This document shows, piece by piece, positions 1 through 64,000 of a DNA stretch of 64,000 nucleotides (position 1 is the first letter of the stretch; each line of letters opens with the position of its first letter). A program made the position numbers and the translations under genes. Below the pieces are notes generated by a model. It saw only the letters and a program-made list of their open reading frames with translations. It searched no databases and had not been told where the DNA came from. This DNA comes from a virus (lineage: Duplodnaviria; Caudoviricetes), in IMG/VR virus record IMGVR_UViG_3300020577_009814, positions 1 to 64,000 of that record; one strand, 5' to 3'.

Positions 1-218
1 GGCCCAACTCCAGCTAACTTCAGAGCCATAACAATAGCACTAGTACATGAATTAACAAATAAAGGCTTAACAGGTAGTCCAGAATTTATCTTATAAAATT
101 CTTCTTCAAATTCTTTTACTTTAGGACCTTCACCAATATAGCCTGAAGAGAATACTGGAGCCAAATCAACTAAGGCTTGTTGATTCATGTTTACTTTAAA
201 AAGTGGAAGTTTATTCAT
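1..218 (-). CDS. DegT/DnrJ/EryC1/StrS-family sugar aminotransferase (5' part only; runs off the window edge)
   Basis: Not in ORF track; manual translation from ATG at 218 gives MNKLPLFKVNM...VFSSGYIGEGPKVKEFEEEF...FVNSCTSAIVMALKLAGVG, the typical N-terminus of PLP-dependent NDP-sugar aminotransferases; start overlaps upstream stop (TAATG). Confidence 0.88.
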   Translation of the reverse strand, partial: MNKLPLFKVNMNQQALVDLAPVFSSGYIGEGPKVKEFEEEFYKINSGLPVKPLFVNSCTSAIVMALKLAGVG

Positions 219-952
219 TAATATTTAGGAGCCTCTAAATCAATAGAAGTTGAATACTGATTTTCTCCATGTCTATGAGACAATTGTTTACTATAGAATC
301 CTTTAAGTTCACCATCAAAACCAGTAAATCTACAGGGCCCATAGAAATTATAAAGTTGCTGATACAGAATAGCATCAAGTGCTACTGTTTGGGGACTAGG
401 AAACCAAATTTGTTTATCTAAGTTACAGGACCTTCGCCAAGCAACCTGAGCTGCGTCGACTCTACAAAAAGCATTAATAGATTCAGTAGGATTATATGCA
501 CTAGCTTTTTTATAGCTAGGTTCTGATAGTTGTTCAAAATCTAGCATCTCAAAAGGATTGTATTCTACAATATGTGAATACACATGATACACATCTGGAT
601 TATTAGTAAAATAAGTATTTAAGTTTTCTAGATAGCTCGGAAGTAAAGCATCATCATCACAAAGCATCAAACAGGCATCTGCTTCAATTTCTTGAATTGC
701 TTTATTCCAATATGCTCCAAAATTACTACCACCTTGAGCTAATTTTTGTTGTGGAGACAACCCAGTATTATAGTAAGTCCATTTAGATTCATCTGGGATT
801 AATCTTTTAAGAGTTTCTAAGCCTGGATTATCACTTCCATCATCTACAAATGCAACATGCCAATTAGTATATGTAGACCTATTTAAACTCTCTAGAGCAT
901 AGGTAACCATATTTGGTCTATTAAAGTAACATAGTAAAATCAGGAATTTCAA
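218..952 (-). CDS. GT2/GT-A glycosyltransferase
   Basis: YFNRP start, VDDGS motif, LCDDD (DxD) motif. Confidence 0.85.
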   Translation of the reverse strand: MKFLILLCYFNRPNMVTYALESLNRSTYTNWHVAFVDDGSDNPGLETLKRLIPDESKWTYYNTGLSPQQKLAQGGSNFGAYWNKAIQEIEADACLMLCDDDALLPSYLENLNTYFTNNPDVYHVYSHIVEYNPFEMLDFEQLSEPSYKKASAYNPTESINAFCRVDAAQVAWRRSCNLDKQIWFPSPQTVALDAILYQQLYNFYGPCRFTGFDGELKGFYSKQLSHRHGENQYSTSIDLEAPKY

Positions 953-1392
953 TTTAGCCTCATAATATATAACTCATTCTGCTCTGATATAATTTTAAAA
1001 CCGAGCTTAAAATATAAATTTACTGCTTTATAATTTGATTTTAATACATCCAGAAAAATAGGAGTCTCGGAAGAAGTACTTCTAATTCTTTCAATAAGAC
1101 TTTGAAAGATTTGTTTCCCATATCCATAGCCTTGAAACTCTGGATCAAGTGCTCCAGTTAGCCAAGGAACATTATCTATATATTGAATAAACCCATACCC
1201 TATTACTTCCTTTGTTTTTAAATTTGTAAAAGCATAAAGTTTATCACAGTCTTTCTTAACATTTAGATACCAATTAGCTTGGTTACTTGGATCTATGTCT
1301 TCTTTATCATGAGTCAAAGAATCTTTAATTTTATTTCTTAGTAAAGCAATTCCCTTTAAATCTTCTAGTTTAGCTTCTGAGAAGGAGTACAT
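949..1392 (-). CDS. GNAT-family N-acetyltransferase
   Basis: Acetyl-CoA binding motif FQGYGYGK and C-terminal N..A..LY.KLGF; sits beside a sugar aminotransferase. Confidence 0.88.
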   Translation of the reverse strand: MYSFSEAKLEDLKGIALLRNKIKDSLTHDKEDIDPSNQANWYLNVKKDCDKLYAFTNLKTKEVIGYGFIQYIDNVPWLTGALDPEFQGYGYGKQIFQSLIERIRSTSSETPIFLDVLKSNYKAVNLYFKLGFKIISEQNELYIMRLN

Positions 1393-2012
1393 TATAATCC
1401 TCCATTAAGTCTTAAGACACTTCCAGTAAAGTACTCAGTCTCAACAATAAATTTAATAGCATTAGCAATTTCTTGAGCTTTACCTAATCTTTTTAAAGGT
1501 ACCTTCTCTAAAGCTTTTTCAAGAATAGGTATAGGAACTTTTTCTGTTAAGCCCCCTTCAAAATAACCTAATTGAATCACATTACTAGTAATCCCAGTAT
1601 TAGCATTCTCTAAGGCTATAGTTCGCATCAGAGTTTCATTAAAAGATTTTCCAGCTGCATAAATTGCTGTACCTTTCAAAGGCTGATCAGCTAAGATAGA
1701 AGAGATATAAATCAATCTTCCAAACTCATTCTTCCTCATAAAGTTAATAGCAGCTCGCATAAGATTTATATTGCCTTGGATATTCACCGAGAGCATCTTA
1801 TCAATTTGCTCATCTGAGTATTTATTTAGCAAAGCATCGTAGTTCACAGTAGCTAGATTAATTACAACATCATAATGCAGAGAAATATTACTAGAAAGTG
1901 TAGTAATGTCAAATACAGAACCAACACTAGTAACCTCCATGAAATCGCCTAAGAGTGGAATTAACTGTTTACCTAAACCACCTGTTCCACCTACTAACAA
2001 ACAATTAAGCAT
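1392..2012 (-). CDS. SDR-family NAD(P)-dependent oxidoreductase (FabG-like)
   Basis: GGTGGLG Rossmann motif, catalytic YAAGK (YxxxK), VPLKRLG and C-terminal TGSVLRLNGG; ATG at 2012 preferred over the GTG at 2021. Confidence 0.88.
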   Translation of the reverse strand: MLNCLLVGGTGGLGKQLIPLLGDFMEVTSVGSVFDITTLSSNISLHYDVVINLATVNYDALLNKYSDEQIDKMLSVNIQGNINLMRAAINFMRKNEFGRLIYISSILADQPLKGTAIYAAGKSFNETLMRTIALENANTGITSNVIQLGYFEGGLTEKVPIPILEKALEKVPLKRLGKAQEIANAIKFIVETEYFTGSVLRLNGGL

Positions 2013-2142
2013 ACCATTCACCTAGACAAGTAAAATCAATTGCCCAAGCAGGTAGTTCTGGATTTTGAGCTAGATAGGCTTGTTCGTCCCAGTAAGTATG
2101 TACTTCTTTTAATTGACCTAGAAAATTTCTATAATATCTCAT
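2005..2142 (-). CDS. small hypothetical protein (45 aa)
   Basis: Manual translation MRYYRNFLGQLKEVHTYWDEQAYLAQNPELPAWAIDFTCLGEWYA; exactly fills the only gap in the cluster, begins 1 nt after the upstream stop and its stop overlaps the SDR start. Confidence 0.6.
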   Translation of the reverse strand: MRYYRNFLGQLKEVHTYWDEQAYLAQNPELPAWAIDFTCLGEWYA

Positions 2143-2143
2143 T

Positions 2144-2758
2144 TTAATACAACAACACTATCTTAAACTGCTCAGTAAACTCTAAACATTTCCTAGTAGA
2201 GTTTAAATGAGTATGGAAAGCTCGCATAAATTGTTCCGAGAAAAAGATAGGATCTTGCGAAGGAAAAGATTGAAGTCTCTTTATTTTGTCTGTTGCACTG
2301 ATAGCTACATTAACAAACATATTTGGAATCCAGGTGTCTAATGTACTAGCACTTCTATATTGAAACACGGATACCGGAATTGATCTAGTCATAGCCATTC
2401 CAATGTTATTTACTAATTTATGTTCATAGTGAGTATCTAATTCTGGCGGAAGAAAGATAGCATCATACTTAGAAAGATCATATACTTTTTCTAATTCATG
2501 GATCCAGGCATCTTCAGTTAAAGACTTAAGATGTAAGTTTACTGGAGCTAAAGTTACATTAGGAACTCCTTTCCAAAAAGCTTTACACTCTTTCCATCTA
2601 GTTTCAATTGGAACAGAATTTTCTATAGTAGAAGTATTAAAGACTATAATAGTAAAATGAGTGTCGATATTTTTTAAGATAGTTCCACCCATGGAAATTT
2701 CTACATCATCTGGATGCGGAGAAAAACATAATACTTTATTGTAATTTAATAATTTCAT
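2144..2758 (-). CDS. PIG-L/LmbE-family N-acetylhexosamine deacetylase
   Basis: SPHPDD metal-binding motif and DTHYEH (HxxH) motif. Confidence 0.88.
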   Translation of the reverse strand: MKLLNYNKVLCFSPHPDDVEISMGGTILKNIDTHFTIIVFNTSTIENSVPIETRWKECKAFWKGVPNVTLAPVNLHLKSLTEDAWIHELEKVYDLSKYDAIFLPPELDTHYEHKLVNNIGMAMTRSIPVSVFQYRSASTLDTWIPNMFVNVAISATDKIKRLQSFPSQDPIFFSEQFMRAFHTHLNSTRKCLEFTEQFKIVLLY

Positions 2759-3567
2759 AAAGATTGAAATGGTCTCGCTGAGTAGATTTTAATTCCAAAT
2801 CTCCTAAGAAAATCTCTAAGCTTATCAGATTCAAGATTTTCTTTGCCAAAGATAGTTTTAGTTTCTACATTAATGTAAACATCTCCTAAAAAGATTTCTG
2901 GATATTTAATTTCAATCTGCTTGGGTTTAGCTATAGCTACATATTTCTCTAAAATGTTATTAAACATGTTCTTCTTTGTCATTAAAGAAGGCTCCGCTAT
3001 TTCTCTAATAAGTCGAGCAGGATTCCCAGCATAGATAGCTCTTGGAATGTTTAGGCTTTTAGTAACAGTGCTATTAGCACCTATAACTGAATAAGGTGCA
3101 ATAGAAACATCCATCATAATGAAAGATCGTTGGCCAATAATAACATGATCTCCAATATCAATCTTACCATACTTTACTGGAAACCCCTCCAGCATAGATT
3201 CCCAAAAACCATGAGTTAAGAAGTCTACATCTGGAGATAAGCCTACATCATTGCCTAAAGTAATAGCCATGGCTAAATTTAGATAGTTATTATGAATTAC
3301 GCATCTATCTCCAATTGTCAGATTAGCATCTTTAAATTGTGAACCCCCACCTCCAACTTTAAGGCCTGGAGTCATATGTAAGAAGTGATCTCCAATGATC
3401 ACATTCTCAGCATTAATTGTAACATCATTACCGAATCTAGAATAATCTCCAACTTTAAAAGTTCCGCGAACTTTAATATCTACATTATGTCCTACTGAGA
3501 AGTCCTTTCCTACTTCAATAATGTCTGCTACAATTCTAGAGTTTTTCTCTGGATAATTAAGTTCCAT
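2755..3567 (-). CDS. hexapeptide-repeat (left-handed beta-helix) acyltransferase
   Basis: Repeated [IV]G.. hexapeptides (IGDHVIIG, VIGANSTVTKS, AGNPARLIR), catalytic LTH; likely start at ATG 3567 (MELNYPEK). Confidence 0.85.
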   Translation of the reverse strand: MELNYPEKNSRIVADIIEVGKDFSVGHNVDIKVRGTFKVGDYSRFGNDVTINAENVIIGDHFLHMTPGLKVGGGGSQFKDANLTIGDRCVIHNNYLNLAMAITLGNDVGLSPDVDFLTHGFWESMLEGFPVKYGKIDIGDHVIIGQRSFIMMDVSIAPYSVIGANSTVTKSLNIPRAIYAGNPARLIREIAEPSLMTKKNMFNNILEKYVAIAKPKQIEIKYPEIFLGDVYINVETKTIFGKENLESDKLRDFLRRFGIKIYSARPFQSL

Positions 3568-4267
3568 ATTTTCTTCTTTTATATTCGGCAAGCATTGGAG
3601 CTAGTCTAGGTGCTGAGCAGGAGGAATGCTCTACATGGTCCCAATAATATTCCATTTCATCATCAAATAATACGTATCTTTTTGTAGAATCTGCAGCTGG
3701 ATCTAAGGTAAGATGCCAAGGAAGGTGAATTCCAGTATAAGGTCTACCTTTTCTAATTCCACTTATTGTAAATGGAATGCCAGGTCTATAGACTGCAAAA
3801 GAAGTATCATTAGGGTATCCATACCAATTATTAGGAAGTACATTTCCCCAAGTCATAGGCAAGCCTTCTGGATGGTCGCAGAACCTATCTGCAATCCATG
3901 CAGGATTTTCTTGAGGTACAGTTTTTTCTTCCCAACTAAATCCAAATTTATTCTCATGAGGAAACTCTTCAAAACCAGAAAGAAGTACTTTATCCCAATC
4001 TGAAGGGATTGCACTTAAATCATAGTCAGGATCAGTAACAACATAAGGCTCATTAAGATGGTTTACAATTCCATTAATCCAAGCTGCTTGGCCTCCATAG
4101 TTTCCTACTTTAAGAACCGTAAAGCCACAAGTTGAATACCAATCTAATAAAGGCTCATAAGTTGATGCATTATCTATAAAAATAACTTCATGGCCCTCAT
4201 TTGCAAACTTTTCAGCCATTGCTTTAGGCCAAGTTAGATAATTTCTATTATTAATATATATTTTCAT
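3557..4267 (-). CDS. GT-A-fold glycosyltransferase (GT2-like)
   Basis: IDNASTY motif, VVTDPD (DxD), C-terminal HLPW. Confidence 0.75.
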   Translation of the reverse strand: MKIYINNRNYLTWPKAMAEKFANEGHEVIFIDNASTYEPLLDWYSTCGFTVLKVGNYGGQAAWINGIVNHLNEPYVVTDPDYDLSAIPSDWDKVLLSGFEEFPHENKFGFSWEEKTVPQENPAWIADRFCDHPEGLPMTWGNVLPNNWYGYPNDTSFAVYRPGIPFTISGIRKGRPYTGIHLPWHLTLDPAADSTKRYVLFDDEMEYYWDHVEHSSCSAPRLAPMLAEYKRRKYGT

Positions 4268-5130
4268 TAATGTACAATAGTTTCAAGAAGTTCCGGCTTA
4301 TCTTTATATCTAGCAAGAATAGCAGCTTTTACTGGTTCTACAAATTTTAACAAATCTGTGTTTTTATGTAGAGTTGTAACTCCCCATCTAGATGGTCCAC
4401 CGTGAGTATAGCTCCACTCATCCTCAGCTTGTTCTCTTCGAACTCCAGCTTGAGATGGTCCATGATCTAGAACTCCCTTATTCATTTTAATTTCAAATTC
4501 TTCTCTACTCAAAGTCCGGTAATGATGATTCTTTATTTTTGAAAAACTATAATCTTGGGGGCAATATGGGCCATCAACTCGGACATTGTTTTCATTTACA
4601 GCCCAGCTTTTTTCAAAAATAAAGTTGTGTGGATTTGAGTTAAATCTAACTGCAAAAGTAGGCTGCACTATGGTCTTTATATGGCACTGATTGTCTCTTG
4701 CAACTTCCGTATAGTTTTCAATAATCAATCCTGTAGGTTTTGAAGTATGTCCACTAGAGTTAAATTCTTCCCAAGCTACTGAGACTCCGCCATAGGCTTC
4801 ATAGTTTTTAAGAAAGTCTGGAATTTGTTTACCATCTGGACAGAAGATTCTTTCATCAACTGAATGAAAGTGAATCCACTTAGACTTACCTCTTTGTTCA
4901 TAGCAACAATGGTTAGCTAACCAAAAATTTTTAGGAACTGTAAGGTTTTCTGGATATTGTCGAATCTCTACTAAGTCACCATAAGGTTCAACAACTTCTA
5001 GCAGATTGTCTGTGCTACCATCATCATAGAAAATGAAATGATCAAAGCCTTGCATTAAATGAAATTCTAGATATTCTGGAAGGTATTGAGCTTCATTTTT
5101 AATCCAATAAATAGCAGTTAAATTTTTCAT
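4267..5130 (-). CDS. GT92/DUF23-like glycosyltransferase
   Basis: KNEAQYLPEYLEFH..QGFDHF..YDDGSTD, SVDE, KTIV and NHHYRTLS motifs. Confidence 0.85.
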   Translation of the reverse strand: MKNLTAIYWIKNEAQYLPEYLEFHLMQGFDHFIFYDDGSTDNLLEVVEPYGDLVEIRQYPENLTVPKNFWLANHCCYEQRGKSKWIHFHSVDERIFCPDGKQIPDFLKNYEAYGGVSVAWEEFNSSGHTSKPTGLIIENYTEVARDNQCHIKTIVQPTFAVRFNSNPHNFIFEKSWAVNENNVRVDGPYCPQDYSFSKIKNHHYRTLSREEFEIKMNKGVLDHGPSQAGVRREQAEDEWSYTHGGPSRWGVTTLHKNTDLLKFVEPVKAAILARYKDKPELLETIVH

Positions 5131-5813
5131 AGAAATTTTATAATATTTTTTTCAAAATCTTCTGGAGTACCTAGACCCAACATCTCTACTTCGTATATTG
5201 TCGTAGGATTTTCCTTGATATACTCATTATAAACGGGACAAACATAAAATTCATTATTAACTTTTATGTTTTTTTCAATCATATCTTCTGCAGCCGCAAT
5301 AAAATCTTTTCCTTTACTGTAGTAATAAACACCACAAGTAGCATTATCACTAATTGGATTTTTCTCTGCAACCTCAACTACCATTCCATTCTCAACTTTA
5401 GCAAAGCTCCATCTTGAATCAATATCTTTAAAAGTCATAATTACTCCATATTGATCTTGAATATAGTGTCGATAATGTTTTTGATCATAAATAATATACT
5501 GATCACTATTAGCAATCATTAAAGGTTCATCATTATTGATAAATTCTTTTGCTAACAGTACAGTATGAGCAGCACCTCTTAGTAAAGTCTGTTGAGGAAG
5601 TATTACAGTATTAGGAGGTAAAGGAAAATTAAAGTATTTAAGATGTTCATGCCAAGCAATTAAAATAACTTTATCTTCAGCTAAAGCTAAATTTTCCAAT
5701 ACAAGTTGAATAAGATTTAGATTTTTTTGGATCTTCAAGAAAGGTTTTGGCAATGTATAGCCTTTCTCTTGGAACCTTGTACCTAATCCTGCCATAGGAA
5801 TTACAATATTCAT
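5127..5813 (-). CDS. sugar-phosphate nucleotidyltransferase (NTP_transferase)
   Basis: IPMAGLGTRF...PKP signature, ANSDQ, AEKNPIS, LGTPED. Confidence 0.9.
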   Translation of the reverse strand: MNIVIPMAGLGTRFQEKGYTLPKPFLKIQKNLNLIQLVLENLALAEDKVILIAWHEHLKYFNFPLPPNTVILPQQTLLRGAAHTVLLAKEFINNDEPLMIANSDQYIIYDQKHYRHYIQDQYGVIMTFKDIDSRWSFAKVENGMVVEVAEKNPISDNATCGVYYYSKGKDFIAAAEDMIEKNIKVNNEFYVCPVYNEYIKENPTTIYEVEMLGLGTPEDFEKNIIKFL

Positions 5814-6412
5814 AACAATTTATACTTTTTAAATAAGTCTATTGTAACTTCATCATAAGAAGCTACAACAATAGTTTCTATTTTAGCTCCTTGACTTGAA
5901 GAAGCACCGAGCTCAGTATCCTCAACAGCAATAGCTTCTGAAGAAGTTACATCTAATAGTTTTAACATATGTAAATACATGTCTGGAGCAGGTTTAGGAT
6001 TTTTAACATCATCGTTACCAACATAAAAATCTATATATTTAGCTAATTTTGATGCCTGTAAGAAATGTTTGATACTCTTATTGAGGGAATTAGAGCATAC
6101 CCCAATTTTGTACTTTTGCTCTTTTAAGTATTTTAATAATTCAACTTTTTTTGGATCTTCAAATATTTCAGTGTATATTAAATCTAAAGTTAGCTCTTGT
6201 TTTGTAGCAGAAATTTTTGAAATTTCTAAATCACTGTATCCAATCTTTTTTAGTTTTGCTTTTGTAGGCATGCCATTATAATTAGATAGGTGTTCTTGGT
6301 ATGTAATAATATGAAAATTGTGTCTCTGTAAAGCCAGATTCAAAGCTTTATAGTGCAGATCACAAGCATCCACTAAAACTCCATCTAAATCAAAAATAAT
6401 AGCTTTTACCAT
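5810..6412 (-). CDS. HAD-family phosphatase
   Basis: FDLDGV motif I, SN motif II, KPAPD and VED motifs III/IV; likely start MVKAIIF at 6412. Confidence 0.9.
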   Translation of the reverse strand: MVKAIIFDLDGVLVDACDLHYKALNLALQRHNFHIITYQEHLSNYNGMPTKAKLKKIGYSDLEISKISATKQELTLDLIYTEIFEDPKKVELLKYLKEQKYKIGVCSNSLNKSIKHFLQASKLAKYIDFYVGNDDVKNPKPAPDMYLHMLKLLDVTSSEAIAVEDTELGASSSQGAKIETIVVASYDEVTIDLFKKYKLL

Positions 6413-6930
6413 CGTTCTGGATATTTTGTGCAAATAGCGGAACAATTAGCTTTTTTATATTGGGTTATGATTTCAGAAGTTAACTCAATTCCATGTAATT
6501 CTGGTGATACTGTTACTCCTTGAAATAGACCCCAAATATTTTCAGGCTTTAAAAAATCATTCCATTTACCAGCTTCTTTAGGGATACAAATAGATTCATA
6601 TTCACTTCTTCTGCTAAGTACTTGATATCCCAATTCAGTTGCCCTAAGTGCATCCGGAACTATCAAATCAAATAAAATAATATTTGGAGCCGGTTTAACT
6701 ACTTCATATATTAAAGGAATGATATTACTTTCTTTAACATTTAGAAGAGCTGTACAGGTAGAAGTTAAACTTTGAACATAATCTTTAAGATAGATTCCAG
6801 ATGTGTTTGGATCATGGGCTACAATCAGTTCACCTAACCTAGTTCTAATATCAAGTTCAACTCCCCAATTGTTACTTTGAGCAAATTTCAGTTCTTCTAT
6901 GGTATTAGCTCTATGTAAGAATTTAGTCAT
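6406..6930 (-). CDS. glycerophosphodiester phosphodiesterase / PI-PLC-like TIM-barrel protein
   Basis: HRAN, GVELDIR, VAHD, NVKE and C-terminal AICTKYP motifs. Confidence 0.75.
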   Translation of the reverse strand: MTKFLHRANTIEELKFAQSNNWGVELDIRTRLGELIVAHDPNTSGIYLKDYVQSLTSTCTALLNVKESNIIPLIYEVVKPAPNIILFDLIVPDALRATELGYQVLSRRSEYESICIPKEAGKWNDFLKPENIWGLFQGVTVSPELHGIELTSEIITQYKKANCSAICTKYPERW

Positions 6931-7700
6931 TTAAAGGTATCCTCCCAATTAAAGAAAACTGGTTTCATACCTAGTAAGATCTTTTGTTCATCACTATAGA
7001 ACCTAGTAGCATATTTTCCAATCTCAGCATGTTTAATTGGATCTAAAACTTTAGCATAAGATTCTTCAAAATCTTGACCATTTACGGCATTGCAATGTAG
7101 TGAAGGATATGTTCCAGACTTCTTAAAAAATCCAGCTTTAAGGTATCTCCTGAACATGTGGCAGTCTGAGAAGCCCCATCTATTATCAAAAACTTTAGTA
7201 TCTAAGCCTCCAACTTTTTCAATAGCTTTTCTAGTAACTACATTAATTGAACCAATGCCTTCATCATAAAGATCAAATTTGATTCCTCCTACTTCTCTTT
7301 CTCCAACTTTATACTGAAGCTCTTCAAATCTAACCATAAAGACATCTTGGACCTTGGCTGCTTCTTGGGACTTCTCCACCCAATCTAAATCCTCAACCCA
7401 GATATCACAATCCATTAAAATCAATAAATCATAATTATCATCCCAGGCTTTCTTGAAACCTAGATTTCTAGCCCAATTCCAGCCTTTATTTTCAGGCAAC
7501 CAATCAAAGATAATATTAGATCTATTTTTACAAAGTTCTTTTACTTCATCTTTAAATTCTGAACAGGAGTCATTGTCTGTAAAATAGATATTAAACTCAC
7601 CAGTATAAGTTAATAATTTTTTAACATGCTCAATTGTAGTAGCATACCTATCTGTAGTATTATCTGGAACCCATAGGGTTGATTGGATTAAAGTTTTCAT
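6927..7700 (-). CDS. GT2/GT-A glycosyltransferase
   Basis: TDNDS, ENKGWNWARNLG, MDCD (DxD), IEKVGGLD...WGFSD. Confidence 0.85.
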   Translation of the reverse strand: MKTLIQSTLWVPDNTTDRYATTIEHVKKLLTYTGEFNIYFTDNDSCSEFKDEVKELCKNRSNIIFDWLPENKGWNWARNLGFKKAWDDNYDLLILMDCDIWVEDLDWVEKSQEAAKVQDVFMVRFEELQYKVGEREVGGIKFDLYDEGIGSINVVTRKAIEKVGGLDTKVFDNRWGFSDCHMFRRYLKAGFFKKSGTYPSLHCNAVNGQDFEESYAKVLDPIKHAEIGKYATRFYSDEQKILLGMKPVFFNWEDTFK

Positions 7701-8020
7701 TTTAAATAATATCCAAAGTCTTGAAGAAACTCTACTGCTAAGCCTAATTGTATTTGATTATAACAATCGACATAATAACTACTTGACCCACAGGGTGATT
7801 TATAAATTCCTGGCCCGACAAATTGATACGGTGGATTGTAGCTATATTTCATACTGTTCAAACAAAAAGCTCTTTGAGTAGCTTTATTAACTATTGCCAA
7901 TCCAGGTGTGTACTTTGAAAATGTAGGTTCATAAAATTCTATAATATTAGGTGAATCTGTCCTAGATCCATAGGAAGGCCAATATACTTTATTTCCACTA
8001 TAGATTACATAGTTTGACAT
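7697..8020 (-). CDS. hypothetical protein (Tyr-rich)
   Basis: Coupled ORF (ATGA overlap); no recognisable motif. Confidence 0.65.
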   Translation of the reverse strand: MSNYVIYSGNKVYWPSYGSRTDSPNIIEFYEPTFSKYTPGLAIVNKATQRAFCLNSMKYSYNPPYQFVGPGIYKSPCGSSSYYVDCYNQIQLGLAVEFLQDFGYYLK

Positions 8021-8024
8021 CTAT

Positions 8025-8711
8025 TTAATTAAACTGATCTCGAGCATATAAGATTTCATGATTTACTGGAAGTTTAAATTTTTTACTAATAGTGTCGGTA
8101 ATTTGAACTGCCACATAATTTATTCTTTGAGTCTTATTCATACTCTCTTCTATTTTTAATCTTACTGCTCCGGGTACCTTGCAGGTATTAAAAGATTTTC
8201 TAAGCTTGGCTCTTACTTCTGGAGTATATGCTAATAAGAGATTAGAAGCCCTTTCTAGCCATTCTGGGCCTTGAAGGTGGAACATATAGTCTGGTTCTGG
8301 TAAACCTGCAGAGTAGCCTGTTAAAGTGGTGTTAGCTCCTATAGATTTATTAAAGGTTCTAAAGCTATGAAGATAATTAACTAAAACTACTGGACCAGCT
8401 TTCTGTAAAGCCAGAATTCTTTCTTTCTGTTCGAAAGTATTAGCTATATAAATGTGAGCCCACCATTGAGGTGCTTTTTCTAAAAGAGGTAAATTAGTTG
8501 TAAGGTTAGTCAACAATAAATTACCTGTAGCAGAGGTAGGATCTAAAATAGGAAATGTTAAAACATTGCCATTTAGTCTAGAAGCAACTAAATTGGCAAT
8601 TGGAGTTTTCCCAATATCTGGTGGACCGATTATTTCAATTATCGGAAACGGGGGGATCGGCTTTTTTGGGACGCCCACGAGGTTTGGCCGGTGATACATT
8701 TGTTTCTTCAA
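8025..8711 (-). CDS. thymidylate/dNMP kinase-like P-loop protein
   Basis: GPPDIGKT P-loop, TFP, and PEPDYMFHL resembling TMK P.PD motif; canonical DR motif replaced by VN; start uncertain. Confidence 0.7.
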   Translation of the reverse strand: MKKQMYHRPNLVGVPKKPIPPFPIIEIIGPPDIGKTPIANLVASRLNGNVLTFPILDPTSATGNLLLTNLTTNLPLLEKAPQWWAHIYIANTFEQKERILALQKAGPVVLVNYLHSFRTFNKSIGANTTLTGYSAGLPEPDYMFHLQGPEWLERASNLLLAYTPEVRAKLRKSFNTCKVPGAVRLKIEESMNKTQRINYVAVQITDTISKKFKLPVNHEILYARDQFN

Positions 8712-8967
8712 TATATGCCCCTAATCTTCTGGCAATTTGTTTTCTAGGAATAGTAGATAATACATATCTATCTCCTATCAGAATGATTAGAGTATAAATT
8801 TTTTTACCTCTAGTTAAATCAATGACTGCTCTTGTTCCACGTTCAGCTCGAGCAGTCCGCACAATAGTCTTTGCAGCTCCAATGCTATAATCTAATATAG
8901 CTACAATTTGAGATGTAACTATAAAGTTATTAAATCCAGCATTAAGTAACAAAGGAAGTTTATTCAT
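8635..8967 (-). CDS. remA: RemA/DUF370-family nucleic-acid-binding regulator with C-terminal AT-hook
   Basis: LLNAGFNNFI...IVAI, IDLTRGKK...LII...YVLS......IARRL match the RemA (YlzA) pattern; tail KPRGRPKK is an AT-hook. Confidence 0.8.
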   Translation of the reverse strand: MNKLPLLLNAGFNNFIVTSQIVAILDYSIGAAKTIVRTARAERGTRAVIDLTRGKKIYTLIILIGDRYVLSTIPRKQIARRLGAYIEETNVSPAKPRGRPKKADPPVSDN

Positions 8968-9401
8968 TAATCAACTCTACCAAATAGCTTAGCAATTTCT
9001 GGGTCAACATTTACATCTTCCCATTCCTCAGTCATTTTGAGGACACCTTTACCTTGGAATCTCTTTAGCATTTCTATAGATTTTCTAGTTTTATTGTATT
9101 GGTTTGTAATCTCTGGACCATTAATCTTTTGAGCTTCTTGGTCAGGATGAGCCAAAGGTTTATTTAGGGCTTCCTGAACTGTCTTAATTGCATCTTGAAT
9201 GTCTGGATAAAACTCACCTTCTGGAAGATGGCCACCTAAATCAATTGGAGGATCTACTGCAGTCTCACAAAGACTACAATCTAGTTGATTAGGATCATAG
9301 TTCTGGCATTTCTTAGAGATTGTACAAGCATGAAACCTAGGACATCTACAAACTCTAGTAGAGTCATATAGATAACCTTTTAAAAGCGGTGGGGTTTCCA
9401 T
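8967..9401 (-). CDS. hypothetical Cys-cluster (metal-binding) protein
   Basis: CRCP....C.....C.........C..C near N-terminus; TAATG coupling on both sides. Confidence 0.65.
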   Translation of the reverse strand: METPPLLKGYLYDSTRVCRCPRFHACTISKKCQNYDPNQLDCSLCETAVDPPIDLGGHLPEGEFYPDIQDAIKTVQEALNKPLAHPDQEAQKINGPEITNQYNKTRKSIEMLKRFQGKGVLKMTEEWEDVNVDPEIAKLFGRVD

Positions 9402-9826
9402 TAAAGTTCATCAACCTCAGTAGCTGTAACTTCTGAATCAAGACTTGCACCTAAAGAACCAATCTCTTGGTATCTAGATTTAATTTGGGCATTAATCCAA
9501 GTATAATCAACAGGCAAATCATTTAAAGCTTCTTCGCTAGTAATATCTAAATCACTTCTAAAATTGTGTAGCATCTCAACCTCAGCAGCAATAAACTGTT
9601 GAAGAATTTTCCAATACAAGACTGACTTATCATTAACCATTGTATCCAGCATTTCTTTAACAAATTCTCCAGATTGCTCAGCCATATTTTCAGCAAGCAT
9701 TCTGATTTCCTTCATCTTAGTGTCTCTGGTTTCTTTAGTCCAAAGTTCTGGATTAAGTAATTCACCAAGCTTATCTTGGTACTCGGTAGCAGCTCTTTCA
9801 GCCAACAGATCGTCTAATGTTTTCAT
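9401..9826 (-). CDS. hypothetical acidic helical protein
   Basis: Coupled ORF; no motif. Confidence 0.65.
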   Translation of the reverse strand: MKTLDDLLAERAATEYQDKLGELLNPELWTKETRDTKMKEIRMLAENMAEQSGEFVKEMLDTMVNDKSVLYWKILQQFIAAEVEMLHNFRSDLDITSEEALNDLPVDYTWINAQIKSRYQEIGSLGASLDSEVTATEVDEL

Positions 9827-10438
9827 TTATTCTTTCTCCTCAATAACTTTAGCAATGATATTTGCATGCTGGATAATATGGTAAGTTTCATTAATTCCTA
9901 AATGCTCAAGGTCTACAATCATAACTTTGAAAGGATCATAAGCAATCATATCATCTTCTGCAACATGGAAAGGTACAGTAGTACCATCAATAGTCTTCCA
10001 TCCAGTACCTAAAGTAATAACCTTACCTAGATTAGGTGGAGTTCTTTTAGAATCTGGAAGTAGCATTCCTCCTGCAGACTCTTTAGGACTTTCCATTTTT
10101 TCAATTTGGACATAACTTCCAAGAGGTTTTATTTTCATTGTTTCAAGATCAATAGTACAGAGAACGTCTAACATAGAGCAGACAAACCCTTCCTTAGCAC
10201 CAAAATAAGTTAAATCTATAGCATGCTTGCCATGGGCCATGACATAGGCTAAGTCTCCAGGTTTACAATCTGGCTCAATAACTGTGCCATGTAAATCAGT
10301 CATCCCTGGACCAGTAGATAAAATTTTAGCCCATCTAATAGTTTTTTGAGCTGTATCGGGCTTAATAAACCCAGCTTCTTTAGGCTCTACAGGTTCAACA
10401 GTAACATAATTATTTATAGCTTCAAGTCTCATAGACAT
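9827..10438 (-). CDS. groES: co-chaperonin with two tandem GroES (Cpn10) domains
   Basis: Domain 1 RLEAINNYVTVEP...GFIKPD...AKILSTGPG...CKPGD; domain 2 KIKPLGSYVQIEK..ESAGGMLLPD...GKVITLGTG...VAEDD...YHIIQHANIIAKV. Confidence 0.88.
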   Translation of the reverse strand: MSMRLEAINNYVTVEPVEPKEAGFIKPDTAQKTIRWAKILSTGPGMTDLHGTVIEPDCKPGDLAYVMAHGKHAIDLTYFGAKEGFVCSMLDVLCTIDLETMKIKPLGSYVQIEKMESPKESAGGMLLPDSKRTPPNLGKVITLGTGWKTIDGTTVPFHVAEDDMIAYDPFKVMIVDLEHLGINETYHIIQHANIIAKVIEEKE

Positions 10439-10743
10439 CTTATTAAAAGTTTAGTTTCTAGTGGATAAGCTATTGGTAAGCCGGCATTACTTCTAGGTTG
10501 TTTAATCATAGCTACTTTATTGTCTTCTACTAAAAGAGAATAAGTACCATCCGCTAAAACAAAGCCTACACTAGTTACAGGATACCAATATTTTATTTTT
10601 GCAATTGATGAGTGATTATCAATCTCCACATCTACACTAAAAGACGTATTTAAAATGCGATCTATTTCAGATCTAGCTGGATCATAAAAAACTTGAGGAG
10701 CGTAATATTTTGTGCCGTTATGCTCAAAAATCTTCAGAGTCAT
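10429..10743 (-). CDS. hypothetical protein
   Basis: ORF track 10429..10797; ATG at 10743 (MTLKIF) gives the smaller overlap. Confidence 0.55.
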   Translation of the reverse strand: MTLKIFEHNGTKYYAPQVFYDPARSEIDRILNTSFSVDVEIDNHSSIAKIKYWYPVTSVGFVLADGTYSLLVEDNKVAMIKQPRSNAGLPIAYPLETKLLIRCL

Positions 10744-11083
10744 TAACTTTCTTTTTTCTAGCAGGCTTCTTTGCTGTAGGAACATCTCCAGAGCCAACCA
10801 TATCTAACCCACCTAAAACGGTGTGAGGTTCTATATTTCTTTTGTAGAGTAACTGAGTTAAGATTACAACAGTTTTTTCTGGAAGAGCAGTAGAAAGAAA
10901 AGCTTCTAAAACTACAGCATCTCTATAAGGATTAGATTCAGTAGTTTTTTCAATATTAACTACTGTACTTTTTTGTCTGACTCCGGAAAGAGTGATAACA
11001 TCTGAAGATTGTGGAGCTGTTGGAAAAGGAAACTCCAACACATCTGTCATATCTTCATCTTCATGATCATACATTTTACCCAT
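10724..11083 (-). CDS. hypothetical protein (acidic N-terminus, basic C-terminus)
   Basis: Coupled ORF; no family motif. Confidence 0.6.
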   Translation of the reverse strand: MGKMYDHEDEDMTDVLEFPFPTAPQSSDVITLSGVRQKSTVVNIEKTTESNPYRDAVVLEAFLSTALPEKTVVILTQLLYKRNIEPHTVLGGLDMVGSGDVPTAKKPARKKKVNDSEDF

Positions 11084-11421
11084 TATTTAATTTCCTCATA
11101 TTCAAAATTCCTTCCAGCACCTCTAATAACTGATTGAACCATAGGTCCAAATCCTGCTGGGTCATTAAAAAATTCTTTCCAGGTGTCATAGCCTCTAGAC
11201 TCATCATTTAATTTGAAGTTAGGGGTTTCTGGCAAAAAGGAAGTGATTTCAATATCTTTGGGATCTGAGTTCCATTTATTTATTTTAAAGATAACTTGGG
11301 GTTTATTAAAGTCATTATACTTTACTGTAACTTTAATCGAGTCTCCATACTCAGATTCAAAATCAACTAGATCTCCAACTACTTCCAGCCAAGGTCTAGT
11401 GTCATACATACTTCTTTCCAT
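11083..11421 (-). CDS. hypothetical protein
   Basis: Coupled ORF; no family motif. Confidence 0.6.
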   Translation of the reverse strand: MERSMYDTRPWLEVVGDLVDFESEYGDSIKVTVKYNDFNKPQVIFKINKWNSDPKDIEITSFLPETPNFKLNDESRGYDTWKEFFNDPAGFGPMVQSVIRGAGRNFEYEEIK

Positions 11422-11447
11422 ATTATACTCTATATTATTTAACGTTT

Positions 11448-12539
11448 TTATACAGCTAAGATAACACCAGTTATAACTGGAGTCACCCTAGAATCTGTTG
11501 TAGTCAAATTAACTGTAGCAATATTTACTGAATTGGTGACAGTTAATTGAGCTAAATCTGAAGGATCCTTACCTCTAATTGTACTTGTATCAATAGTCCT
11601 AGAATATGGATCTTGGACTGCAAGTACTGCAGATGTTTCATATTCATTATGTAAAAGAGAAATTTTCTTAAATCCAGCATATAAACTAGATTTAGGGTTA
11701 ATTCCAATAACAAGTTGACTAATGATAATGCTTTCTGGTAAGTGAAGTCTTACTGGTCCAAACTCTGTAAGAGTTCCAGTAGCAGAAGAATATCTTGGTA
11801 AGTAAGATAAGTCTAGGCTATACCAAGTTCCGGCAATAGTATCATCTGCTTTTTGATACCATACTCCAATAAGTTCGGTACCAAATGCAGGCATGGGCCA
11901 AAGCTCTAATACATTAGGCTGTAACCCTCTAAATTGCAAGGGAGTTTTTAATTTGAAAAAAGCATTAATAGCTGAAGTGCCAGAAGTTGCTACTAACCAA
12001 GTTTGTTCATCTCTCAACATAAAGATACCTTCAGAGTCTGTCTGGTAGAGTGAGTTACTTATTGCTGCAGGTGAACTTACACCTAAATTAGCATAGCTTA
12101 ATTCAACTTCAGTAGCAACATACTTCTGGCCGTATACATCTTCTTGAACCAAGACATCTATTGAAGATCGAATTGGAAGAGTTGCTTGCCCAAAAACTTC
12201 ATGAATAGTAGCTGTATTTGAGCCATCAATATAAAAACTAGAATGCATGTCTGCAAGTACTTGGGAATATCCTGAAGCTGCATCTACTCTGGAACTTACG
12301 CCACTCAAGATACTTAAAAAAGCACCTGCTTGTTGTAGGGCACAATTTTCAAATCTCTCAGCTCTTAGGGCTAAGCTATTAGTTCTAGTTGTTAAGATAG
12401 AAATATCCCTAGTAGCAGCCTCAAAATACCTATTTAAAATATTACTACTTGAAGAACCTCCAGGTTTAATTTTAGGAGCCTCAGTAGATTCCAAAAGGAA
12501 TTCAGCTGTCTCAAATGAACTACGATTAAAATTTTCCAT
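11448..12539 (-). CDS. putative virion structural protein (paralogue family A)
   Basis: N-terminal coiled coil, ID...A.I...FGQATLP motif and C-terminal TPVITGVIL shared with the three large upstream ORFs. Confidence 0.6.
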   Translation of the reverse strand: MENFNRSSFETAEFLLESTEAPKIKPGGSSSSNILNRYFEAATRDISILTTRTNSLALRAERFENCALQQAGAFLSILSGVSSRVDAASGYSQVLADMHSSFYIDGSNTATIHEVFGQATLPIRSSIDVLVQEDVYGQKYVATEVELSYANLGVSSPAAISNSLYQTDSEGIFMLRDEQTWLVATSGTSAINAFFKLKTPLQFRGLQPNVLELWPMPAFGTELIGVWYQKADDTIAGTWYSLDLSYLPRYSSATGTLTEFGPVRLHLPESIIISQLVIGINPKSSLYAGFKKISLLHNEYETSAVLAVQDPYSRTIDTSTIRGKDPSDLAQLTVTNSVNIATVNLTTTDSRVTPVITGVILAV

Positions 12540-13151
12540 TATTTAAGATACCATCTTCGATCTACATCTTTAAGAAGTAACCATTCTTTAAAACTAATTT
12601 GATCGGCTATATGATTAAGATATGCCAATTCCGCACCAGTAGGGTAGGCTTTGAGCTAAGTTAACACAAGTAAGTAAAATACTTTGAATAAAGTGATTAA
12701 ATTTATTGGACTCTCGGTGGCCCCTAAATCTATGATTAAAAATTAAGGGAGTTACTTGATTTGAAAGTCTTTTAGATGCCTCTTTTCGAAGTAGGAAAGT
12801 ATTAATCGTAACTTCAGTAGATCCTAAATCTCCATCTAAATGAGAGACTACTACAACTGAGCCTCCAGGAACTCCAATTCCAACTGAGGTAGGACCTTCT
12901 CCTAGTGGAGGTGTAATAGGTGTACTTCCTCCTCCATGAGGAACATCTCCTGTTCCAGCTCCTCCACCGCCGCCCCCACCTCCACCAGAACCGCCGTGGG
13001 GAACATCTCCAGTACCTACCCCACCTCCAGCTCCGCCAGCAACGCCACCCCCAGTATCTCCAACATTTGTACCACTTGGAGGAGTAAAAGGTACAAGCTG
13101 AGCAGATAAAATAATTTCTTCTTGGGGAGTTAGGGGATCTATAACAGGCAT
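12539..13151 (-). CDS. Gly-rich putative virion protein, apparently frameshifted near 12643
   Basis: ORF 12615..13151 with GTGDVPHGG x2 and FRGHRESNKFN; +1 frame continues open to a TAA at 12539-12541 that overlaps the next ATG. Confidence 0.55.
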
Positions 13152-13154
13152 AAA

Positions 13155-15395
13155 TTATCTTCCATAAATAGTATAGTCTTTTAAGATTGGGGAACTACCA
13201 GCTCCTTTTTCAAGATCAGCTCTGACATATAATTCATTAAGCCCAGAAGAATCTGTAGCTTGATATGAAATATAATTATCAGGACCTAAACCAGTAAAAT
13301 AACTATCAATAGTTCTAGTCGAATTTGTATTGTACATCAAACTTGTTCGATCACTATTCCATGCCCAATAAGTAGGATCTTCTGGGAGGTTCCAAAGTAA
13401 ATCAAACTCTGATACTGGTTCATGTTGGCCTGATGCTAGGATGTTAGTAATATTAGAAGTTGATAGACTAGTAAAATTAGAATCAAATAGAGATGGGAAA
13501 ATCTCTAATTGAAGATATGGATAAGTAGAATCAAAAGCGTCCGAGCCATAAATAGCTGGGTCTACAGTATTGATAAAAATTTCTATTTTATTCCAACCTG
13601 CTTCTAGTGAAAATGCAAAAGGTTTTCCTACCGAGCCCCCACCTTCAATTGAATTATCTTGATAAATCGTATAGGGTTGACTATCAGCTGAGATCAATAC
13701 ATCATTGATATAAAATGAATAAGTACCAAAAATTCTATTTAATTGACTATAAGGTTTTGTGTTTGTAGCTTTATACCCCTGTAAAAACCAAATTCTACCG
13801 TCTTTAAAATAAAGACTATTTGGAGCATAAGCCATAAATCTAAGTCTATAAGAATGGCTGTATTGAGCTATGTTACTTCCATTACCAGGTAATGGAGTAA
13901 GACAGAGACTTTTATATTTTCCAGCAAGCTCAGAAGTTGTAGCTAATCCGGCTGCCACTGATCTTTGGAATGCAAAAACTGGCCCACCTCTATAAATTCC
14001 ATTATCTCTTAAAGTAGTAGCTCCATAGTTTTGAAATACATAGCTATCTGGATTGATAGATAGCGAAGGTATATTACTCCAAGCTTTTAAAATTTTAAAG
14101 TCTGCAAAATCTGGACCACTCAAAACCTTAAGATTATCTCCAGTCTCTAGCCAGTCTTGCCTAACTGCACTAACTTCAATTTGATTTTTACCTACATCCA
14201 TCAAACCATCTTTTGCAGAAAGAGGTAATTGAGATCCAATACTAATTCCATATAATCCTCGATACGCATCAGCAGGAGACGCATTAGTAATAGGAACTCT
14301 TCTATAGAGTTTAGATCCTTCTGCTATTGCATTCCACGTACTAGGTGTGAATTTAGTCCAAGAACCTCCAGAAGCACTGGCATAATAAAAATTAATGTTA
14401 CTGTCTGAAGTCTCGGTAGATCTATACTCTAGTTTTACTTCTTTAAAGCTTTCTAACGCTTTAAGGGCTTTAGAATAGATGACTGCTCTTTCTGATGAGT
14501 CATTTGTGGTAAAAGTAACTTCTCTAATTCCTCCAGCTTTAGGGGGAGTTGAGTCTGCCAATTTAAAGGAAATTCTAACTTTATTAGTTTTAACATTGAG
14601 TGGCAAGGTGGTCTTATTAAAGATACCAAGAGTAGCAGCAATTACCCACCTATCTGTAAAAGTTTCAATTTGGACATCAATTCCATATCCAATTGGATCA
14701 ATAGTAATTGATCCTAAATTGTAGCTTGTGTTAAAATTTAAGATAAAACTTGTTTTTGAATCATCTATAAATAGACATCTAAAGCTTGTATTTAGCAATC
14801 CATCAATACATTGAGTATAATTGGAGCCTAAAGTATTGCCCCCTGTACATAGTTTAAGGTCTGAGCAAGTTATGTCATGTTGCTTTAAGAGCTGCTCAGA
14901 TGCAGCATTAGAAATAAAAGCAATACCTTCTGAAGTATCAAAAGCTGCAGTAGTTTGATTTAAATCTAGATTATCAACATTATTAAAGGTCTCAGTAAAT
15001 ACCCAGGTTGCTCCAAAAGCAGATCTATATTTCTCACTTTCTGCTTTCTTTTGAGTATCTAATGCCCTGTTTTTTACTAATTGCATCTTTAACCAATACT
15101 CTAAATTAAGCAGAAGTAATTGGGATTCTAAGGTATCTAATGCAAACTGAGTTGTCCTTACATCTCTAGCTATTCCTTTAAAAAAATTAGCGATTCTTTT
15201 TACATTAATAACTTCTCCAGCTTTAGCTACATATATAGGAGCTAAAGGTGAGCCATATGTTTGCTTACCTATATCTGTAGGACTAAGTAAGTTTTCATAA
15301 ATCTCACCTACACTAAAAAGATTGCCACCTTGAAGACCTTTTCTAGCAGCTTCTTCAAATAATATTTTCTTTTGTAAAGTTTCAATTAGTGGCAT
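13155..15395 (-). CDS. putative virion structural protein (paralogue family A)
   Basis: Coiled coil, FTETFNN..LD...T...DTSEG motif, discoidin-like CIDG...TSF segment, C-terminal LYVRADL....SPILKDY. Confidence 0.65.
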   Translation of the reverse strand: MPLIETLQKKILFEEAARKGLQGGNLFSVGEIYENLLSPTDIGKQTYGSPLAPIYVAKAGEVINVKRIANFFKGIARDVRTTQFALDTLESQLLLLNLEYWLKMQLVKNRALDTQKKAESEKYRSAFGATWVFTETFNNVDNLDLNQTTAAFDTSEGIAFISNAASEQLLKQHDITCSDLKLCTGGNTLGSNYTQCIDGLLNTSFRCLFIDDSKTSFILNFNTSYNLGSITIDPIGYGIDVQIETFTDRWVIAATLGIFNKTTLPLNVKTNKVRISFKLADSTPPKAGGIREVTFTTNDSSERAVIYSKALKALESFKEVKLEYRSTETSDSNINFYYASASGGSWTKFTPSTWNAIAEGSKLYRRVPITNASPADAYRGLYGISIGSQLPLSAKDGLMDVGKNQIEVSAVRQDWLETGDNLKVLSGPDFADFKILKAWSNIPSLSINPDSYVFQNYGATTLRDNGIYRGGPVFAFQRSVAAGLATTSELAGKYKSLCLTPLPGNGSNIAQYSHSYRLRFMAYAPNSLYFKDGRIWFLQGYKATNTKPYSQLNRIFGTYSFYINDVLISADSQPYTIYQDNSIEGGGSVGKPFAFSLEAGWNKIEIFINTVDPAIYGSDAFDSTYPYLQLEIFPSLFDSNFTSLSTSNITNILASGQHEPVSEFDLLWNLPEDPTYWAWNSDRTSLMYNTNSTRTIDSYFTGLGPDNYISYQATDSSGLNELYVRADLEKGAGSSPILKDYTIYGR

Positions 15396-17508
15396 TAGAT
15401 ATTGGATTACCCATCAAAGCAAAATGATTCAAAGCAGGAGAATGAAAAGGATCAACTTCATTACCTCGAAGCACAGCTCTAAAATAAATCTCATCAAGAG
15501 GCTTACTAGTTTTATAACTTCTTTCTAATGTAGTATCACTTAATTTAGGAATGTCTACCCAAGTAGAGCCATCTTCACTTATAGAATAAGAAATCCACTC
15601 TCCAGGACCCCAACTAGCTGGAACATATTCATCTACAAATAATCCAATTCTATCTACTAGACCTTGAAATTTTCTTTTTACTGATTGAACTGTACTAGTT
15701 GCAGCATACTCAGTCCTAAGAAAATCTATTCCTCTTAGGCCAATTCCAGCTCGATATCCTTTAAAGATATCATAACCAGTTTTAGTATCAACAATTTCAA
15801 TTGATTTATTGACATGGAATAAACCTCCAACTAAATTATTAAGAGCTAAAAAAGCACCTACATAGGGCATTGCTGCTCCTAAAAAGCTTGCTGCTGACCC
15901 GGCTGCAGCACCTACTGAGCCTCCAACTTGAGCTAAGCCAGTTGCTAAAGTACCAGCTTGTTGAGCTGTGTTCAGTGCTCCTAACACTTTTTTAGCTGGT
16001 TGTTGACTTTGTTTATAAGGACTTACAATACTATTGGTAATATTAGCTAAATTAGCAATATCAACTAAAGCTCCAAACAGTTTAGGTTGATTATTTTTAA
16101 CTTGGTAAGTAGGAGGATTGTCGCTAATAGCTATTCTCTCCCATTTATACCTAGTTTTTACAGTATTAAAAACAACATAATTCCTTTCAGTTCTAATTTT
16201 TTCATAGATTTCTTTAAAGGGATGTGCTAATCCATACTTAGCTAAAACTGGATTAGATGATAAAGTAATTTTAAGTTTAGTAATTGGTAAATCTGTAGGA
16301 ATAGCAATTACCGAACCAACCGACTGAAATCCAGTCCTTCGTAAAATTTCTTTTTGAAGTTTATTAGTAGCCTTATTACTACCCAGTTCCAGGTCAGAAA
16401 CTACAGTAATCCACTCCTCCCCTTCAGGAAGCGCTTTAATAGAATCAATATTTATTAGCTCATTTAACCTAGTAAGAGGCAATAATTTAACACTACTTAA
16501 AACTGTAGGAGAGTTTAGGTTTATATCTAGAACAAGTTTTACTTTAGAGTCTACTGAGGCATTTTCAACATCTAAGAATTCTGCAATCTCCATGCCTTTG
16601 CCATCTCGGCCAGCATTAACATTGCCATCTCCCCAATCAACTATAATTTTCCAGTCAAAGTTATTAGTAATTTCTTTAACATTTAAAAGATCAGTAGTTG
16701 ACTCAGAAGTTACAAAAGCTCTACCCTGTCTACTTAATTTTTGTTTAGGAGGAATAAAATTTCTTTCAATTTCAAACCAAGAAGATGGATCTTGATCAAC
16801 AATAGCAGTTAAATTTTTTGTATCTGCTGTTTCATATTTAGGTTGAGGTTCTTGGTTAACTGTAATATTAGCTCCTGTTCCTAAAATTAATAGATTACAG
16901 CCTGGAATTCCATTAGTCTGTTCATGATCAATAGCTACTGAGTAGTTATTAATTACATCAATCTTTTGAGGGCCTAAAGTGGCCATTCCATAATCAGTAT
17001 CAATCAGACATGTAGATGCGGCCATATCTATAAAAGAACTGTCATTAAAAGTGTCTGAGACCCAATAAAATTCTTTGTTCTCATCTCCAGAAACCAGACT
17101 AATCTCTTGAACCGCGTCGGTAGCTTTTTGAAGAATCTTCTCGACACCTTCAAGCTCTGCTTTTAAACTATTGTTCGACTCATTAATCCAGTTATAGATA
17201 TTATCAACTCTTCTTAAAGAGTTGGCAAGTTCATTGATTGTGATATTAAAATGATCTCCAACTAACTCATTTAAATTAAATGGTTCTGCTAACTCTGCAA
17301 TAGGAGGATATTTAACAGTCTGTTTTCTAGTCTGAAGAATTGCTCGGTATAGATCTTGCTCCTTTGCTGAAATATCTGCATTGCTAAAGTCAATGTTCTG
17401 GATAGCTTTTAAGATAGCATCAACTTTATCTGCATTACTAAAGTCAATGTTCTGAATGGCTTTTAAGATAGCATCAACTTTATTATCTTGTAAGAATTTT
17501 TCTAACAT
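15382..17508 (-). CDS. putative virion structural protein (paralogue family A) with hydrophobic Gly/Ala insert
   Basis: VSDTFND..FID...T..IDTDYGMATL, IVDQDPSSWFE, C-terminal IYFRAVL....HSPALNHF. Confidence 0.65.
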   Translation of the reverse strand: MLEKFLQDNKVDAILKAIQNIDFSNADKVDAILKAIQNIDFSNADISAKEQDLYRAILQTRKQTVKYPPIAELAEPFNLNELVGDHFNITINELANSLRRVDNIYNWINESNNSLKAELEGVEKILQKATDAVQEISLVSGDENKEFYWVSDTFNDSSFIDMAASTCLIDTDYGMATLGPQKIDVINNYSVAIDHEQTNGIPGCNLLILGTGANITVNQEPQPKYETADTKNLTAIVDQDPSSWFEIERNFIPPKQKLSRQGRAFVTSESTTDLLNVKEITNNFDWKIIVDWGDGNVNAGRDGKGMEIAEFLDVENASVDSKVKLVLDINLNSPTVLSSVKLLPLTRLNELINIDSIKALPEGEEWITVVSDLELGSNKATNKLQKEILRRTGFQSVGSVIAIPTDLPITKLKITLSSNPVLAKYGLAHPFKEIYEKIRTERNYVVFNTVKTRYKWERIAISDNPPTYQVKNNQPKLFGALVDIANLANITNSIVSPYKQSQQPAKKVLGALNTAQQAGTLATGLAQVGGSVGAAAGSAASFLGAAMPYVGAFLALNNLVGGLFHVNKSIEIVDTKTGYDIFKGYRAGIGLRGIDFLRTEYAATSTVQSVKRKFQGLVDRIGLFVDEYVPASWGPGEWISYSISEDGSTWVDIPKLSDTTLERSYKTSKPLDEIYFRAVLRGNEVDPFHSPALNHFALMGNPISNATN
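17373..17483. repeat. 54-bp in-frame tandem duplication (2 copies, 3 synonymous differences)
   Basis: Encodes KVDAILKAIQNIDFSNAD twice; copies start at 17373 and 17427. Confidence 0.95.
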
Positions 17509-20500
17509 TATTCTACCTCTCGCATAGGCGTACTAAGACTTTCTTTAACTCTTAAAGATATGTTTTTAATTATAGGAGTTGTGGCAACTGTTCCTTGTCT
17601 AGTAACTTCAATACCTAGTCTTGGGGATATCCCTAAGGTTTCATATTCAACTTTTATTTGAGCTGGAGTGTCTCCAAATCTATAAAAATCTCTAGCAAAA
17701 ATTAACTCTCCATCACTATTAACATAATATTCAATTATAGGATAGTAATCTGCACTTAATCTGGTAAAGTTTGGCACTCTTAATTTAGGAACTTTACCTG
17801 TTACATAGTCAGTCATATTCCTAGTAATGGGAAAAGTTCTAGTGATAACTTCTGCTTGGCTGGCTATAGCACTGGTTGTTGCACTACTAGTATTAATAGA
17901 CCCTAAAACTGTACTAAAGAAATCTTCAGTTTGAGAGTTACTAATGTAAAGATAGTCTGCTAAGACATCTGTAAAGCCTTCTGGGCCATCTTTAAGAATT
18001 TTTATCCTACCAGTATTAGAGTCTAATACTTCATAATCAGCTCTAGAGATAGGTAAAATCCCGCCAGTAGCGCTTGAATTGTACCAATATAATTTAAGAA
18101 AAGTTCCACCTGGACCTACAATTACAGGAGCAAATTTAGTTGCAAAAACTGAATTTTGAGGAATTGTAAAAATATTTGTAGTAGTCTTGGTACTATTAAG
18201 ACCTATCTTACCTTCAGCCAAAAGTCTATTATATAGTACTTTAAGTTCTTGTCTTCTAAGAAACTCAATTACCATGTTATAGGATATAATTTGTTTTAAG
18301 GTTCTAGGCTTATTGTTCAAGGCGTCCATTCTAATGTTAGACGCCATAATTAGTGATAAACCATAGCCTTCAAGTTGACCAGGACATAAAGCTATAATCT
18401 GTTTAGAAGTTGTTGTATTCAACCAATTACTAAATCCAACATCATCTGAGACTACCTCACTTTGTTGAGTTTCAGACCCGGAGGATATATCAACTAAATT
18501 TTCCCCTAAAATTTGTCTTACTTTGCTAACATCTGGTCTACCTAAAGTATCTGGGTAAGCAGTCCATTTATCAGTAGAGATTGTAACTTTAGTGGGAATA
18601 TAGCCATCTGTATTTAAGATGTCTGAGATGATTGTACCAGAAGGAACTGCATTAGATCTAATAGCATCTTTAAGAGTACTTGAAGAAAAGCCATAAAGAG
18701 TAGCAGCATTAGGATCAAGAATTGCAGGCCATACAGAGTATCTCTCTAACCAAGAGAGTTGGGCTTTAATCTTAGGTCTTCGCAGATGCGGAGCATTGCT
18801 TAGTCTAATTTTACCTTCTCTATTAGTCCCATCAAACTCTTCAACAATTTTTCTTTCTGGAACCACATAGTATTTATCTAATGGATTATACCATCCAGAT
18901 GCAACCTCTTCAGTAGAGTAGATATATAAATACTCTCCATTAGCTGAGTTGTTAGTACTGTTTCCAATTAACCATGGGCTAATAATTGTACTTTTTTCTA
19001 AATCATTCTCAAAAGGATAAATCTTAAACTTAATTCCAGAAGTATGATATTTACCTAATTCTGCAGTGACCCAAATATTTCTGATTTCACCTGCTGTTTT
19101 GAGCGGCAAGGAAACTAAAGAACCTCTTGGGATGTGTTCCCTATATCTTAAATCAAGTTCTTTAAGTCCAATTCTATATCCAAAAACATTGTCTCCTTTT
19201 CCAGCTGAAGAGAATTGAGTAGTAATTTTATTCAACATTTTTTGCAAGGTAGGATCCAATTCAGGATCTGCTTCAATTGGTTGAATAGCTGCATTAGTAG
19301 TCTTAGCTAAAACTTCTTTCCTTATATTTCTCTGAGAGAAAGTGAATGTAAATCTTCCACTCAATACTGGTTTAGGTAGTTGAATTGTTGTAGGTCCGGT
19401 AATCCTATAGTTACAGTTAAATACCTCATCTCCAATATAAAGTACTGGATAATCAAACCAACCAGAAGCAGGGGCAGCAGTATTATTGAATACTCCTAAT
19501 TCAACTCTTCCAGACACTGCATTAATAGGAATATAGTCTATACTAGATCTACCTGCCCAGAAACTAGTTGGTTGAGACTCATCTCTAGAATAATTAATTA
19601 TCTCTCCAGCAGAATCCAACCACAAAAGCTTATGTCCCGTCTTAACATCACCAAGACCTCTAGTCAAATAAGAAAGTTGAGCTCTATTACTTTTAAGAGT
19701 AGCAACTCCAGAAACATTACTAGTGATTAAAGGAATTGTGAATGTATAGCTAGCCCATCCAGAACCTGTAGTACTAAGGTTTACTAATAAACTACTAGAG
19801 TTAACCGAACCTGAATTGACATAGGAAGCTGAGCCGTTTAATGTCCAGCCAGAAGTTGATATTAAACTAGAAATTACATTACTTTGAACTTCTGGAGCCC
19901 AGCTTATACTTAAAAGATCTAGAGGCTCTGTAACTAAGGGATCTATAAAAACTTCAGTTGCTAAAGTTGGCCTATCTAGATAATAACTAAGTAGTAGGGC
20001 AAATCCATACTGATAGTCTGCTGGTAACCAAGGGACCTGACTGCTATCTGACTTAACTGGTCCAGGTGCATAGGCTAGTGCAGTCCAAAAAGTACTTCTA
20101 CTTCCATCATTAATAGAACTAAGCTGACCAGATTCAATGTAACTAAGTAAGCTTTTTTCTACAGTTGCAGTTCCTGCAAATCCACCTAAAGATCGAATCG
20201 AAGAAAAATATCCTGTGTCCCTTAATTTGAAAACGCCTTCTTCAACATTAGAATTTAAAGGTGGGCTAGTCTTATAATACTTCTTATTAAAATCAATGCT
20301 AGAGTAATCTCCGCCTTTAATGTTAATAGCAGTAGAGGCACCTCTTTGCTGGTAAGTACTTAAGACTCTTAAAGAATTTTCAAGTTCTTTAATTCTAGAC
20401 TCTGATTCACTTAATCTAGAATTGACAAGGGTATATAGGCCATCAATATAAGAATCAGCTTTATCTACAGTTGTAAAAAGAGCTCCAAAAGTTGCAACTA

Positions 20501-20696
20501 ATTTCTTAGAAGTATTATTCCAATCAGAATCTGTTCTGATAGTTACATCAATGTTAGAGAATGAGGGTAAAGTAGGAGAGATTAAATTTGTTTGAGTTAC
20601 ATCAACTTTATCAATTGAACTAAGATCAAAGTTATTCTCATAAATAACTTTGGCCCAGGTAAAAGGTTTTAGAAAAGAATTAGTATATTCAAACAT
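17508..20696 (-). CDS. large putative virion structural protein (paralogue family A) with carbohydrate-binding-like beta domain
   Basis: Coiled coil, INDGSRSTFW segment, CBM-like WLDSAG...PINAVSGRV region, C-terminal TPIIKNISL. Confidence 0.65.
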   Translation of the reverse strand: MFEYTNSFLKPFTWAKVIYENNFDLSSIDKVDVTQTNLISPTLPSFSNIDVTIRTDSDWNNTSKKLVATFGALFTTVDKADSYIDGLYTLVNSRLSESESRIKELENSLRVLSTYQQRGASTAINIKGGDYSSIDFNKKYYKTSPPLNSNVEEGVFKLRDTGYFSSIRSLGGFAGTATVEKSLLSYIESGQLSSINDGSRSTFWTALAYAPGPVKSDSSQVPWLPADYQYGFALLLSYYLDRPTLATEVFIDPLVTEPLDLLSISWAPEVQSNVISSLISTSGWTLNGSASYVNSGSVNSSSLLVNLSTTGSGWASYTFTIPLITSNVSGVATLKSNRAQLSYLTRGLGDVKTGHKLLWLDSAGEIINYSRDESQPTSFWAGRSSIDYIPINAVSGRVELGVFNNTAAPASGWFDYPVLYIGDEVFNCNYRITGPTTIQLPKPVLSGRFTFTFSQRNIRKEVLAKTTNAAIQPIEADPELDPTLQKMLNKITTQFSSAGKGDNVFGYRIGLKELDLRYREHIPRGSLVSLPLKTAGEIRNIWVTAELGKYHTSGIKFKIYPFENDLEKSTIISPWLIGNSTNNSANGEYLYIYSTEEVASGWYNPLDKYYVVPERKIVEEFDGTNREGKIRLSNAPHLRRPKIKAQLSWLERYSVWPAILDPNAATLYGFSSSTLKDAIRSNAVPSGTIISDILNTDGYIPTKVTISTDKWTAYPDTLGRPDVSKVRQILGENLVDISSGSETQQSEVVSDDVGFSNWLNTTTSKQIIALCPGQLEGYGLSLIMASNIRMDALNNKPRTLKQIISYNMVIEFLRRQELKVLYNRLLAEGKIGLNSTKTTTNIFTIPQNSVFATKFAPVIVGPGGTFLKLYWYNSSATGGILPISRADYEVLDSNTGRIKILKDGPEGFTDVLADYLYISNSQTEDFFSTVLGSINTSSATTSAIASQAEVITRTFPITRNMTDYVTGKVPKLRVPNFTRLSADYYPIIEYYVNSDGELIFARDFYRFGDTPAQIKVEYETLGISPRLGIEVTRQGTVATTPIIKNISLRVKESLSTPMREVE

Positions 20697-22084
20697 TAGG
20701 TTGAACTTGTTGTGTTAGTAAAGGTAATTAAACCACTGGGGCCTATTTTACAATACATAAGTCTAAGATTTATATCAAATTGAGTATCTGCCACTGCTAG
20801 GTTTCTAGCAGTTATTGCTGAACTGTTAGAATTTATTGTAAGCCATCTTCGATCTTGGCCATTAGGAACATATGCTGACCATACTCCTGCATATCCAGGC
20901 CCACTAACAGCAGTAGAGGGATCTGTAACTGCGATTATGTCTGTCCAAGTAGAGCCATTTACAGAAGAAGCTAGCGTAATTGTAGAACTAACTACCTTCA
21001 ATTTAATATAATTACTTCTAACAGGAGTAAGATTAATAAAAGGTGTGATGGCACTTGCTGAGCCAGAACAGCCAGGCTCTGAAGGATTTACATAGGACCA
21101 GTCAGCTGAGGTGGCAACTGTACCTCCTGAAGAAGCTATATTCCAACTTGAAACTCTAAAGATTCTTGCAGTAGCTCCAGAAGCTGGGAAGTTGCCACCT
21201 ACATAATCTCCAATTGAGAGCCCATAGAAACTAGCTGAGTTTGGAGTGCCAGACATCCTAACTGCAATGCCACCTCGATTAGTAATCTCTGTTACTCCGG
21301 TAGATGGATCATATAGATTAAAATCTTTTATAATTATTTCTGAATCGGTAGAGGCATTTAATTTTGTTGCTTTATAGGTCCATGCAGCTCCACCTGTAAT
21401 TCTTTGGCTAACAATAAACAAAGGTCCGTCTGAACTTTCTTTATAAAAAGAGTTAGAACTTTTTCCACCAAAGTCAGTTCGCCACTGAGAGAGAGCCATG
21501 TCTGTAAGATTATCTATCCAGGCTTGGGTCCTAATTGAGGTAGGAATTAAGTTTTTTAAGACTACATGGTATTTGTATACTCTACCAGAAACAGGTTCCA
21601 CTGAGCCATAGGCATAGGTATCATCTACTAGATCAAAGAAGGGGTCAAAAGCTTGGTTTCTATTAGCCCAATATCCTTTAACATTAGCTGCAGTTACTGA
21701 AGTTGGTTTAATATATATAGTATGGCCTAAAGAAAATCCATGGTCAGCAAAAGGAGTATTTCCATAAGCCGAAGGAACAGTTAAAGTAAAGCTAGTAGTA
21801 CCTGTGACTGTGCCAGTATATGTAGTAGATCCTAGCAAAACATCTGTACCAAAGCTTGATGCAGGATTATTAGTTCCTAGAATAGGATTTCCATATTGAG
21901 CTGTATTTAATAAGTAAGCTTCAATATTTTGACAAGCCCCAAAATAATGGTTCCAATGAGCAGCCTTAATCAAAGCTTCAGCTGGTTGATCTTCTGCTGG
22001 AAGACTACCATCAAAACTCTGTTTAATTACAAAATTATCTGCGCTTACTGGAAATGTAGAATCAGATCTATAGCTATGTGCCAA
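20696..22084 (-). CDS. putative tail fibre / receptor-binding protein
   Basis: N-terminal STFP...D.F...IKAAHWN attachment-like motif; Ser/Thr-rich; ConA/LamG-like C-terminal half (GGIAVRMSG, IKLKVVSSTIT, GYAGVW). Confidence 0.55.
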   Translation of the reverse strand: MAHSYRSDSTFPVSADNFVIKQSFDGSLPAEDQPAEALIKAAHWNHYFGACQNIEAYLLNTAQYGNPILGTNNPASSFGTDVLLGSTTYTGTVTGTTSFTLTVPSAYGNTPFADHGFSLGHTIYIKPTSVTAANVKGYWANRNQAFDPFFDLVDDTYAYGSVEPVSGRVYKYHVVLKNLIPTSIRTQAWIDNLTDMALSQWRTDFGGKSSNSFYKESSDGPLFIVSQRITGGAAWTYKATKLNASTDSEIIIKDFNLYDPSTGVTEITNRGGIAVRMSGTPNSASFYGLSIGDYVGGNFPASGATARIFRVSSWNIASSGGTVATSADWSYVNPSEPGCSGSASAITPFINLTPVRSNYIKLKVVSSTITLASSVNGSTWTDIIAVTDPSTAVSGPGYAGVWSAYVPNGQDRRWLTINSNSSAITARNLAVADTQFDINLRLMYCKIGPSGLITFTNTTSST

Positions 22085-23249
22085 AATTGTATCTCCCTAA
22101 AGCAAAGATTTTAATTGTTAAATCTCCACTTGGTATAGTTCCAAAACTATCAACTTGAATTGCCCTATCGTATCCAGGAATATCAATAAAAGTTAAATTA
22201 GTAGTTGTAGAAGTTGAAATTGGATCTTTAGTTGATGCCATAAATGATAGATGATATCCAGTAGTCCCATAATAATTTTCACTATAACTAAAGTTAGGTT
22301 GAACATATAGTGGAGTTACTACGCTTCCAGATGTGACCCATCCAATAGCACTAATGGTCACAAATTTAATCATCTTATTAGTTTCTGGAAAAATTAAATT
22401 GGACCTAGCAGATGTTGTGATTCCTGTAGTTGATGCTCCAGTTATACTAGTTCCAATTGAATTATAGAATCGTTGGTAACTTAGTACTCCTGTAACTGGA
22501 GTTGTGATTGTTCCAGTTACAGATATAGTTGTAGCAAACATTTTTTCTTGAGAACCTTTGACAAAAATAGGATTATTATTAACCGGAACAGCTAAAGCCA
22601 CTTGTTCCATATTAAAAATAGCATCTCCTAGTTTATTAATATCTTCAGCTCTAATTTGACTAGTGATTGAAGTACCATTAGTTTTATATTCAATATTAGA
22701 ATTAGGGCCAACATCATATAGAGTATTATTTCTTTTACCAAACTTAGATCTAGACCCAGTCAAATATCCAGTTGTAGTATAATACAATCTAATACTTACA
22801 TAATCAATGCTATATTTAACATTATTAGAACCAGAAGGAGTTATTAATAATCCAAAGTAAGTGCCTGATGCTTCATATCTTTTTAAGTCTGAATTCCAGA
22901 GATCTCCACTTGCTCCTAGTGTTTGGGTAACTGCAGTAGGAGTTAAAGTAGCGGTAATCTTAGAATCAGATATTATTGCTAGGGAAGTATCTCGAACAAG
23001 TTGAACGGTTAGAACTGGTGTTCCAGAGCCTGCTGTAACAAAAGCATTAATATTTACTTCAATTCCAGTAATTGAAATGTCTTTTGGAATAGTAGGAGTA
23101 AAATTATAAAGATAGATTGGAGCTAAAGTAACGCCAGATGCTAGAGTAGCATAAGTACTATCCAAACTACTTGTATTTGCAGTACCATTCCATTGACCAG
23201 GTCCGCTAATATTAGTTCCAGCAATAGCTGTTAGATCAATATATGCCAT
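22074..23249 (-). CDS. putative tail fibre-associated protein (Thr/Ser-rich)
   Basis: Beta-rich, internal IRAEDINKLGDAIFNME motif related to neighbours. Confidence 0.55.
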   Translation of the reverse strand: MAYIDLTAIAGTNISGPGQWNGTANTSSLDSTYATLASGVTLAPIYLYNFTPTIPKDISITGIEVNINAFVTAGSGTPVLTVQLVRDTSLAIISDSKITATLTPTAVTQTLGASGDLWNSDLKRYEASGTYFGLLITPSGSNNVKYSIDYVSIRLYYTTTGYLTGSRSKFGKRNNTLYDVGPNSNIEYKTNGTSITSQIRAEDINKLGDAIFNMEQVALAVPVNNNPIFVKGSQEKMFATTISVTGTITTPVTGVLSYQRFYNSIGTSITGASTTGITTSARSNLIFPETNKMIKFVTISAIGWVTSGSVVTPLYVQPNFSYSENYYGTTGYHLSFMASTKDPISTSTTTNLTFIDIPGYDRAIQVDSFGTIPSGDLTIKIFALGRYNFGT

Positions 23250-23923
23250 TAAATAACACCTGTAATTGAGCAGACTATTTCAAGATCTGCAATGTTAGTC
23301 CATAGGGCTGGCATATTACTCACTCCAGATGTTGAAGTATTTACAGTAGGTAAAGTTGTATCTATAATTACACCTTGAATAAGTAAAGTATTGGATCCTA
23401 AAATACAATTAGAGTTTATAAAAAATCTATTTAATACATAGTTATTTGCTCCAATAACTCCTAATCTATGAACTTCTGCAGTAACTAAAGGATATAAACT
23501 ATAATCATTTGCTTGGCCTAGGATAGTATTTAACTGGCCAGCAGATGCTTGAATTATACCTAATAAGTTTTTCTGACCTGGTGGGTTGTATACATCTGTA
23601 GACTCTGTTAATACAAATTGAAAAGGTAGGACATTACTTCTAGGCATTCTACTAAATGCTTTTGCATGATTAGCTACTGAAGTAAACAAAGCCTCAAAAC
23701 TTACTGAGAAAGTGTAGGAATATCCTATACCTGTAATTGAACCATCACTACTAGCAGAGGTACCTCCAATCAAAGGTTGAACTTTTCCAATAAAGTTTCT
23801 TATTTTATTATGATGAGATGCATCTAAGATGTACGCATCCGAATCTCCACTCCCAGAATAATCCTGGACAACTGGAAAGATATCTAAACCTTGTGGAAAT
23901 ATAATTGACTCATTAATAGGCAT
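23249..23923 (-). CDS. putative tail fibre-associated protein
   Basis: N-terminal IFPQGLDIF...LDASHHNKIRNFIGKVQ motif related to 20696..22084. Confidence 0.55.
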   Translation of the reverse strand: MPINESIIFPQGLDIFPVVQDYSGSGDSDAYILDASHHNKIRNFIGKVQPLIGGTSASSDGSITGIGYSYTFSVSFEALFTSVANHAKAFSRMPRSNVLPFQFVLTESTDVYNPPGQKNLLGIIQASAGQLNTILGQANDYSLYPLVTAEVHRLGVIGANNYVLNRFFINSNCILGSNTLLIQGVIIDTTLPTVNTSTSGVSNMPALWTNIADLEIVCSITGVI

Positions 23924-23929
23924 AATAGT

Positions 23930-25525
23930 TTATACAGTGGTATACACAATTCTAAAATCAACTGAAGGAAGCATGCTAGCTTTTACAATTTCATAAATCT
24001 CTTCAGCTGTAAATGTCTCTGGATTAGTATCTTCTGGGTCAGTTTTAAGAATAGAAGAATCAATTTGAACTTCTACAACTCCACCTTCTTTAAGAGCAGC
24101 TCCAGACCAGGTTGCCATATCCCAGTAACCTCTAACCGTATCAGTTTGACCTTGACTTTCAACTACCTCAAGTGGATAATCTTCTGGAACTCCACCACCT
24201 CTAATTCTGGTATCTGCATAGGCTACTGAATTAACACTAGCTGGAGCAGCTAGTACTACCCTAGCTAAAGGAAGCATAGTAGGGACTATCCTTGAAAAAA
24301 TATCTGTTTCAAAAGTACCATACTCATCATAATAGTTCATTCCAAAGACTGCATGGCCCCAAGTAGATTTAACTGAAGTTCCGGTGATTCTAGAATCCAG
24401 TTGTTCAAGTCTTTCTCCTGAAACAATGTGTCTTATAAAATGAGTTTCACCATGCTCACATGCTCGAACAAATTTTAAAGTTACTTTTCCAACATGAGTA
24501 CCAGTGGAAGGAATAGCTGGTTCAAAAGAGTACTTCATATATGCACTTGGAATAGCATATATTGTTACTTGATTTAATAAGGCATTAGCTGAGTTGTTTA
24601 AAGATCTAGTTTGGTCATTTCCAATCCAGTGCCCATACTCACAGTTTGCATCAAAAGAGTACCAAGTATTGGTAGAATCTCTAAAACCTGAATAAGTATA
24701 GAGATCATTTCTTCCAAGGTATTCTACTAAGATGTGATCATCAGGCAAGAGACTTTTACTGAGTGTAATGGTCTTTAAAACTGGATCAAGATTTTTAACA
24801 TAGGAGTGTTGCGTAGCTCCAGTATAATTTAAGTCTCCAGAGTATTGTTTAGATCCATTAATATATATATTTTTAATTAGATCTATCGGACCTTTATAAG
24901 CTATTTGATTGGCTTTTATTAAAGAACATACTTCTTGATGTAATTTATACTTAAATCCACTACTGAATGGTGTGGTTGAGATAGTCTCTTCAGTTCCATA
25001 TCTATACTCTGGGACTGCATAAATTAGCCAAAGCTGATCACCTTCTTGGGCTCCCGATAATTTAATCCAACCAGTAGCTGAATCCATTGAAGACACAACA
25101 TACTTTCTCCAAACTGTACCAGGTTGAATTAAAGGGTACCAGTTGTTTCCGGTAGTTTGGTTTAATCCAACTACTTTAATTGGGGTATGTAGAATCTTAA
25201 GATTGATCTCTTCATCATCAGCTTGAAAAGTATGCCTATAAGGACCATAACTTGCTAAACCTGTAGGAGAAAATCTTCCACCAACAGTTAAAGGATCAAT
25301 ATTTGTAACTAGGTCTAAAGTCTTGTTAGCAACACCTTCTGAAAAGACTAAAACATCATCAGCTAAATGGCCATAGTTTTCATTAGCATACCTATCCGCA
25401 GCCAAAGAAGCTATACTTGTGTCTGCTTCCAGGTATGGAGCCGCAATAAAAGCAAGTCCAACACTCTCCAACTCTGGAGGCATAGTAGGTCCAAATATTA
25501 AATTAAGTTCATTTTTATTAGACAT
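23930..25525 (-). CDS. putative virion/baseplate structural protein
   Basis: Position in structural operon; conserved-looking C-terminal DTRIRGGG...GYWD segment. Confidence 0.55.
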   Translation of the reverse strand: MSNKNELNLIFGPTMPPELESVGLAFIAAPYLEADTSIASLAADRYANENYGHLADDVLVFSEGVANKTLDLVTNIDPLTVGGRFSPTGLASYGPYRHTFQADDEEINLKILHTPIKVVGLNQTTGNNWYPLIQPGTVWRKYVVSSMDSATGWIKLSGAQEGDQLWLIYAVPEYRYGTEETISTTPFSSGFKYKLHQEVCSLIKANQIAYKGPIDLIKNIYINGSKQYSGDLNYTGATQHSYVKNLDPVLKTITLSKSLLPDDHILVEYLGRNDLYTYSGFRDSTNTWYSFDANCEYGHWIGNDQTRSLNNSANALLNQVTIYAIPSAYMKYSFEPAIPSTGTHVGKVTLKFVRACEHGETHFIRHIVSGERLEQLDSRITGTSVKSTWGHAVFGMNYYDEYGTFETDIFSRIVPTMLPLARVVLAAPASVNSVAYADTRIRGGGVPEDYPLEVVESQGQTDTVRGYWDMATWSGAALKEGGVVEVQIDSSILKTDPEDTNPETFTAEEIYEIVKASMLPSVDFRIVYTTV

Positions 25526-27269
25526 CGTTATTAGGTGTTCCGTCTAAGACTATACTTTGAGCTTCCCCACTAGTAGCTGCAATTTCATCATTTGGTTGGC
25601 CTCTATAGCCTATCTCCACAACTCCACCTATATTAGTTGGAGAGGTATCTTGATCAACTGTTAGATCTATACTCTTACTAAAGCTAAGATTATTAATTGA
25701 GAACTCTGATGCTTTAGTAGATTTCAAAGTTATTTTTTTAGTGCCTGAAGCTGACCTTGGAATTCCATCTAAATTAGTGGCATTTAAATAAGTCCTATTG
25801 GCATAATTATTTAAAGTATCATCAGTTATAAGTACGTTTACAAAACCATCTAGCCATTTCCCGCTACTAACCATATTAGTAAAAGTTAAGACATTAGAGG
25901 TAGCTGTAGCAGTAAAAGAACCTAAGGTACTTGATGCAGTAAAAGTATAGGTACCTGATGCTGGAGCAAATAGGACATGTAGTTCACCTTTTCCATTGGT
26001 TAAATAGCTTGCACCAGTAGCTGTAGATGTAGCAGCTAAAACTGAAGCTGTAGGAGTGTAACCAATTGTAAGCGGATAGTTTGGTAAAGGCAATCCATTA
26101 TCTCCATAAGCATACAAACTCATATGAAGATATTCATTCCAGTCTCCACATACTTCAGTTTTATCTAAATAAACTTTTAAACTACTAGGAGTCCAATAGT
26201 TTGTAATTCCTGAGAGTGGGTTAGAGTGGAATAAGAAACCAGACCTAAAACTATCTGAGTATAGAGGATTAAAGTTTAGATTTTGGACAATTGGTAAAGC
26301 TAAAGTTGCTTCAGGAATTAACTCAGGTAGACTTGTTTCATGGTTAATTATGAAATTATCTCCAGAAGATGGAGAGGTTACATAGTATTGAAGATTTCTG
26401 TGATCCTTAAGAATATAAGATTTAGTAATATAATATTCTAAGCCTACCCAATCTCCAACAACCACACCAGTCAAAGCATGAGTAAAGTATGTTCCACCAG
26501 TTACTTTACCAGTATATGAAGTAGTTTGATTACCCTTAAATACTGTAATTTGTTCTATATTTCTATAACTAGCCTTAACTCCACTAACACTTTGAGTTAC
26601 TACTTCTCGCATTTTTAGTTGCGGACTATAATAAATAATATCAGCCCAACAACTGGGAGCAAGATTTATTTTAGGTTTTACCCAAACTCTATTATTTGTA
26701 TAATCGTAATAGTATAGCTTCTCTGAAAGTAGTTGCCCAGTAGATGCTACTGAACCCATAGCAAGATTAGTTAAATCTCGCATCCCAATCAAGACTGAGC
26801 TAGAAGGTAAAGCTGCTGTATAAAGATTCCCAGAACTAACCCATGAAAGACTTATTCCTGGCCAAAAGGCATTATTATGTAAGACATAAGGCTCATAGTT
26901 TTGAGTAGATCCAGAGCTAACATAGCTATTAACCAATACTGGGCCCCAGGCTGGTCTCCAGGAGACTGAATTAGTTATGGTACCAGATACTGCATTAGAT
27001 ACTGTAAAGCCTGGCTGAGCAGCAAGTACAGTACCAGAAGTAGCAGCAATAGAAGCTACGCCTTTGTAGATATAATTGTACTGCTCTATATTGTCATGAT
27101 AAAACCATCCAGAGTTAACAAAGCCAATCCATTTACCTCCATCCCCAACTCCTAGAGAAAACCTAAGATCATTCTGATCTCCAACTCCAGGAGCAGGATA
27201 AGTAATATTTTCTAACCAATTAGGTAATAGATTTTTTAACCATTGCGGCCATTGATTTTTTTCAAGCAT
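25518..27269 (-). CDS. putative virion/baseplate protein with Ig-like segment
   Basis: LLPNW N-terminal motif like its neighbour; Ig-like YGDNGLPLPNYPLT...TNGKGE segment; Ser/Thr-rich. Confidence 0.55.
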   Translation of the reverse strand: MLEKNQWPQWLKNLLPNWLENITYPAPGVGDQNDLRFSLGVGDGGKWIGFVNSGWFYHDNIEQYNYIYKGVASIAATSGTVLAAQPGFTVSNAVSGTITNSVSWRPAWGPVLVNSYVSSGSTQNYEPYVLHNNAFWPGISLSWVSSGNLYTAALPSSSVLIGMRDLTNLAMGSVASTGQLLSEKLYYYDYTNNRVWVKPKINLAPSCWADIIYYSPQLKMREVVTQSVSGVKASYRNIEQITVFKGNQTTSYTGKVTGGTYFTHALTGVVVGDWVGLEYYITKSYILKDHRNLQYYVTSPSSGDNFIINHETSLPELIPEATLALPIVQNLNFNPLYSDSFRSGFLFHSNPLSGITNYWTPSSLKVYLDKTEVCGDWNEYLHMSLYAYGDNGLPLPNYPLTIGYTPTASVLAATSTATGASYLTNGKGELHVLFAPASGTYTFTASSTLGSFTATATSNVLTFTNMVSSGKWLDGFVNVLITDDTLNNYANRTYLNATNLDGIPRSASGTKKITLKSTKASEFSINNLSFSKSIDLTVDQDTSPTNIGGVVEIGYRGQPNDEIAATSGEAQSIVLDGTPNNDV

Positions 27270-27271
27270 TA

Positions 27272-28567
27272 TTATCCTTCAAAGATGGCACTTTCTCCAA
27301 CCTGTTCAGCGCCTACATTCCATTTAGGGCTTTTAATCTTATCAGTTTTGTTTATAATCTTTACATTTTTAGTAGTAAAGACTAAGAAATTTTCTCTAAG
27401 CTCAGTTTGGTTAGCTGTAACTTGACCTGAACTATTTAGAGTTTTAGTATACGTTTTTATTCTATAGTTAGCTTCTAGAACATTTTCATTGCTATTTAAC
27501 AAGCTACTAGTCAAAGGGGTTATAACATTTCCAGTAACACTATACGCTTCTGAAGGTAATACTCTTCCATTAAGAATTAGGGTTAATGAAGAAGCTACTG
27601 CTGAAGTTAATAAAAATTGATTATTATACTTTATAGGGTTCTCTTTAATATTAAGATACTCAGGTAATTCAGGCAGTTGAATAGTGTAGAACCCTGAAGA
27701 GTTTAAATTTAAACTAGTAGTAGTATCCCAATAATAAATAGCTCCTTTACCTAACGCTGATGCTATTCTTTCTTGAGGCTTATTTGCTAGGCTTTGGTAT
27801 TGACATCTTGCTTTAAGTTTAAGATTAGATTCTCTTTTGTTTCTATTGAGTTGAAATAGATTAGCATAAGAATCCCAATCATTAGGGTAGTTAATAGGAA
27901 TTAAGCTAACTCTCTCTGAATTAACAAGAACGTAGCTAGTATCAGCTAATAGCTTAAGATATCTATCTTGACATTCATAGTTAATCAAATACTCAACTTG
28001 ATCATCTCCAGTGTAGATTTGATTTGATTGAGCTAATATATCATCTTGATCAAGGCGGACTCTATCTCCTAAGGAATTTTCAATAAGAATATAAGAATCC
28101 TCTACAATGCCAGATGCTACTGCAGTAGCTAAACTTACATAGGCAGATGCAGAATAGGCCAAGTATGTGTGGTTAGCTATATTTTTAAGGTAAATACTGC
28201 CAGAGTCTAGATAGTAAACTGGATCTTTATCTTCAGCCAAAAAGGACCCAAAACTATCTTTTTGAGTTACTCCAATTTCTACTCCAGAATGATTAACTAC
28301 AATATCATTGGCTAAAATATTTTTTGGTTTATATTTAGCTACAAAACAAAGTCTATTACTAGAAGTTAAACCATAGAACTTAGGAACTAAACTTCTAGTT
28401 TTTTCAAATAATTCTTCCCTCTGAGAGACTAAGGCTAAATAGTGAAACTGTCTATAAAATCCATTAGTATAGTAAGGCTCCATCCAACGAGGAAGCCATT
28501 CCATCGTATTAATACGCTGGAACTGAGTAGAATAGGATGGAGCCAACTCAGTAGAACTAATAGCCAA
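27272..28567 (-). CDS. putative baseplate wedge protein (paralogue of 31250..32686)
   Basis: WLPRWM motif; WDSYANLFQLNRNKRESN..LKAR resembles the wedge D..G..L.L.R..GE.N motif; TTG start. Confidence 0.55.
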   Translation of the reverse strand: MAISSTELAPSYSTQFQRINTMEWLPRWMEPYYTNGFYRQFHYLALVSQREELFEKTRSLVPKFYGLTSSNRLCFVAKYKPKNILANDIVVNHSGVEIGVTQKDSFGSFLAEDKDPVYYLDSGSIYLKNIANHTYLAYSASAYVSLATAVASGIVEDSYILIENSLGDRVRLDQDDILAQSNQIYTGDDQVEYLINYECQDRYLKLLADTSYVLVNSERVSLIPINYPNDWDSYANLFQLNRNKRESNLKLKARCQYQSLANKPQERIASALGKGAIYYWDTTTSLNLNSSGFYTIQLPELPEYLNIKENPIKYNNQFLLTSAVASSLTLILNGRVLPSEAYSVTGNVITPLTSSLLNSNENVLEANYRIKTYTKTLNSSGQVTANQTELRENFLVFTTKNVKIINKTDKIKSPKWNVGAEQVGESAIFEG

Positions 28568-28603
28568 ATTGTTTATTACCTAAGAGGAATTATCCAAATA
28601 GAG

Positions 28604-28625
28604 GCGGCCTCCAATTGGAGGCCGC
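28604..28625 (-). terminator. GC-rich perfect palindrome; putative terminator or RNA-stability hairpin
   Basis: GCGGCCTCCAATTGGAGGCCGC in the intergenic space after the groEL-linked gene; only a weak U tract follows. Confidence 0.55.
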
Positions 28626-28650
28626 GAGGAGAGTAGGAGGTACTTAAATT

Positions 28651-29117
28651 TTATTTAGCAAGTTGATCAAAGAAGTCTGCAAGTTTTCTAACCACACTCT
28701 TAGGAGTAACAGAATCACAACCACAGTCTTGAGATTTCGGAGCAGGAGGCATTGGATCTTGATCCATCAAGGGCTCTGGCTCCGGTGGCATTGGAGGATT
28801 ACAGTTTCTAGAGTAAGAAACACTCTCTTCTTTGATATACTTAACACTAAAGGGTTTTCGATCTATTGTAAGCTCTACAGGAATAAAATTAAAAGTCAAT
28901 GTCACCGGTGCCGTATTAATGTTGGCATGTAAACAATCTACAGGATGAAATTGAACTTCATCAAGTTCTACATTCTTGCCGTATTAATGTTGGCATGTAA
29001 ACAATCTACAGGATGAAATTGAACTTCATCAAGTTCTACATTCTCAATTCTATTGCCTTCAAGATCTGCAAGATAAGTTCCACCAGAAGTTCCATCACTA
29101 ACTAATTTAATATTCAT
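28651..29117 (-). pseudogene. 132-aa hypothetical protein interrupted by a 68-bp tandem duplication (or mis-assembly)
   Basis: ATG at 29117 overlaps the groEL stop; deleting one repeat copy fuses MNIKLVSDGTSGGTY...NINTA to PVTLTFNFIP...DQLAK in frame. Confidence 0.7.
28909..29044. repeat. exact 68-bp tandem duplication
   Basis: TGCCGTATTAATGTTGGCATG...CAAGTTCTACATTCT occurs at 28909-28976 and 28977-29044. Confidence 0.95.
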
Positions 29118-30751
29118 TAATATCCAGCTCCTTGAGGTTCTTTATCAGATGCATCAACAATAAGGGTCTCAGTGGTCAACACTAAGATTGCAATAGAAGC
29201 AGCATTTTCAATTGCTGATTTGGTAACCTTAGCTGGATCAATAATTCCAGCTTTAATAAGATCAACCCACTGACCTTCTCTGGAGTCAAAGCCATTCATA
29301 ATAGATCCTTTATGGGAAGCCATAGACTGGAGAACCTTATCTAGAATAGTCTGGCCATTATACCCTGCGTTTTCTGCAATAGTTTTTAGAGGGGCCATTA
29401 ATGCTTTGGCAACAATATCATAGCCAGCCAAAACATCAGGGCTTAAATCTTTTCTAGAGGACTTTTTACTAAGTTCTAAAGATGCACCTACTAGAGTATT
29501 TCCAGCTCCAGGTACAATACCTAACTCTAAAGCAGCTTTAGTAGCAGAGATAGCATCTTCAAATCTAAACTTCTTTTCACCAAGTTCAGCTTCGGTACCA
29601 GCTCCAATCTTAATAATAGCAATTCCACTAGAAAGCTTAGCAATTCGCTCAGTCAACTTCTCAGAATCATATTTAGAGTCTGACTCTGCTAACATTTGCC
29701 TAAGATTAGCTAGGTGCTCTTCAAGTTTAGTAGGGTCACCCTGAGCATCTACAATAGTTGTAGACTCAGAGTCTACAATTACTTTTCGAGCTTCTCCAAA
29801 GTCTGAGAACTTGACATTCTCAATTTTATACTTAAGATCTTCCGTAAAGTACTTAGCTCCAGTAGCAATAGCAATATCCTGCATGAAGCCTTTCTTTCTT
29901 TCTCCAAACCCTGGAGCTTTAACTGCTACAGCTTGCACCCTATTGTTAGCAGTATTAATAACTGCAGTAGCAAGAGCTTCCCCATCCATATCATCACAGA
30001 TAATAAGAATAGGTTGATTCTTACCAGCTGCTGCTTCTAGGGTAGGAATAATTTCTCCAGCAGTGGCAATTCTGCCCTCCCAAACTAGAATTTTACAGTG
30101 TTCATACTCAACCTTACTTTTGTTAGCAGGTGCAAAGTATGGGCTAATATAGCCTCGATCAAAAGTAAGACCTTCGGTAACATCTAAAACAGTCTTTGAA
30201 GTTTTCCCCTCTTCAAAGGTAACAACTCCATTTTCACCAACTGCAGTAAAAGCTTCTGCAACAAGCTTGCCAACTTCTGCATCTGATCCAGAGATGGTGG
30301 CAACAAACTCAATCATATCTGAGTCCTTATGACTTACAGCTTGTTTATTGTTGAGAATATATTCTACAACTTTATCAACTGCAAGCTCCATACCTTTCTT
30401 AACAGCTACTGGATTTCCACCAGTTGCCACATACTTTAAACCTTCACTTACTAATGCCTGAGCAAGTACAATTGAAGTACTTGTTCCATCTCCAGCTGAA
30501 TCATTGGTTCGGGCTGCAACCTGTTTTACAAGTTGAGCTGCTTCATTCTCAAACTGATCTTCAAGGAAAATACTCTTCGCTACTGTAACTCCATCTCTGG
30601 TAATTACTCGCTGACCATACATCCCAGGAAGAACAACTAATCTTCCTCCAGGACCCATTGTCACAGCTACAGCTTTAGCTACAGCATTAATGCCAGCCTG
30701 TAAAGCTTTCTTAGCTTCATCTCCAAAAATCATCTTAGTTTTCTTTGCCAT
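29117..30751 (-). CDS. groEL: chaperonin GroEL (Cpn60)
   Basis: TMGPGGR, ITRDGVTVAK, AGDGTST, FDRGYISPYF, KAPGFGE, EDA..ATKAA, GIIDPAKV; lacks GGM tail. Confidence 0.97.
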   Translation of the reverse strand: MAKKTKMIFGDEAKKALQAGINAVAKAVAVTMGPGGRLVVLPGMYGQRVITRDGVTVAKSIFLEDQFENEAAQLVKQVAARTNDSAGDGTSTSIVLAQALVSEGLKYVATGGNPVAVKKGMELAVDKVVEYILNNKQAVSHKDSDMIEFVATISGSDAEVGKLVAEAFTAVGENGVVTFEEGKTSKTVLDVTEGLTFDRGYISPYFAPANKSKVEYEHCKILVWEGRIATAGEIIPTLEAAAGKNQPILIICDDMDGEALATAVINTANNRVQAVAVKAPGFGERKKGFMQDIAIATGAKYFTEDLKYKIENVKFSDFGEARKVIVDSESTTIVDAQGDPTKLEEHLANLRQMLAESDSKYDSEKLTERIAKLSSGIAIIKIGAGTEAELGEKKFRFEDAISATKAALELGIVPGAGNTLVGASLELSKKSSRKDLSPDVLAGYDIVAKALMAPLKTIAENAGYNGQTILDKVLQSMASHKGSIMNGFDSREGQWVDLIKAGIIDPAKVTKSAIENAASIAILVLTTETLIVDASDKEPQGAGY

Positions 30752-30759
30752 AATCTACT

Positions 30760-31257
30760 CTATCTCTTATGAAATGCTAAATATGTTGCAACAGCATCTG
30801 AAGCTGCTAATCTTTTTTCATTGTTGAAAAGTTTTGTTTTAGTCTTAAATCCTTTAAATGATTTGCAAACTACTTTGAAAACATCTTCTTTTTCAGCATT
30901 CCTATCTTTAGTTAACGCTTTTTTAGCTTCTTTTGCTGTCACCCATTCATAGGGAATTTTAGCTCCCATTGAAATTCCAATTACTAAACCTTTTACTAGT
31001 GCTAAAGCTTGCCCAGATCTTGCACTTCTAGACCCTACTGGATTCTCGAATATAATTTGAGTAGGTTTATATAACTTAATTAATCTAACCAACTCTGTAC
31101 CAATCTCATCAAGAGTTGTTACATCTGTTTCATGGACAGGTTTTCCTAGAGGCTTAGTCTTAATATAGCCACAGTCCACTACTTTATTTAATTTTTCATC
31201 TATTACAGCCCAGCCTGAAGCCCTAAGGGATGGATCTAATACTAATACTTTATTCAA
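30760..31257 (-). CDS. ruvC: RuvC-like Holliday junction resolvase
   Basis: LDPSLRASGWAV, FE, KKALT...AEKEDV, SDAVA acidic active-site pattern. Confidence 0.85.
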   Translation of the reverse strand: MNKVLVLDPSLRASGWAVIDEKLNKVVDCGYIKTKPLGKPVHETDVTTLDEIGTELVRLIKLYKPTQIIFENPVGSRSARSGQALALVKGLVIGISMGAKIPYEWVTAKEAKKALTKDRNAEKEDVFKVVCKSFKGFKTKTKLFNNEKRLAASDAVATYLAFHKR

Positions 31258-32686
31258 ATGTTGCTAAGCCTTTAGTTGTAGAAACATCTAAAGTAAAGGT
31301 TTCTATTACATAGCTTTTCCATTTTAAGCCAGGAGCATGCTTTTTAAAAGAATCTCTTAAAAGTGTATTCGAAGCTTCTATAACATTTACCTTTTTAGGG
31401 CAAAAAACAATTAACTCTTCTTTGGGGTCAAAGTTATCTGTAAAAGTAACTGTAGAACCGCTTTGAGTCCAATAATTAATCTTCCAGTCTATATAAGCCT
31501 GATCATAAAAACTGTTTACAGTAGTGTCTGGTAAAACTATACTTCCAGAAGTAGTAAAGGTAGCTGGAGTTTGATTAATAAAAAGTTGACCATATTGCCC
31601 AGAAGCAACATTACTTAAATAACTAAGGGAAGTAGTAGCATTTAAATCCTCACTTCTATAGCCAAAAGAAAGCTGATTTCTAAGTGAATAACCAGTGTAT
31701 CCTGAAGCTAGAGTAAAGCTACTTGCTGTAGATTCTAAGGAAGTCCTAATTCCAGTACGTAACTTAGCACTTAAGGCATTCTTAGTTTTGGAGTAGGTTT
31801 GACCTCCAAACCAAGCTAAATTTTCTAAAGAACTAGCATAGACATGGTTATACTCATAACTTTTTCTAGAAAAATTAAACCATAGACCTTTTTCATCTAT
31901 GGTAGTCCACAGATCAATAAGCTCAGCCGTATCAGCTTGATCATCTAAATATACCGTAACTGCACTTAATGCTCGAGCTGCATTTGGAAATCTAGATTTG
32001 AGATAGCTTGTATTTGGACTATTAAACTTAAGAAAACCATCTTCTCTGATTTGAGAAGGGTGAATTGCTATGTTATTTTTAGTAACTGGATGTTCAAAAT
32101 AAACCACACTTCCAGAAGCCCATTTTGATGCTCCAGTAATAAACTGCCAGTCACCAACTCTTGCTTGAGTACTTTGTTGTTGAAGATCTAGGCCTGAGAT
32201 GATAATGGATTGATCTTCTTGAAACCATCTATAATCTCCAGAGTTAAAAAGATCATCTAAATCTGTAGCAGCCTGAATGGTTACTTTAGATCCATCACTT
32301 AAGAGTACTTTAACAGTCTCAACTTTTTTATTGGCTTTTACAAACCAAGCATAACTTAAATCTGCTTCATCAAAGTAGCCGGATCTAGCTAGTCTTAAAG
32401 ATATTAAAGGAAGATCAAGTTGACTCTTATTCCAAGTAAATACTTCAAAAACTTTTTGAAGAATACTTCCGGTTGTCGAAGGCGTATTAGTTACTGGAAT
32501 CCAATTAGTCGGAAGACTTAAACCAGTTGGACTATAATAGGTAAGAGAAGTGGTAAATCCTGAGGTGGCAGGTACACTTACTGCATCAAATAAAGTGGGA
32601 TAAGCATTTGCTTCATACCATCTTGGAAGATAGTACAAAGGTGGAGTCCAAGCATCAAAAATTTTATAGAAATATGCCTGTTGCAA
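31250..32686 (-). CDS. putative baseplate wedge protein
   Basis: Directly downstream of baseplate J; YLPRWY and IDEKGLWFNFSRKSYEYN motifs; TTG start. Confidence 0.55.
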   Translation of the reverse strand: MQQAYFYKIFDAWTPPLYYLPRWYEANAYPTLFDAVSVPATSGFTTSLTYYSPTGLSLPTNWIPVTNTPSTTGSILQKVFEVFTWNKSQLDLPLISLRLARSGYFDEADLSYAWFVKANKKVETVKVLLSDGSKVTIQAATDLDDLFNSGDYRWFQEDQSIIISGLDLQQQSTQARVGDWQFITGASKWASGSVVYFEHPVTKNNIAIHPSQIREDGFLKFNSPNTSYLKSRFPNAARALSAVTVYLDDQADTAELIDLWTTIDEKGLWFNFSRKSYEYNHVYASSLENLAWFGGQTYSKTKNALSAKLRTGIRTSLESTASSFTLASGYTGYSLRNQLSFGYRSEDLNATTSLSYLSNVASGQYGQLFINQTPATFTTSGSIVLPDTTVNSFYDQAYIDWKINYWTQSGSTVTFTDNFDPKEELIVFCPKKVNVIEASNTLLRDSFKKHAPGLKWKSYVIETFTLDVSTTKGLATFE

Positions 32687-32692
32687 GAAATT

Positions 32693-33808
32693 TTATTCCA
32701 CACTTAAAGCTCGCAAGATAAGTCTCTCTCCAGTACCAATAGCTAGCTGGCCCTGATTAGAGATTGGAGAACCATCTAGACCTAATCTTACATTGGCTGA
32801 AATTACGGTAGAGTCTGCTAAAGTAGCAATGGCTGATATTTGACTAGTATTGAAAGATCCAATTCCAGATCCATCTTCCACTGGTAAATTATCTACTCTG
32901 GCAATAATCTGGTCTCTGATAGATTGTCTAATTACTTCTTTTTTATCCCCTACACCTGCCGCAAAAACTAAGTTAATTTGAACATCAAGCTGTTTGTATA
33001 TTGGAGATCTAGCTAAAGCTGATACTCCAGCAGGAACAGCTTCATTGAGGAGAGTTTGACATTCTTGAATAATTGTATTAGCTATACTTTGATTATAAGG
33101 AATGATAATAATATCAAAAGTACCTGCTCCTCTGTTCATGTCTAATAGATATACATCTCTAACACCTGGTACAGACCTCATTAAAGAAGTAACATTAGCT
33201 CTATTCAACACATCTCTTCGAGTTAATTCTTGAAGAATTCTTTCTCGATAAGAAGGATCACTCTCCTGTTCAGAGCCATTTTGAATAGGTAAAATATTAG
33301 TAACTGAAACTGTTACTCCAGGGACTCCATGCCGGTTAATTTCTCCAATAGCTACATTATAGATATTACCAGTATCTACTGCAACAACATGAAGATCACT
33401 TGCCTGGGCTGCTGGAATACTAGCACCTTCAGTAGTATAAAAAGCAATTTGAGGATCAGTAGCCTTATATACTCTAGCACCTGCTGGAATTACCGCTGTT
33501 CCTGAGCCTAAGTTAGTAAATCGAACTGCTCTAGCAAAGCCATTAGTGCCTGCATTTTTAGCAACTCTTCGAGGTACTCCAAAAAGTAAGCCCCAGTTAT
33601 CTAAGTCTGAGCCGGTAGCAGTACTAAGATTAGATTGTCTTTCAAGCTCTTCTACATAAGCCCAAATACTATCTAACTCAGTCCCTATAATTTTGACAAT
33701 AGACCCTATAACACTACTTTCAAGCCCAGCAGTTAAGCCAGTCTCAAGGCGGACTCTGTTATAGATTCTATTTACCAACTCTTTAGCAGAAGGTCTTGCA
33801 ATTGGCAT
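32693..33808 (-). CDS. baseplate J-like (gp6/gp47) wedge protein
   Basis: STATGSDLDNWG, IPAG, G..YNV..GEI, GSEQESD.SYRERI, VPGV, GAGT motifs. Confidence 0.92.
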   Translation of the reverse strand: MPIARPSAKELVNRIYNRVRLETGLTAGLESSVIGSIVKIIGTELDSIWAYVEELERQSNLSTATGSDLDNWGLLFGVPRRVAKNAGTNGFARAVRFTNLGSGTAVIPAGARVYKATDPQIAFYTTEGASIPAAQASDLHVVAVDTGNIYNVAIGEINRHGVPGVTVSVTNILPIQNGSEQESDPSYRERILQELTRRDVLNRANVTSLMRSVPGVRDVYLLDMNRGAGTFDIIIIPYNQSIANTIIQECQTLLNEAVPAGVSALARSPIYKQLDVQINLVFAAGVGDKKEVIRQSIRDQIIARVDNLPVEDGSGIGSFNTSQISAIATLADSTVISANVRLGLDGSPISNQGQLAIGTGERLILRALSVE

Positions 33809-33835
33809 ATTTAATTATCCTATCTTAAATAGAGG

Positions 33836-34096
33836 CTAAGTAAGTTCTAAAGATATTTGATAAGTATTTTTATCAATTATTTTTGTTTTAAAACTTACAA
33901 TAGTGCACTCTGTAAGAGTACTTTTATGAGTAGTGGGATCTATTTTTTCAATAACATACTCAAATCCAGCTCGAAGTCGGTTCCAGGAACTTAAAAGATC
34001 TTTATTAGTTTCAATAACCCCATCAGCAACCCACTCCCCAGATAAAACTAGGGAGTTAGAATTTTCATATTTTCTAAGTAGATATACTTTTACCAT
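33836..34096 (-). CDS. hypothetical protein
   Basis: ATG at 34096 overlaps the upstream stop; no motif. Confidence 0.55.
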   Translation of the reverse strand: MVKVYLLRKYENSNSLVLSGEWVADGVIETNKDLLSSWNRLRAGFEYVIEKIDPTTHKSTLTECTIVSFKTKIIDKNTYQISLELT

Positions 34097-35427
34097 GCGC
34101 CGCCGCAACACTTTTTCTTTTTCTTTCCAGAGCCACAAGGACATGGATCATTAGGACCAAGCCTGCCATAAGACTTATAGTGGCCAATACTCTCAATTTT
34201 ATCTGGTCGACCGACAATTCCTTTTCGAACATTGTCAGCTATTTGCATCCAAGCAGCTGGCCATCTATCAATATTCTTCTCTAGTAAATATTCATCAAGA
34301 ATTAATTGTCTGGCTTGAGCTTTCATAGTTGCAAGCTTCTCAGGATTGTTAATCAAAGATTCTAAAGCCTCTTCCCAAGTATTAAAACTATCTGAGCCTT
34401 GGTTGCCTACTAGTAAAGAATACCCAGGATGTTTTCTATTAAATCTTGCATAAGGTCCAACATTAGATCCAACTGGAACTGCTCCTACTGCAGACATTTC
34501 CAAGAACTTGAGTTCAGATTTAGCACAGTTAAACTGACAAGGGATCAGTGGAGCTAATCCAATATCTGCACCATGTAAAGCTGTAGGATGATCAAGAAAG
34601 TGTCTAGCTGGAACATAGGTAACTTGATCATAAGGTAAGTTAAACTTTTGAATTAGATCTTGGACATGATTAATACCTAGATTTAGGGCTAATTGAACAT
34701 TAGGATACTTCTCTAAAATCTTTTTAAGTGGGTGGCCAATCTGCTGCATATCTTCACCATGAGTAGAACCACCTGAGTACATAATTACAATCTTATCTTT
34801 CCACTCCTCAGGTTTTTGAATATCTTTTAGGGTAACAGTAGGATTACCAGCTAAATCATATTTAACATCCATTCCCCAATCTCTAAATCCAGGATCTATA
34901 TAGTTTCCTAGAATTGCAACATTTCTGTTATCCTTATAATACCATCTAGCAATTTCTGGAGTAGTTGTGGTAACTCCGTGACAAGCATACATAATCTTAG
35001 GAAGCATAGCTAATTCTGGACTTCCAGGGTGGTAAACTTGATAAGCTGGAGAGCTGGGTAAAACTGAGTGAAGATCATCATCTAATTCATAAATAATAAA
35101 CTTTCCTTCCCAGGCAGCCTGTCTCAAAGCTTCATAAACTTCTGGAGAATGCTGTCTTGGAGCCACAATAATATCATGGCTCATGAAAGAATCAAAGCTA
35201 TGAAAAGAAGAATAATTAACTTCCGCCCCATGAATCTTAAGAGAATGTAGGGGATTAATAACTCTATAGTAGCCACAAGCAGAAGTGTCTGCTACAAGGC
35301 CAAGAACCTTTAAATCCTTGTATCTATTGCTAACAACAATATCAGGCAGCTTATTCTTAGCATTAAGAATATTCTGCTTTTCTATTTGATAAAGATCTAA
35401 TTCTGGTGAAGATTCAGTAGTAACCAT
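34090..35427 (-). CDS. GT-B (GT4-like) glycosyltransferase with C-terminal SEC-C metal-binding motif
   Basis: ACGYYRV..P, ELDDDL, DIGLAPL...FNCAKSELKFLE; ends GPNDPCPCGSGKKKKKCCG. Confidence 0.85.
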   Translation of the reverse strand: MVTTESSPELDLYQIEKQNILNAKNKLPDIVVSNRYKDLKVLGLVADTSACGYYRVINPLHSLKIHGAEVNYSSFHSFDSFMSHDIIVAPRQHSPEVYEALRQAAWEGKFIIYELDDDLHSVLPSSPAYQVYHPGSPELAMLPKIMYACHGVTTTTPEIARWYYKDNRNVAILGNYIDPGFRDWGMDVKYDLAGNPTVTLKDIQKPEEWKDKIVIMYSGGSTHGEDMQQIGHPLKKILEKYPNVQLALNLGINHVQDLIQKFNLPYDQVTYVPARHFLDHPTALHGADIGLAPLIPCQFNCAKSELKFLEMSAVGAVPVGSNVGPYARFNRKHPGYSLLVGNQGSDSFNTWEEALESLINNPEKLATMKAQARQLILDEYLLEKNIDRWPAAWMQIADNVRKGIVGRPDKIESIGHYKSYGRLGPNDPCPCGSGKKKKKCCGGAW

Positions 35428-35433
35428 ATTGTA

Positions 35434-35847
35434 TTATTGAGATCTAGTACCTACTCTAGCAAATACTAAGCCTTCTCTTAAGTCTAGTTGGCTAGTAATT
35501 TGAACTATCTTAGATCTCTCTTCTACAGACGGAAACTCTATAATAATCATTACTTTGTTTTCTGACACAGAGGTTGCTGTAACTTCTGGATAGCCTACTA
35601 AACTGTCAAAAGCCAATGCATTAATTATTCTTTGTTCCATTGCTGCATGCACTAATCCAGTGTTAGGTTGACCAATAAAATCCTCTAAGTCAGCCCCAAT
35701 TTGAGGAGATAAAGTCCAGTCTCCAATTTGAGTTTTTAATCTAAATAACACTTCTTGAGCTATTTGATCATCTCCATAAACTAAAGCTAGATCCCCATCT
35801 GGTCCTAAAACTAGCTCTCCACCATCTGTAATTTGTAAGTCAATCAT
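35434..35847 (-). CDS. gp25/gpW-like baseplate wedge (sheath initiator) protein
   Basis: GDLALV.G...IAQ....RLKT..GDW...P.IGADL..FIG pattern; next to baseplate J. Confidence 0.85.
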   Translation of the reverse strand: MIDLQITDGGELVLGPDGDLALVYGDDQIAQEVLFRLKTQIGDWTLSPQIGADLEDFIGQPNTGLVHAAMEQRIINALAFDSLVGYPEVTATSVSENKVMIIIEFPSVEERSKIVQITSQLDLREGLVFARVGTRSQ

Positions 35848-36363
35848 TTAAAAACATCCATAGTCTTGGCCTTTTAAAGCTTTATTAACACAATTAAACA
35901 TTTCAAGTTCCTGAGTAACAGGCTCAGGAGGAGTCCTAAAAACTTCAGTCAAATCAAAGAAATCTGTAAAAGGAATAGGTGTTCCAGCAGGACTCATAAA
36001 GAAACAAGATTCTTTTATTGTACTTGCAGGTACTTTTGCAACCGGAACCGGCTTACCATCAAAAATTTCTTTATTAAAATGTTTACCTAGGATTCTAAAG
36101 TTTTCAATTCCACTAGAAATAAAAGAAATCTTTTCACTTTGAAGTTGATACCTAACTGCTAATCTTAGAGTGTCTCCATTAACTGCCATCACTAACTTAC
36201 TCTTTCCTGCAAAGATATCTGCTTGGCCTTGATCTCTTAAAATCCAACCAACTGGAAGTTGGGGATGTTTAGCAGCAATCTCAGTTGCATGCCAGTTTAA
36301 AGCATGATGTCTAATAGCTCGGGGATCTGTAAGATGTTTATTAAATAATTCAAAAATCTTCAT
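35848..36363 (-). CDS. hypothetical baseplate-region protein
   Basis: Synteny between lysins and gp25; no certain motif. Confidence 0.55.
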   Translation of the reverse strand: MKIFELFNKHLTDPRAIRHHALNWHATEIAAKHPQLPVGWILRDQGQADIFAGKSKLVMAVNGDTLRLAVRYQLQSEKISFISSGIENFRILGKHFNKEIFDGKPVPVAKVPASTIKESCFFMSPAGTPIPFTDFFDLTEVFRTPPEPVTQELEMFNCVNKALKGQDYGCF

Positions 36364-37064
36364 AAAGCTCCTACTAAATCTAGAATAGGATTTGGAATTA
36401 GGTAAGATCCAGTTCTTGCATTAGATCCTTGACTATTTTTACCATTTTCAAGATTTGGTAACTTAGTTGTTGGAGGTGGAAGATATCCAGGATAACCCTC
36501 TTTAGGACCAGTTCTGTAGTCTGCAATAGGCGGATTGATTAAAGTTCCGTCTGAAGCTAGTCCACTCTCAGGCTTATCTTCTGGAGTGCTAATTCTTAAG
36601 TCTCCTGGGATATAGTTTTCACCAGTGTATGCTGGAACAGTTGACCCTTTTCCAAAAGAATAGCTTGCTACGACTGTAGGAGTAATAGTTTTACTCCCTA
36701 CATTCATCATCTCTGCAGTAGTTTCAGCACCAGGAAAGTAAGCTTGTCTTTTTCCATCTTCACTACCTAAAGTACCATCAACCCATTTAGGATTAATGTA
36801 AGTCTTAAAATCTCTAATAGACCCTGGAGGTTTATGAATAACTGATAATCCAGTCTTTACCGAATCATCTTCACCAAGTGCATTATACCTATCAATATCC
36901 CCAGCAGCAAGATGGTTCATAGGTGCAAAATAGGGATTATTTCTAATATCTAAATCTACTACTGAACCAGTCCTAACTACAAAACCAGTAGTTGCTGCTG
37001 GATTGTTGACAATATTCTCAGTAGTTTTTTGATCTACTTTCTGTCTTAAAATACTTGGAATCAT
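36360..37064 (-). CDS. hypothetical baseplate-region protein (Pro/Gly-rich)
   Basis: Coupled ORF (ATGA overlaps); no certain motif. Confidence 0.55.
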   Translation of the reverse strand: MIPSILRQKVDQKTTENIVNNPAATTGFVVRTGSVVDLDIRNNPYFAPMNHLAAGDIDRYNALGEDDSVKTGLSVIHKPPGSIRDFKTYINPKWVDGTLGSEDGKRQAYFPGAETTAEMMNVGSKTITPTVVASYSFGKGSTVPAYTGENYIPGDLRISTPEDKPESGLASDGTLINPPIADYRTGPKEGYPGYLPPPTTKLPNLENGKNSQGSNARTGSYLIPNPILDLVGAL

Positions 37065-37717
37065 TTAGTTTTTCTCTTTATTGTTCCCCATAAAGCCACA
37101 TGAACATGATCATAGTGATCTGCTCTAGTAGTTGCATTCTCTACCCAACTAGAGTAAGAGCCCCTATAAACTCTTCCTTTTGGAGAGTAAATAAGCTCTC
37201 TAATATTTTCAGGAGCATAGGTAGCTCTAATATAGTCAAAGAAAGCTGCCATTCTAGTCTTACTACCGCCAAAATCTAAGGCCATACCTTGCTCATTACC
37301 AATAGATTTACTATGATTAGATGGTCTACCACTTGCATGAGTCTTGGCTCCAGGCCTATACTCACTAGTTACAACTAAACCATGATTTTTACCTTCAATT
37401 TTTAATTGTCTTTTCCATGCCCTAAGACCTTCCTCAGTCATAGCATCCACTCCAGAAATATCCACTCCAGCAGTACTAGCTGGTAACTGTTTTATAATAT
37501 TTTCATAAACTTCAACAGTTCTTTGGAAAAAAGATTGTTCTACTTTTAACAAATCTGGATCTGGATTTCCAGTAATACCTAAAACAAATTTACATGCTTC
37601 TTTTTGCTCATCAAAGAATAAATCAAAATAATCTTCATCATCAAAAACTGGACAAGGATTCATACTCATTCCTGGAATAGTATTTAAATCTAGTTCTTTG
37701 GGATCAAATTCAAACAT
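37061..37717 (-). CDS. putative zinc peptidoglycan peptidase (M15/LAS-type fold)
   Basis: TSEYRPG, SNH, GMALD and HYDHVH zinc-ligand motifs. Confidence 0.75.
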   Translation of the reverse strand: MFEFDPKELDLNTIPGMSMNPCPVFDDEDYFDLFFDEQKEACKFVLGITGNPDPDLLKVEQSFFQRTVEVYENIIKQLPASTAGVDISGVDAMTEEGLRAWKRQLKIEGKNHGLVVTSEYRPGAKTHASGRPSNHSKSIGNEQGMALDFGGSKTRMAAFFDYIRATYAPENIRELIYSPKGRVYRGSYSSWVENATTRADHYDHVHVALWGTIKRKTK

Positions 37718-37719
37718 AG

Positions 37720-38418
37720 TTATTGGCCTGTAAATGATTTATATACTTGCTTAGCATAAGCTATTCTTTTTTCCATCATTGGCTTACCAGCTCTTTCCAT
37801 AGTCTTTTCAAAGAAGTTAGTGGCATCTTCAATGTCGGTCATAACTTTAATTCTATCATATACAGTTTGGCCTCCACTTTTATAAGTCTTCATCTCTTGG
37901 ACCATATACTCTAATTGAGCAACTAAGCTGTTAGGATCTAGACCTCGACTATTGGCATATTTTACTAAAGATTGCCATCTCTCTGAATAGGTCCATTGCA
38001 TAATTCCTCTACCTGGACCGCCTCCACCTTGTTTTAAAGTAGGATCTATGCTAGGTGTAGATTCTTGCATTAGGTTACCCATAATGCCTGCAGCACTTTG
38101 CGGAGTAAAGCCTAAAGCTTTAAAATAATTCCAAGTCTTTGTCTGATTATTAGAAAGCTTATCAAAGCCCTGTACAGCAGCACCTAACCCAAATGGATCT
38201 AAGGGCTTCAGGATATCTGATGCTGTGTTCAAAGCAGCACTTATATTGGAATCAGGAGGTAGACCAATTGGGATACCAATATCAAGTACAAACTTATTTG
38301 CCGCGCTCTCTTGTTGAAAAAATCTATCATCAAATGTATCTATTCCTGGAAGTGGGTTAAAACTAAATAAACCACTTCCATTAAGGTCAATCTCATTGGG
38401 ATCAAATTCAAAAGCCAT
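37720..38418 (-). CDS. phage tail lysozyme-family protein
   Basis: AAGIMGNLMQES, GRGIMQWT, AQLEY...E, F...MER, R..YA motifs. Confidence 0.9.
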   Translation of the reverse strand: MAFEFDPNEIDLNGSGLFSFNPLPGIDTFDDRFFQQESAANKFVLDIGIPIGLPPDSNISAALNTASDILKPLDPFGLGAAVQGFDKLSNNQTKTWNYFKALGFTPQSAAGIMGNLMQESTPSIDPTLKQGGGGPGRGIMQWTYSERWQSLVKYANSRGLDPNSLVAQLEYMVQEMKTYKSGGQTVYDRIKVMTDIEDATNFFEKTMERAGKPMMEKRIAYAKQVYKSFTGQ

Positions 38419-41400
38419 TAATGAACATCTCCATTGTCTTCTTTTTGAATATAGTTTTGATATTTTTCAATCCACTGTTGATCAACATCATTAATCCCAT
38501 ATTTAGGTACGTCTACTCCTTGGAACGTAGCCAACCAGCTAATACAATTACTATTAACTGAAGGGTCTAAAGCTTGAGTAATTAAATTATCATAGAATCC
38601 AGGCTGATCTCCAATCACCGCCCCTTGATGGCCTTTTATTCCAGCAGTGTAAGGCAATCTTCCAGCTCTTAGTGGAATAATTTTAACACTCTGTCTTGCA
38701 GCCAGTCTAGCATTAAATCCTTGAAGTAAAGAATTACCAATTGTAAACCAAGCAACATCAATAGCTAAGCTCACAATTGCTTGGGGCCCAGCATATTTTG
38801 CTAATCTAAAAGCTAAGATTCCTTCTTTTCCAAAAGCTAAGGCATCTTTTGCTAGGGCCTGAGCGGGAGCTTTATATTTTTTAAGCACATCTGTAATGCT
38901 TGCACCTTCTTTAAGGGCTGCTCTTGCTGCCTTGACTTCATCTCTAGCACGTTCAGCTGCACTAATAGCAGATTTCACAACATCAGTTGGTTTCTTACTA
39001 ATGTCTTCAATGTTATCTATATTTTGAGCCATGGCTCTTCTAAGTCTTGCCCTAGCCCTCATCTTTTCAATTGGATTACTTATTTTTCCAGTAGATGCAT
39101 CAATAACATCTTTAAAAGCAGCATCTTCTTTAAAGATTATTCTTAAATCTTCACCTAACAAAGACTCATCAGTTAAAAATACACTAAGTTTATCTTCAAG
39201 TTCTCTAAGCCTCTTACTTTCAGTACTATTAAGTCCTTTAGTAGTGGTTTTTAGCTTAATGATCTCTGCCAATTCTCTTTCAAAGTCTTCAACAGTATCA
39301 TAGTTCCCAAATGCAGCTGCAATTTGATTAGTATTAGTTTTATCAAATTGATTTAAAGCTTCTACAATCTCTTGACGTTCAAAAGCTGCCTCAGCCTCTG
39401 CTCCTAGTGCATTTAAAGGACTAGCTCTGCCCTTGGTTCTTGCAAGAATAAACTCTTCTTTCTTTCTAACAAGTTCTGCATCTAAGTCCAAAGCTCTTAG
39501 ATAGGTTAAATCTATAACAGATTCTTTAGGAATTTTTAAGTTATACTTATTGGCCAGTCTGGTAATATCTTCATAAGTAAACTTACCTGTTTTTGCTTCC
39601 CATCTAGCTAGCTCCTCAACTTGACTTTTTTCAAGAGCTTTTAGCTCCGCCTCTATTTTTATTTTTTCATCTGGAAATTGTGCTACATCATCCAAGATAT
39701 CTTGATAAGAAACATCTACAAATTTTCCATCAACTAAAACTGATTTAGTCTTGTCTTTAAATTTTGCAAGTATATCCTTTTGTTGAGCTACTACTTCTTC
39801 TCTTAGTTTGAGATATAAAGCATCTATTTTATTTCTAAGGTCACCTTGCTGTTTAGCCTTAGCAATAAATTGTTTGGCTCTTGAGGCTCCTTCAACCAAA
39901 GCTCTATCTCCTCTAAATGCTCCTGATTTCAATAAGGCCATTAAAGAAGCTTTGACAGCTTTATTAATATAGAATGCTGTGACTCTGTCTGAGAAGCAAT
40001 ACAAAGAAGTGTACCATTTCTGCCCAATATAAGAATGTGAAGGAAATACAATAGCATCTGGTGAAACCATTGTTACAAATCCGAAATCTGCATCCATTTT
40101 ATGGATAACTTCTTTAACTGTACAAGGTCCTCTTAAGTCATTAATATGATCATTAAGATTCATCATATCTCTAGGTTTAATTGTTGATTCTCCAACAATT
40201 GTAAACCAGCCTTGATACATCTCTTTTACTTGGTCACAGAGGGCCATTACAACTCCATTATGAACTGCTGGAGTTGTTGGGGTAGCACTAATGTATTCTG
40301 TTAAAGATCCTAGAACAGGTAAGAAAGAACCTGCCTTAGCTATAGATTGGGCTAAACCACCCCAACCAGCTTGGGTACCAGTCACAGCTATTCCAGTCTC
40401 AACCAACATTGTCTTTCTATCAGAGGCAGCAATATCACTATCAACTGCCATAGTGATTGTTCTTAAAGCAGAGTCTTTAGTTCCAAATCCATTGTAGGAA
40501 TACTGCCCAACAGCATCAGTATAAACATTAGTACTATCAGCCCTAATATCATTAGCCAATAGATTTAACATTGAATGAGCAACATATACTTGAGTATAGT
40601 TTCTCCATTTAAGATGTTGAGTTAAAGTTGTTACATCATTTAAGATATTAGTAGATGGAGTAGAAAGATATGCAGCATTGACCACCTCAGAGCTTGTTAC
40701 ATTTCTAAGAATGGTACCATCATTTAAAGTAACTACAAACTCAATTTTTAGATTGTCTTTAGCTGTAGAAGTAGTTGGCTCAAAGTTAGAAATTGGACCA
40801 TACCCAAGATCTGCTGGATTTGCTGCAATGTCTGCTTTAGTAGTTCTATCAATCTCTTCAAATTTAATAGTCTTAAAGGTTGCTGCAACAATGGTTTTTC
40901 CTGGATTATCAGCCAGAATTTTTCTAAGGATAAGTAATTCTTGATCTCCACCTTCTCCGGTAAGAAATTGATGTAAATCTTTTTGAATTAGTTTTGCTTT
41001 AGGTGTATTGTTTTTCTCAGTAGGACTGATTGGATTAGTATTTCTTTGATTACTAATCTTTTCTGGGTCTGTCCCAATATTTGGAATTCCCTGGAAATAG
41101 TTAGAAACTCCAACATCCAAGATTGAAGATTTATAAGTATAATGAAAAGGATACCAAGGCTTGCCAAAGAACAAGGTAGATCTATTACAGAATGGTTCTG
41201 CTGATGCTACAAAATCTAAAGTAGCCCTTCTACATACTTCAATAACTTTCCAAGGAGTAGGTTCATTAACTTCGACTGAGAAGAGGTTCTTTTCTGTATT
41301 CCAAGCAGTTAAACCCATTATAAAGTTAAAGAAGTCAAAGCTAGGAATACCTTGTTCAATCTTAGTTGGGGAAGAAGAGTAAATATTTATCTGCAGTTCA

Positions 41401-44400
41401 GCAGCAGAGTGCAGGAATCCTACAAATTTAATATCTCCAAAATGAGCAATACCATGGCTAAAATCTCTAAATAAACCTTGGCTTACGTTAGCCATAATTC
41501 CAGGGGCAATAAGAGATTCAGTAACAATAACTGAAGGATCCCTACCTGCTCCAAAGGCAGCTCCAGTTGCATAGGCAAATGAGTTTCCAGATTTAACTAG
41601 CTTTTGAGTAGATGGTTTTTCTAACTCAGCACCATCTCCAACAGCTGTAACTTTAATGAAGCCTTCTCCAACTGGGACATCTACAACTTGTCCATTAAAA
41701 ACAACTGGTAGTTTGGCCACATTAGAGCCATAGCCCATTCTTACTTGAATTCTAGCTCCAGCAGAAAGAACAACTTGCTTAAGGTGATTATTTTGCCATA
41801 ATCTAATCACCTGATCCGGAACTTTCTTGATAACAAGATCATTCCATAGTTCTCCAACAGCTCTGAAAGGAAAAGTAGCAAAAGCTAGAACTGGATTGTC
41901 TCCAGGCTTTCCAAATTCTTTCTTAAAGATTCTCTTACTAGTTTCAACAGCCATCTGATGTTCAAAAGCTTCCATCTGGGCGTAGGCTGTTAAATTATGG
42001 AACATATTTGAGAATATAATATCACAAGTTCCGCCGGGAAAATGTTTAGATTTAAAGATTTCAATTGAGCCGACTCCAGTTCTAGTATAGAAGTTGTCCC
42101 AAAGTTTGGTGCTACCTTGAGCCCAATAAAATCCTTCATTAGTAATAATTACTTTGTAGGCTGGGTATGCTCCTAGTAATTTTCCAAAAGGAGCATGTTC
42201 TCGCATTGCAACTAAGGAGCCATAAATAGCAGCCTCACTTTCAGGCTCAATTGCCATTTTAAGTTTTTGGGCTTGCTGCATTTGAAGCTCTAGAGAGCTC
42301 TTATTCATATCAAAAGGCTCTCCTCCTCCGGGAGCTGGATTAGTATCACCATACTTCACTAGCTCTGGTAATTTAGGCTCCAGAGTTACTCTAGCTGCAT
42401 GGATTAGTTTTGATCTTCCGGATGGAGTAAAGTTGGTATTAAGATATTTACCATCATCTCCAATCATAATTAAACCAGAGAGTGGGTAGAAGAATGGGTC
42501 AAAGTCTGAGTTCTTATTATTATTCCAATAAGAACCGTAAACTCTGCACATATGAATATACCCAGCAAAATACTCATCAATGAATATTCCACCTTCTGGT
42601 AATCCAGCAATAGCAGTTTGAATTGCAGCCCAAGATTCTTTAGTAAAGGCTCCACCAGTTCGCTGAGCTGCTTGAGCAGCAGTTTCCAAAATAGTAGCAG
42701 CTTCTGGTTTTAATTTCTGGTTAGTTATATCCCACCGGCTTAGCCGACCTTTAATCGTTAATTGAAGATGGGCTGCTATTAAAGCTAGCGAAGGAATTTT
42801 ATAATCTTTTAAGAATTTTGCATAAACTCTTGTAAAAGTATCAATAGCTTGAGCTCCTTTACCTACAGTATTTTCATCAAAATCTCCACCACCTTGTTCT
42901 TGAGATGCTTTGGGATCAAAATACTGGAAGCCATCTCTTAAGAAAAAGATAGTTCTAATAATATGTGGATCTACATAAGTTGTAGAATCAGTATATTTGA
43001 GTGCAATTTTATCAACTAAATCCCAATTCTTTTCAATGTTATCGGCTGGACCACTTCCTTGAACAAAAGTTTTAATTGCTTTGGTACTTACATCTTTAAA
43101 CCAAGTATAATTAGCATTAATTCTAGCAGTCTTAGCTATAAAAGAATTTAATCCAGTGTGCTGACTCAGAGTCGTTTCACTATCAGAGTTAGCTTTAGCA
43201 ACTCCATTAGTGATTGCCTTTCTACCTTCATTTTCTACATCAACAAGAGTCCAATTATTTTCTGGGCCTGGTGCAAATAAAATCTTAGGGTCATCTAAAA
43301 GATAGCCATATTCACTACCTTGATTAACATTAGAGGTATCTAAGGAAACTGATTGGGGTCCTCTAGGTAACCAATTGGAGCTTTTTCTTGTAGTTTGTTG
43401 TCTCCAAGCAATTGAAAAATATGATGCTAAGTCATTAGACATATTAGAAATGTCTTCAGCAGTAGGAGTATTATTTCCATGCCCAAAATAATCTCCAAAT
43501 CTTTGAGCCATGTCAGGATCTTTTTCATAGGAATATCCTGCATCCTCATCTACAATTGGGCCTTGAAGAAGTAAATCTTCTAAGGCTTGCCCAACAATAA
43601 GCTCATCTCCAACCAACTCTACAGAAGTAAGATTAAGTTCTTTAACCCACCATCTATCTCCAGACTCATTGATAAGAGCTTGAGTACCATCCTCATAACC
43701 TTTCTTTAATTTAGTTGCTCTTTCTTTAGGGCCTTGATTATTAAATAATGTCTCTAAAGTAGATTGGGTATGCTTGGCACCTCTGTTCCAATAATCTGGA
43801 CCCATTCCAGTATACAGTCCATGCTTAGGATCAAATTCTCGGTAGCCTGGAACCATCTTCTGATGCTCAGCATCATTAGGAATAGCCTCAAAGTCATCTG
43901 CAACTTTACCAAACATAAAGTTACCTACAGTATCAAAGTTATCTTTCCAGCTTGCATGTTTAATATAGTAACAGTAAAAATCAGGATCTGTAAAAGCACT
44001 AGATTCTGCAATCTTGGTTGTCTCTTTAGCATTAATCCAAGGCCAATTGTTTTTAATATCTTTATAATAAGCAGGTATATACTCTAGAACATATTTTACA
44101 ATCTGTTGATCATATGCTGTAAAGTTTGAGGCTACTGAGCCTGCAACTGTCCCAACTGCTGGGATAATATTCAATCCAGCACTATTTTTAGGATTATACA
44201 ATTCAGCAGCTTTTTTAATTGCTGAGATCCATAAATCTAGTTCACCTTTAGTAGGTAAACTCATGTCAAGATATACTTCTTCTTTTGCTAAAGAAGCTTG
44301 TAAGCTAAACCATTCTCGAGCTTTTTCAACTATAGGATCAAAGTCTCCATAGTTTCCATCTCGGTATTGGTTACCATAATTATAAAGTTGGCCCAAAGCT

Positions 44401-46742
44401 GCTACTGAAGTAGATAGGTACTTCATCTCTTCGGCATACTTTTGTTTAGGATCAAACTCAATAAAAGTAAGTGTAAAATTCCACACATCTGGCTGTTGAT
44501 CAACTGAATCAAAAGACAGAGTTAAAGGCATTACAAAGTCTACTCCTAAGAGTTGAAAGATTTCATTCTTAACTCTTAAGAATGCACCATTCATCATATG
44601 CTGCTTTTGACTCTCTTTTCCAGAAGTCACATATCTTCTTGAAGTCTTATTTAATGCTCGAGCATCAAATTCTTCTTTAAGATCTTCCAGCATCTTTCTA
44701 GCTTCTCGACCAAAAGCTTTGCCTTGGATAATAAAAGTAGCATCCATTCCACCCATGTACTGGTGAATTGGAGTAGGGAAAGCCATAGTATTTAACAGAG
44801 CTAAAGAATGGCCTCTAGATCCAGCAATACTTTCAATTACAACATCTCTTTCTTTAGCTTTTTGAGTATTAAAAGCAGTGACATATTCTGCGTCTGGATT
44901 AAAGTTATCAGCCAGTAGTCTAGTAATATCTTGATAAAGTACTCCATCAGCTCCTTGAATCAAGTTTTCTGCTTGGGTAATGGCTTGATCTGTAACTTGT
45001 TTTAGTTTCTGAGTTCCAACTGAGCCTTGTTGAGTAACAATAAAGAAACCATAATAGATTTGAGGTTCATTTTGTCTAGCTTGAAGTTCAGGAAGAACAG
45101 TACTAATATAATAATTGTATTGGGGATCACTAGGAGGTGGAGGTGTAACTCTAAATTCTTCACCCAAGTATTTAACTCTAGTTTGTCTAGCTATAGCTTC
45201 TGCTAAGCTTCCTCCAGCATCAGAAATATCTTCTTTAGTAATATCTAAAATAGGTAAATCACTTAAGATTGGAATTTGAGTTGCAGGTCTACCCACTCCA
45301 AATGTCTTAGTTACATATTTAACATCAAGATAACCAGATTGAGATAAAAAGTTCCCTTGATCATCAATAAAATTATAACTAGCTAGTTTACTCCACTCTA
45401 CTAAGCCTTCAAAAGAAGACATATTAGCATCAAACTTAGCTGTTCCAGTAGCTTGTGTAGTAAGCCCAAACATAGCCTTAGCAATGCTAGCTTGATCTAG
45501 TTTCAAAATAAAGACTCTAGTACCTCTAGCTGCATTACCCGTAAGAATAATCTCTTTGGCATTTCTAGAAGTTAATTTAGTATTGTCTTGATTAAGTAAA
45601 CCAAATCTTAAAGTATTAAGAGCATTGAGATCTTCTAGAGCTGGGTTGGCATCTCTTCTAAGCGTTAATAACTCATCAATTAATTTACCAGTTCTATCAT
45701 CTGGAAAAGCAAATTCTAATACTCCATCAAATTTCTTGTCTTCAAATCTAGACCTTTGTCTGGTTTTTCCCCAGATCTTCATCAAAGGCCAGCAGATAAA
45801 ATCATCCATTTGACATCTGGCATTGCCAAGATCTTTTCTAGCTACTGAAGTGTAGCTAGCTTTATAATCAACTGATGCTTCATCAGCAGGTGGAACATAC
45901 CATTCCCAATTAAATGGATCAAAATTAATACTAACTTGAAGAGTATTAGGTAAACCTTCTACAGTAGCTACTGAGAAATTCCTAACAGCAATAGCTCTAT
46001 GGGGAATATCTCCATCATCCCAACCTGTACCAAATGGACCACCCTCAACTGTAAGAAAAGGTTGGAGTCCTATTTGTTCAAAAACATCTGCAACCGATTT
46101 TCTAATCTCTTCTGGGCCATTAGCCATGTAAGAAATTGAGTAGCTTTCATAGGCCTTTCCAGTTCCTTTTTTGATAGTACCACTATCTCTAAGCATTGGA
46201 ACTTGATCAATTTGTGAGTTTCTAGTATAGCTTAAATAATTAATTGGATTATCAAAAACTGCATAGCCAATTCTAGTCTTAGTCCGGTCTAAAACTTTAT
46301 CCCCATCTACAATGTATGGATCAAAAGGAACTCTTAAAGGCCTAAATCCAGGCTCAACTAATTCTGTAAGATTTTCTGTCTTAGGAGTTGACTCTTTAGA
46401 AGGCCCAAACAATCTTTGACTTACTTGCCATTTAGTTACCGTAATATAGGTAGGTGAGTTAGGCTGGATAACTGTATTTTTAGGATCAAAACTAAAATCA
46501 ATTCTAATCTGGCTATTAGCAATTTTATATAAATAATCTGTAGCATTTATAAAATCAGCAAATGCAGCTCTACTGCCAAATACAGTTTGAAGTCTAGGAT
46601 CACTTTTACTGGTTCGTACTTGAGCTAAATAGATCTTTTTTTCTATCTCAACTGTGAAGGTTAAGGTTATAGCTACCGCATCTGAGTAAACATGTTTTAC
46701 TTCAGTGATTAGTCCAGTTAGAGTATTATTGATATCAGGCAT
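38418..46742 (-). CDS. giant baseplate hub-like virion protein (2774 aa)
   Basis: Synteny (after tape-measure-like genes, before lysins/gp25); GARIQVRMGYGSN...PVVFNGQV and G...IKPRD...VKEVIH..D...GFVT...PD hub-like motifs. Confidence 0.65.
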   Translation of the reverse strand: MPDINNTLTGLITEVKHVYSDAVAITLTFTVEIEKKIYLAQVRTSKSDPRLQTVFGSRAAFADFINATDYLYKIANSQIRIDFSFDPKNTVIQPNSPTYITVTKWQVSQRLFGPSKESTPKTENLTELVEPGFRPLRVPFDPYIVDGDKVLDRTKTRIGYAVFDNPINYLSYTRNSQIDQVPMLRDSGTIKKGTGKAYESYSISYMANGPEEIRKSVADVFEQIGLQPFLTVEGGPFGTGWDDGDIPHRAIAVRNFSVATVEGLPNTLQVSINFDPFNWEWYVPPADEASVDYKASYTSVARKDLGNARCQMDDFICWPLMKIWGKTRQRSRFEDKKFDGVLEFAFPDDRTGKLIDELLTLRRDANPALEDLNALNTLRFGLLNQDNTKLTSRNAKEIILTGNAARGTRVFILKLDQASIAKAMFGLTTQATGTAKFDANMSSFEGLVEWSKLASYNFIDDQGNFLSQSGYLDVKYVTKTFGVGRPATQIPILSDLPILDITKEDISDAGGSLAEAIARQTRVKYLGEEFRVTPPPPSDPQYNYYISTVLPELQARQNEPQIYYGFFIVTQQGSVGTQKLKQVTDQAITQAENLIQGADGVLYQDITRLLADNFNPDAEYVTAFNTQKAKERDVVIESIAGSRGHSLALLNTMAFPTPIHQYMGGMDATFIIQGKAFGREARKMLEDLKEEFDARALNKTSRRYVTSGKESQKQHMMNGAFLRVKNEIFQLLGVDFVMPLTLSFDSVDQQPDVWNFTLTFIEFDPKQKYAEEMKYLSTSVAALGQLYNYGNQYRDGNYGDFDPIVEKAREWFSLQASLAKEEVYLDMSLPTKGELDLWISAIKKAAELYNPKNSAGLNIIPAVGTVAGSVASNFTAYDQQIVKYVLEYIPAYYKDIKNNWPWINAKETTKIAESSAFTDPDFYCYYIKHASWKDNFDTVGNFMFGKVADDFEAIPNDAEHQKMVPGYREFDPKHGLYTGMGPDYWNRGAKHTQSTLETLFNNQGPKERATKLKKGYEDGTQALINESGDRWWVKELNLTSVELVGDELIVGQALEDLLLQGPIVDEDAGYSYEKDPDMAQRFGDYFGHGNNTPTAEDISNMSNDLASYFSIAWRQQTTRKSSNWLPRGPQSVSLDTSNVNQGSEYGYLLDDPKILFAPGPENNWTLVDVENEGRKAITNGVAKANSDSETTLSQHTGLNSFIAKTARINANYTWFKDVSTKAIKTFVQGSGPADNIEKNWDLVDKIALKYTDSTTYVDPHIIRTIFFLRDGFQYFDPKASQEQGGGDFDENTVGKGAQAIDTFTRVYAKFLKDYKIPSLALIAAHLQLTIKGRLSRWDITNQKLKPEAATILETAAQAAQRTGGAFTKESWAAIQTAIAGLPEGGIFIDEYFAGYIHMCRVYGSYWNNNKNSDFDPFFYPLSGLIMIGDDGKYLNTNFTPSGRSKLIHAARVTLEPKLPELVKYGDTNPAPGGGEPFDMNKSSLELQMQQAQKLKMAIEPESEAAIYGSLVAMREHAPFGKLLGAYPAYKVIITNEGFYWAQGSTKLWDNFYTRTGVGSIEIFKSKHFPGGTCDIIFSNMFHNLTAYAQMEAFEHQMAVETSKRIFKKEFGKPGDNPVLAFATFPFRAVGELWNDLVIKKVPDQVIRLWQNNHLKQVVLSAGARIQVRMGYGSNVAKLPVVFNGQVVDVPVGEGFIKVTAVGDGAELEKPSTQKLVKSGNSFAYATGAAFGAGRDPSVIVTESLIAPGIMANVSQGLFRDFSHGIAHFGDIKFVGFLHSAAELQINIYSSSPTKIEQGIPSFDFFNFIMGLTAWNTEKNLFSVEVNEPTPWKVIEVCRRATLDFVASAEPFCNRSTLFFGKPWYPFHYTYKSSILDVGVSNYFQGIPNIGTDPEKISNQRNTNPISPTEKNNTPKAKLIQKDLHQFLTGEGGDQELLILRKILADNPGKTIVAATFKTIKFEEIDRTTKADIAANPADLGYGPISNFEPTTSTAKDNLKIEFVVTLNDGTILRNVTSSEVVNAAYLSTPSTNILNDVTTLTQHLKWRNYTQVYVAHSMLNLLANDIRADSTNVYTDAVGQYSYNGFGTKDSALRTITMAVDSDIAASDRKTMLVETGIAVTGTQAGWGGLAQSIAKAGSFLPVLGSLTEYISATPTTPAVHNGVVMALCDQVKEMYQGWFTIVGESTIKPRDMMNLNDHINDLRGPCTVKEVIHKMDADFGFVTMVSPDAIVFPSHSYIGQKWYTSLYCFSDRVTAFYINKAVKASLMALLKSGAFRGDRALVEGASRAKQFIAKAKQQGDLRNKIDALYLKLREEVVAQQKDILAKFKDKTKSVLVDGKFVDVSYQDILDDVAQFPDEKIKIEAELKALEKSQVEELARWEAKTGKFTYEDITRLANKYNLKIPKESVIDLTYLRALDLDAELVRKKEEFILARTKGRASPLNALGAEAEAAFERQEIVEALNQFDKTNTNQIAAAFGNYDTVEDFERELAEIIKLKTTTKGLNSTESKRLRELEDKLSVFLTDESLLGEDLRIIFKEDAAFKDVIDASTGKISNPIEKMRARARLRRAMAQNIDNIEDISKKPTDVVKSAISAAERARDEVKAARAALKEGASITDVLKKYKAPAQALAKDALAFGKEGILAFRLAKYAGPQAIVSLAIDVAWFTIGNSLLQGFNARLAARQSVKIIPLRAGRLPYTAGIKGHQGAVIGDQPGFYDNLITQALDPSVNSNCISWLATFQGVDVPKYGINDVDQQWIEKYQNYIQKEDNGDVH

Positions 46743-47486
46743 TTAGAGTAGGCCGTTTAAGGATGGATTAAAGTGACTGCGTACTTGGCCAGTTGCTTTA
46801 AAAGTTGTTGGAGGTCTTTGAGGCATAGCTACATCTCCCTGTTGTTGGGGAGTTGGTCTGCCAGCAGGATTAGTAGCTTGGATTGTAGCCATAACATCTT
46901 GACCTCTTCTACCTCTTCCACTTTGTCTTGCTAACTTCCTTTGAGCAAATGTATGAGCTAAAGGAATAGTTAAAGCCGCAGCAGCAAAAGCAAAATTATG
47001 TTGTGATAAAATAGAGGCCAACCTAGGATTACCTTCAACCAAACTATTAAATCCTTTTACAGTTTCTTCGCCCCACTTGAAGCTAGTCAAGAAAGAAGCA
47101 AAAGATTGCATTGCTTTAGCTCCTCCATTGTCAACTGCCACTTTAGCAGCTAAGCCAGCAGCCCCAGCAATACTATTAGTTAAGATAGCTGAACTTGTTG
47201 TTTGCCCTCTTCTAGTATCAGCTGCCACGCCCATTGCAATTGAAGCTCCAAAATATGTCTTAGTTCCATTACCTCTAATAGAACCTGCCATCCCAGCTAA
47301 TCCTGCACCTACTTGCGCTAATAGATATTCATCTCCATGGGAACCTTTTCTTCTTCTAGAAACTCTACCTCTATGCTGGCCAGAATGTTTCAATTTAGTT
47401 CCTGCAATCATTAGTGCAACAGCGGCAATTCCAGCACTAGTTACAGCTTTATTTCTAGATAGTATACTTCCAATAATATTATCCAT
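46743..47486 (-). CDS. Ala/Gly-rich membrane-associated protein
   Basis: Several hydrophobic Ala/Gly stretches separated by basic clusters. Confidence 0.6.
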   Translation of the reverse strand: MDNIIGSILSRNKAVTSAGIAAVALMIAGTKLKHSGQHRGRVSRRRKGSHGDEYLLAQVGAGLAGMAGSIRGNGTKTYFGASIAMGVAADTRRGQTTSSAILTNSIAGAAGLAAKVAVDNGGAKAMQSFASFLTSFKWGEETVKGFNSLVEGNPRLASILSQHNFAFAAAALTIPLAHTFAQRKLARQSGRGRRGQDVMATIQATNPAGRPTPQQQGDVAMPQRPPTTFKATGQVRSHFNPSLNGLL

Positions 47487-50400
47487 TATAGATTTCTTCT
47501 AAGAACATCTCTAGCAGTAATGCCTAAATCTTTTTGTCTTTTATCTTGAATAAAAGTATCTTGATTGGTTATTTCCATTTTCTGAGATACAGCATTGTAG
47601 GTTTCTCTGAGCAGGAATTCTTGTTGTTTTTTATCTTTGACAAAACCCTTAAAAGATATATTCAACATAAAGGGTGTAATTTCACCATACCAAATTCTCT
47701 GGCCACCTTCTGGATTACCTGGAATCTCTGAGTTTTTAGCTACACTATTTTTTAAATTATTAGATAATCTACCCTGCCGCAATTCAGGTTCTGCAGGATT
47801 GTGGGCAGCCATTAAGGCAGCTATTCCACCTAAAGCAGCCATTGGAGGCACCACTTTTGAAATAGCTTTCATCATAGCAGCAGTATGAATAGCCTCCCTC
47901 TCAGTACCTAAGAAAGTAGATGGGGCACTTTGGCCAGCTGCATTTACACCTCTATGCAACTGTTCTGGAATAACTTCTTTTCCAACAGCCTGGAATCCAG
48001 CTTTAGTAGCTTCAGTTACAGCCTCATGGGCATCTTTAATTCCAGTACCTTTCAAAATATTATTAAGAGTCTCAGGATAGTTACCCTTAAAAGGATTATC
48101 ATCAGCCCAGGTTTGCTCATGTAAAGTATCTACTAATCTATCTATTAGAGCTTTACCATCTGCAACATCTCTAGGCAACAGGCCTTTTGCCTCTAGCCCA
48201 TTAACATCGCTATAGATATTATTAGCCCAATGGATGGCTTTTCTAACTTCATGGGGAGTTAGTTGAGCCAGCATTTCAACATGTTGAAAGTTAGCTTGGG
48301 TTCGCATTGACTCTAAAACTTCTGGATCCTTCAGATGATTATAGATTAATTGCGTAGCTTCTTCTGGAGAGAAGTTTTTCATACCTCTAAGTGATTCAAT
48401 AAGTGGGCCTACTTCTCCACCGTTATCTTGAAGTCCAGTAATCAATGCATTTTTAAATAGATTTGACTTTTGAAGCATTCTTAGCCCTTCTGCAATCTCT
48501 TGATTGGGAGAAGTTTCATGAATGATTCCTTGCATTTCTGTTTTCCACAAATTTAAATCTTTTCCCAGCTTACGGTCATTAGAATGTTGCCGCATTAAGC
48601 CCATAAAGTTTTCATACTTAGCTTGTCCCATCTGACCATGAGCTTCTTGAAAACCAGCTAATAAAGCCCTATTAGCTGGACCTATATTATCTTCTTCTAG
48701 TACTGCATAAGTTGCAACTTCTCCAGCTAAAGTAGCTAATTGAACAGGCATCTTTACACCCATATCTGAATTTAGCTGAATACTTACTCTAGCCCGATCT
48801 CCAAATCCTACAGAAATTCTAGGAGCATCAAACTTATGGGCCCCTGTAAATCCAGCTTTCTCTAGAAGCATTTGATGGATAGCTGAATAGCCTAAAGTTA
48901 AGCTATTCATTCTAGCTATAGGATCTTTAGACTCATAAACTGTGCCCATCATTTTGCCAAAAACTGAATTAGCTACTTGGCTATATAAACCTTGTTGAAG
49001 ATCTCCTGCATATTGGCTATTTGTAGCCATAGTTTCAATCTCATGGGAGAACAAAGTTTTGAGTCTAGGTAAAGCTGGTCCATAAGTAATTTTAGGAGCT
49101 ATCTGGTCATCAAAAAGTTCTTCAGCTATTCTCTTTGCTTCAGCAGCCCTTACAAAAATATCTGTTTCAGAGCCTAATTGAGCTTCAATTTCATCAAAAT
49201 GTTGGATTGCCCGATGCCTAGCTCCAGCAATAAGATAGTGTCCAGAAGTACCTTCGGCTGCAAGTTCATAGCTTCCTGGAAGTTTTCCAGTTGCATCCCT
49301 AAATGTTTTAGTTAAAGGATTAAATTGTCGTACTTGACGGGCTTGTCTTTCATAAGTAGCACTATCAAATACTTCTTTATTAAAGCTATCATCTAAAGAT
49401 CTACCAGCCATAGCTCTTATAGTTCTAGGATCAGATTCAACTATTGAATGAGTTCCAGGAGTGTAGCCAATAGCTTTGCCTTCTGCGTCAAAGATAGGTG
49501 TTTGATGTTCAAATACAGCTCTAGTTATTATTCTCCCATCATCAAGGTGATCTGTAGAACCAACTAACCTTGAGACTCCTCCATAATGTGGACTCATACT
49601 ATAGTTATCATAAATATAGCCTGTACCATAATTAGTAGTTTGGAGGCCTTCAATATTAGCAGCAATGGCTGCTCTGTGTTGTTTTAAAATCTTAATTCCA
49701 AAGTTAACGTCATCTACAGCAGAGTGAGCACCTCTGGTTAGATAGCTTCCAGATTGAAGTGCTAAGTTATCAAGTGCAACTGAACCTTCTAATCCAGCAA
49801 CTTGAAGAAGCACAGTCTGATCTAAATAGTTCTGATCAGCAGCGTTGAGGATTTCAATAGTTTCAAACATATCAATTCCTCTATTCTGAAGATCTCTAGC
49901 TGTAGCCAACATGACTTCTAAGTCAACTCCAGTTTGACTCATGATAATTTTGCCCTTAATACTTTTAGCAAAGGATCTTAAAAATTCAGCCTGTTGTTGA
50001 GGTTCATAGTGACCTTTCTTAATAGCAGATACTATTTCTCCAGCACTAAAAGAACCGGTTACTTTTCTAGCACCTAATTCTGTAATAGTTCTAAAGCCTG
50101 TTTCTGCATTAGTAGTAAATTCTGTATCAAATGAGATTCCACCTTCCTTAAGAAATCTTTGAGCTAATTCAATTTGATGATCAACTCCACTATGAAAGTC
50201 TGTAGCAATTGGAACTTCTTTTCCAATAGATTTTAAATGTGCAAATGCAAGTTGCCCAGCCTCTTTACCTTTCTTGGCTGCAGATATATATTGTTCTTGA
50301 ACATCAACCCTCTTAACTAAAGTAGATTCTTGGGTTAGAGCCATTGAATCTATATTAGATTTATATCTAAAATCCACCGATGGGTGGGCCAAAATATCTT

Positions 50401-52309
50401 TTTCAATTACATAATCTTGAGGAGCAAAAGCTAACTTCTCATCTGCAAGATTATAAACCCCACCTTTATCAAACTTTTTAATAGTATTTGGATTAGAAGT
50501 TTGGAATACTTTCAAGGAGGCATACTCAGCCTGGAGACCTTCTCTAGAATATCCTCCAGCTTTTAAAGCTTCTTCAATTTCTTGAGCTGATCTTGCAATA
50601 AGTACTTTCTCATAATTATTTTCAAGATGGGCCATATAAAACTTTTGATTTCCAGATTTTAAAGGTTGAGTTGAGGTGTCAAGAAAAGTACTTCTACTAG
50701 TTTCAGTCTTATAAACTGCAAGGCCCCCAGAAGTAACTTTGCCTAGTCTTCCTGGAGTAGCAAAATCATCAAGCAGTCTTTTCATATGTTGAGACTCTAG
50801 GCCTTCAACATGGGCTTTAGTTTGAGCTAATACATCATCTAAATTTAAAATTGCTTTTCCAATTTGAGGATTTGATTGGAGTTCTTTTATTTTAGCATAG
50901 TCAGCTCCACGCATAGCTATATACTGATTTTCTTTACCCATCTTTTTGAGAAAAGACTTTCTCAAATCAGCATCTACTCTAGAAGAGACCTTTCTAACTC
51001 CCTTACCTGTTCCTAGAGAATATTCAACTTCATTAGTTCCTACCAATTCATCAAAAAAAGTAGTAGGGTCCATGACTATTAAATCTGAATCAAAGGCCCC
51101 TTTTTGGGCAGCTTGGTTAAAAGCAGTTAGATCTCTCTTAATACCCATTCGACCCCATGGCTGCTCAGTTTTAGCAGTCTGTTTGCTATAGGTATTTCTA
51201 GCCCAAGAGTAGATACTTTTATCATTATTTATGACTTTACTAATCCATCGGTGGACTGTAGGATCAGGATGATCAATTAAGTGATTAAACAATCCTCTAA
51301 GATTGCTATCAATTTTACCAGATTCATTTAATCTTTTAATACTTTTAATCATTCTTTGATTAAAAGAGGCTCTGGCAAAGGTTGCATTGGCTTTATTATC
51401 TCCAGTTCTAGCTACATCAAGTAATCCTGGCACGCCTGAAGTTGTTCCTAAAACCCGTTCAACCATTCTAGAAACTTCAGAGTCAGAAGTTCCAGGAGCT
51501 GAGGTTATCCCAGCTACAAAATCTTCCATGCCTCTATGTTCAATTTCTTTTTGGAACTTAATTGGATTCTTTATAATCCTATCAATTAACCTATTTTCTT
51601 GCCAAGTAGGATCAAAATCTTCACCTCTCTTTCCTATTTGTCTTTCTAGAAGTTTATAATCTTGACCTTGGTTACCTGTAAAAAGTCCTCTTAGTTCAGG
51701 GGCACCCATAGTGCCCATAGGTCCATTTCCCACACTACTTTTAGCCGCAGAAAATATCGCATTATGAAGCTCTTCAGCAAAAGTCTCTAAATGTTCAGGC
51801 TGATAAGATCCATCTGTATTCAATTCAGAAATAACTTCTAAAATAGTTTCTTTACTAGGAACAGCTGGCCCAGGTACGGTCAAGGCTTTAGCTATAGTCA
51901 TAACCTTTTCAGGCATAGTATCTTTAGTATTCCCAACTAAGTTAATAAGGTCTCTTAGAAGATTTGAAGTATTTGGTACATCTGATGTATCTGATACTAA
52001 TTCGTTTAAGATTTTTTTATTACCTTGTAAAGCTTCAGTAAGATTACTAATAACTTTATTAGAAACTTGTTCCGGAGTTAATTGATCATAATTATTTTTA
52101 ATATGTAAAAATTCTTGCTCAAATTGAACTAAAGATTCAATATGGAATTGAGACAGTTTTTGAGTGTACAGGTTAATCATAAAAGCTGTAACACCCAAGC
52201 CTTCAGCTAGAGTAATAACTGACTGAAGAATGTAGTCAGCTCTGGATTTATTTTCTCTGAAGGTGGATCCAATATGATTTGAAAGCCCTCCGAGATGATG
52301 AATAGCCAT
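47486..52309 (-). CDS. large helical virion/ejection-type protein with DEDDh 3'-5' exonuclease-like domain
   Basis: SFDTE (Exo I), VDLE/LDQ (Exo II region), AHSAVDD (Exo III); hydrophobic segments near both ends. Confidence 0.6.
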   Translation of the reverse strand: MAIHHLGGLSNHIGSTFRENKSRADYILQSVITLAEGLGVTAFMINLYTQKLSQFHIESLVQFEQEFLHIKNNYDQLTPEQVSNKVISNLTEALQGNKKILNELVSDTSDVPNTSNLLRDLINLVGNTKDTMPEKVMTIAKALTVPGPAVPSKETILEVISELNTDGSYQPEHLETFAEELHNAIFSAAKSSVGNGPMGTMGAPELRGLFTGNQGQDYKLLERQIGKRGEDFDPTWQENRLIDRIIKNPIKFQKEIEHRGMEDFVAGITSAPGTSDSEVSRMVERVLGTTSGVPGLLDVARTGDNKANATFARASFNQRMIKSIKRLNESGKIDSNLRGLFNHLIDHPDPTVHRWISKVINNDKSIYSWARNTYSKQTAKTEQPWGRMGIKRDLTAFNQAAQKGAFDSDLIVMDPTTFFDELVGTNEVEYSLGTGKGVRKVSSRVDADLRKSFLKKMGKENQYIAMRGADYAKIKELQSNPQIGKAILNLDDVLAQTKAHVEGLESQHMKRLLDDFATPGRLGKVTSGGLAVYKTETSRSTFLDTSTQPLKSGNQKFYMAHLENNYEKVLIARSAQEIEEALKAGGYSREGLQAEYASLKVFQTSNPNTIKKFDKGGVYNLADEKLAFAPQDYVIEKDILAHPSVDFRYKSNIDSMALTQESTLVKRVDVQEQYISAAKKGKEAGQLAFAHLKSIGKEVPIATDFHSGVDHQIELAQRFLKEGGISFDTEFTTNAETGFRTITELGARKVTGSFSAGEIVSAIKKGHYEPQQQAEFLRSFAKSIKGKIIMSQTGVDLEVMLATARDLQNRGIDMFETIEILNAADQNYLDQTVLLQVAGLEGSVALDNLALQSGSYLTRGAHSAVDDVNFGIKILKQHRAAIAANIEGLQTTNYGTGYIYDNYSMSPHYGGVSRLVGSTDHLDDGRIITRAVFEHQTPIFDAEGKAIGYTPGTHSIVESDPRTIRAMAGRSLDDSFNKEVFDSATYERQARQVRQFNPLTKTFRDATGKLPGSYELAAEGTSGHYLIAGARHRAIQHFDEIEAQLGSETDIFVRAAEAKRIAEELFDDQIAPKITYGPALPRLKTLFSHEIETMATNSQYAGDLQQGLYSQVANSVFGKMMGTVYESKDPIARMNSLTLGYSAIHQMLLEKAGFTGAHKFDAPRISVGFGDRARVSIQLNSDMGVKMPVQLATLAGEVATYAVLEEDNIGPANRALLAGFQEAHGQMGQAKYENFMGLMRQHSNDRKLGKDLNLWKTEMQGIIHETSPNQEIAEGLRMLQKSNLFKNALITGLQDNGGEVGPLIESLRGMKNFSPEEATQLIYNHLKDPEVLESMRTQANFQHVEMLAQLTPHEVRKAIHWANNIYSDVNGLEAKGLLPRDVADGKALIDRLVDTLHEQTWADDNPFKGNYPETLNNILKGTGIKDAHEAVTEATKAGFQAVGKEVIPEQLHRGVNAAGQSAPSTFLGTEREAIHTAAMMKAISKVVPPMAALGGIAALMAAHNPAEPELRQGRLSNNLKNSVAKNSEIPGNPEGGQRIWYGEITPFMLNISFKGFVKDKKQQEFLLRETYNAVSQKMEITNQDTFIQDKRQKDLGITARDVLRRNL

Positions 52310-52342
52310 ATTTTAGATGTACTCAAGTAGAGTCAATAAACT

Positions 52343-52367
52343 AAAAAGCCCCTACATTTGTAGGGGC
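52343..52367 (-). terminator. Rho-independent terminator
   Basis: Minus strand GCCCCTACAAATGTAGGGGC followed by TTTTT, just downstream of 52394..52702. Confidence 0.85.
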
Positions 52368-52393
52368 CCAGTTAACTAACTAACAAACAAAAT

Positions 52394-52702
52394 TTATGCT
52401 TCAGGCTCAGTCGGTAGAGCTTCTCTAACTGAGTCTTGCTTTTTAACAAAATCTCGAACTCTTTCAATAGCTGCCTTTTCTCTGAGCTCTGCAATCTTTG
52501 CAGCTTTTCTACCTTTATTTCTAGTAGGAGCAGAATACCCTCCATTAGTAGCTAAAATAAAAGTCATCTTCATTTTATCAAGATTCTTAAGTTGCTTTTC
52601 ATAGAATTCTTGATCAATCAATTTCTTTTCTAGCTGATCTTTTAAAGCTTCCAGATCTTTTGTAAGATCAATCATACCTCGATTAATATTGCCGTACTTC
52701 AT
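52394..52702 (-). CDS. small basic coiled-coil hypothetical protein
   Basis: AAGG immediately upstream of ATG, followed by a terminator. Confidence 0.65.
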   Translation of the reverse strand: MKYGNINRGMIDLTKDLEALKDQLEKKLIDQEFYEKQLKNLDKMKMTFILATNGGYSAPTRNKGRKAAKIAELREKAAIERVRDFVKKQDSVREALPTEPEA

Positions 52703-52741
52703 CCTTATCTATCTATCTATACTCTCTTTTAGAAATAAATA

Positions 52742-55700
52742 TTACATACTTCTTCTAATTTTTTCCATTAATTGAGGAGTTTGGTCCTCAAATAAATCCA
52801 TATCAACATTTACACTGCTATAATCACTAGGTGTAAAGGAAGCTTCAGCTGTTACTCCATGTAAACCTCCATCTCTAATGATACTTTGAATTCTAGCATT
52901 AACCCAAGCATAGGTTGGATGATCCATTCTTGGAATTGGAACATCTCCAGTGTAAGCTCTAGCCTTTTCAATTCTAGATCTGGTAGGCCTTTCTATAATT
53001 AATTCCTCATTAGCTGCAGCTCGAGCCTTAAGATCTTCATCATTTGTTCTTGCATTCCAGCCTTGCCAATTAGAATCAGGTAAATAGTGTTGTTTAAAAT
53101 AAGCTGTTAAATTTGGTTTATTAGGTACTTCATCTGCATTTAAGAATTTACCTAAAACTCTCTTCTCCGAATCCGGAAGCATGTTATAAAACTTTCTCTT
53201 CTCTGACAGAGAGCCAGTATTAATTATTTCTTCCGCAATCTGTTGATGTCTTCCTGGAATTACAGAAAGAGCACTCTGTAGGCTACCAGTGTTCTCATCG
53301 TAGCCGTACATGGTATTTCTTGCCTTCCTGTTGGCCCATACAGCCATTGTGCCCCAAGGTCCCAGTGCAACAGCCTCTCGGTCATCAGAGCTCTCCAGTG
53401 CATCAATATCCGTACCTTCTTCTTTCTTAGCTTTATGCTTAGCAGCTTCAGCAATGGTACTATATTTTACAAATTCTAGAGTGTCCCAGTACTCATCAAA
53501 TTCAGTTTGCTTATTGTACCTAGACGGAGTCCAAGTCTTACCTGTAAATAAATCAAAAGCTTTAGCAGCTAATGAAGCAGTTAGGCCAACTATAGCTCCT
53601 GTACCAGAGCCAACCAATTTGCCTTTAGTAGTTCCAAAGAATAGGGAAGCTATAAAAGCAGTCTGCAGAGAGGCAGTAATTGGATTTTTATGGGCCATTG
53701 AGCTTATTGTCGGCTCAATAATAGTTCCAATTGGATCATTCCAATCTGCATGATCAATTCCATAAACTTCTCCTCTTTCAAATTGTTCCAGGGGTGAACG
53801 TACTCTGAGGAACTTATTTGAGATTATATTATCACTATGTAAAAGCTTCTCAGCCATCTTGCCCATAAAAGAATCTCCATAGAGAACTTTATAGGCTAGG
53901 GGATTTTTAGCATCAAGATCTGGATGACCTATTCCAGCTTTAATTAGTTTTCTATTCGCATTTCCAATTATAACATCTGTAGAAGTATCAGCCATTGTGT
54001 CTGGATTAAATTGACCTTCTACAAAGGTCATATTAGTCATTCTTCCTGGAACAATTCCATATTTAGCTAATACCGACTCAGGGTCCTCATTAATAAAGGC
54101 TTGTTTGTCAAACTTAACTCCAGCAAGTTTAACCGTACCCATCTCAGTTATGATCTCTCCATTGGGTCCAATATCTTCAATAAATAGACTTTGGGACTCA
54201 GTAGGAACCCCATATCTATATGGATAGGTCCTAGAAGTTTGGCTTAGTCTCTTAGCTCTTCTTTTGGCTTCTTCAAATCTATCTTTTTCAAATCCACCAA
54301 ATCCTCCAGATTCTTCTGCAAATTGAACAGCTTTTCGATACTCAGGTGAGCCAGGTGCAACCTTAGAAAGAATATCAATCCTAGTTAAGAGATCATAAGT
54401 TTCATATGGAGAAATAGTTCCTTTTTCTACCATTTGATTGACAGCAGCTCTAGCCCGATCAATTCGATCTGTAATTCCTCTCCATCTTGCTGGATCAAAA
54501 GCATAGTTTTCTACTCTGATCTGAGAAGGGTCATCTCTGTTAACAAATACTAAGTGACCCTGTTTAATCCCAGTAATAGCCATGTATGCTGTAATTTGAT
54601 CAATATATTTTTCAGGAGTAGTTCCCCAAGATTTAGAGCCTTGGGTTTTAATATCTAAAAGCTCATAGCCATTAGGACCTCTGGTGATAGCATCAATTGT
54701 ACCTGAGATATTATGTTCTTCATCATAAACTGAAGTTTCAGCTCCAACTAGAATACCATACTTACTCATTTGCCTTTGGATATTAAGGTGGACTGTTGAG
54801 TTGCCGGTATAGAAAACTTTTCCTTTTCTTCTAGCACACCAAGTTGCATTTTTAACGGTTGGGCACCACACTGTGCCTTTATAAAATTTTTTAGTAACTT
54901 TTTCTCTAATTCTTCTAAAGCCTAACAGTTCTCTATCTGGAAAGGATAGTATGTATTCTTTAGCAATTCGCTCATTGTCTTTATATCTATAAATCCATTC
55001 ACTTTCATATCTATTAATGCTTTTACCTAATAATAAACAGGCTAGCTCAATAGCTTTTAATCTATTAGGATCTGATTGGCCGATTGTGTAAGATCGCTTC
55101 CCATCAGCTTTAATTGATGTTTCAATAAAAATATTAAGTTGAGCCTCAGTTAGGCTATAAATAAAATCTAGTGAAATAATTTTATTGGGAGCTAACTCAA
55201 TAATACTTTTTGATGCATGTACATTTAATCTGAATGTTGCTTTTTCCAGGTCTTGATCATATTCTGCCCACATTGCAAGTTTATTAGGATTAGCAATTTT
55301 CATATTTGGTGTTTGTGGTCCAAATAAATTTTCTAATATAGCTCTAATTTCTTCAACATACGGCATGTTAACTTTTTTAGATTGGCATATTGAGATCAAT
55401 CCATTTTGTGTTGCGCCCTCTGTCCAATACCAAGCCAATAGTTTTACAAAGTCATCTGAGTACGTTTCCATAGTAGGAAAATCAGAATATTTTGCACTTA
55501 GTATAATATGATTTAAAGCAGACGTAAGTTTATCTGATGTGGTCCATTCTCGTTCCCACCTTTCAGGGAAGCTCTCTCCAAGATTATTTGTCCTTTTTTG
55601 GTACTGCTTTATTACAGGCCATTTATGATTTGGAGTAGTTAAAGAAGAATGATATTGAGTCTCAATAGAGATAAGATCTCTTCCACCAACCCAATATTTA

Positions 55701-58700
55701 TTAATATACTCAATAGGATGCCATTCAGTAAGGCCGGTCTCATGGTTTAAAGTTAAAATTAAATCTCCTTCTTTAAATTGACCTAAAACTTTCCAACCTT
55801 CTTTAGTGAGAATTTCTGTTTCAGTATCTACACATCCAAATGCTACAATATCATCTGCATCGGCTCCATCCAAAGGCTCCATTGGGTTGAGCCATTTTCT
55901 AATAAGCTCTTCTTCAGAGTAGCCTACTGAAGAACCTCTTACCCTAAGATTTTTAACCCAAGGATTGGCTCTTTCATATGCTGGCCCAGGTAAGTTTAAT
56001 TCCCCAATTCCAGGGGTTCTAAGGTATGGGTTACCTGTAGCAAACTTATCACCCATCCAGCCAGGCATGTTATTAGTTAATTGACTTGGAGCATCTAAAG
56101 CTTGATTGTCTGCTCCTACAAATCTCCTAAAGAATTCCCCAATATTTAAGGTACCTAATTCACCATAGTCTCCAAGGAACATTGTTCTCCTGAAGGAATG
56201 GCCTGCATTAGGATCTTGATTGTTAAAGTGATTACCATCTCCAGGATATCCAGGAAGTCTAGAAATAGCAGCCCCATATAAGCCGCTCATTCTTTTTAGG
56301 GCTCTAATTGGAGCTTTTACAAAAGCCAGTGGGTCAAAGCCATTTGCATCAATATAGCCTCTATTGTAGCCAATTGAAATAGCATCTCCACCACCTCCAC
56401 CAATTAGGTGTTCTCCAGGAATATGAACTCCTGCTGGTCCCCCAACTCCTCTGCCTCCACCCCCACCTTGAGAGCCAGTTCCACCATGCAAAGATTCATA
56501 AGAACCAAATTGCATGTTATCTCCACCCCCACCTAGGGAAGTAGGTAAGCCAAATCCAAATTCTCCAATTGAAGTATATCCTCCAGCTCCCCCTGAGTTA
56601 ATTGTAAGGGAGTTAGGATTGTCTATCAATCTTCTTTTTGATTTTGCATTTTGATTATAAGGTGATTCAGGGTCCCAAGAATCAGATAGATCATCATCCA
56701 TCCAATGAGACTTCCATCTTCTATAGAATGAAGGTCTTACATATTTAATTCTTCCACCAGTAGCTGGTGATCTTGAACCAAAGAACCAAAGTCTGCCTTC
56801 TCTAACTTCTTCTTCACCATAATAAAGATGATCTCTATACTCATCTTCTGATCTAGGTGAGAAGTATTGATCTAATCCAGGAATTCTATTAACCAAAGAT
56901 TGATTAAATTCAGTCATCCCAGCAAGATCTTTTAATCTTGCTCCTAGTAGATTTACATTAGCAAATAGATTTGCACCAAGATCATCAATTCCATTTAAGC
57001 CAGCTGCATGAAGTCCATGGTTTAGGCCTCGGTAAGCATAATGAGCTCCTACTATTGGTAGAATTCTCTTGCCATAGAAACTTGCAACAGTTCTTAAAGT
57101 AGTAACTCTATCTTGAGCTGTTAATCCCAAGCCTACTTTCTCAGCTATCTCTTGCGGCATTGAAGCAAGAATCTGAATGGTGCTAGCTAAGGGTCCTAAA
57201 GGTCTAGAAGGATCAATTAAACTACTAAAGAATTCTTTAGCTCCAAATCCATCTAAAGCAGTGTGGGCAAAAGTACCTAAAGGATCATTAATAAAATCTT
57301 GAAGGCCTGGGCCTGTACTTAAAGTAGCATGCCAAGAGGAAGAATTTAATGGATCCATAGCTTCCATTTCTGGAGTCCAAGGATGGCCAAATCTAAATCT
57401 ATCTTGAAGAACTCCAGTTAAATGGGCATCATTAGCCATTTGAGCTAACAAAGCATTTTTTCTAGAGGTATTAATGTCTAAAGAATCAACAGCTAGAGCA
57501 TATTGCTCGGTAATTTTAGCTCTACCAAAAACATCTGTTTTTGCTATTCCAAGAAGTCTTTTTTGTTCATTAAGAGCAATGGCTAACTCACCCATTTTTC
57601 TTTCATGAATAACATCCTTAGTAGTTATCACCCCGCCTATTTCAGAGGATTCTTGGTGGACAACACTATGAATCATATCAACTATCTCACTAGTTTGATA
57701 GCCAGTTCTAGACCCTATGCCAAGTTTCTTACCTAATTCAGTGCCTTTCAACAAAGATATTAGATTGTCTTCTTTACCATCTCCAGTAATAGCTCCTCTA
57801 GCTGCTAGTAAAAGTTTTTCTAAAGGTTCTTTACCGCCAAGATCATCAATAGATGTTTGAGCTAAGTATTCACCTAGCAAACCTTTTTGGAAATTCCCCA
57901 TGGCTTTTCCAATATTGGATTTTCCAAACCATTTATTCTTGAATACTGCAGCAGCCCCACCTTCTTTTCCAGAGACTCCATAGAGTAGTCCAACATCATC
58001 ACTAACAGATGTAAATGCCCTAAAGAGATGAGGTTGGAGTTTTCTATTCATCCCGCCAAACAATTCACTATCAATTAAAGCATGATCTGGAATTTTACCA
58101 TCTTTAAGAGCTTCTCCAATTAAATCATGGATAGCTGGCAAATGCCCTGCTTGAAGGTACTCTGCAAAAGCTTCTGGATCCTCGCTTAATTTAAGCAACG
58201 GGTTAAGCCATTTTCCTCTAGCAGAACTCATATTAAGAGTTTTTAAGAAACCCATTGAGTTAGGTGCTGAGGCTGCTTGATGAATTATATGCTGTAAAGC
58301 ATGCCCAAGTAAAGCTGGGTTAGCTGATTCTCCTTCTGCAAGGTTTGCCCAATTGTTGTCTTTTAAGAGATAGGCTAATAGCTGACCAGGAGGAAGTTTT
58401 TCTACATCCACTTTTCCTAGGTTGGAGCCATAAAGTCTATTTAAAAATGGTTTAGCTGCTTTAGTTGAGTTAATACCAAAGGAACTTTGATGAGGATTAT
58501 ATACAACTTCCCCAAGGCTATCAATATTATTATAAGCTAAAGTATCAAACCAAGCATGCCCTGCATTAGGTTTGAAGTGCATTGCATCATCTAAAGTGTA
58601 CTCGGCAGTTGAGCTTCTAACATCTCTAAGTCTTCTAGCTGCACCTGAAGAATGAATACCTTTAGTTCTTGTTGCTGATACTCGGTACTTATTGGAGTGA

Positions 58701-60073
58701 TCAACTAATTCCCCTCCCGAAAGAGTAAGTAATCTATCGCCTAAAGCTAAAGCTTGGGTTTGAGTATCTTTAGCATAGAGTTGGCCTAGTTCTCTATGGC
58801 GCATCAATTCTGGAAGCTCAGTAAGCATTCCTAAACGCTTTACAGTTTGAGCATCTGGCTTTGCAAATTTAAAAATTCCAACTGGAACATCCATCAATCC
58901 AGGAAAAATTGGGATTTGTAAACCTAGCCCTGAATCTGAAGTTATATACTCAGATAACCCTTTTCTAATATTAGATTGTTGGGTAAGATTAACAACTTTC
59001 CCTTCTCTAGTTACAATATAACCACTTCTAGATTGCCGCCATCTAGCAAGAACTCTATCTAGTTCTGGATGAGTCTGGCCAACTCCTTCCACGGTAGGTG
59101 AAAAGAGCTTCTCCATATCTCCTTTAATAGAGTTTAAAGCTTCTTCGAGATGGCTATCTCCAGTTGTATTACTTTGTCTAGTACTACCTAAATAGTGTTC
59201 TAGTTGTTTGTAAATTGGCCCTTGTTTATCTTTAGCTGCTTTTTCAAGATCTCCAATTGTGAGTTCTTTAGATTTAGGATAAAACAGTCTTCTAGACAGA
59301 TCAGTTTTCTCCTTCATTGCATCCATGTGCCCAATCATGGCATTAGCAATGGTTTCAGCATTTTGACCAGTATGAATGGCTGCATTAATGCCTGGTCTGT
59401 GGGGCTGAATTGGGCCTACATGATCTCTAAGAATATTACTAAAAATATCTCTTTGATTCTCTGCAAACCCTGGCTTAAAAGTAATACCCAGCTCTTCGGC
59501 TGTAGCTCTAAACTGAGCCATAGCACTAGAGGTTGTAATTTTTCTAAAGTCTGATACCTCTTGGGCTTTACCTACAAAGCCTAATCTACCAGCTAAGATC
59601 CTTCTAGCTGTAGACCCTTCACTTAAATCTCCACTTAGTACATGCCCATCTACCAAGGCATCCATGAATGCCGAAGTTCTGGCTCTAGCTACTGAAGCAG
59701 ATGCAAAGACAGTCTGAATACCCTCAGCTACTTCTGATCCGGCTATAGCTTCGCTATCTAAGGTGGGCATAAATGCATTTCTAGCATTTTGGTTTTTTCC
59801 ACCAAGTTGGAACATTCTTCTAATGAAGTTCCCCTCTGAAGACCTAGGTTTAAGAGCTTCACCTCTATCAAAGAAATCTGCAATTTGGGATGCACCTTCA
59901 ATGGCATCTGCAAATTTACTTACAAATCTTTCAGACCCAGCAGCTAAAAAAGAACCTAGATAAGGCTTAGCTACAATTCCAGCAGTAACAATTGCCCCAA
60001 GTTTTGCAAGGCCAAAAGCTTTACTTACAAAACCATCTTTATCTCGATGATAGGGACTGCCAAAAAGATGCAT
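52742..60073 (-). CDS. tape-measure-like protein with intein, PD-(D/E)xK nuclease domain and degenerate SNase-like domain
   Basis: Follows tail tube and chaperone genes; long helical protein with hydrophobic segments; G^STVH...GTIDAI...LLDIKT...QITAY nuclease motifs. Confidence 0.7.
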   Translation of the reverse strand: MHLFGSPYHRDKDGFVSKAFGLAKLGAIVTAGIVAKPYLGSFLAAGSERFVSKFADAIEGASQIADFFDRGEALKPRSSEGNFIRRMFQLGGKNQNARNAFMPTLDSEAIAGSEVAEGIQTVFASASVARARTSAFMDALVDGHVLSGDLSEGSTARRILAGRLGFVGKAQEVSDFRKITTSSAMAQFRATAEELGITFKPGFAENQRDIFSNILRDHVGPIQPHRPGINAAIHTGQNAETIANAMIGHMDAMKEKTDLSRRLFYPKSKELTIGDLEKAAKDKQGPIYKQLEHYLGSTRQSNTTGDSHLEEALNSIKGDMEKLFSPTVEGVGQTHPELDRVLARWRQSRSGYIVTREGKVVNLTQQSNIRKGLSEYITSDSGLGLQIPIFPGLMDVPVGIFKFAKPDAQTVKRLGMLTELPELMRHRELGQLYAKDTQTQALALGDRLLTLSGGELVDHSNKYRVSATRTKGIHSSGAARRLRDVRSSTAEYTLDDAMHFKPNAGHAWFDTLAYNNIDSLGEVVYNPHQSSFGINSTKAAKPFLNRLYGSNLGKVDVEKLPPGQLLAYLLKDNNWANLAEGESANPALLGHALQHIIHQAASAPNSMGFLKTLNMSSARGKWLNPLLKLSEDPEAFAEYLQAGHLPAIHDLIGEALKDGKIPDHALIDSELFGGMNRKLQPHLFRAFTSVSDDVGLLYGVSGKEGGAAAVFKNKWFGKSNIGKAMGNFQKGLLGEYLAQTSIDDLGGKEPLEKLLLAARGAITGDGKEDNLISLLKGTELGKKLGIGSRTGYQTSEIVDMIHSVVHQESSEIGGVITTKDVIHERKMGELAIALNEQKRLLGIAKTDVFGRAKITEQYALAVDSLDINTSRKNALLAQMANDAHLTGVLQDRFRFGHPWTPEMEAMDPLNSSSWHATLSTGPGLQDFINDPLGTFAHTALDGFGAKEFFSSLIDPSRPLGPLASTIQILASMPQEIAEKVGLGLTAQDRVTTLRTVASFYGKRILPIVGAHYAYRGLNHGLHAAGLNGIDDLGANLFANVNLLGARLKDLAGMTEFNQSLVNRIPGLDQYFSPRSEDEYRDHLYYGEEEVREGRLWFFGSRSPATGGRIKYVRPSFYRRWKSHWMDDDLSDSWDPESPYNQNAKSKRRLIDNPNSLTINSGGAGGYTSIGEFGFGLPTSLGGGGDNMQFGSYESLHGGTGSQGGGGGRGVGGPAGVHIPGEHLIGGGGGDAISIGYNRGYIDANGFDPLAFVKAPIRALKRMSGLYGAAISRLPGYPGDGNHFNNQDPNAGHSFRRTMFLGDYGELGTLNIGEFFRRFVGADNQALDAPSQLTNNMPGWMGDKFATGNPYLRTPGIGELNLPGPAYERANPWVKNLRVRGSSVGYSEEELIRKWLNPMEPLDGADADDIVAFGCVDTETEILTKEGWKVLGQFKEGDLILTLNHETGLTEWHPIEYINKYWVGGRDLISIETQYHSSLTTPNHKWPVIKQYQKRTNNLGESFPERWEREWTTSDKLTSALNHIILSAKYSDFPTMETYSDDFVKLLAWYWTEGATQNGLISICQSKKVNMPYVEEIRAILENLFGPQTPNMKIANPNKLAMWAEYDQDLEKATFRLNVHASKSIIELAPNKIISLDFIYSLTEAQLNIFIETSIKADGKRSYTIGQSDPNRLKAIELACLLLGKSINRYESEWIYRYKDNERIAKEYILSFPDRELLGFRRIREKVTKKFYKGTVWCPTVKNATWCARRKGKVFYTGNSTVHLNIQRQMSKYGILVGAETSVYDEEHNISGTIDAITRGPNGYELLDIKTQGSKSWGTTPEKYIDQITAYMAITGIKQGHLVFVNRDDPSQIRVENYAFDPARWRGITDRIDRARAAVNQMVEKGTISPYETYDLLTRIDILSKVAPGSPEYRKAVQFAEESGGFGGFEKDRFEEAKRRAKRLSQTSRTYPYRYGVPTESQSLFIEDIGPNGEIITEMGTVKLAGVKFDKQAFINEDPESVLAKYGIVPGRMTNMTFVEGQFNPDTMADTSTDVIIGNANRKLIKAGIGHPDLDAKNPLAYKVLYGDSFMGKMAEKLLHSDNIISNKFLRVRSPLEQFERGEVYGIDHADWNDPIGTIIEPTISSMAHKNPITASLQTAFIASLFFGTTKGKLVGSGTGAIVGLTASLAAKAFDLFTGKTWTPSRYNKQTEFDEYWDTLEFVKYSTIAEAAKHKAKKEEGTDIDALESSDDREAVALGPWGTMAVWANRKARNTMYGYDENTGSLQSALSVIPGRHQQIAEEIINTGSLSEKRKFYNMLPDSEKRVLGKFLNADEVPNKPNLTAYFKQHYLPDSNWQGWNARTNDEDLKARAAANEELIIERPTRSRIEKARAYTGDVPIPRMDHPTYAWVNARIQSIIRDGGLHGVTAEASFTPSDYSSVNVDMDLFEDQTPQLMEKIRRSM
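54800..55834 (-). mobile_element. intein (345 aa) with LAGLIDADG-type homing endonuclease
   Basis: Begins CVDTETEILTKEGW, block B TPNHKW, LAWYWTEG and IETSIKADG motifs, ends VWCPTV...VFYTGN followed by Ser(+1). Confidence 0.93.
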
Positions 60074-60693
60074 CAGAATTCAGGATCTAAAATAATCTCA
60101 CCAGGTTGAGGAGCAATTTCAATAGTTTGGCCTTGCTTCCATTCAAAAGTAGTTCTAGACTGTTTAGCAACATCTCTACCTAGGGCATCTTGAGCAATAA
60201 CAGTTTCACTAGTAGATGTTCTAGAAGAACCAGTATTAATTCCAAAAGCTTCTTCAATGGGAATTTTATACATATTCTCAAATTGATATTTACCCATTAG
60301 TAGATACTTAGCATAGTTAGTAGGACAACAGTTATCTAATTGTTCTAAAGTTAACCCAGAGATCATTGAAACAGCAGCTGCCTCTAAAGCTCCAGTTTCA
60401 CTACTAATCCAATCTGCTGCAATTGTAAAAGTTAAAGACTCTTCGGTCAAACCTGAGATTTTATAGATCTCTGCAAGTAGAGTATTAGTAACTCCAGCAA
60501 GCATATTCTCCCAATCATATTCACCCAAAACAGAGCAGCTGAGAATGTACTCCTCAGCTGCAAACTTATCAGATTTAGTGCCTGCTATTCTTAATTCTTT
60601 AGTAGTAATTCCTCTGAAAATGTAATAACATTCTTTAAGTTTGTTATCAATTGCTTTTAACTTAAACCATCTAAAATTAGGATCCAGTTGCAC
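60073..60693 (-). CDS. putative tail assembly chaperone
   Basis: YIFRGITTKE...CSVL...LAG....L..EI..ISG pattern; GTG start with AAGGTG upstream; immediately before tape-measure-like gene. Confidence 0.65.
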   Translation of the reverse strand: MQLDPNFRWFKLKAIDNKLKECYYIFRGITTKELRIAGTKSDKFAAEEYILSCSVLGEYDWENMLAGVTNTLLAEIYKISGLTEESLTFTIAADWISSETGALEAAAVSMISGLTLEQLDNCCPTNYAKYLLMGKYQFENMYKIPIEEAFGINTGSSRTSTSETVIAQDALGRDVAKQSRTTFEWKQGQTIEIAPQPGEIILDPEF

Positions 60694-60704
60694 ATTAATT
60701 CACC

Positions 60705-61388
60705 TTAGAGTTCTTCAACATCTGTTTCCGAGGCCCAACCAGAAATTCTATTTGCGGTTTCTGAAAGTTTAACTACAACTCCCGTAGGAAGTAGATTCCA
60801 GTCAATTTCTTTTGGCCACATTGTAACACTTTTAACTAAAGATAAAACATCATCATCAGCTGTAGCAGCCAATTTAAGATCAATTCTAGTCATTGGTCTA
60901 AGTGCAAAAACCCATCTTCCAACTCTAACTCTAAAAAGCTGGAAAGAACTTTCACTCTTTAAGGTCTCAGTATCAGCTTCAGAGATATCACCCCAATAAG
61001 CAAAATCATTTAAGACACTGACATGGAGATCAGGACCTAAGGGATTACCTAAAATATCAACTTCAATAAAGCCAGATTTCTCTTGAATATCTTTGACAAT
61101 TGTAGGAATTGCTCCAACAACTAAATTCTCAATCTCCTCTTCAGAAAGAATGGGCCAAAGCACACATTGCTTAAAGAGTAGTTCATTTACTTCCTTAACT
61201 GGAAGTGAGCGGCCATGTTGTTCACTATCTGCTGCAAGATGTCTAATTTTGGCTAATAGATCATAATCAATTTGCTTGAAAACAGCTTCATCTTTCTTAT
61301 CTCCACTAGTCCATTTAAAGAGTGGAATGCTATAAGCAGCCTTTAACTCTTTGATTGTATCTTCACTAACTTTACCTTTTTTAAGCAT
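60705..61388 (-). CDS. putative tail assembly chaperone with two tandem domains
   Basis: Two related halves: VFKQI...CVLWP...GAIPTI...I..KSGF and ALRPM...VTMWP...GVVVKL...ANRISGW. Confidence 0.65.
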   Translation of the reverse strand: MLKKGKVSEDTIKELKAAYSIPLFKWTSGDKKDEAVFKQIDYDLLAKIRHLAADSEQHGRSLPVKEVNELLFKQCVLWPILSEEEIENLVVGAIPTIVKDIQEKSGFIEVDILGNPLGPDLHVSVLNDFAYWGDISEADTETLKSESSFQLFRVRVGRWVFALRPMTRIDLKLAATADDDVLSLVKSVTMWPKEIDWNLLPTGVVVKLSETANRISGWASETDVEEL

Positions 61389-61398
61389 ATCTAAACTC

Positions 61399-62313
61399 TT
61401 ATTTACTCTTAACGGAAGTATTCTCTGGGTTCATTTCTTTAGCTAATTTAGTTTTACTAGAATTAGGATGTAATCCAAGTAATTCACTCATCTCTAAAAC
61501 TTGAAGATCTCTAGCTTGAAAACTATAGGTTTCAATATAGACTTGGCCAGAATCATTTAGGCTTCTTGCTTGACCCATAATAGATACTCCAATTAATTTA
61601 ACTCCAGTACAATTGATATTTGATTTTTGGCTGTCATAATTATAGGGTTGAGTTACTGCCCCATCTGAATAAAAATCTTGAGTAGTTTGAAACTGTAAAG
61701 CTCTAGTTTGGGCTAGATTTGCCCCATAAACAATTGTTAAATCAAAACCAGACTCTGTAGTTTGGAAAGCTCCTTGGTTAGTCTTAACAACAGCTTCATA
61801 AGAACCATTAGGTGTTGAAATTTGTTGAGTAGCTGCCATTCGTCCAGCTTTAATGTTTTTAGCAAAAGCTGCAATTTGATCTGGAGTAAGATTTTCAATA
61901 TCTCCAGCTAATACTTCACCCTGATCGGTTAAGAAAGGTAAAGGCTGTCTGCCAACTACATTAGAAGTTTGTTGAGGCTGAGGCGGAGTATTTCTTCCAA
62001 TTCCTTTATTAGATTTTGTTAGATAATCTAGTAAAGAGAAAATATAGCCATCTCTCTTAAAGTTTAAAGATAACTCTCCTGCAATAATTCTAGCACCATG
62101 GTACATTTTTTGAGCTGTGTAGCTTGCATAACCATAGTAGGGCCTAACTTGTTCTGATACTTGGTAATTAATCTGAAGAGCATCTTCTAATAAAATATCA
62201 TTAGCATAAACTGCAACATCTTGGCCAGACCAATAGGTTGAACCAAATTGGTCAACTAGTTTCCAATCTTCTCCAATTCCATATTTTCTTGACAGTGGAT
62301 TATATGCAGCCAT
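61399..62313 (-). CDS. tail tube-like / tube initiator protein
   Basis: YWSGQDV...INYQVSEQVRPYYGYASY...GARIIAGELSLNF and C-terminal ETYSFQARD. Confidence 0.7.
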   Translation of the reverse strand: MAAYNPLSRKYGIGEDWKLVDQFGSTYWSGQDVAVYANDILLEDALQINYQVSEQVRPYYGYASYTAQKMYHGARIIAGELSLNFKRDGYIFSLLDYLTKSNKGIGRNTPPQPQQTSNVVGRQPLPFLTDQGEVLAGDIENLTPDQIAAFAKNIKAGRMAATQQISTPNGSYEAVVKTNQGAFQTTESGFDLTIVYGANLAQTRALQFQTTQDFYSDGAVTQPYNYDSQKSNINCTGVKLIGVSIMGQARSLNDSGQVYIETYSFQARDLQVLEMSELLGLHPNSSKTKLAKEMNPENTSVKSK

Positions 62314-63872
62314 TAGCTTAAAGTAATTTTATTTTCAATATAAACTATTGTGGGATTAATAGAATCCACAAAGTTTTGAGTAGGAGTCAAAGATATTTCA
62401 ATATTGTAATAGCTTTGGGGAATTTGAAAAGCATTGCCACTTGTGGTAACTGAGCCGGTATAAGTATAAGAGTTCCAATCAGCTTCAGTATCAACTGTAC
62501 CAGACCCTGTTACCGTAACAAAGTGTGGAGCTGAGCCTGGATAAATTCTATAGGGTCCATAAAAATCATTTACCTTTTTAGTATAGACTGCAAAAGGTGA
62601 GCTTCTATAAGAATCATAAATTGAATAGCTAATATTCAAGCCTGGAGGAGGATTAACAATTACTACATTGGGTTTAATAGTCATTGCAATTGAAACTCCA
62701 GAAGGAGCAGACCCAGAAGCTGTCCAAACAACTGAAGTATTTAATTGGCCTGAGACATTTAAAGTTATGGCTTGCGCAGTTTTCCAGATACCTAAATTAG
62801 GTTGCCAGGTAAAGGTATTCCCAGTACCATAAGGAGTTACTACACTTACTGTATTATTAATAGTCCCAGCACTGCTTGCTAGACTGGTTGAGACTGTATA
62901 AATAGCATTTTGAACTGTAGTATTTCCTACAGTCCAGTTGGCTGCTTCATAAGCTGCTTGAGTAGAGCTATCTAGGGTGTTTTGATTATCGGCTGCCACT
63001 GATCTAGGAACTGGACTACTTGAGTTCCACGTAGAATTACCATTTGGAGCAGTAAGCCTTTCTAGGTCTGCTATTATTCTTGACTTAGGGGTATTTGTAG
63101 TAGCATTATCTCCACTCAAACCTCTAGCATATTTATTTATTGAAATAATATTACTAACTGATGCAGCCATAAAGGAATATGAATCAGTTAATTGAACATC
63201 ATTAGTAGAGATATTTTTAGATGAGTCAATAAGTTTTACTGACCTGATTAATTGGGTAGCAGCCGCATCTCCCCTATCATTAAAGAAAATTAAATTGATG
63301 TCAAAGGGTGGAAGTTCAGTAGGGCTAGTAAAATTAACATGATCAGCAGTAGGCTCTTCACCTCGCCAAGCTGCATAGGCTCTTATAGCATTTGCAAAAG
63401 GATTCTCATCAAAAATAGTGAAACCTAAGGTACCAGCATGAAGAATATTACCAGTAGTAAAAGATTTAATCCCAGTTCTTCCAAAACCTACAACTGGATA
63501 CACATCTCTATGTTCTGATAAAGCTATAAGAGTTAGGCCAGGAAGTTCTACCGTAGATCCCCAATGCTCAGTTAAACTACCTGTGGTAGTTGATTTAGAT
63601 GCTTTTGTATTATATTTGGGAGCTAAAAATGGAAGCAATATCTGGGCAAAGATATTGGTAAAAGAAAAAGCATCCCAGTTGCCATACTTAGGATCATTAG
63701 CAGTAAGAGCTTGAAATTGATTATGCTTGGCTGCATGTTCTCTTACTTTATTTTGCTTTTTTAAATACTCAAGATCCTCTGGAGTAGCTTCTTTTACCAG
63801 AGGATTTTGATAGTAACCTGATTGTTCTTTCGGGCCAACCTGGTAAGGTTGGCCCTGATCAAGAAATGCCAT
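62313..63872 (-). CDS. tail tube-like protein with Ser/Thr-rich C-terminal extension
   Basis: HRDVYPV..FG....FT.G....AGTLGFTIFD, LPPFDI, IST.D.....SYSFMA tube-like motifs. Confidence 0.65.
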   Translation of the reverse strand: MAFLDQGQPYQVGPKEQSGYYQNPLVKEATPEDLEYLKKQNKVREHAAKHNQFQALTANDPKYGNWDAFSFTNIFAQILLPFLAPKYNTKASKSTTTGSLTEHWGSTVELPGLTLIALSEHRDVYPVVGFGRTGIKSFTTGNILHAGTLGFTIFDENPFANAIRAYAAWRGEEPTADHVNFTSPTELPPFDINLIFFNDRGDAAATQLIRSVKLIDSSKNISTNDVQLTDSYSFMAASVSNIISINKYARGLSGDNATTNTPKSRIIADLERLTAPNGNSTWNSSSPVPRSVAADNQNTLDSSTQAAYEAANWTVGNTTVQNAIYTVSTSLASSAGTINNTVSVVTPYGTGNTFTWQPNLGIWKTAQAITLNVSGQLNTSVVWTASGSAPSGVSIAMTIKPNVVIVNPPPGLNISYSIYDSYRSSPFAVYTKKVNDFYGPYRIYPGSAPHFVTVTGSGTVDTEADWNSYTYTGSVTTSGNAFQIPQSYYNIEISLTPTQNFVDSINPTIVYIENKITLS

Positions 63873-63886
63873 TTATTTAATGGATT

Positions 63887-64000
63887 TTAAAGAGAGCCAG
63901 TCATAACTGAGGAAACAACTCCTGCAGCATCAAACTCAACTGGACGCCATGGTTCAACACCAAGTGCAACAAAGCTCATACCAACTGAGTTGCCAAGATC
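63887..64000 (-). CDS. 3' end of a probable tail tube protein (partial)
   Basis: Manual translation DLGNSVGMSFVALGVEPWRPVEFDAAGVVSSVMTGSL*; SFVA matches the SFMA/SFQA ends of the two downstream tube-like domains. Confidence 0.55.
   Translation of the reverse strand, partial: DLGNSVGMSFVALGVEPWRPVEFDAAGVVSSVMTGSL

Follow-up and report, generated by a model that had tools for sequence, protein, structure and literature searches.

What proteins with predicted nuclease domains are doing in the tape-measure slot of a contractile phage tail is the question raised by the block of genes described here. The block lies within a 64,000-nucleotide stretch of viral DNA (the window) from a large, contractile-tailed phage that has not been cultured and is known solely from metagenomes. 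All genes of the block, those that border it and the features within them are on the minus strand. The block comprises P0001 (52742-60073; a 2443-residue precursor, 2098 residues without its intein), a basic, cysteine-free 102-residue ORF (52394-52702), P0002 (47486-52309; 1607 residues, no cysteine) and the Ala/Gly-rich P0003 (46743-47486; 247 residues, no cysteine). Upstream it is bordered by a chaperone-like gene pair (60073-61388; 227 and 206 residues) and downstream by P0004 (38418-46742), a 2774-residue baseplate hub of the gp147/T4 gp27 type. The three originally described proteins of 2443, 1607 and 247 residues were verified, as were the coordinates and strand given here; the 102-residue ORF between P0001 and P0002 was absent from that first description.

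Read from the head side, the window encodes the portal, the major head protein, the sheath, a tube-like protein of 519 residues and a 304-residue protein, followed by the chaperone-like pair, P0001, the 102-residue protein, P0002, P0003 and P0004. After the hub come a tail lysozyme, which is a gene of its own (PF18013, E 7e-35), the spike and baseplate J. This order parallels gp137-gp151 of Bacillus phage 0305phi8-36, and in 9/9 related loci the order from sheath to baseplate is kept, with the block in the same position between chaperones and hub as in the window. Within the slot, ORFs of ~100-120 residues take the place of the 102-residue ORF in five relatives, and P0003 is likewise kept in five. 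P0004 matches phrog_20474 (E 7e-92) and, by BLASTP, gp147 of 0305phi8-36 (E 2e-24), for which the hub assignment comes from the accessible part of PMC2147016. The C-terminal part of the 227-residue protein resembles the N-terminal part of its 206-residue neighbour (E 0.004), and the position of the pair is kept in relatives; a like relation is described for the gp143/gp144 pair of 0305phi8-36 in the same portion of PMC2147016. Synteny with 0305phi8-36 confirms that the block occupies the tape-measure slot of a myovirus. The original prediction had placed all three proteins in tape-measure position; synteny bears out the location, but only P0002 matches the gp146 slot, P0001 being a gp145-type protein. 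Because the chaperone-to-hub slot is occupied in the same way in the window and the nine related loci, P0001, P0002 and P0003 are regarded as proteins of the structural module, in keeping with the earlier view that they are not replication enzymes.

By sequence, P0001 is homologous to the virion protein of the gp145 family: BLASTP aligns it collinearly with 0305phi8-36 gp145 over three segments (E 7e-47), and the GenBank record notes that mass spectrometry identified gp145 in virions. In total, 55 homologues of P0001 were found. Its nuclease region is encoded in two pieces separated by the intein. The N-extein part (55835-56086; residues ~1330-1413) carries a conserved NPxxNxMPxWLP..GDPY..GE.xLPG..YE stretch and ends with FG before motif I. 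The C-extein part (54374-54799; residues 1759-1900) contains RecB/Cas4-type PD-(D/E)xK motif residues, namely H1762, E1779, D1794, D1807-x-K1809 (D1807-I-K1809) and Q1826-xxx-Y1830, among which we take H1762 to belong to the motif I helix (G-x-x-x-H) and the last pair to form the QxxxY motif. Three Cas4/RecE families of PHROG (1706, 434 and 1990) match with E values of 2e-14 to 4e-6. The motifs are found in 41/55 homologues, all 41 of which have the lysine; motif II is D or E, and P0016 has N for H. The catalytic columns, including H, Q and Y, are invariant across 23 sequences. The PD-(D/E)xK core is absent from 13 of the 55 homologues and degenerate in one. An AF2 model was obtained for residues 1257-2063 of the intein-less homologue P0015, ~50% identical to the window protein (pLDDT 81.5), and in it the D...(D/E)-x-K residues lie on strands 153-162 and 168-176. 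Foldseek returned 24 PDB matches to this model at E <= 0.001, led by Cas4 SSO0001 (4ic1, E 1.1e-4); further matches were MGME1, lambda exonuclease, alkaline exonuclease, a phage-related exonuclease and RecE (E 2.8e-3). Residues 1330-1413 and 1759-1900 are free of cysteine, and the four-cysteine Fe-S cluster of strict Cas4 is missing. Against Pfam PDDEXK_1 (PF12705), which has a gathering cut-off of 22 bits, the scores are 18.4 bits for the C-extein piece and 20.2 bits for P0015. The PD-(D/E)xK domain without Fe-S cysteines that had been proposed for P0001 is confirmed, at the level of the model, as a restriction-endonuclease-like fold with RecB/Cas4-type motifs, and is a predicted nuclease.

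The intein (54800-55834; P0001 residues 1414-1758) is a 345-residue insert of the LAGLIDADG type that starts at C1414, ends at N1758 and is followed by S1759 in the +1 position. It splits motif I exactly, leaving FG|S-T-V-H1762 across the junction, and intein-less homologues lack the insert at exactly this point. Read from the sequence, its elements are Cys1, a block B of the form TPNH, a pair of LAGLIDADG-like motifs, the C-terminal Asn and the +1 Ser. A Pfam search of the segment returned no family; tblastn matched it to actinophage inteins that lie in terminase and portal genes (E 1e-44 to 2e-49). It is confirmed as a precise HINT plus LAGLIDADG intein that is predicted to splice. In five homologues the same site is occupied by an intein, and across the family inteins have struck four conserved sites, which agrees with the suggestion, made when the locus was first described, that the interrupted nuclease motif is important.

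P0002 is the positional counterpart of gp146, the tape-measure gene of 0305phi8-36. The two proteins have no detectable similarity (best E 0.52), and a tape-measure role is thus assigned to P0002 by position only; tape-measure proteins diverge beyond recognition, as noted in the accessible part of PMC2147016. Among 1.84 billion representative proteins 54 relatives of P0002 were found. A DEDDh profile searched against the same representatives matched only giant P0002-family proteins and no ordinary exonuclease at E <= 0.001. The DEDDh 3'-5' exonuclease-like domain (49640-50152; residues ~720-890) has the catalytic set D728 and E730 (Exo I D-x-E), D796 (Exo II), and H862 and D867 (Exo III H-x4-D). 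All five residues (DEDHD) are present in 48/52 relatives that are 14-25% identical to the window protein; the 52 are the 54 minus two short fragments (P0106 and P0110). In three of the 52 (P0066, P0067 and P0071) the residues are lost jointly, the pattern expected for an abandoned active site. The AF2 model of residues 670-960 (pLDDT 87.1) places the five residues at the expected strand and helix starts, and Foldseek matched it at E <= 0.001 to six PDB structures, of REXO2, oligoribonucleases and RNase T, with E values that are modest, ~1e-4, for both nuclease folds. Among the best 50 matches listed were more oligoribonucleases/Orn, ERI, Pol III (DnaQ) epsilon, Caf1 and Nibbler. Pfam RNase_T (PF00929) scored 13.3 bits (E 0.13; gathering cut-off 24), the family profile matched no solved exonuclease, and sequence profiles overall reached no solved nuclease. 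The DEDDh domain attributed to the second protein is confirmed, again by modelling, as an RNase H-like exonuclease fold and a predicted exonuclease. Conservation of catalytic residues among homologues, which had been proposed as a check on the nuclease assignments and whose failure would have counted as a refutation, is thus seen in both families.

Two other features claimed for these proteins, an SNase-like domain and membrane helices, fared less well. Towards the C terminus of P0001 there is a small beta-rich domain (53921-54202; residues ~1958-2051), delimited by DSSP of the model. No SNase was among the best 50 Foldseek matches listed for the P0015 model, a profile of eight sequences of the domain found nothing relevant in the PDB, none of the eight members (0/8) matched Pfam at E <= 10, and an Atlas search gave no lead. 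The positions that we take to align with the acidic residues of SNase (PF00565) vary among the eight sequences. The SNase-like identity was not confirmed. As for membrane helices, the best 19-residue hydropathy windows of the three proteins (1.5-1.66) were equalled by 168, 111 and 33 of 200 shuffles, and membrane insertion is unsupported because the hydrophobic segments do not exceed chance.

A different property does unite the block. The intein-less P0001, the 102-residue protein, P0002 and P0003 contain no cysteine in 4054 residues, against 26.7 expected from the other 47 ORFs (P ~2e-12). Three cysteines occur among the 96,402 residues of the whole P0001 family and seven among the 82,999 of the P0002 family, and in 0305phi8-36 both gp145 and the tape-measure protein gp146 have none, with 10 in the hub gp147 and two to three in the chaperones. 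P0004 contains 11 cysteines; hub, chaperones and sheath fall outside the cysteine-free pattern. What is new is a signature common to the four genes of the block, to both families and to gp145 and gp146. Cysteine avoidance is taken as a sign of a fate shared with the tape measure, but it may have other causes; we know of no established rule tying it to ejection.

We consider it probable that the block encodes tail-lumen proteins of a 0305phi8-36-like myovirus that are ejected at infection and carry accessory nucleases; lumen location, ejection, the predicted nuclease activity and its target are what we infer. In this scheme the P0001 precursor would be made and its LAGLIDADG intein spliced out, rebuilding motif I of the PD-(D/E)xK domain, and P0002, the positional tape measure, would bear the DEDDh exonuclease domain embedded within it. 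The chaperone-like pair would help to build P0001, the 102-residue protein, P0002 and P0003 onto P0004 inside the tail tube. On sheath contraction the proteins would leave the tail before or together with the DNA, crossing the envelope largely unfolded, and the nuclease domains would then be active on nucleic acid inside the host before phage genes are expressed. Folded nuclease domains of 20-25 kDa have no obvious fit in the tube lumen and would need to be kept unfolded or at an end of the tube. Because the PD-(D/E)xK core is lost or degenerate in 14/55 homologues, and the DEDDh residues have been lost together in 3/52, the predicted nuclease activities appear to behave as accessory payloads rather than as essential parts of the tail.

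It could be argued that the target is instead the phage's own genome, with a 5'-3' PD-(D/E)xK enzyme and a 3'-5' DEDDh enzyme trimming the terminally redundant ends in preparation for annealing, circularisation or the formation of concatemers. Recombination exonucleases such as lambda exonuclease, RecE and the YqaJ type are indeed among the structural neighbours of the PD-(D/E)xK fold, paired opposite polarities are what such processing would presumably need, and a terminal repeat is reported for 0305phi8-36 in the accessible part of PMC2147016. An essential step should persist, however, yet the core is missing or degenerate in the 14 homologues noted above, the DEDDh site is dead in three relatives and the tail region of 0305phi8-36 yielded no DEDDh domain; the window's own record, moreover, is linear and ~66% complete. 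We regard end processing as unlikely. The same losses, in which catalytic residues or the whole PD-(D/E)xK core disappear and the protein is kept, might instead point to purely structural relics, the nuclease folds serving as non-catalytic scaffolds for tail assembly or length determination. Against this stand the retention of all five DEDDh residues in most relatives at 14-25% identity, the invariant PD-(D/E)xK catalytic columns and the joint nature of the DEDDh losses in the three exceptions, and we think a relic status very unlikely.

Delivery might also be by another route. Phage P1 Dar, T4 Alt and the N4 virion RNA polymerase are examples of ejection proteins packaged in the head, and the products of these tail-module genes could in principle be loaded into the capsid and enter the host with the DNA. 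Large multidomain virion-delivered proteins are an established concept (PMC5512222, in the part available), and a BFVD structural neighbour ranked fourth bears the name 'Large polyvalent protein associated domain-containing protein' (E 3.8e-18). The genes, however, lie between tail chaperones and hub, away from portal/MuF-like genes, and their products have the cysteine-free signature in common with the tape measure gp146. Since Pfam has no family at E <= 0.01 in P0001 or P0002, neither has a polyvalent-associated domain by this measure, and the accessible text of PMC5512222 contains neither 'tape measure' nor 'Cas4' (0 occurrences each) and describes polyvalent ParB-like DNases without other DNase domains. 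Head packaging is accordingly judged improbable. Cas4-like and DnaQ-like nucleases of phages are usually replication or recombination genes, which would favour the view that non-structural enzymes have come to lie in the late region by chance. This is extremely unlikely for proteins of 1600-2400 residues in which the nuclease is a minor internal domain, whose slot is fixed in all related loci, whose homologue gp145 is found in virions and whose DEDDh profile matches solely giant family proteins.

Ejection of tail-lumen proteins with accessory nucleases would mean that ready-made nucleases may reach the host together with the phage DNA. A bolder version, which we regard as doubtful, is a 'first-strike' in which jumbo myoviruses of this lineage preload two predicted nucleases of opposite polarity in cysteine-free, tube-threaded proteins and destroy host or competitor nucleic acid or, through the oligoribonuclease-like DEDDh domain, nucleotide-based defence signals before phage gene expression. 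If true, the cysteine-free signature would mark a general class of tail-threaded phage proteins.

The closest known system is that of 0305phi8-36, in which gp145, gp146 and gp147 follow the chaperone pair in the same order as in the window, and gp145 and gp146, like P0001 and P0002, are free of cysteine. gp145, ~25% identical to P0001, retains the H, E, D, DxK and QxxxY motifs, but has no intein and contains a ~70-residue insertion within the nuclease domain, and in that phage gp147 follows gp146 with no separate P0003-like gene in between. Neither the GenBank record nor the accessible part of PMC2147016 gives a function, or a nuclease, for gp145. At the level of the domains, Cas4, RecB, MGME1 and lambda exonuclease, and DnaQ, RNase T and oligoribonuclease, share fold and catalytic motifs with those of the window, which differ from classical Cas4/RecB and DnaQ-type enzymes in being embedded in giant structural proteins, in lacking an Fe-S cluster and in falling below Pfam cut-offs. 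Phage T5 pb2 is a tape-measure protein with an embedded enzymatic domain. The Tmp of mycobacteriophage TM4 similarly has a peptidoglycan-hydrolase motif (PMC1796659, accessible part). Both resemble the window proteins in placing an enzyme domain within a giant protein, encoded in the tape-measure slot, that exits the tail on infection, a step that in the window is inferred; their domains act on peptidoglycan, however, whereas the folds of the window are those of nucleases and its lysozyme is encoded separately. The polyvalent proteins of phages and conjugative elements (Iyer et al. 2017, PMC5512222, accessible text) are likewise very large and multidomain, lie among virion genes, differ in domain content from relative to relative and are predicted to enter together with the DNA and act earliest in infection, but the phage examples there have a head and portal/MuF context with ParB-like DNases, in contrast to the tail context of the window. 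Finally, in the accessible accounts of extracellular contractile injection systems (MAC Mif1, PMC6748791; a MAC nuclease effector, bioRxiv 10.1101/543298) effectors held in the tube lumen are delivered into the target cell. MACs are headless bacterial particles with eukaryotic targets and separate effectors, whereas the window belongs to a phage in which the nucleases are domains within the predicted lumen proteins themselves.

The 94.7-kb linear virus record, of which bases 1-64000 form the window, has an estimated completeness of 66%, and the minus strand holds every long ORF of the window. In the order of transcription, the genes for the portal, the major head protein and the tail sheath come first, in the part of the record outside the window, and are followed by a 519-aa protein that matches phrog_9206 and by ORFs of 304, 227 and 206 aa. 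The block under study then runs from P0001 (2443 aa; 52742-60073) through a 102-aa ORF (52394-52702), P0002 (1607 aa; 47486-52309) and P0003 (247 aa; 46743-47486) to the giant protein P0004 (2774 aa; 38418-46742). Beyond P0004 lie a 232-aa tail lysozyme, a spike-like protein, a baseplate-J-like protein and, at a greater distance, a GroEL homologue. The tail lysozyme (37720-38418; PF18013, E 7e-35) lacks cysteine; it has a gene of its own downstream of the hub and does not form part of the hub or of the proteins in the tape-measure slot. A 445-aa protein encoded between the baseplate genes (34090-35427) matches a glycosyltransferase PHROG (E 4e-32) and is comparatively rich in cysteine, with eight residues, while the phage-encoded GroEL-type chaperonin (29117-30751), also within the structural region, matches phrog_5725 over its full length (E 8e-143).

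This gene order is that of gp137-gp151 in the cultured Bacillus myovirus 0305phi8-36. In the description of that phage (PMC2147016), gp143 and gp144 are a two-gene tail chaperone, gp146 is assigned as the tape measure on the basis of tail length, and gp147 is a hub of the T4 gp27/P2 gpD type. The GenBank record of the phage lists gp145 as a virion protein, identified by mass spectrometry. P0004 matches gp147 (E 2e-24) and phrog_20474 (E 7e-92), and P0001 aligns with gp145 over three collinear segments (best E 7e-47). The 227-aa and 206-aa proteins are related to each other as gp143 and gp144 are described to be, the C-terminal part of the former being similar to the N-terminal part of the latter (E 0.004). 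No similarity was detected between P0002 and gp146. The 519-aa protein is taken, by position, to be tube-like, because the record of 0305phi8-36 labels its tail-tube genes, gp140 and gp141, 'major head protein'. The original prediction had placed the large proteins in the tape-measure position; this holds for the block as a whole, but P0001 itself, a protein of the gp145 type, is encoded one gene upstream of the slot for the tape measure, and the hub is the product of the next giant gene.

Within P0001, residues 1761-1890 are matched by Cas4-like and RecE-like exonuclease PHROG families (E 2e-14 to 4e-6), while matches to Pfam PDDEXK_1 and YqaJ fall below their cut-offs. In an alignment of 56 sequences, 41 of the 55 homologues (P0006-P0044, P0047 and P0048) have the motifs FG-S-x-x-H, G-A-E, I-(D/E)-A, E-x-x-(D/E)-x-K-T and D-Q-x-x-x-Y, one of the 41 with N in place of H, and H1762, E1779, K1809, Q1826 and Y1830 are invariant columns of a 23-sequence alignment. 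The core is degenerate in P0046, and P0045 and P0049-P0060 retain only the upstream stretch NPxxNxMPxWLP..GDPY..GE.xLPG..YE. The motifs are also retained in gp145 of 0305phi8-36, with an insertion of ~70 aa. The structure was modelled on a natural intein-less homologue, P0015 (residues 1257-2063 of the ORF in related locus L005), which is 50% identical to the C-extein of the window, rather than on spliced P0001. The model (pLDDT 81.5, pTM 0.73) gave 24 Foldseek matches in the PDB at E <= 0.001, led by Cas4 SSO0001, MGME1, lambda exonuclease and alkaline exonuclease, with RecE next at E 2.8e-3. Among viral models the top matches were large proteins (A7KUR9_2 at E 1e-41), one match being named 'Large polyvalent protein associated domain-containing protein', and phage Cas4, PD-(D/E)xK and YqaJ proteins appeared lower. 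A single-sequence search of the PDB with the domain returned only Cas4 4ic1 at E 0.95, and the full-length P0001 family profile matched no solved structure significantly. The domain contains no cysteine and thus lacks the Fe-S cluster of Cas4 enzymes. Together, the PHROG matches, the conserved motifs, the fold match and the absence of cysteine bear out the RecB/Cas4-like PD-(D/E)xK domain without Fe-S cysteines that had been proposed for P0001.

An intein was also said to interrupt this nuclease motif, and its borders could be defined exactly. It occupies residues 1414-1758, starting with CVDTETE and ending with YTGN, followed by S; intein-less homologues lack the insert at exactly this point, where the G of motif I is followed directly by the S. 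The intein matches inteins in actinophage genes, among them those for terminase and portal (best E 2e-49). Intein-size inserts occur in the P0001 family at four different conserved sites (in P0001 numbering ~1136; ~1345, before TGDPY; ~1414, in nuclease motif I; and ~2084, before SNKFLRVR), and one homologue of 3178 aa, P0024 (L011:3716-13252), carries three at once.

Two further features of the original prediction were not upheld. No SNase was found among the Foldseek matches listed for the multidomain model, by an 8-sequence profile against the PDB, by Pfam (0 of 8 members) or in the Atlas; in the model, residues ~1958-2051 of P0001 form a small beta-rich domain. For the proposed membrane helices, the best hydropathy windows (1.51, 1.66 and 1.62) were equalled or exceeded in 168, 111 and 33 of 200 shuffles, respectively, and the hydrophobic segments, which are Ala/Gly-rich and in some cases conserved in position, are not demonstrably transmembrane. 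Elsewhere in P0001, residues 915-1119 (window 56713-57328) are strongly conserved (PGLD.YF.PRS..EY..YL.YGE..VR.GR.W..GSR.P..GG...Y.RPNFYRRWKSHW) and are shared with residues 483-678 of gp145 of 0305phi8-36; this region matched no family and no solved structure. Between the conserved N-terminal and nuclease regions, residues ~1162-1235 (window 56368-56590) are glycine-rich and of low complexity, with GGGG and GGGGG runs, and the family consensus is glycine-rich here too.

P0002 homologues from the related loci share only 17-20% identity overall. A profile of the DEDDh region recovered 54 proteins (50 at E <= 1e-10) from 1.84 billion representatives, none an ordinary exonuclease; fragments excepted, these are ~1470-1830 aa long and carry the domain at a similar position. 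D728, E730, D796, H862 and D867 are all kept in 48 of 52 relatives, two short fragments (P0106 and P0110) being set aside. P0107 deviates at the last two of these residues, and in P0066, P0067 and P0071 four of the five are missing together, only the first being kept, while the domain and the remainder of the protein persist; this dead-site lineage includes loci L009 (L009:13520-18226) and L010 (L010:13520-18238), which encode P0066 and P0067. In an AF2 model of residues 670-960 built from a 50-sequence alignment (pLDDT 87.1, pTM 0.82), the five residues are found where this fold would have them, on the first strand and at the starts of helices. Foldseek matched the model to REXO2, oligoribonuclease and RNase T in the PDB at E <= 0.001, with ERI, Pol III epsilon, Caf1 and Nibbler next among the best 50 matches listed. 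Pfam RNase_T scored only 13.3 bits, a single-sequence search of the PDB with the domain returned nothing, and neither the domain profile nor that of the full-length P0002 family found a solved exonuclease, the latter matching only designed helical bundles, weakly, in its C-terminal third. The conserved residues and the matched fold substantiate the DEDDh domain predicted for P0002. No such domain was found when the profile was compared with a six-frame translation of the tail region of 0305phi8-36.

The block is a recurrent unit. A word-based search collected 56 P0001-family proteins, the window's own cluster included, from contigs of up to 245 kb, and most homologues are 2030-2110 aa long, equivalent to P0001 minus its 345-aa insert; for P0002, the same type of search found its own cluster only and the Atlas look-up gave no lead. 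A single-protein scan of viral contigs yielded no locus, and an alignment-based scan was needed to find nine related loci, on contigs of 53-235 kb. All nine show two chaperone-sized genes, a ~2060-aa protein (3178 aa in L011), a ~100-aa ORF, a ~1470-1650-aa protein, a ~240-aa protein and a protein of >1000 aa, in that order; L006 and L007 have identical ORF layouts, and L008 matches L010 as far as the L008 contig extends. No prophage copy was found in a scan of one genome per prokaryotic species, and megablast found no nucleotide match of the region in phage records.

Cysteine is absent from P0001 outside its intein (2098 aa), the 102-aa ORF, P0002 and P0003; the five cysteines that P0001 does have all fall inside the intein. 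In the remaining 47 ORFs of the window, cysteine accounts for 109 of 16,567 residues, from which 26.7 would be expected in the block (P(0) ~2e-12). The avoidance extends to the 46 members of the P0001 family that lack an intein-size insert (3 cysteines in 96,402 residues; 43 with none) and to the 54 members of the P0002 family (7 in 82,999 residues; 48 with none). In 0305phi8-36, neither gp145 (1930 aa) nor the tape measure, gp146 (2537 aa), has a cysteine, whereas cysteines do occur in the hub gp147 (10), the chaperones (2-3) and the sheath proteins (1-3). We infer from this avoidance that the fate of the four block proteins is that of the tape measure; one possible reason would be unfolded passage through the tube and an oxidising envelope. 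A search of the literature turned up nothing relevant on cysteine-free tape-measure proteins. Near-total cysteine avoidance, held in common with an assigned tape measure, is a simple signature that could serve to find other tail-threaded proteins. Most relatives (L003, L004, L006, L007, L009, L010 and L011; incomplete in L008) have, directly after the P0001 homologue and ahead of the small ORF, an extra gene of 362-384 aa that is absent from the window (52703-52741) and from L005. Of the two copies scanned, that of L006 (L006:12133-13275) matches Pfam Metallophos (calcineurin-like phosphoesterase) at 23.3 bits and that of L009 at 20.7 bits (cut-off 21.5); a PDB search with this ~380-aa gene gave nothing. 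Unlike its neighbours, the encoded protein has 4-5 cysteines and thus may not share their fate.

The observed anatomy, folds, motif conservation, virion-protein homology and cysteine signature can be arranged into a most likely sequence of events, which from assembly onward we infer. The intein would be spliced out of P0001, the proteins would assemble on the hub, inside the tube, with the assistance of chaperones, and contraction would expel them, to refold in the host and act there as nucleases. It could be argued that the enzymes instead process the ends of the phage genome. The nuclease activities look accessory, however, as 14 of 55 homologues lack the PD-(D/E)xK core or have a degenerate one, one lineage has abandoned the DEDDh site and the block takes extra genes. 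Such a pattern suits payloads for conflict with the host better than an essential genome-processing step, and end-processing is thus ranked second. The SNase domain and membrane helices apart, the finding is real, and co-injection of the nucleases is a plausible interpretation. It is directly testable, since 0305phi8-36 is cultured and its gp145, a recorded virion protein, retains the PD-(D/E)xK motifs; the paper on the proteome of jumbo phage BpSp makes no statement on gp145.

Among the enzymes known to be delivered by virions are the N4 RNA polymerase, T4 Alt and P1 Dar, as well as the polyvalent proteins. At the level of literature listings, no report was found of nuclease domains in tape-measure or tape-measure-slot proteins of contractile tails. 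The nearest anatomical parallel is provided by tape-measure proteins with peptidoglycan-hydrolase motifs (PMC1796659). Nearest in concept are the polyvalent proteins, which PMC5512222 describes as head-associated, with ParB-like DNases; the terms 'tape measure' and 'Cas4' are absent from that paper. The nearest functional parallel lies in contractile injection systems that carry a nuclease effector (10.1101/543298) or load effectors into the tube lumen (PMC6748791). If the domains described here are active and delivered, these phages could act on host nucleic acid at entry, in parallel with the effector loading of contractile injection systems.
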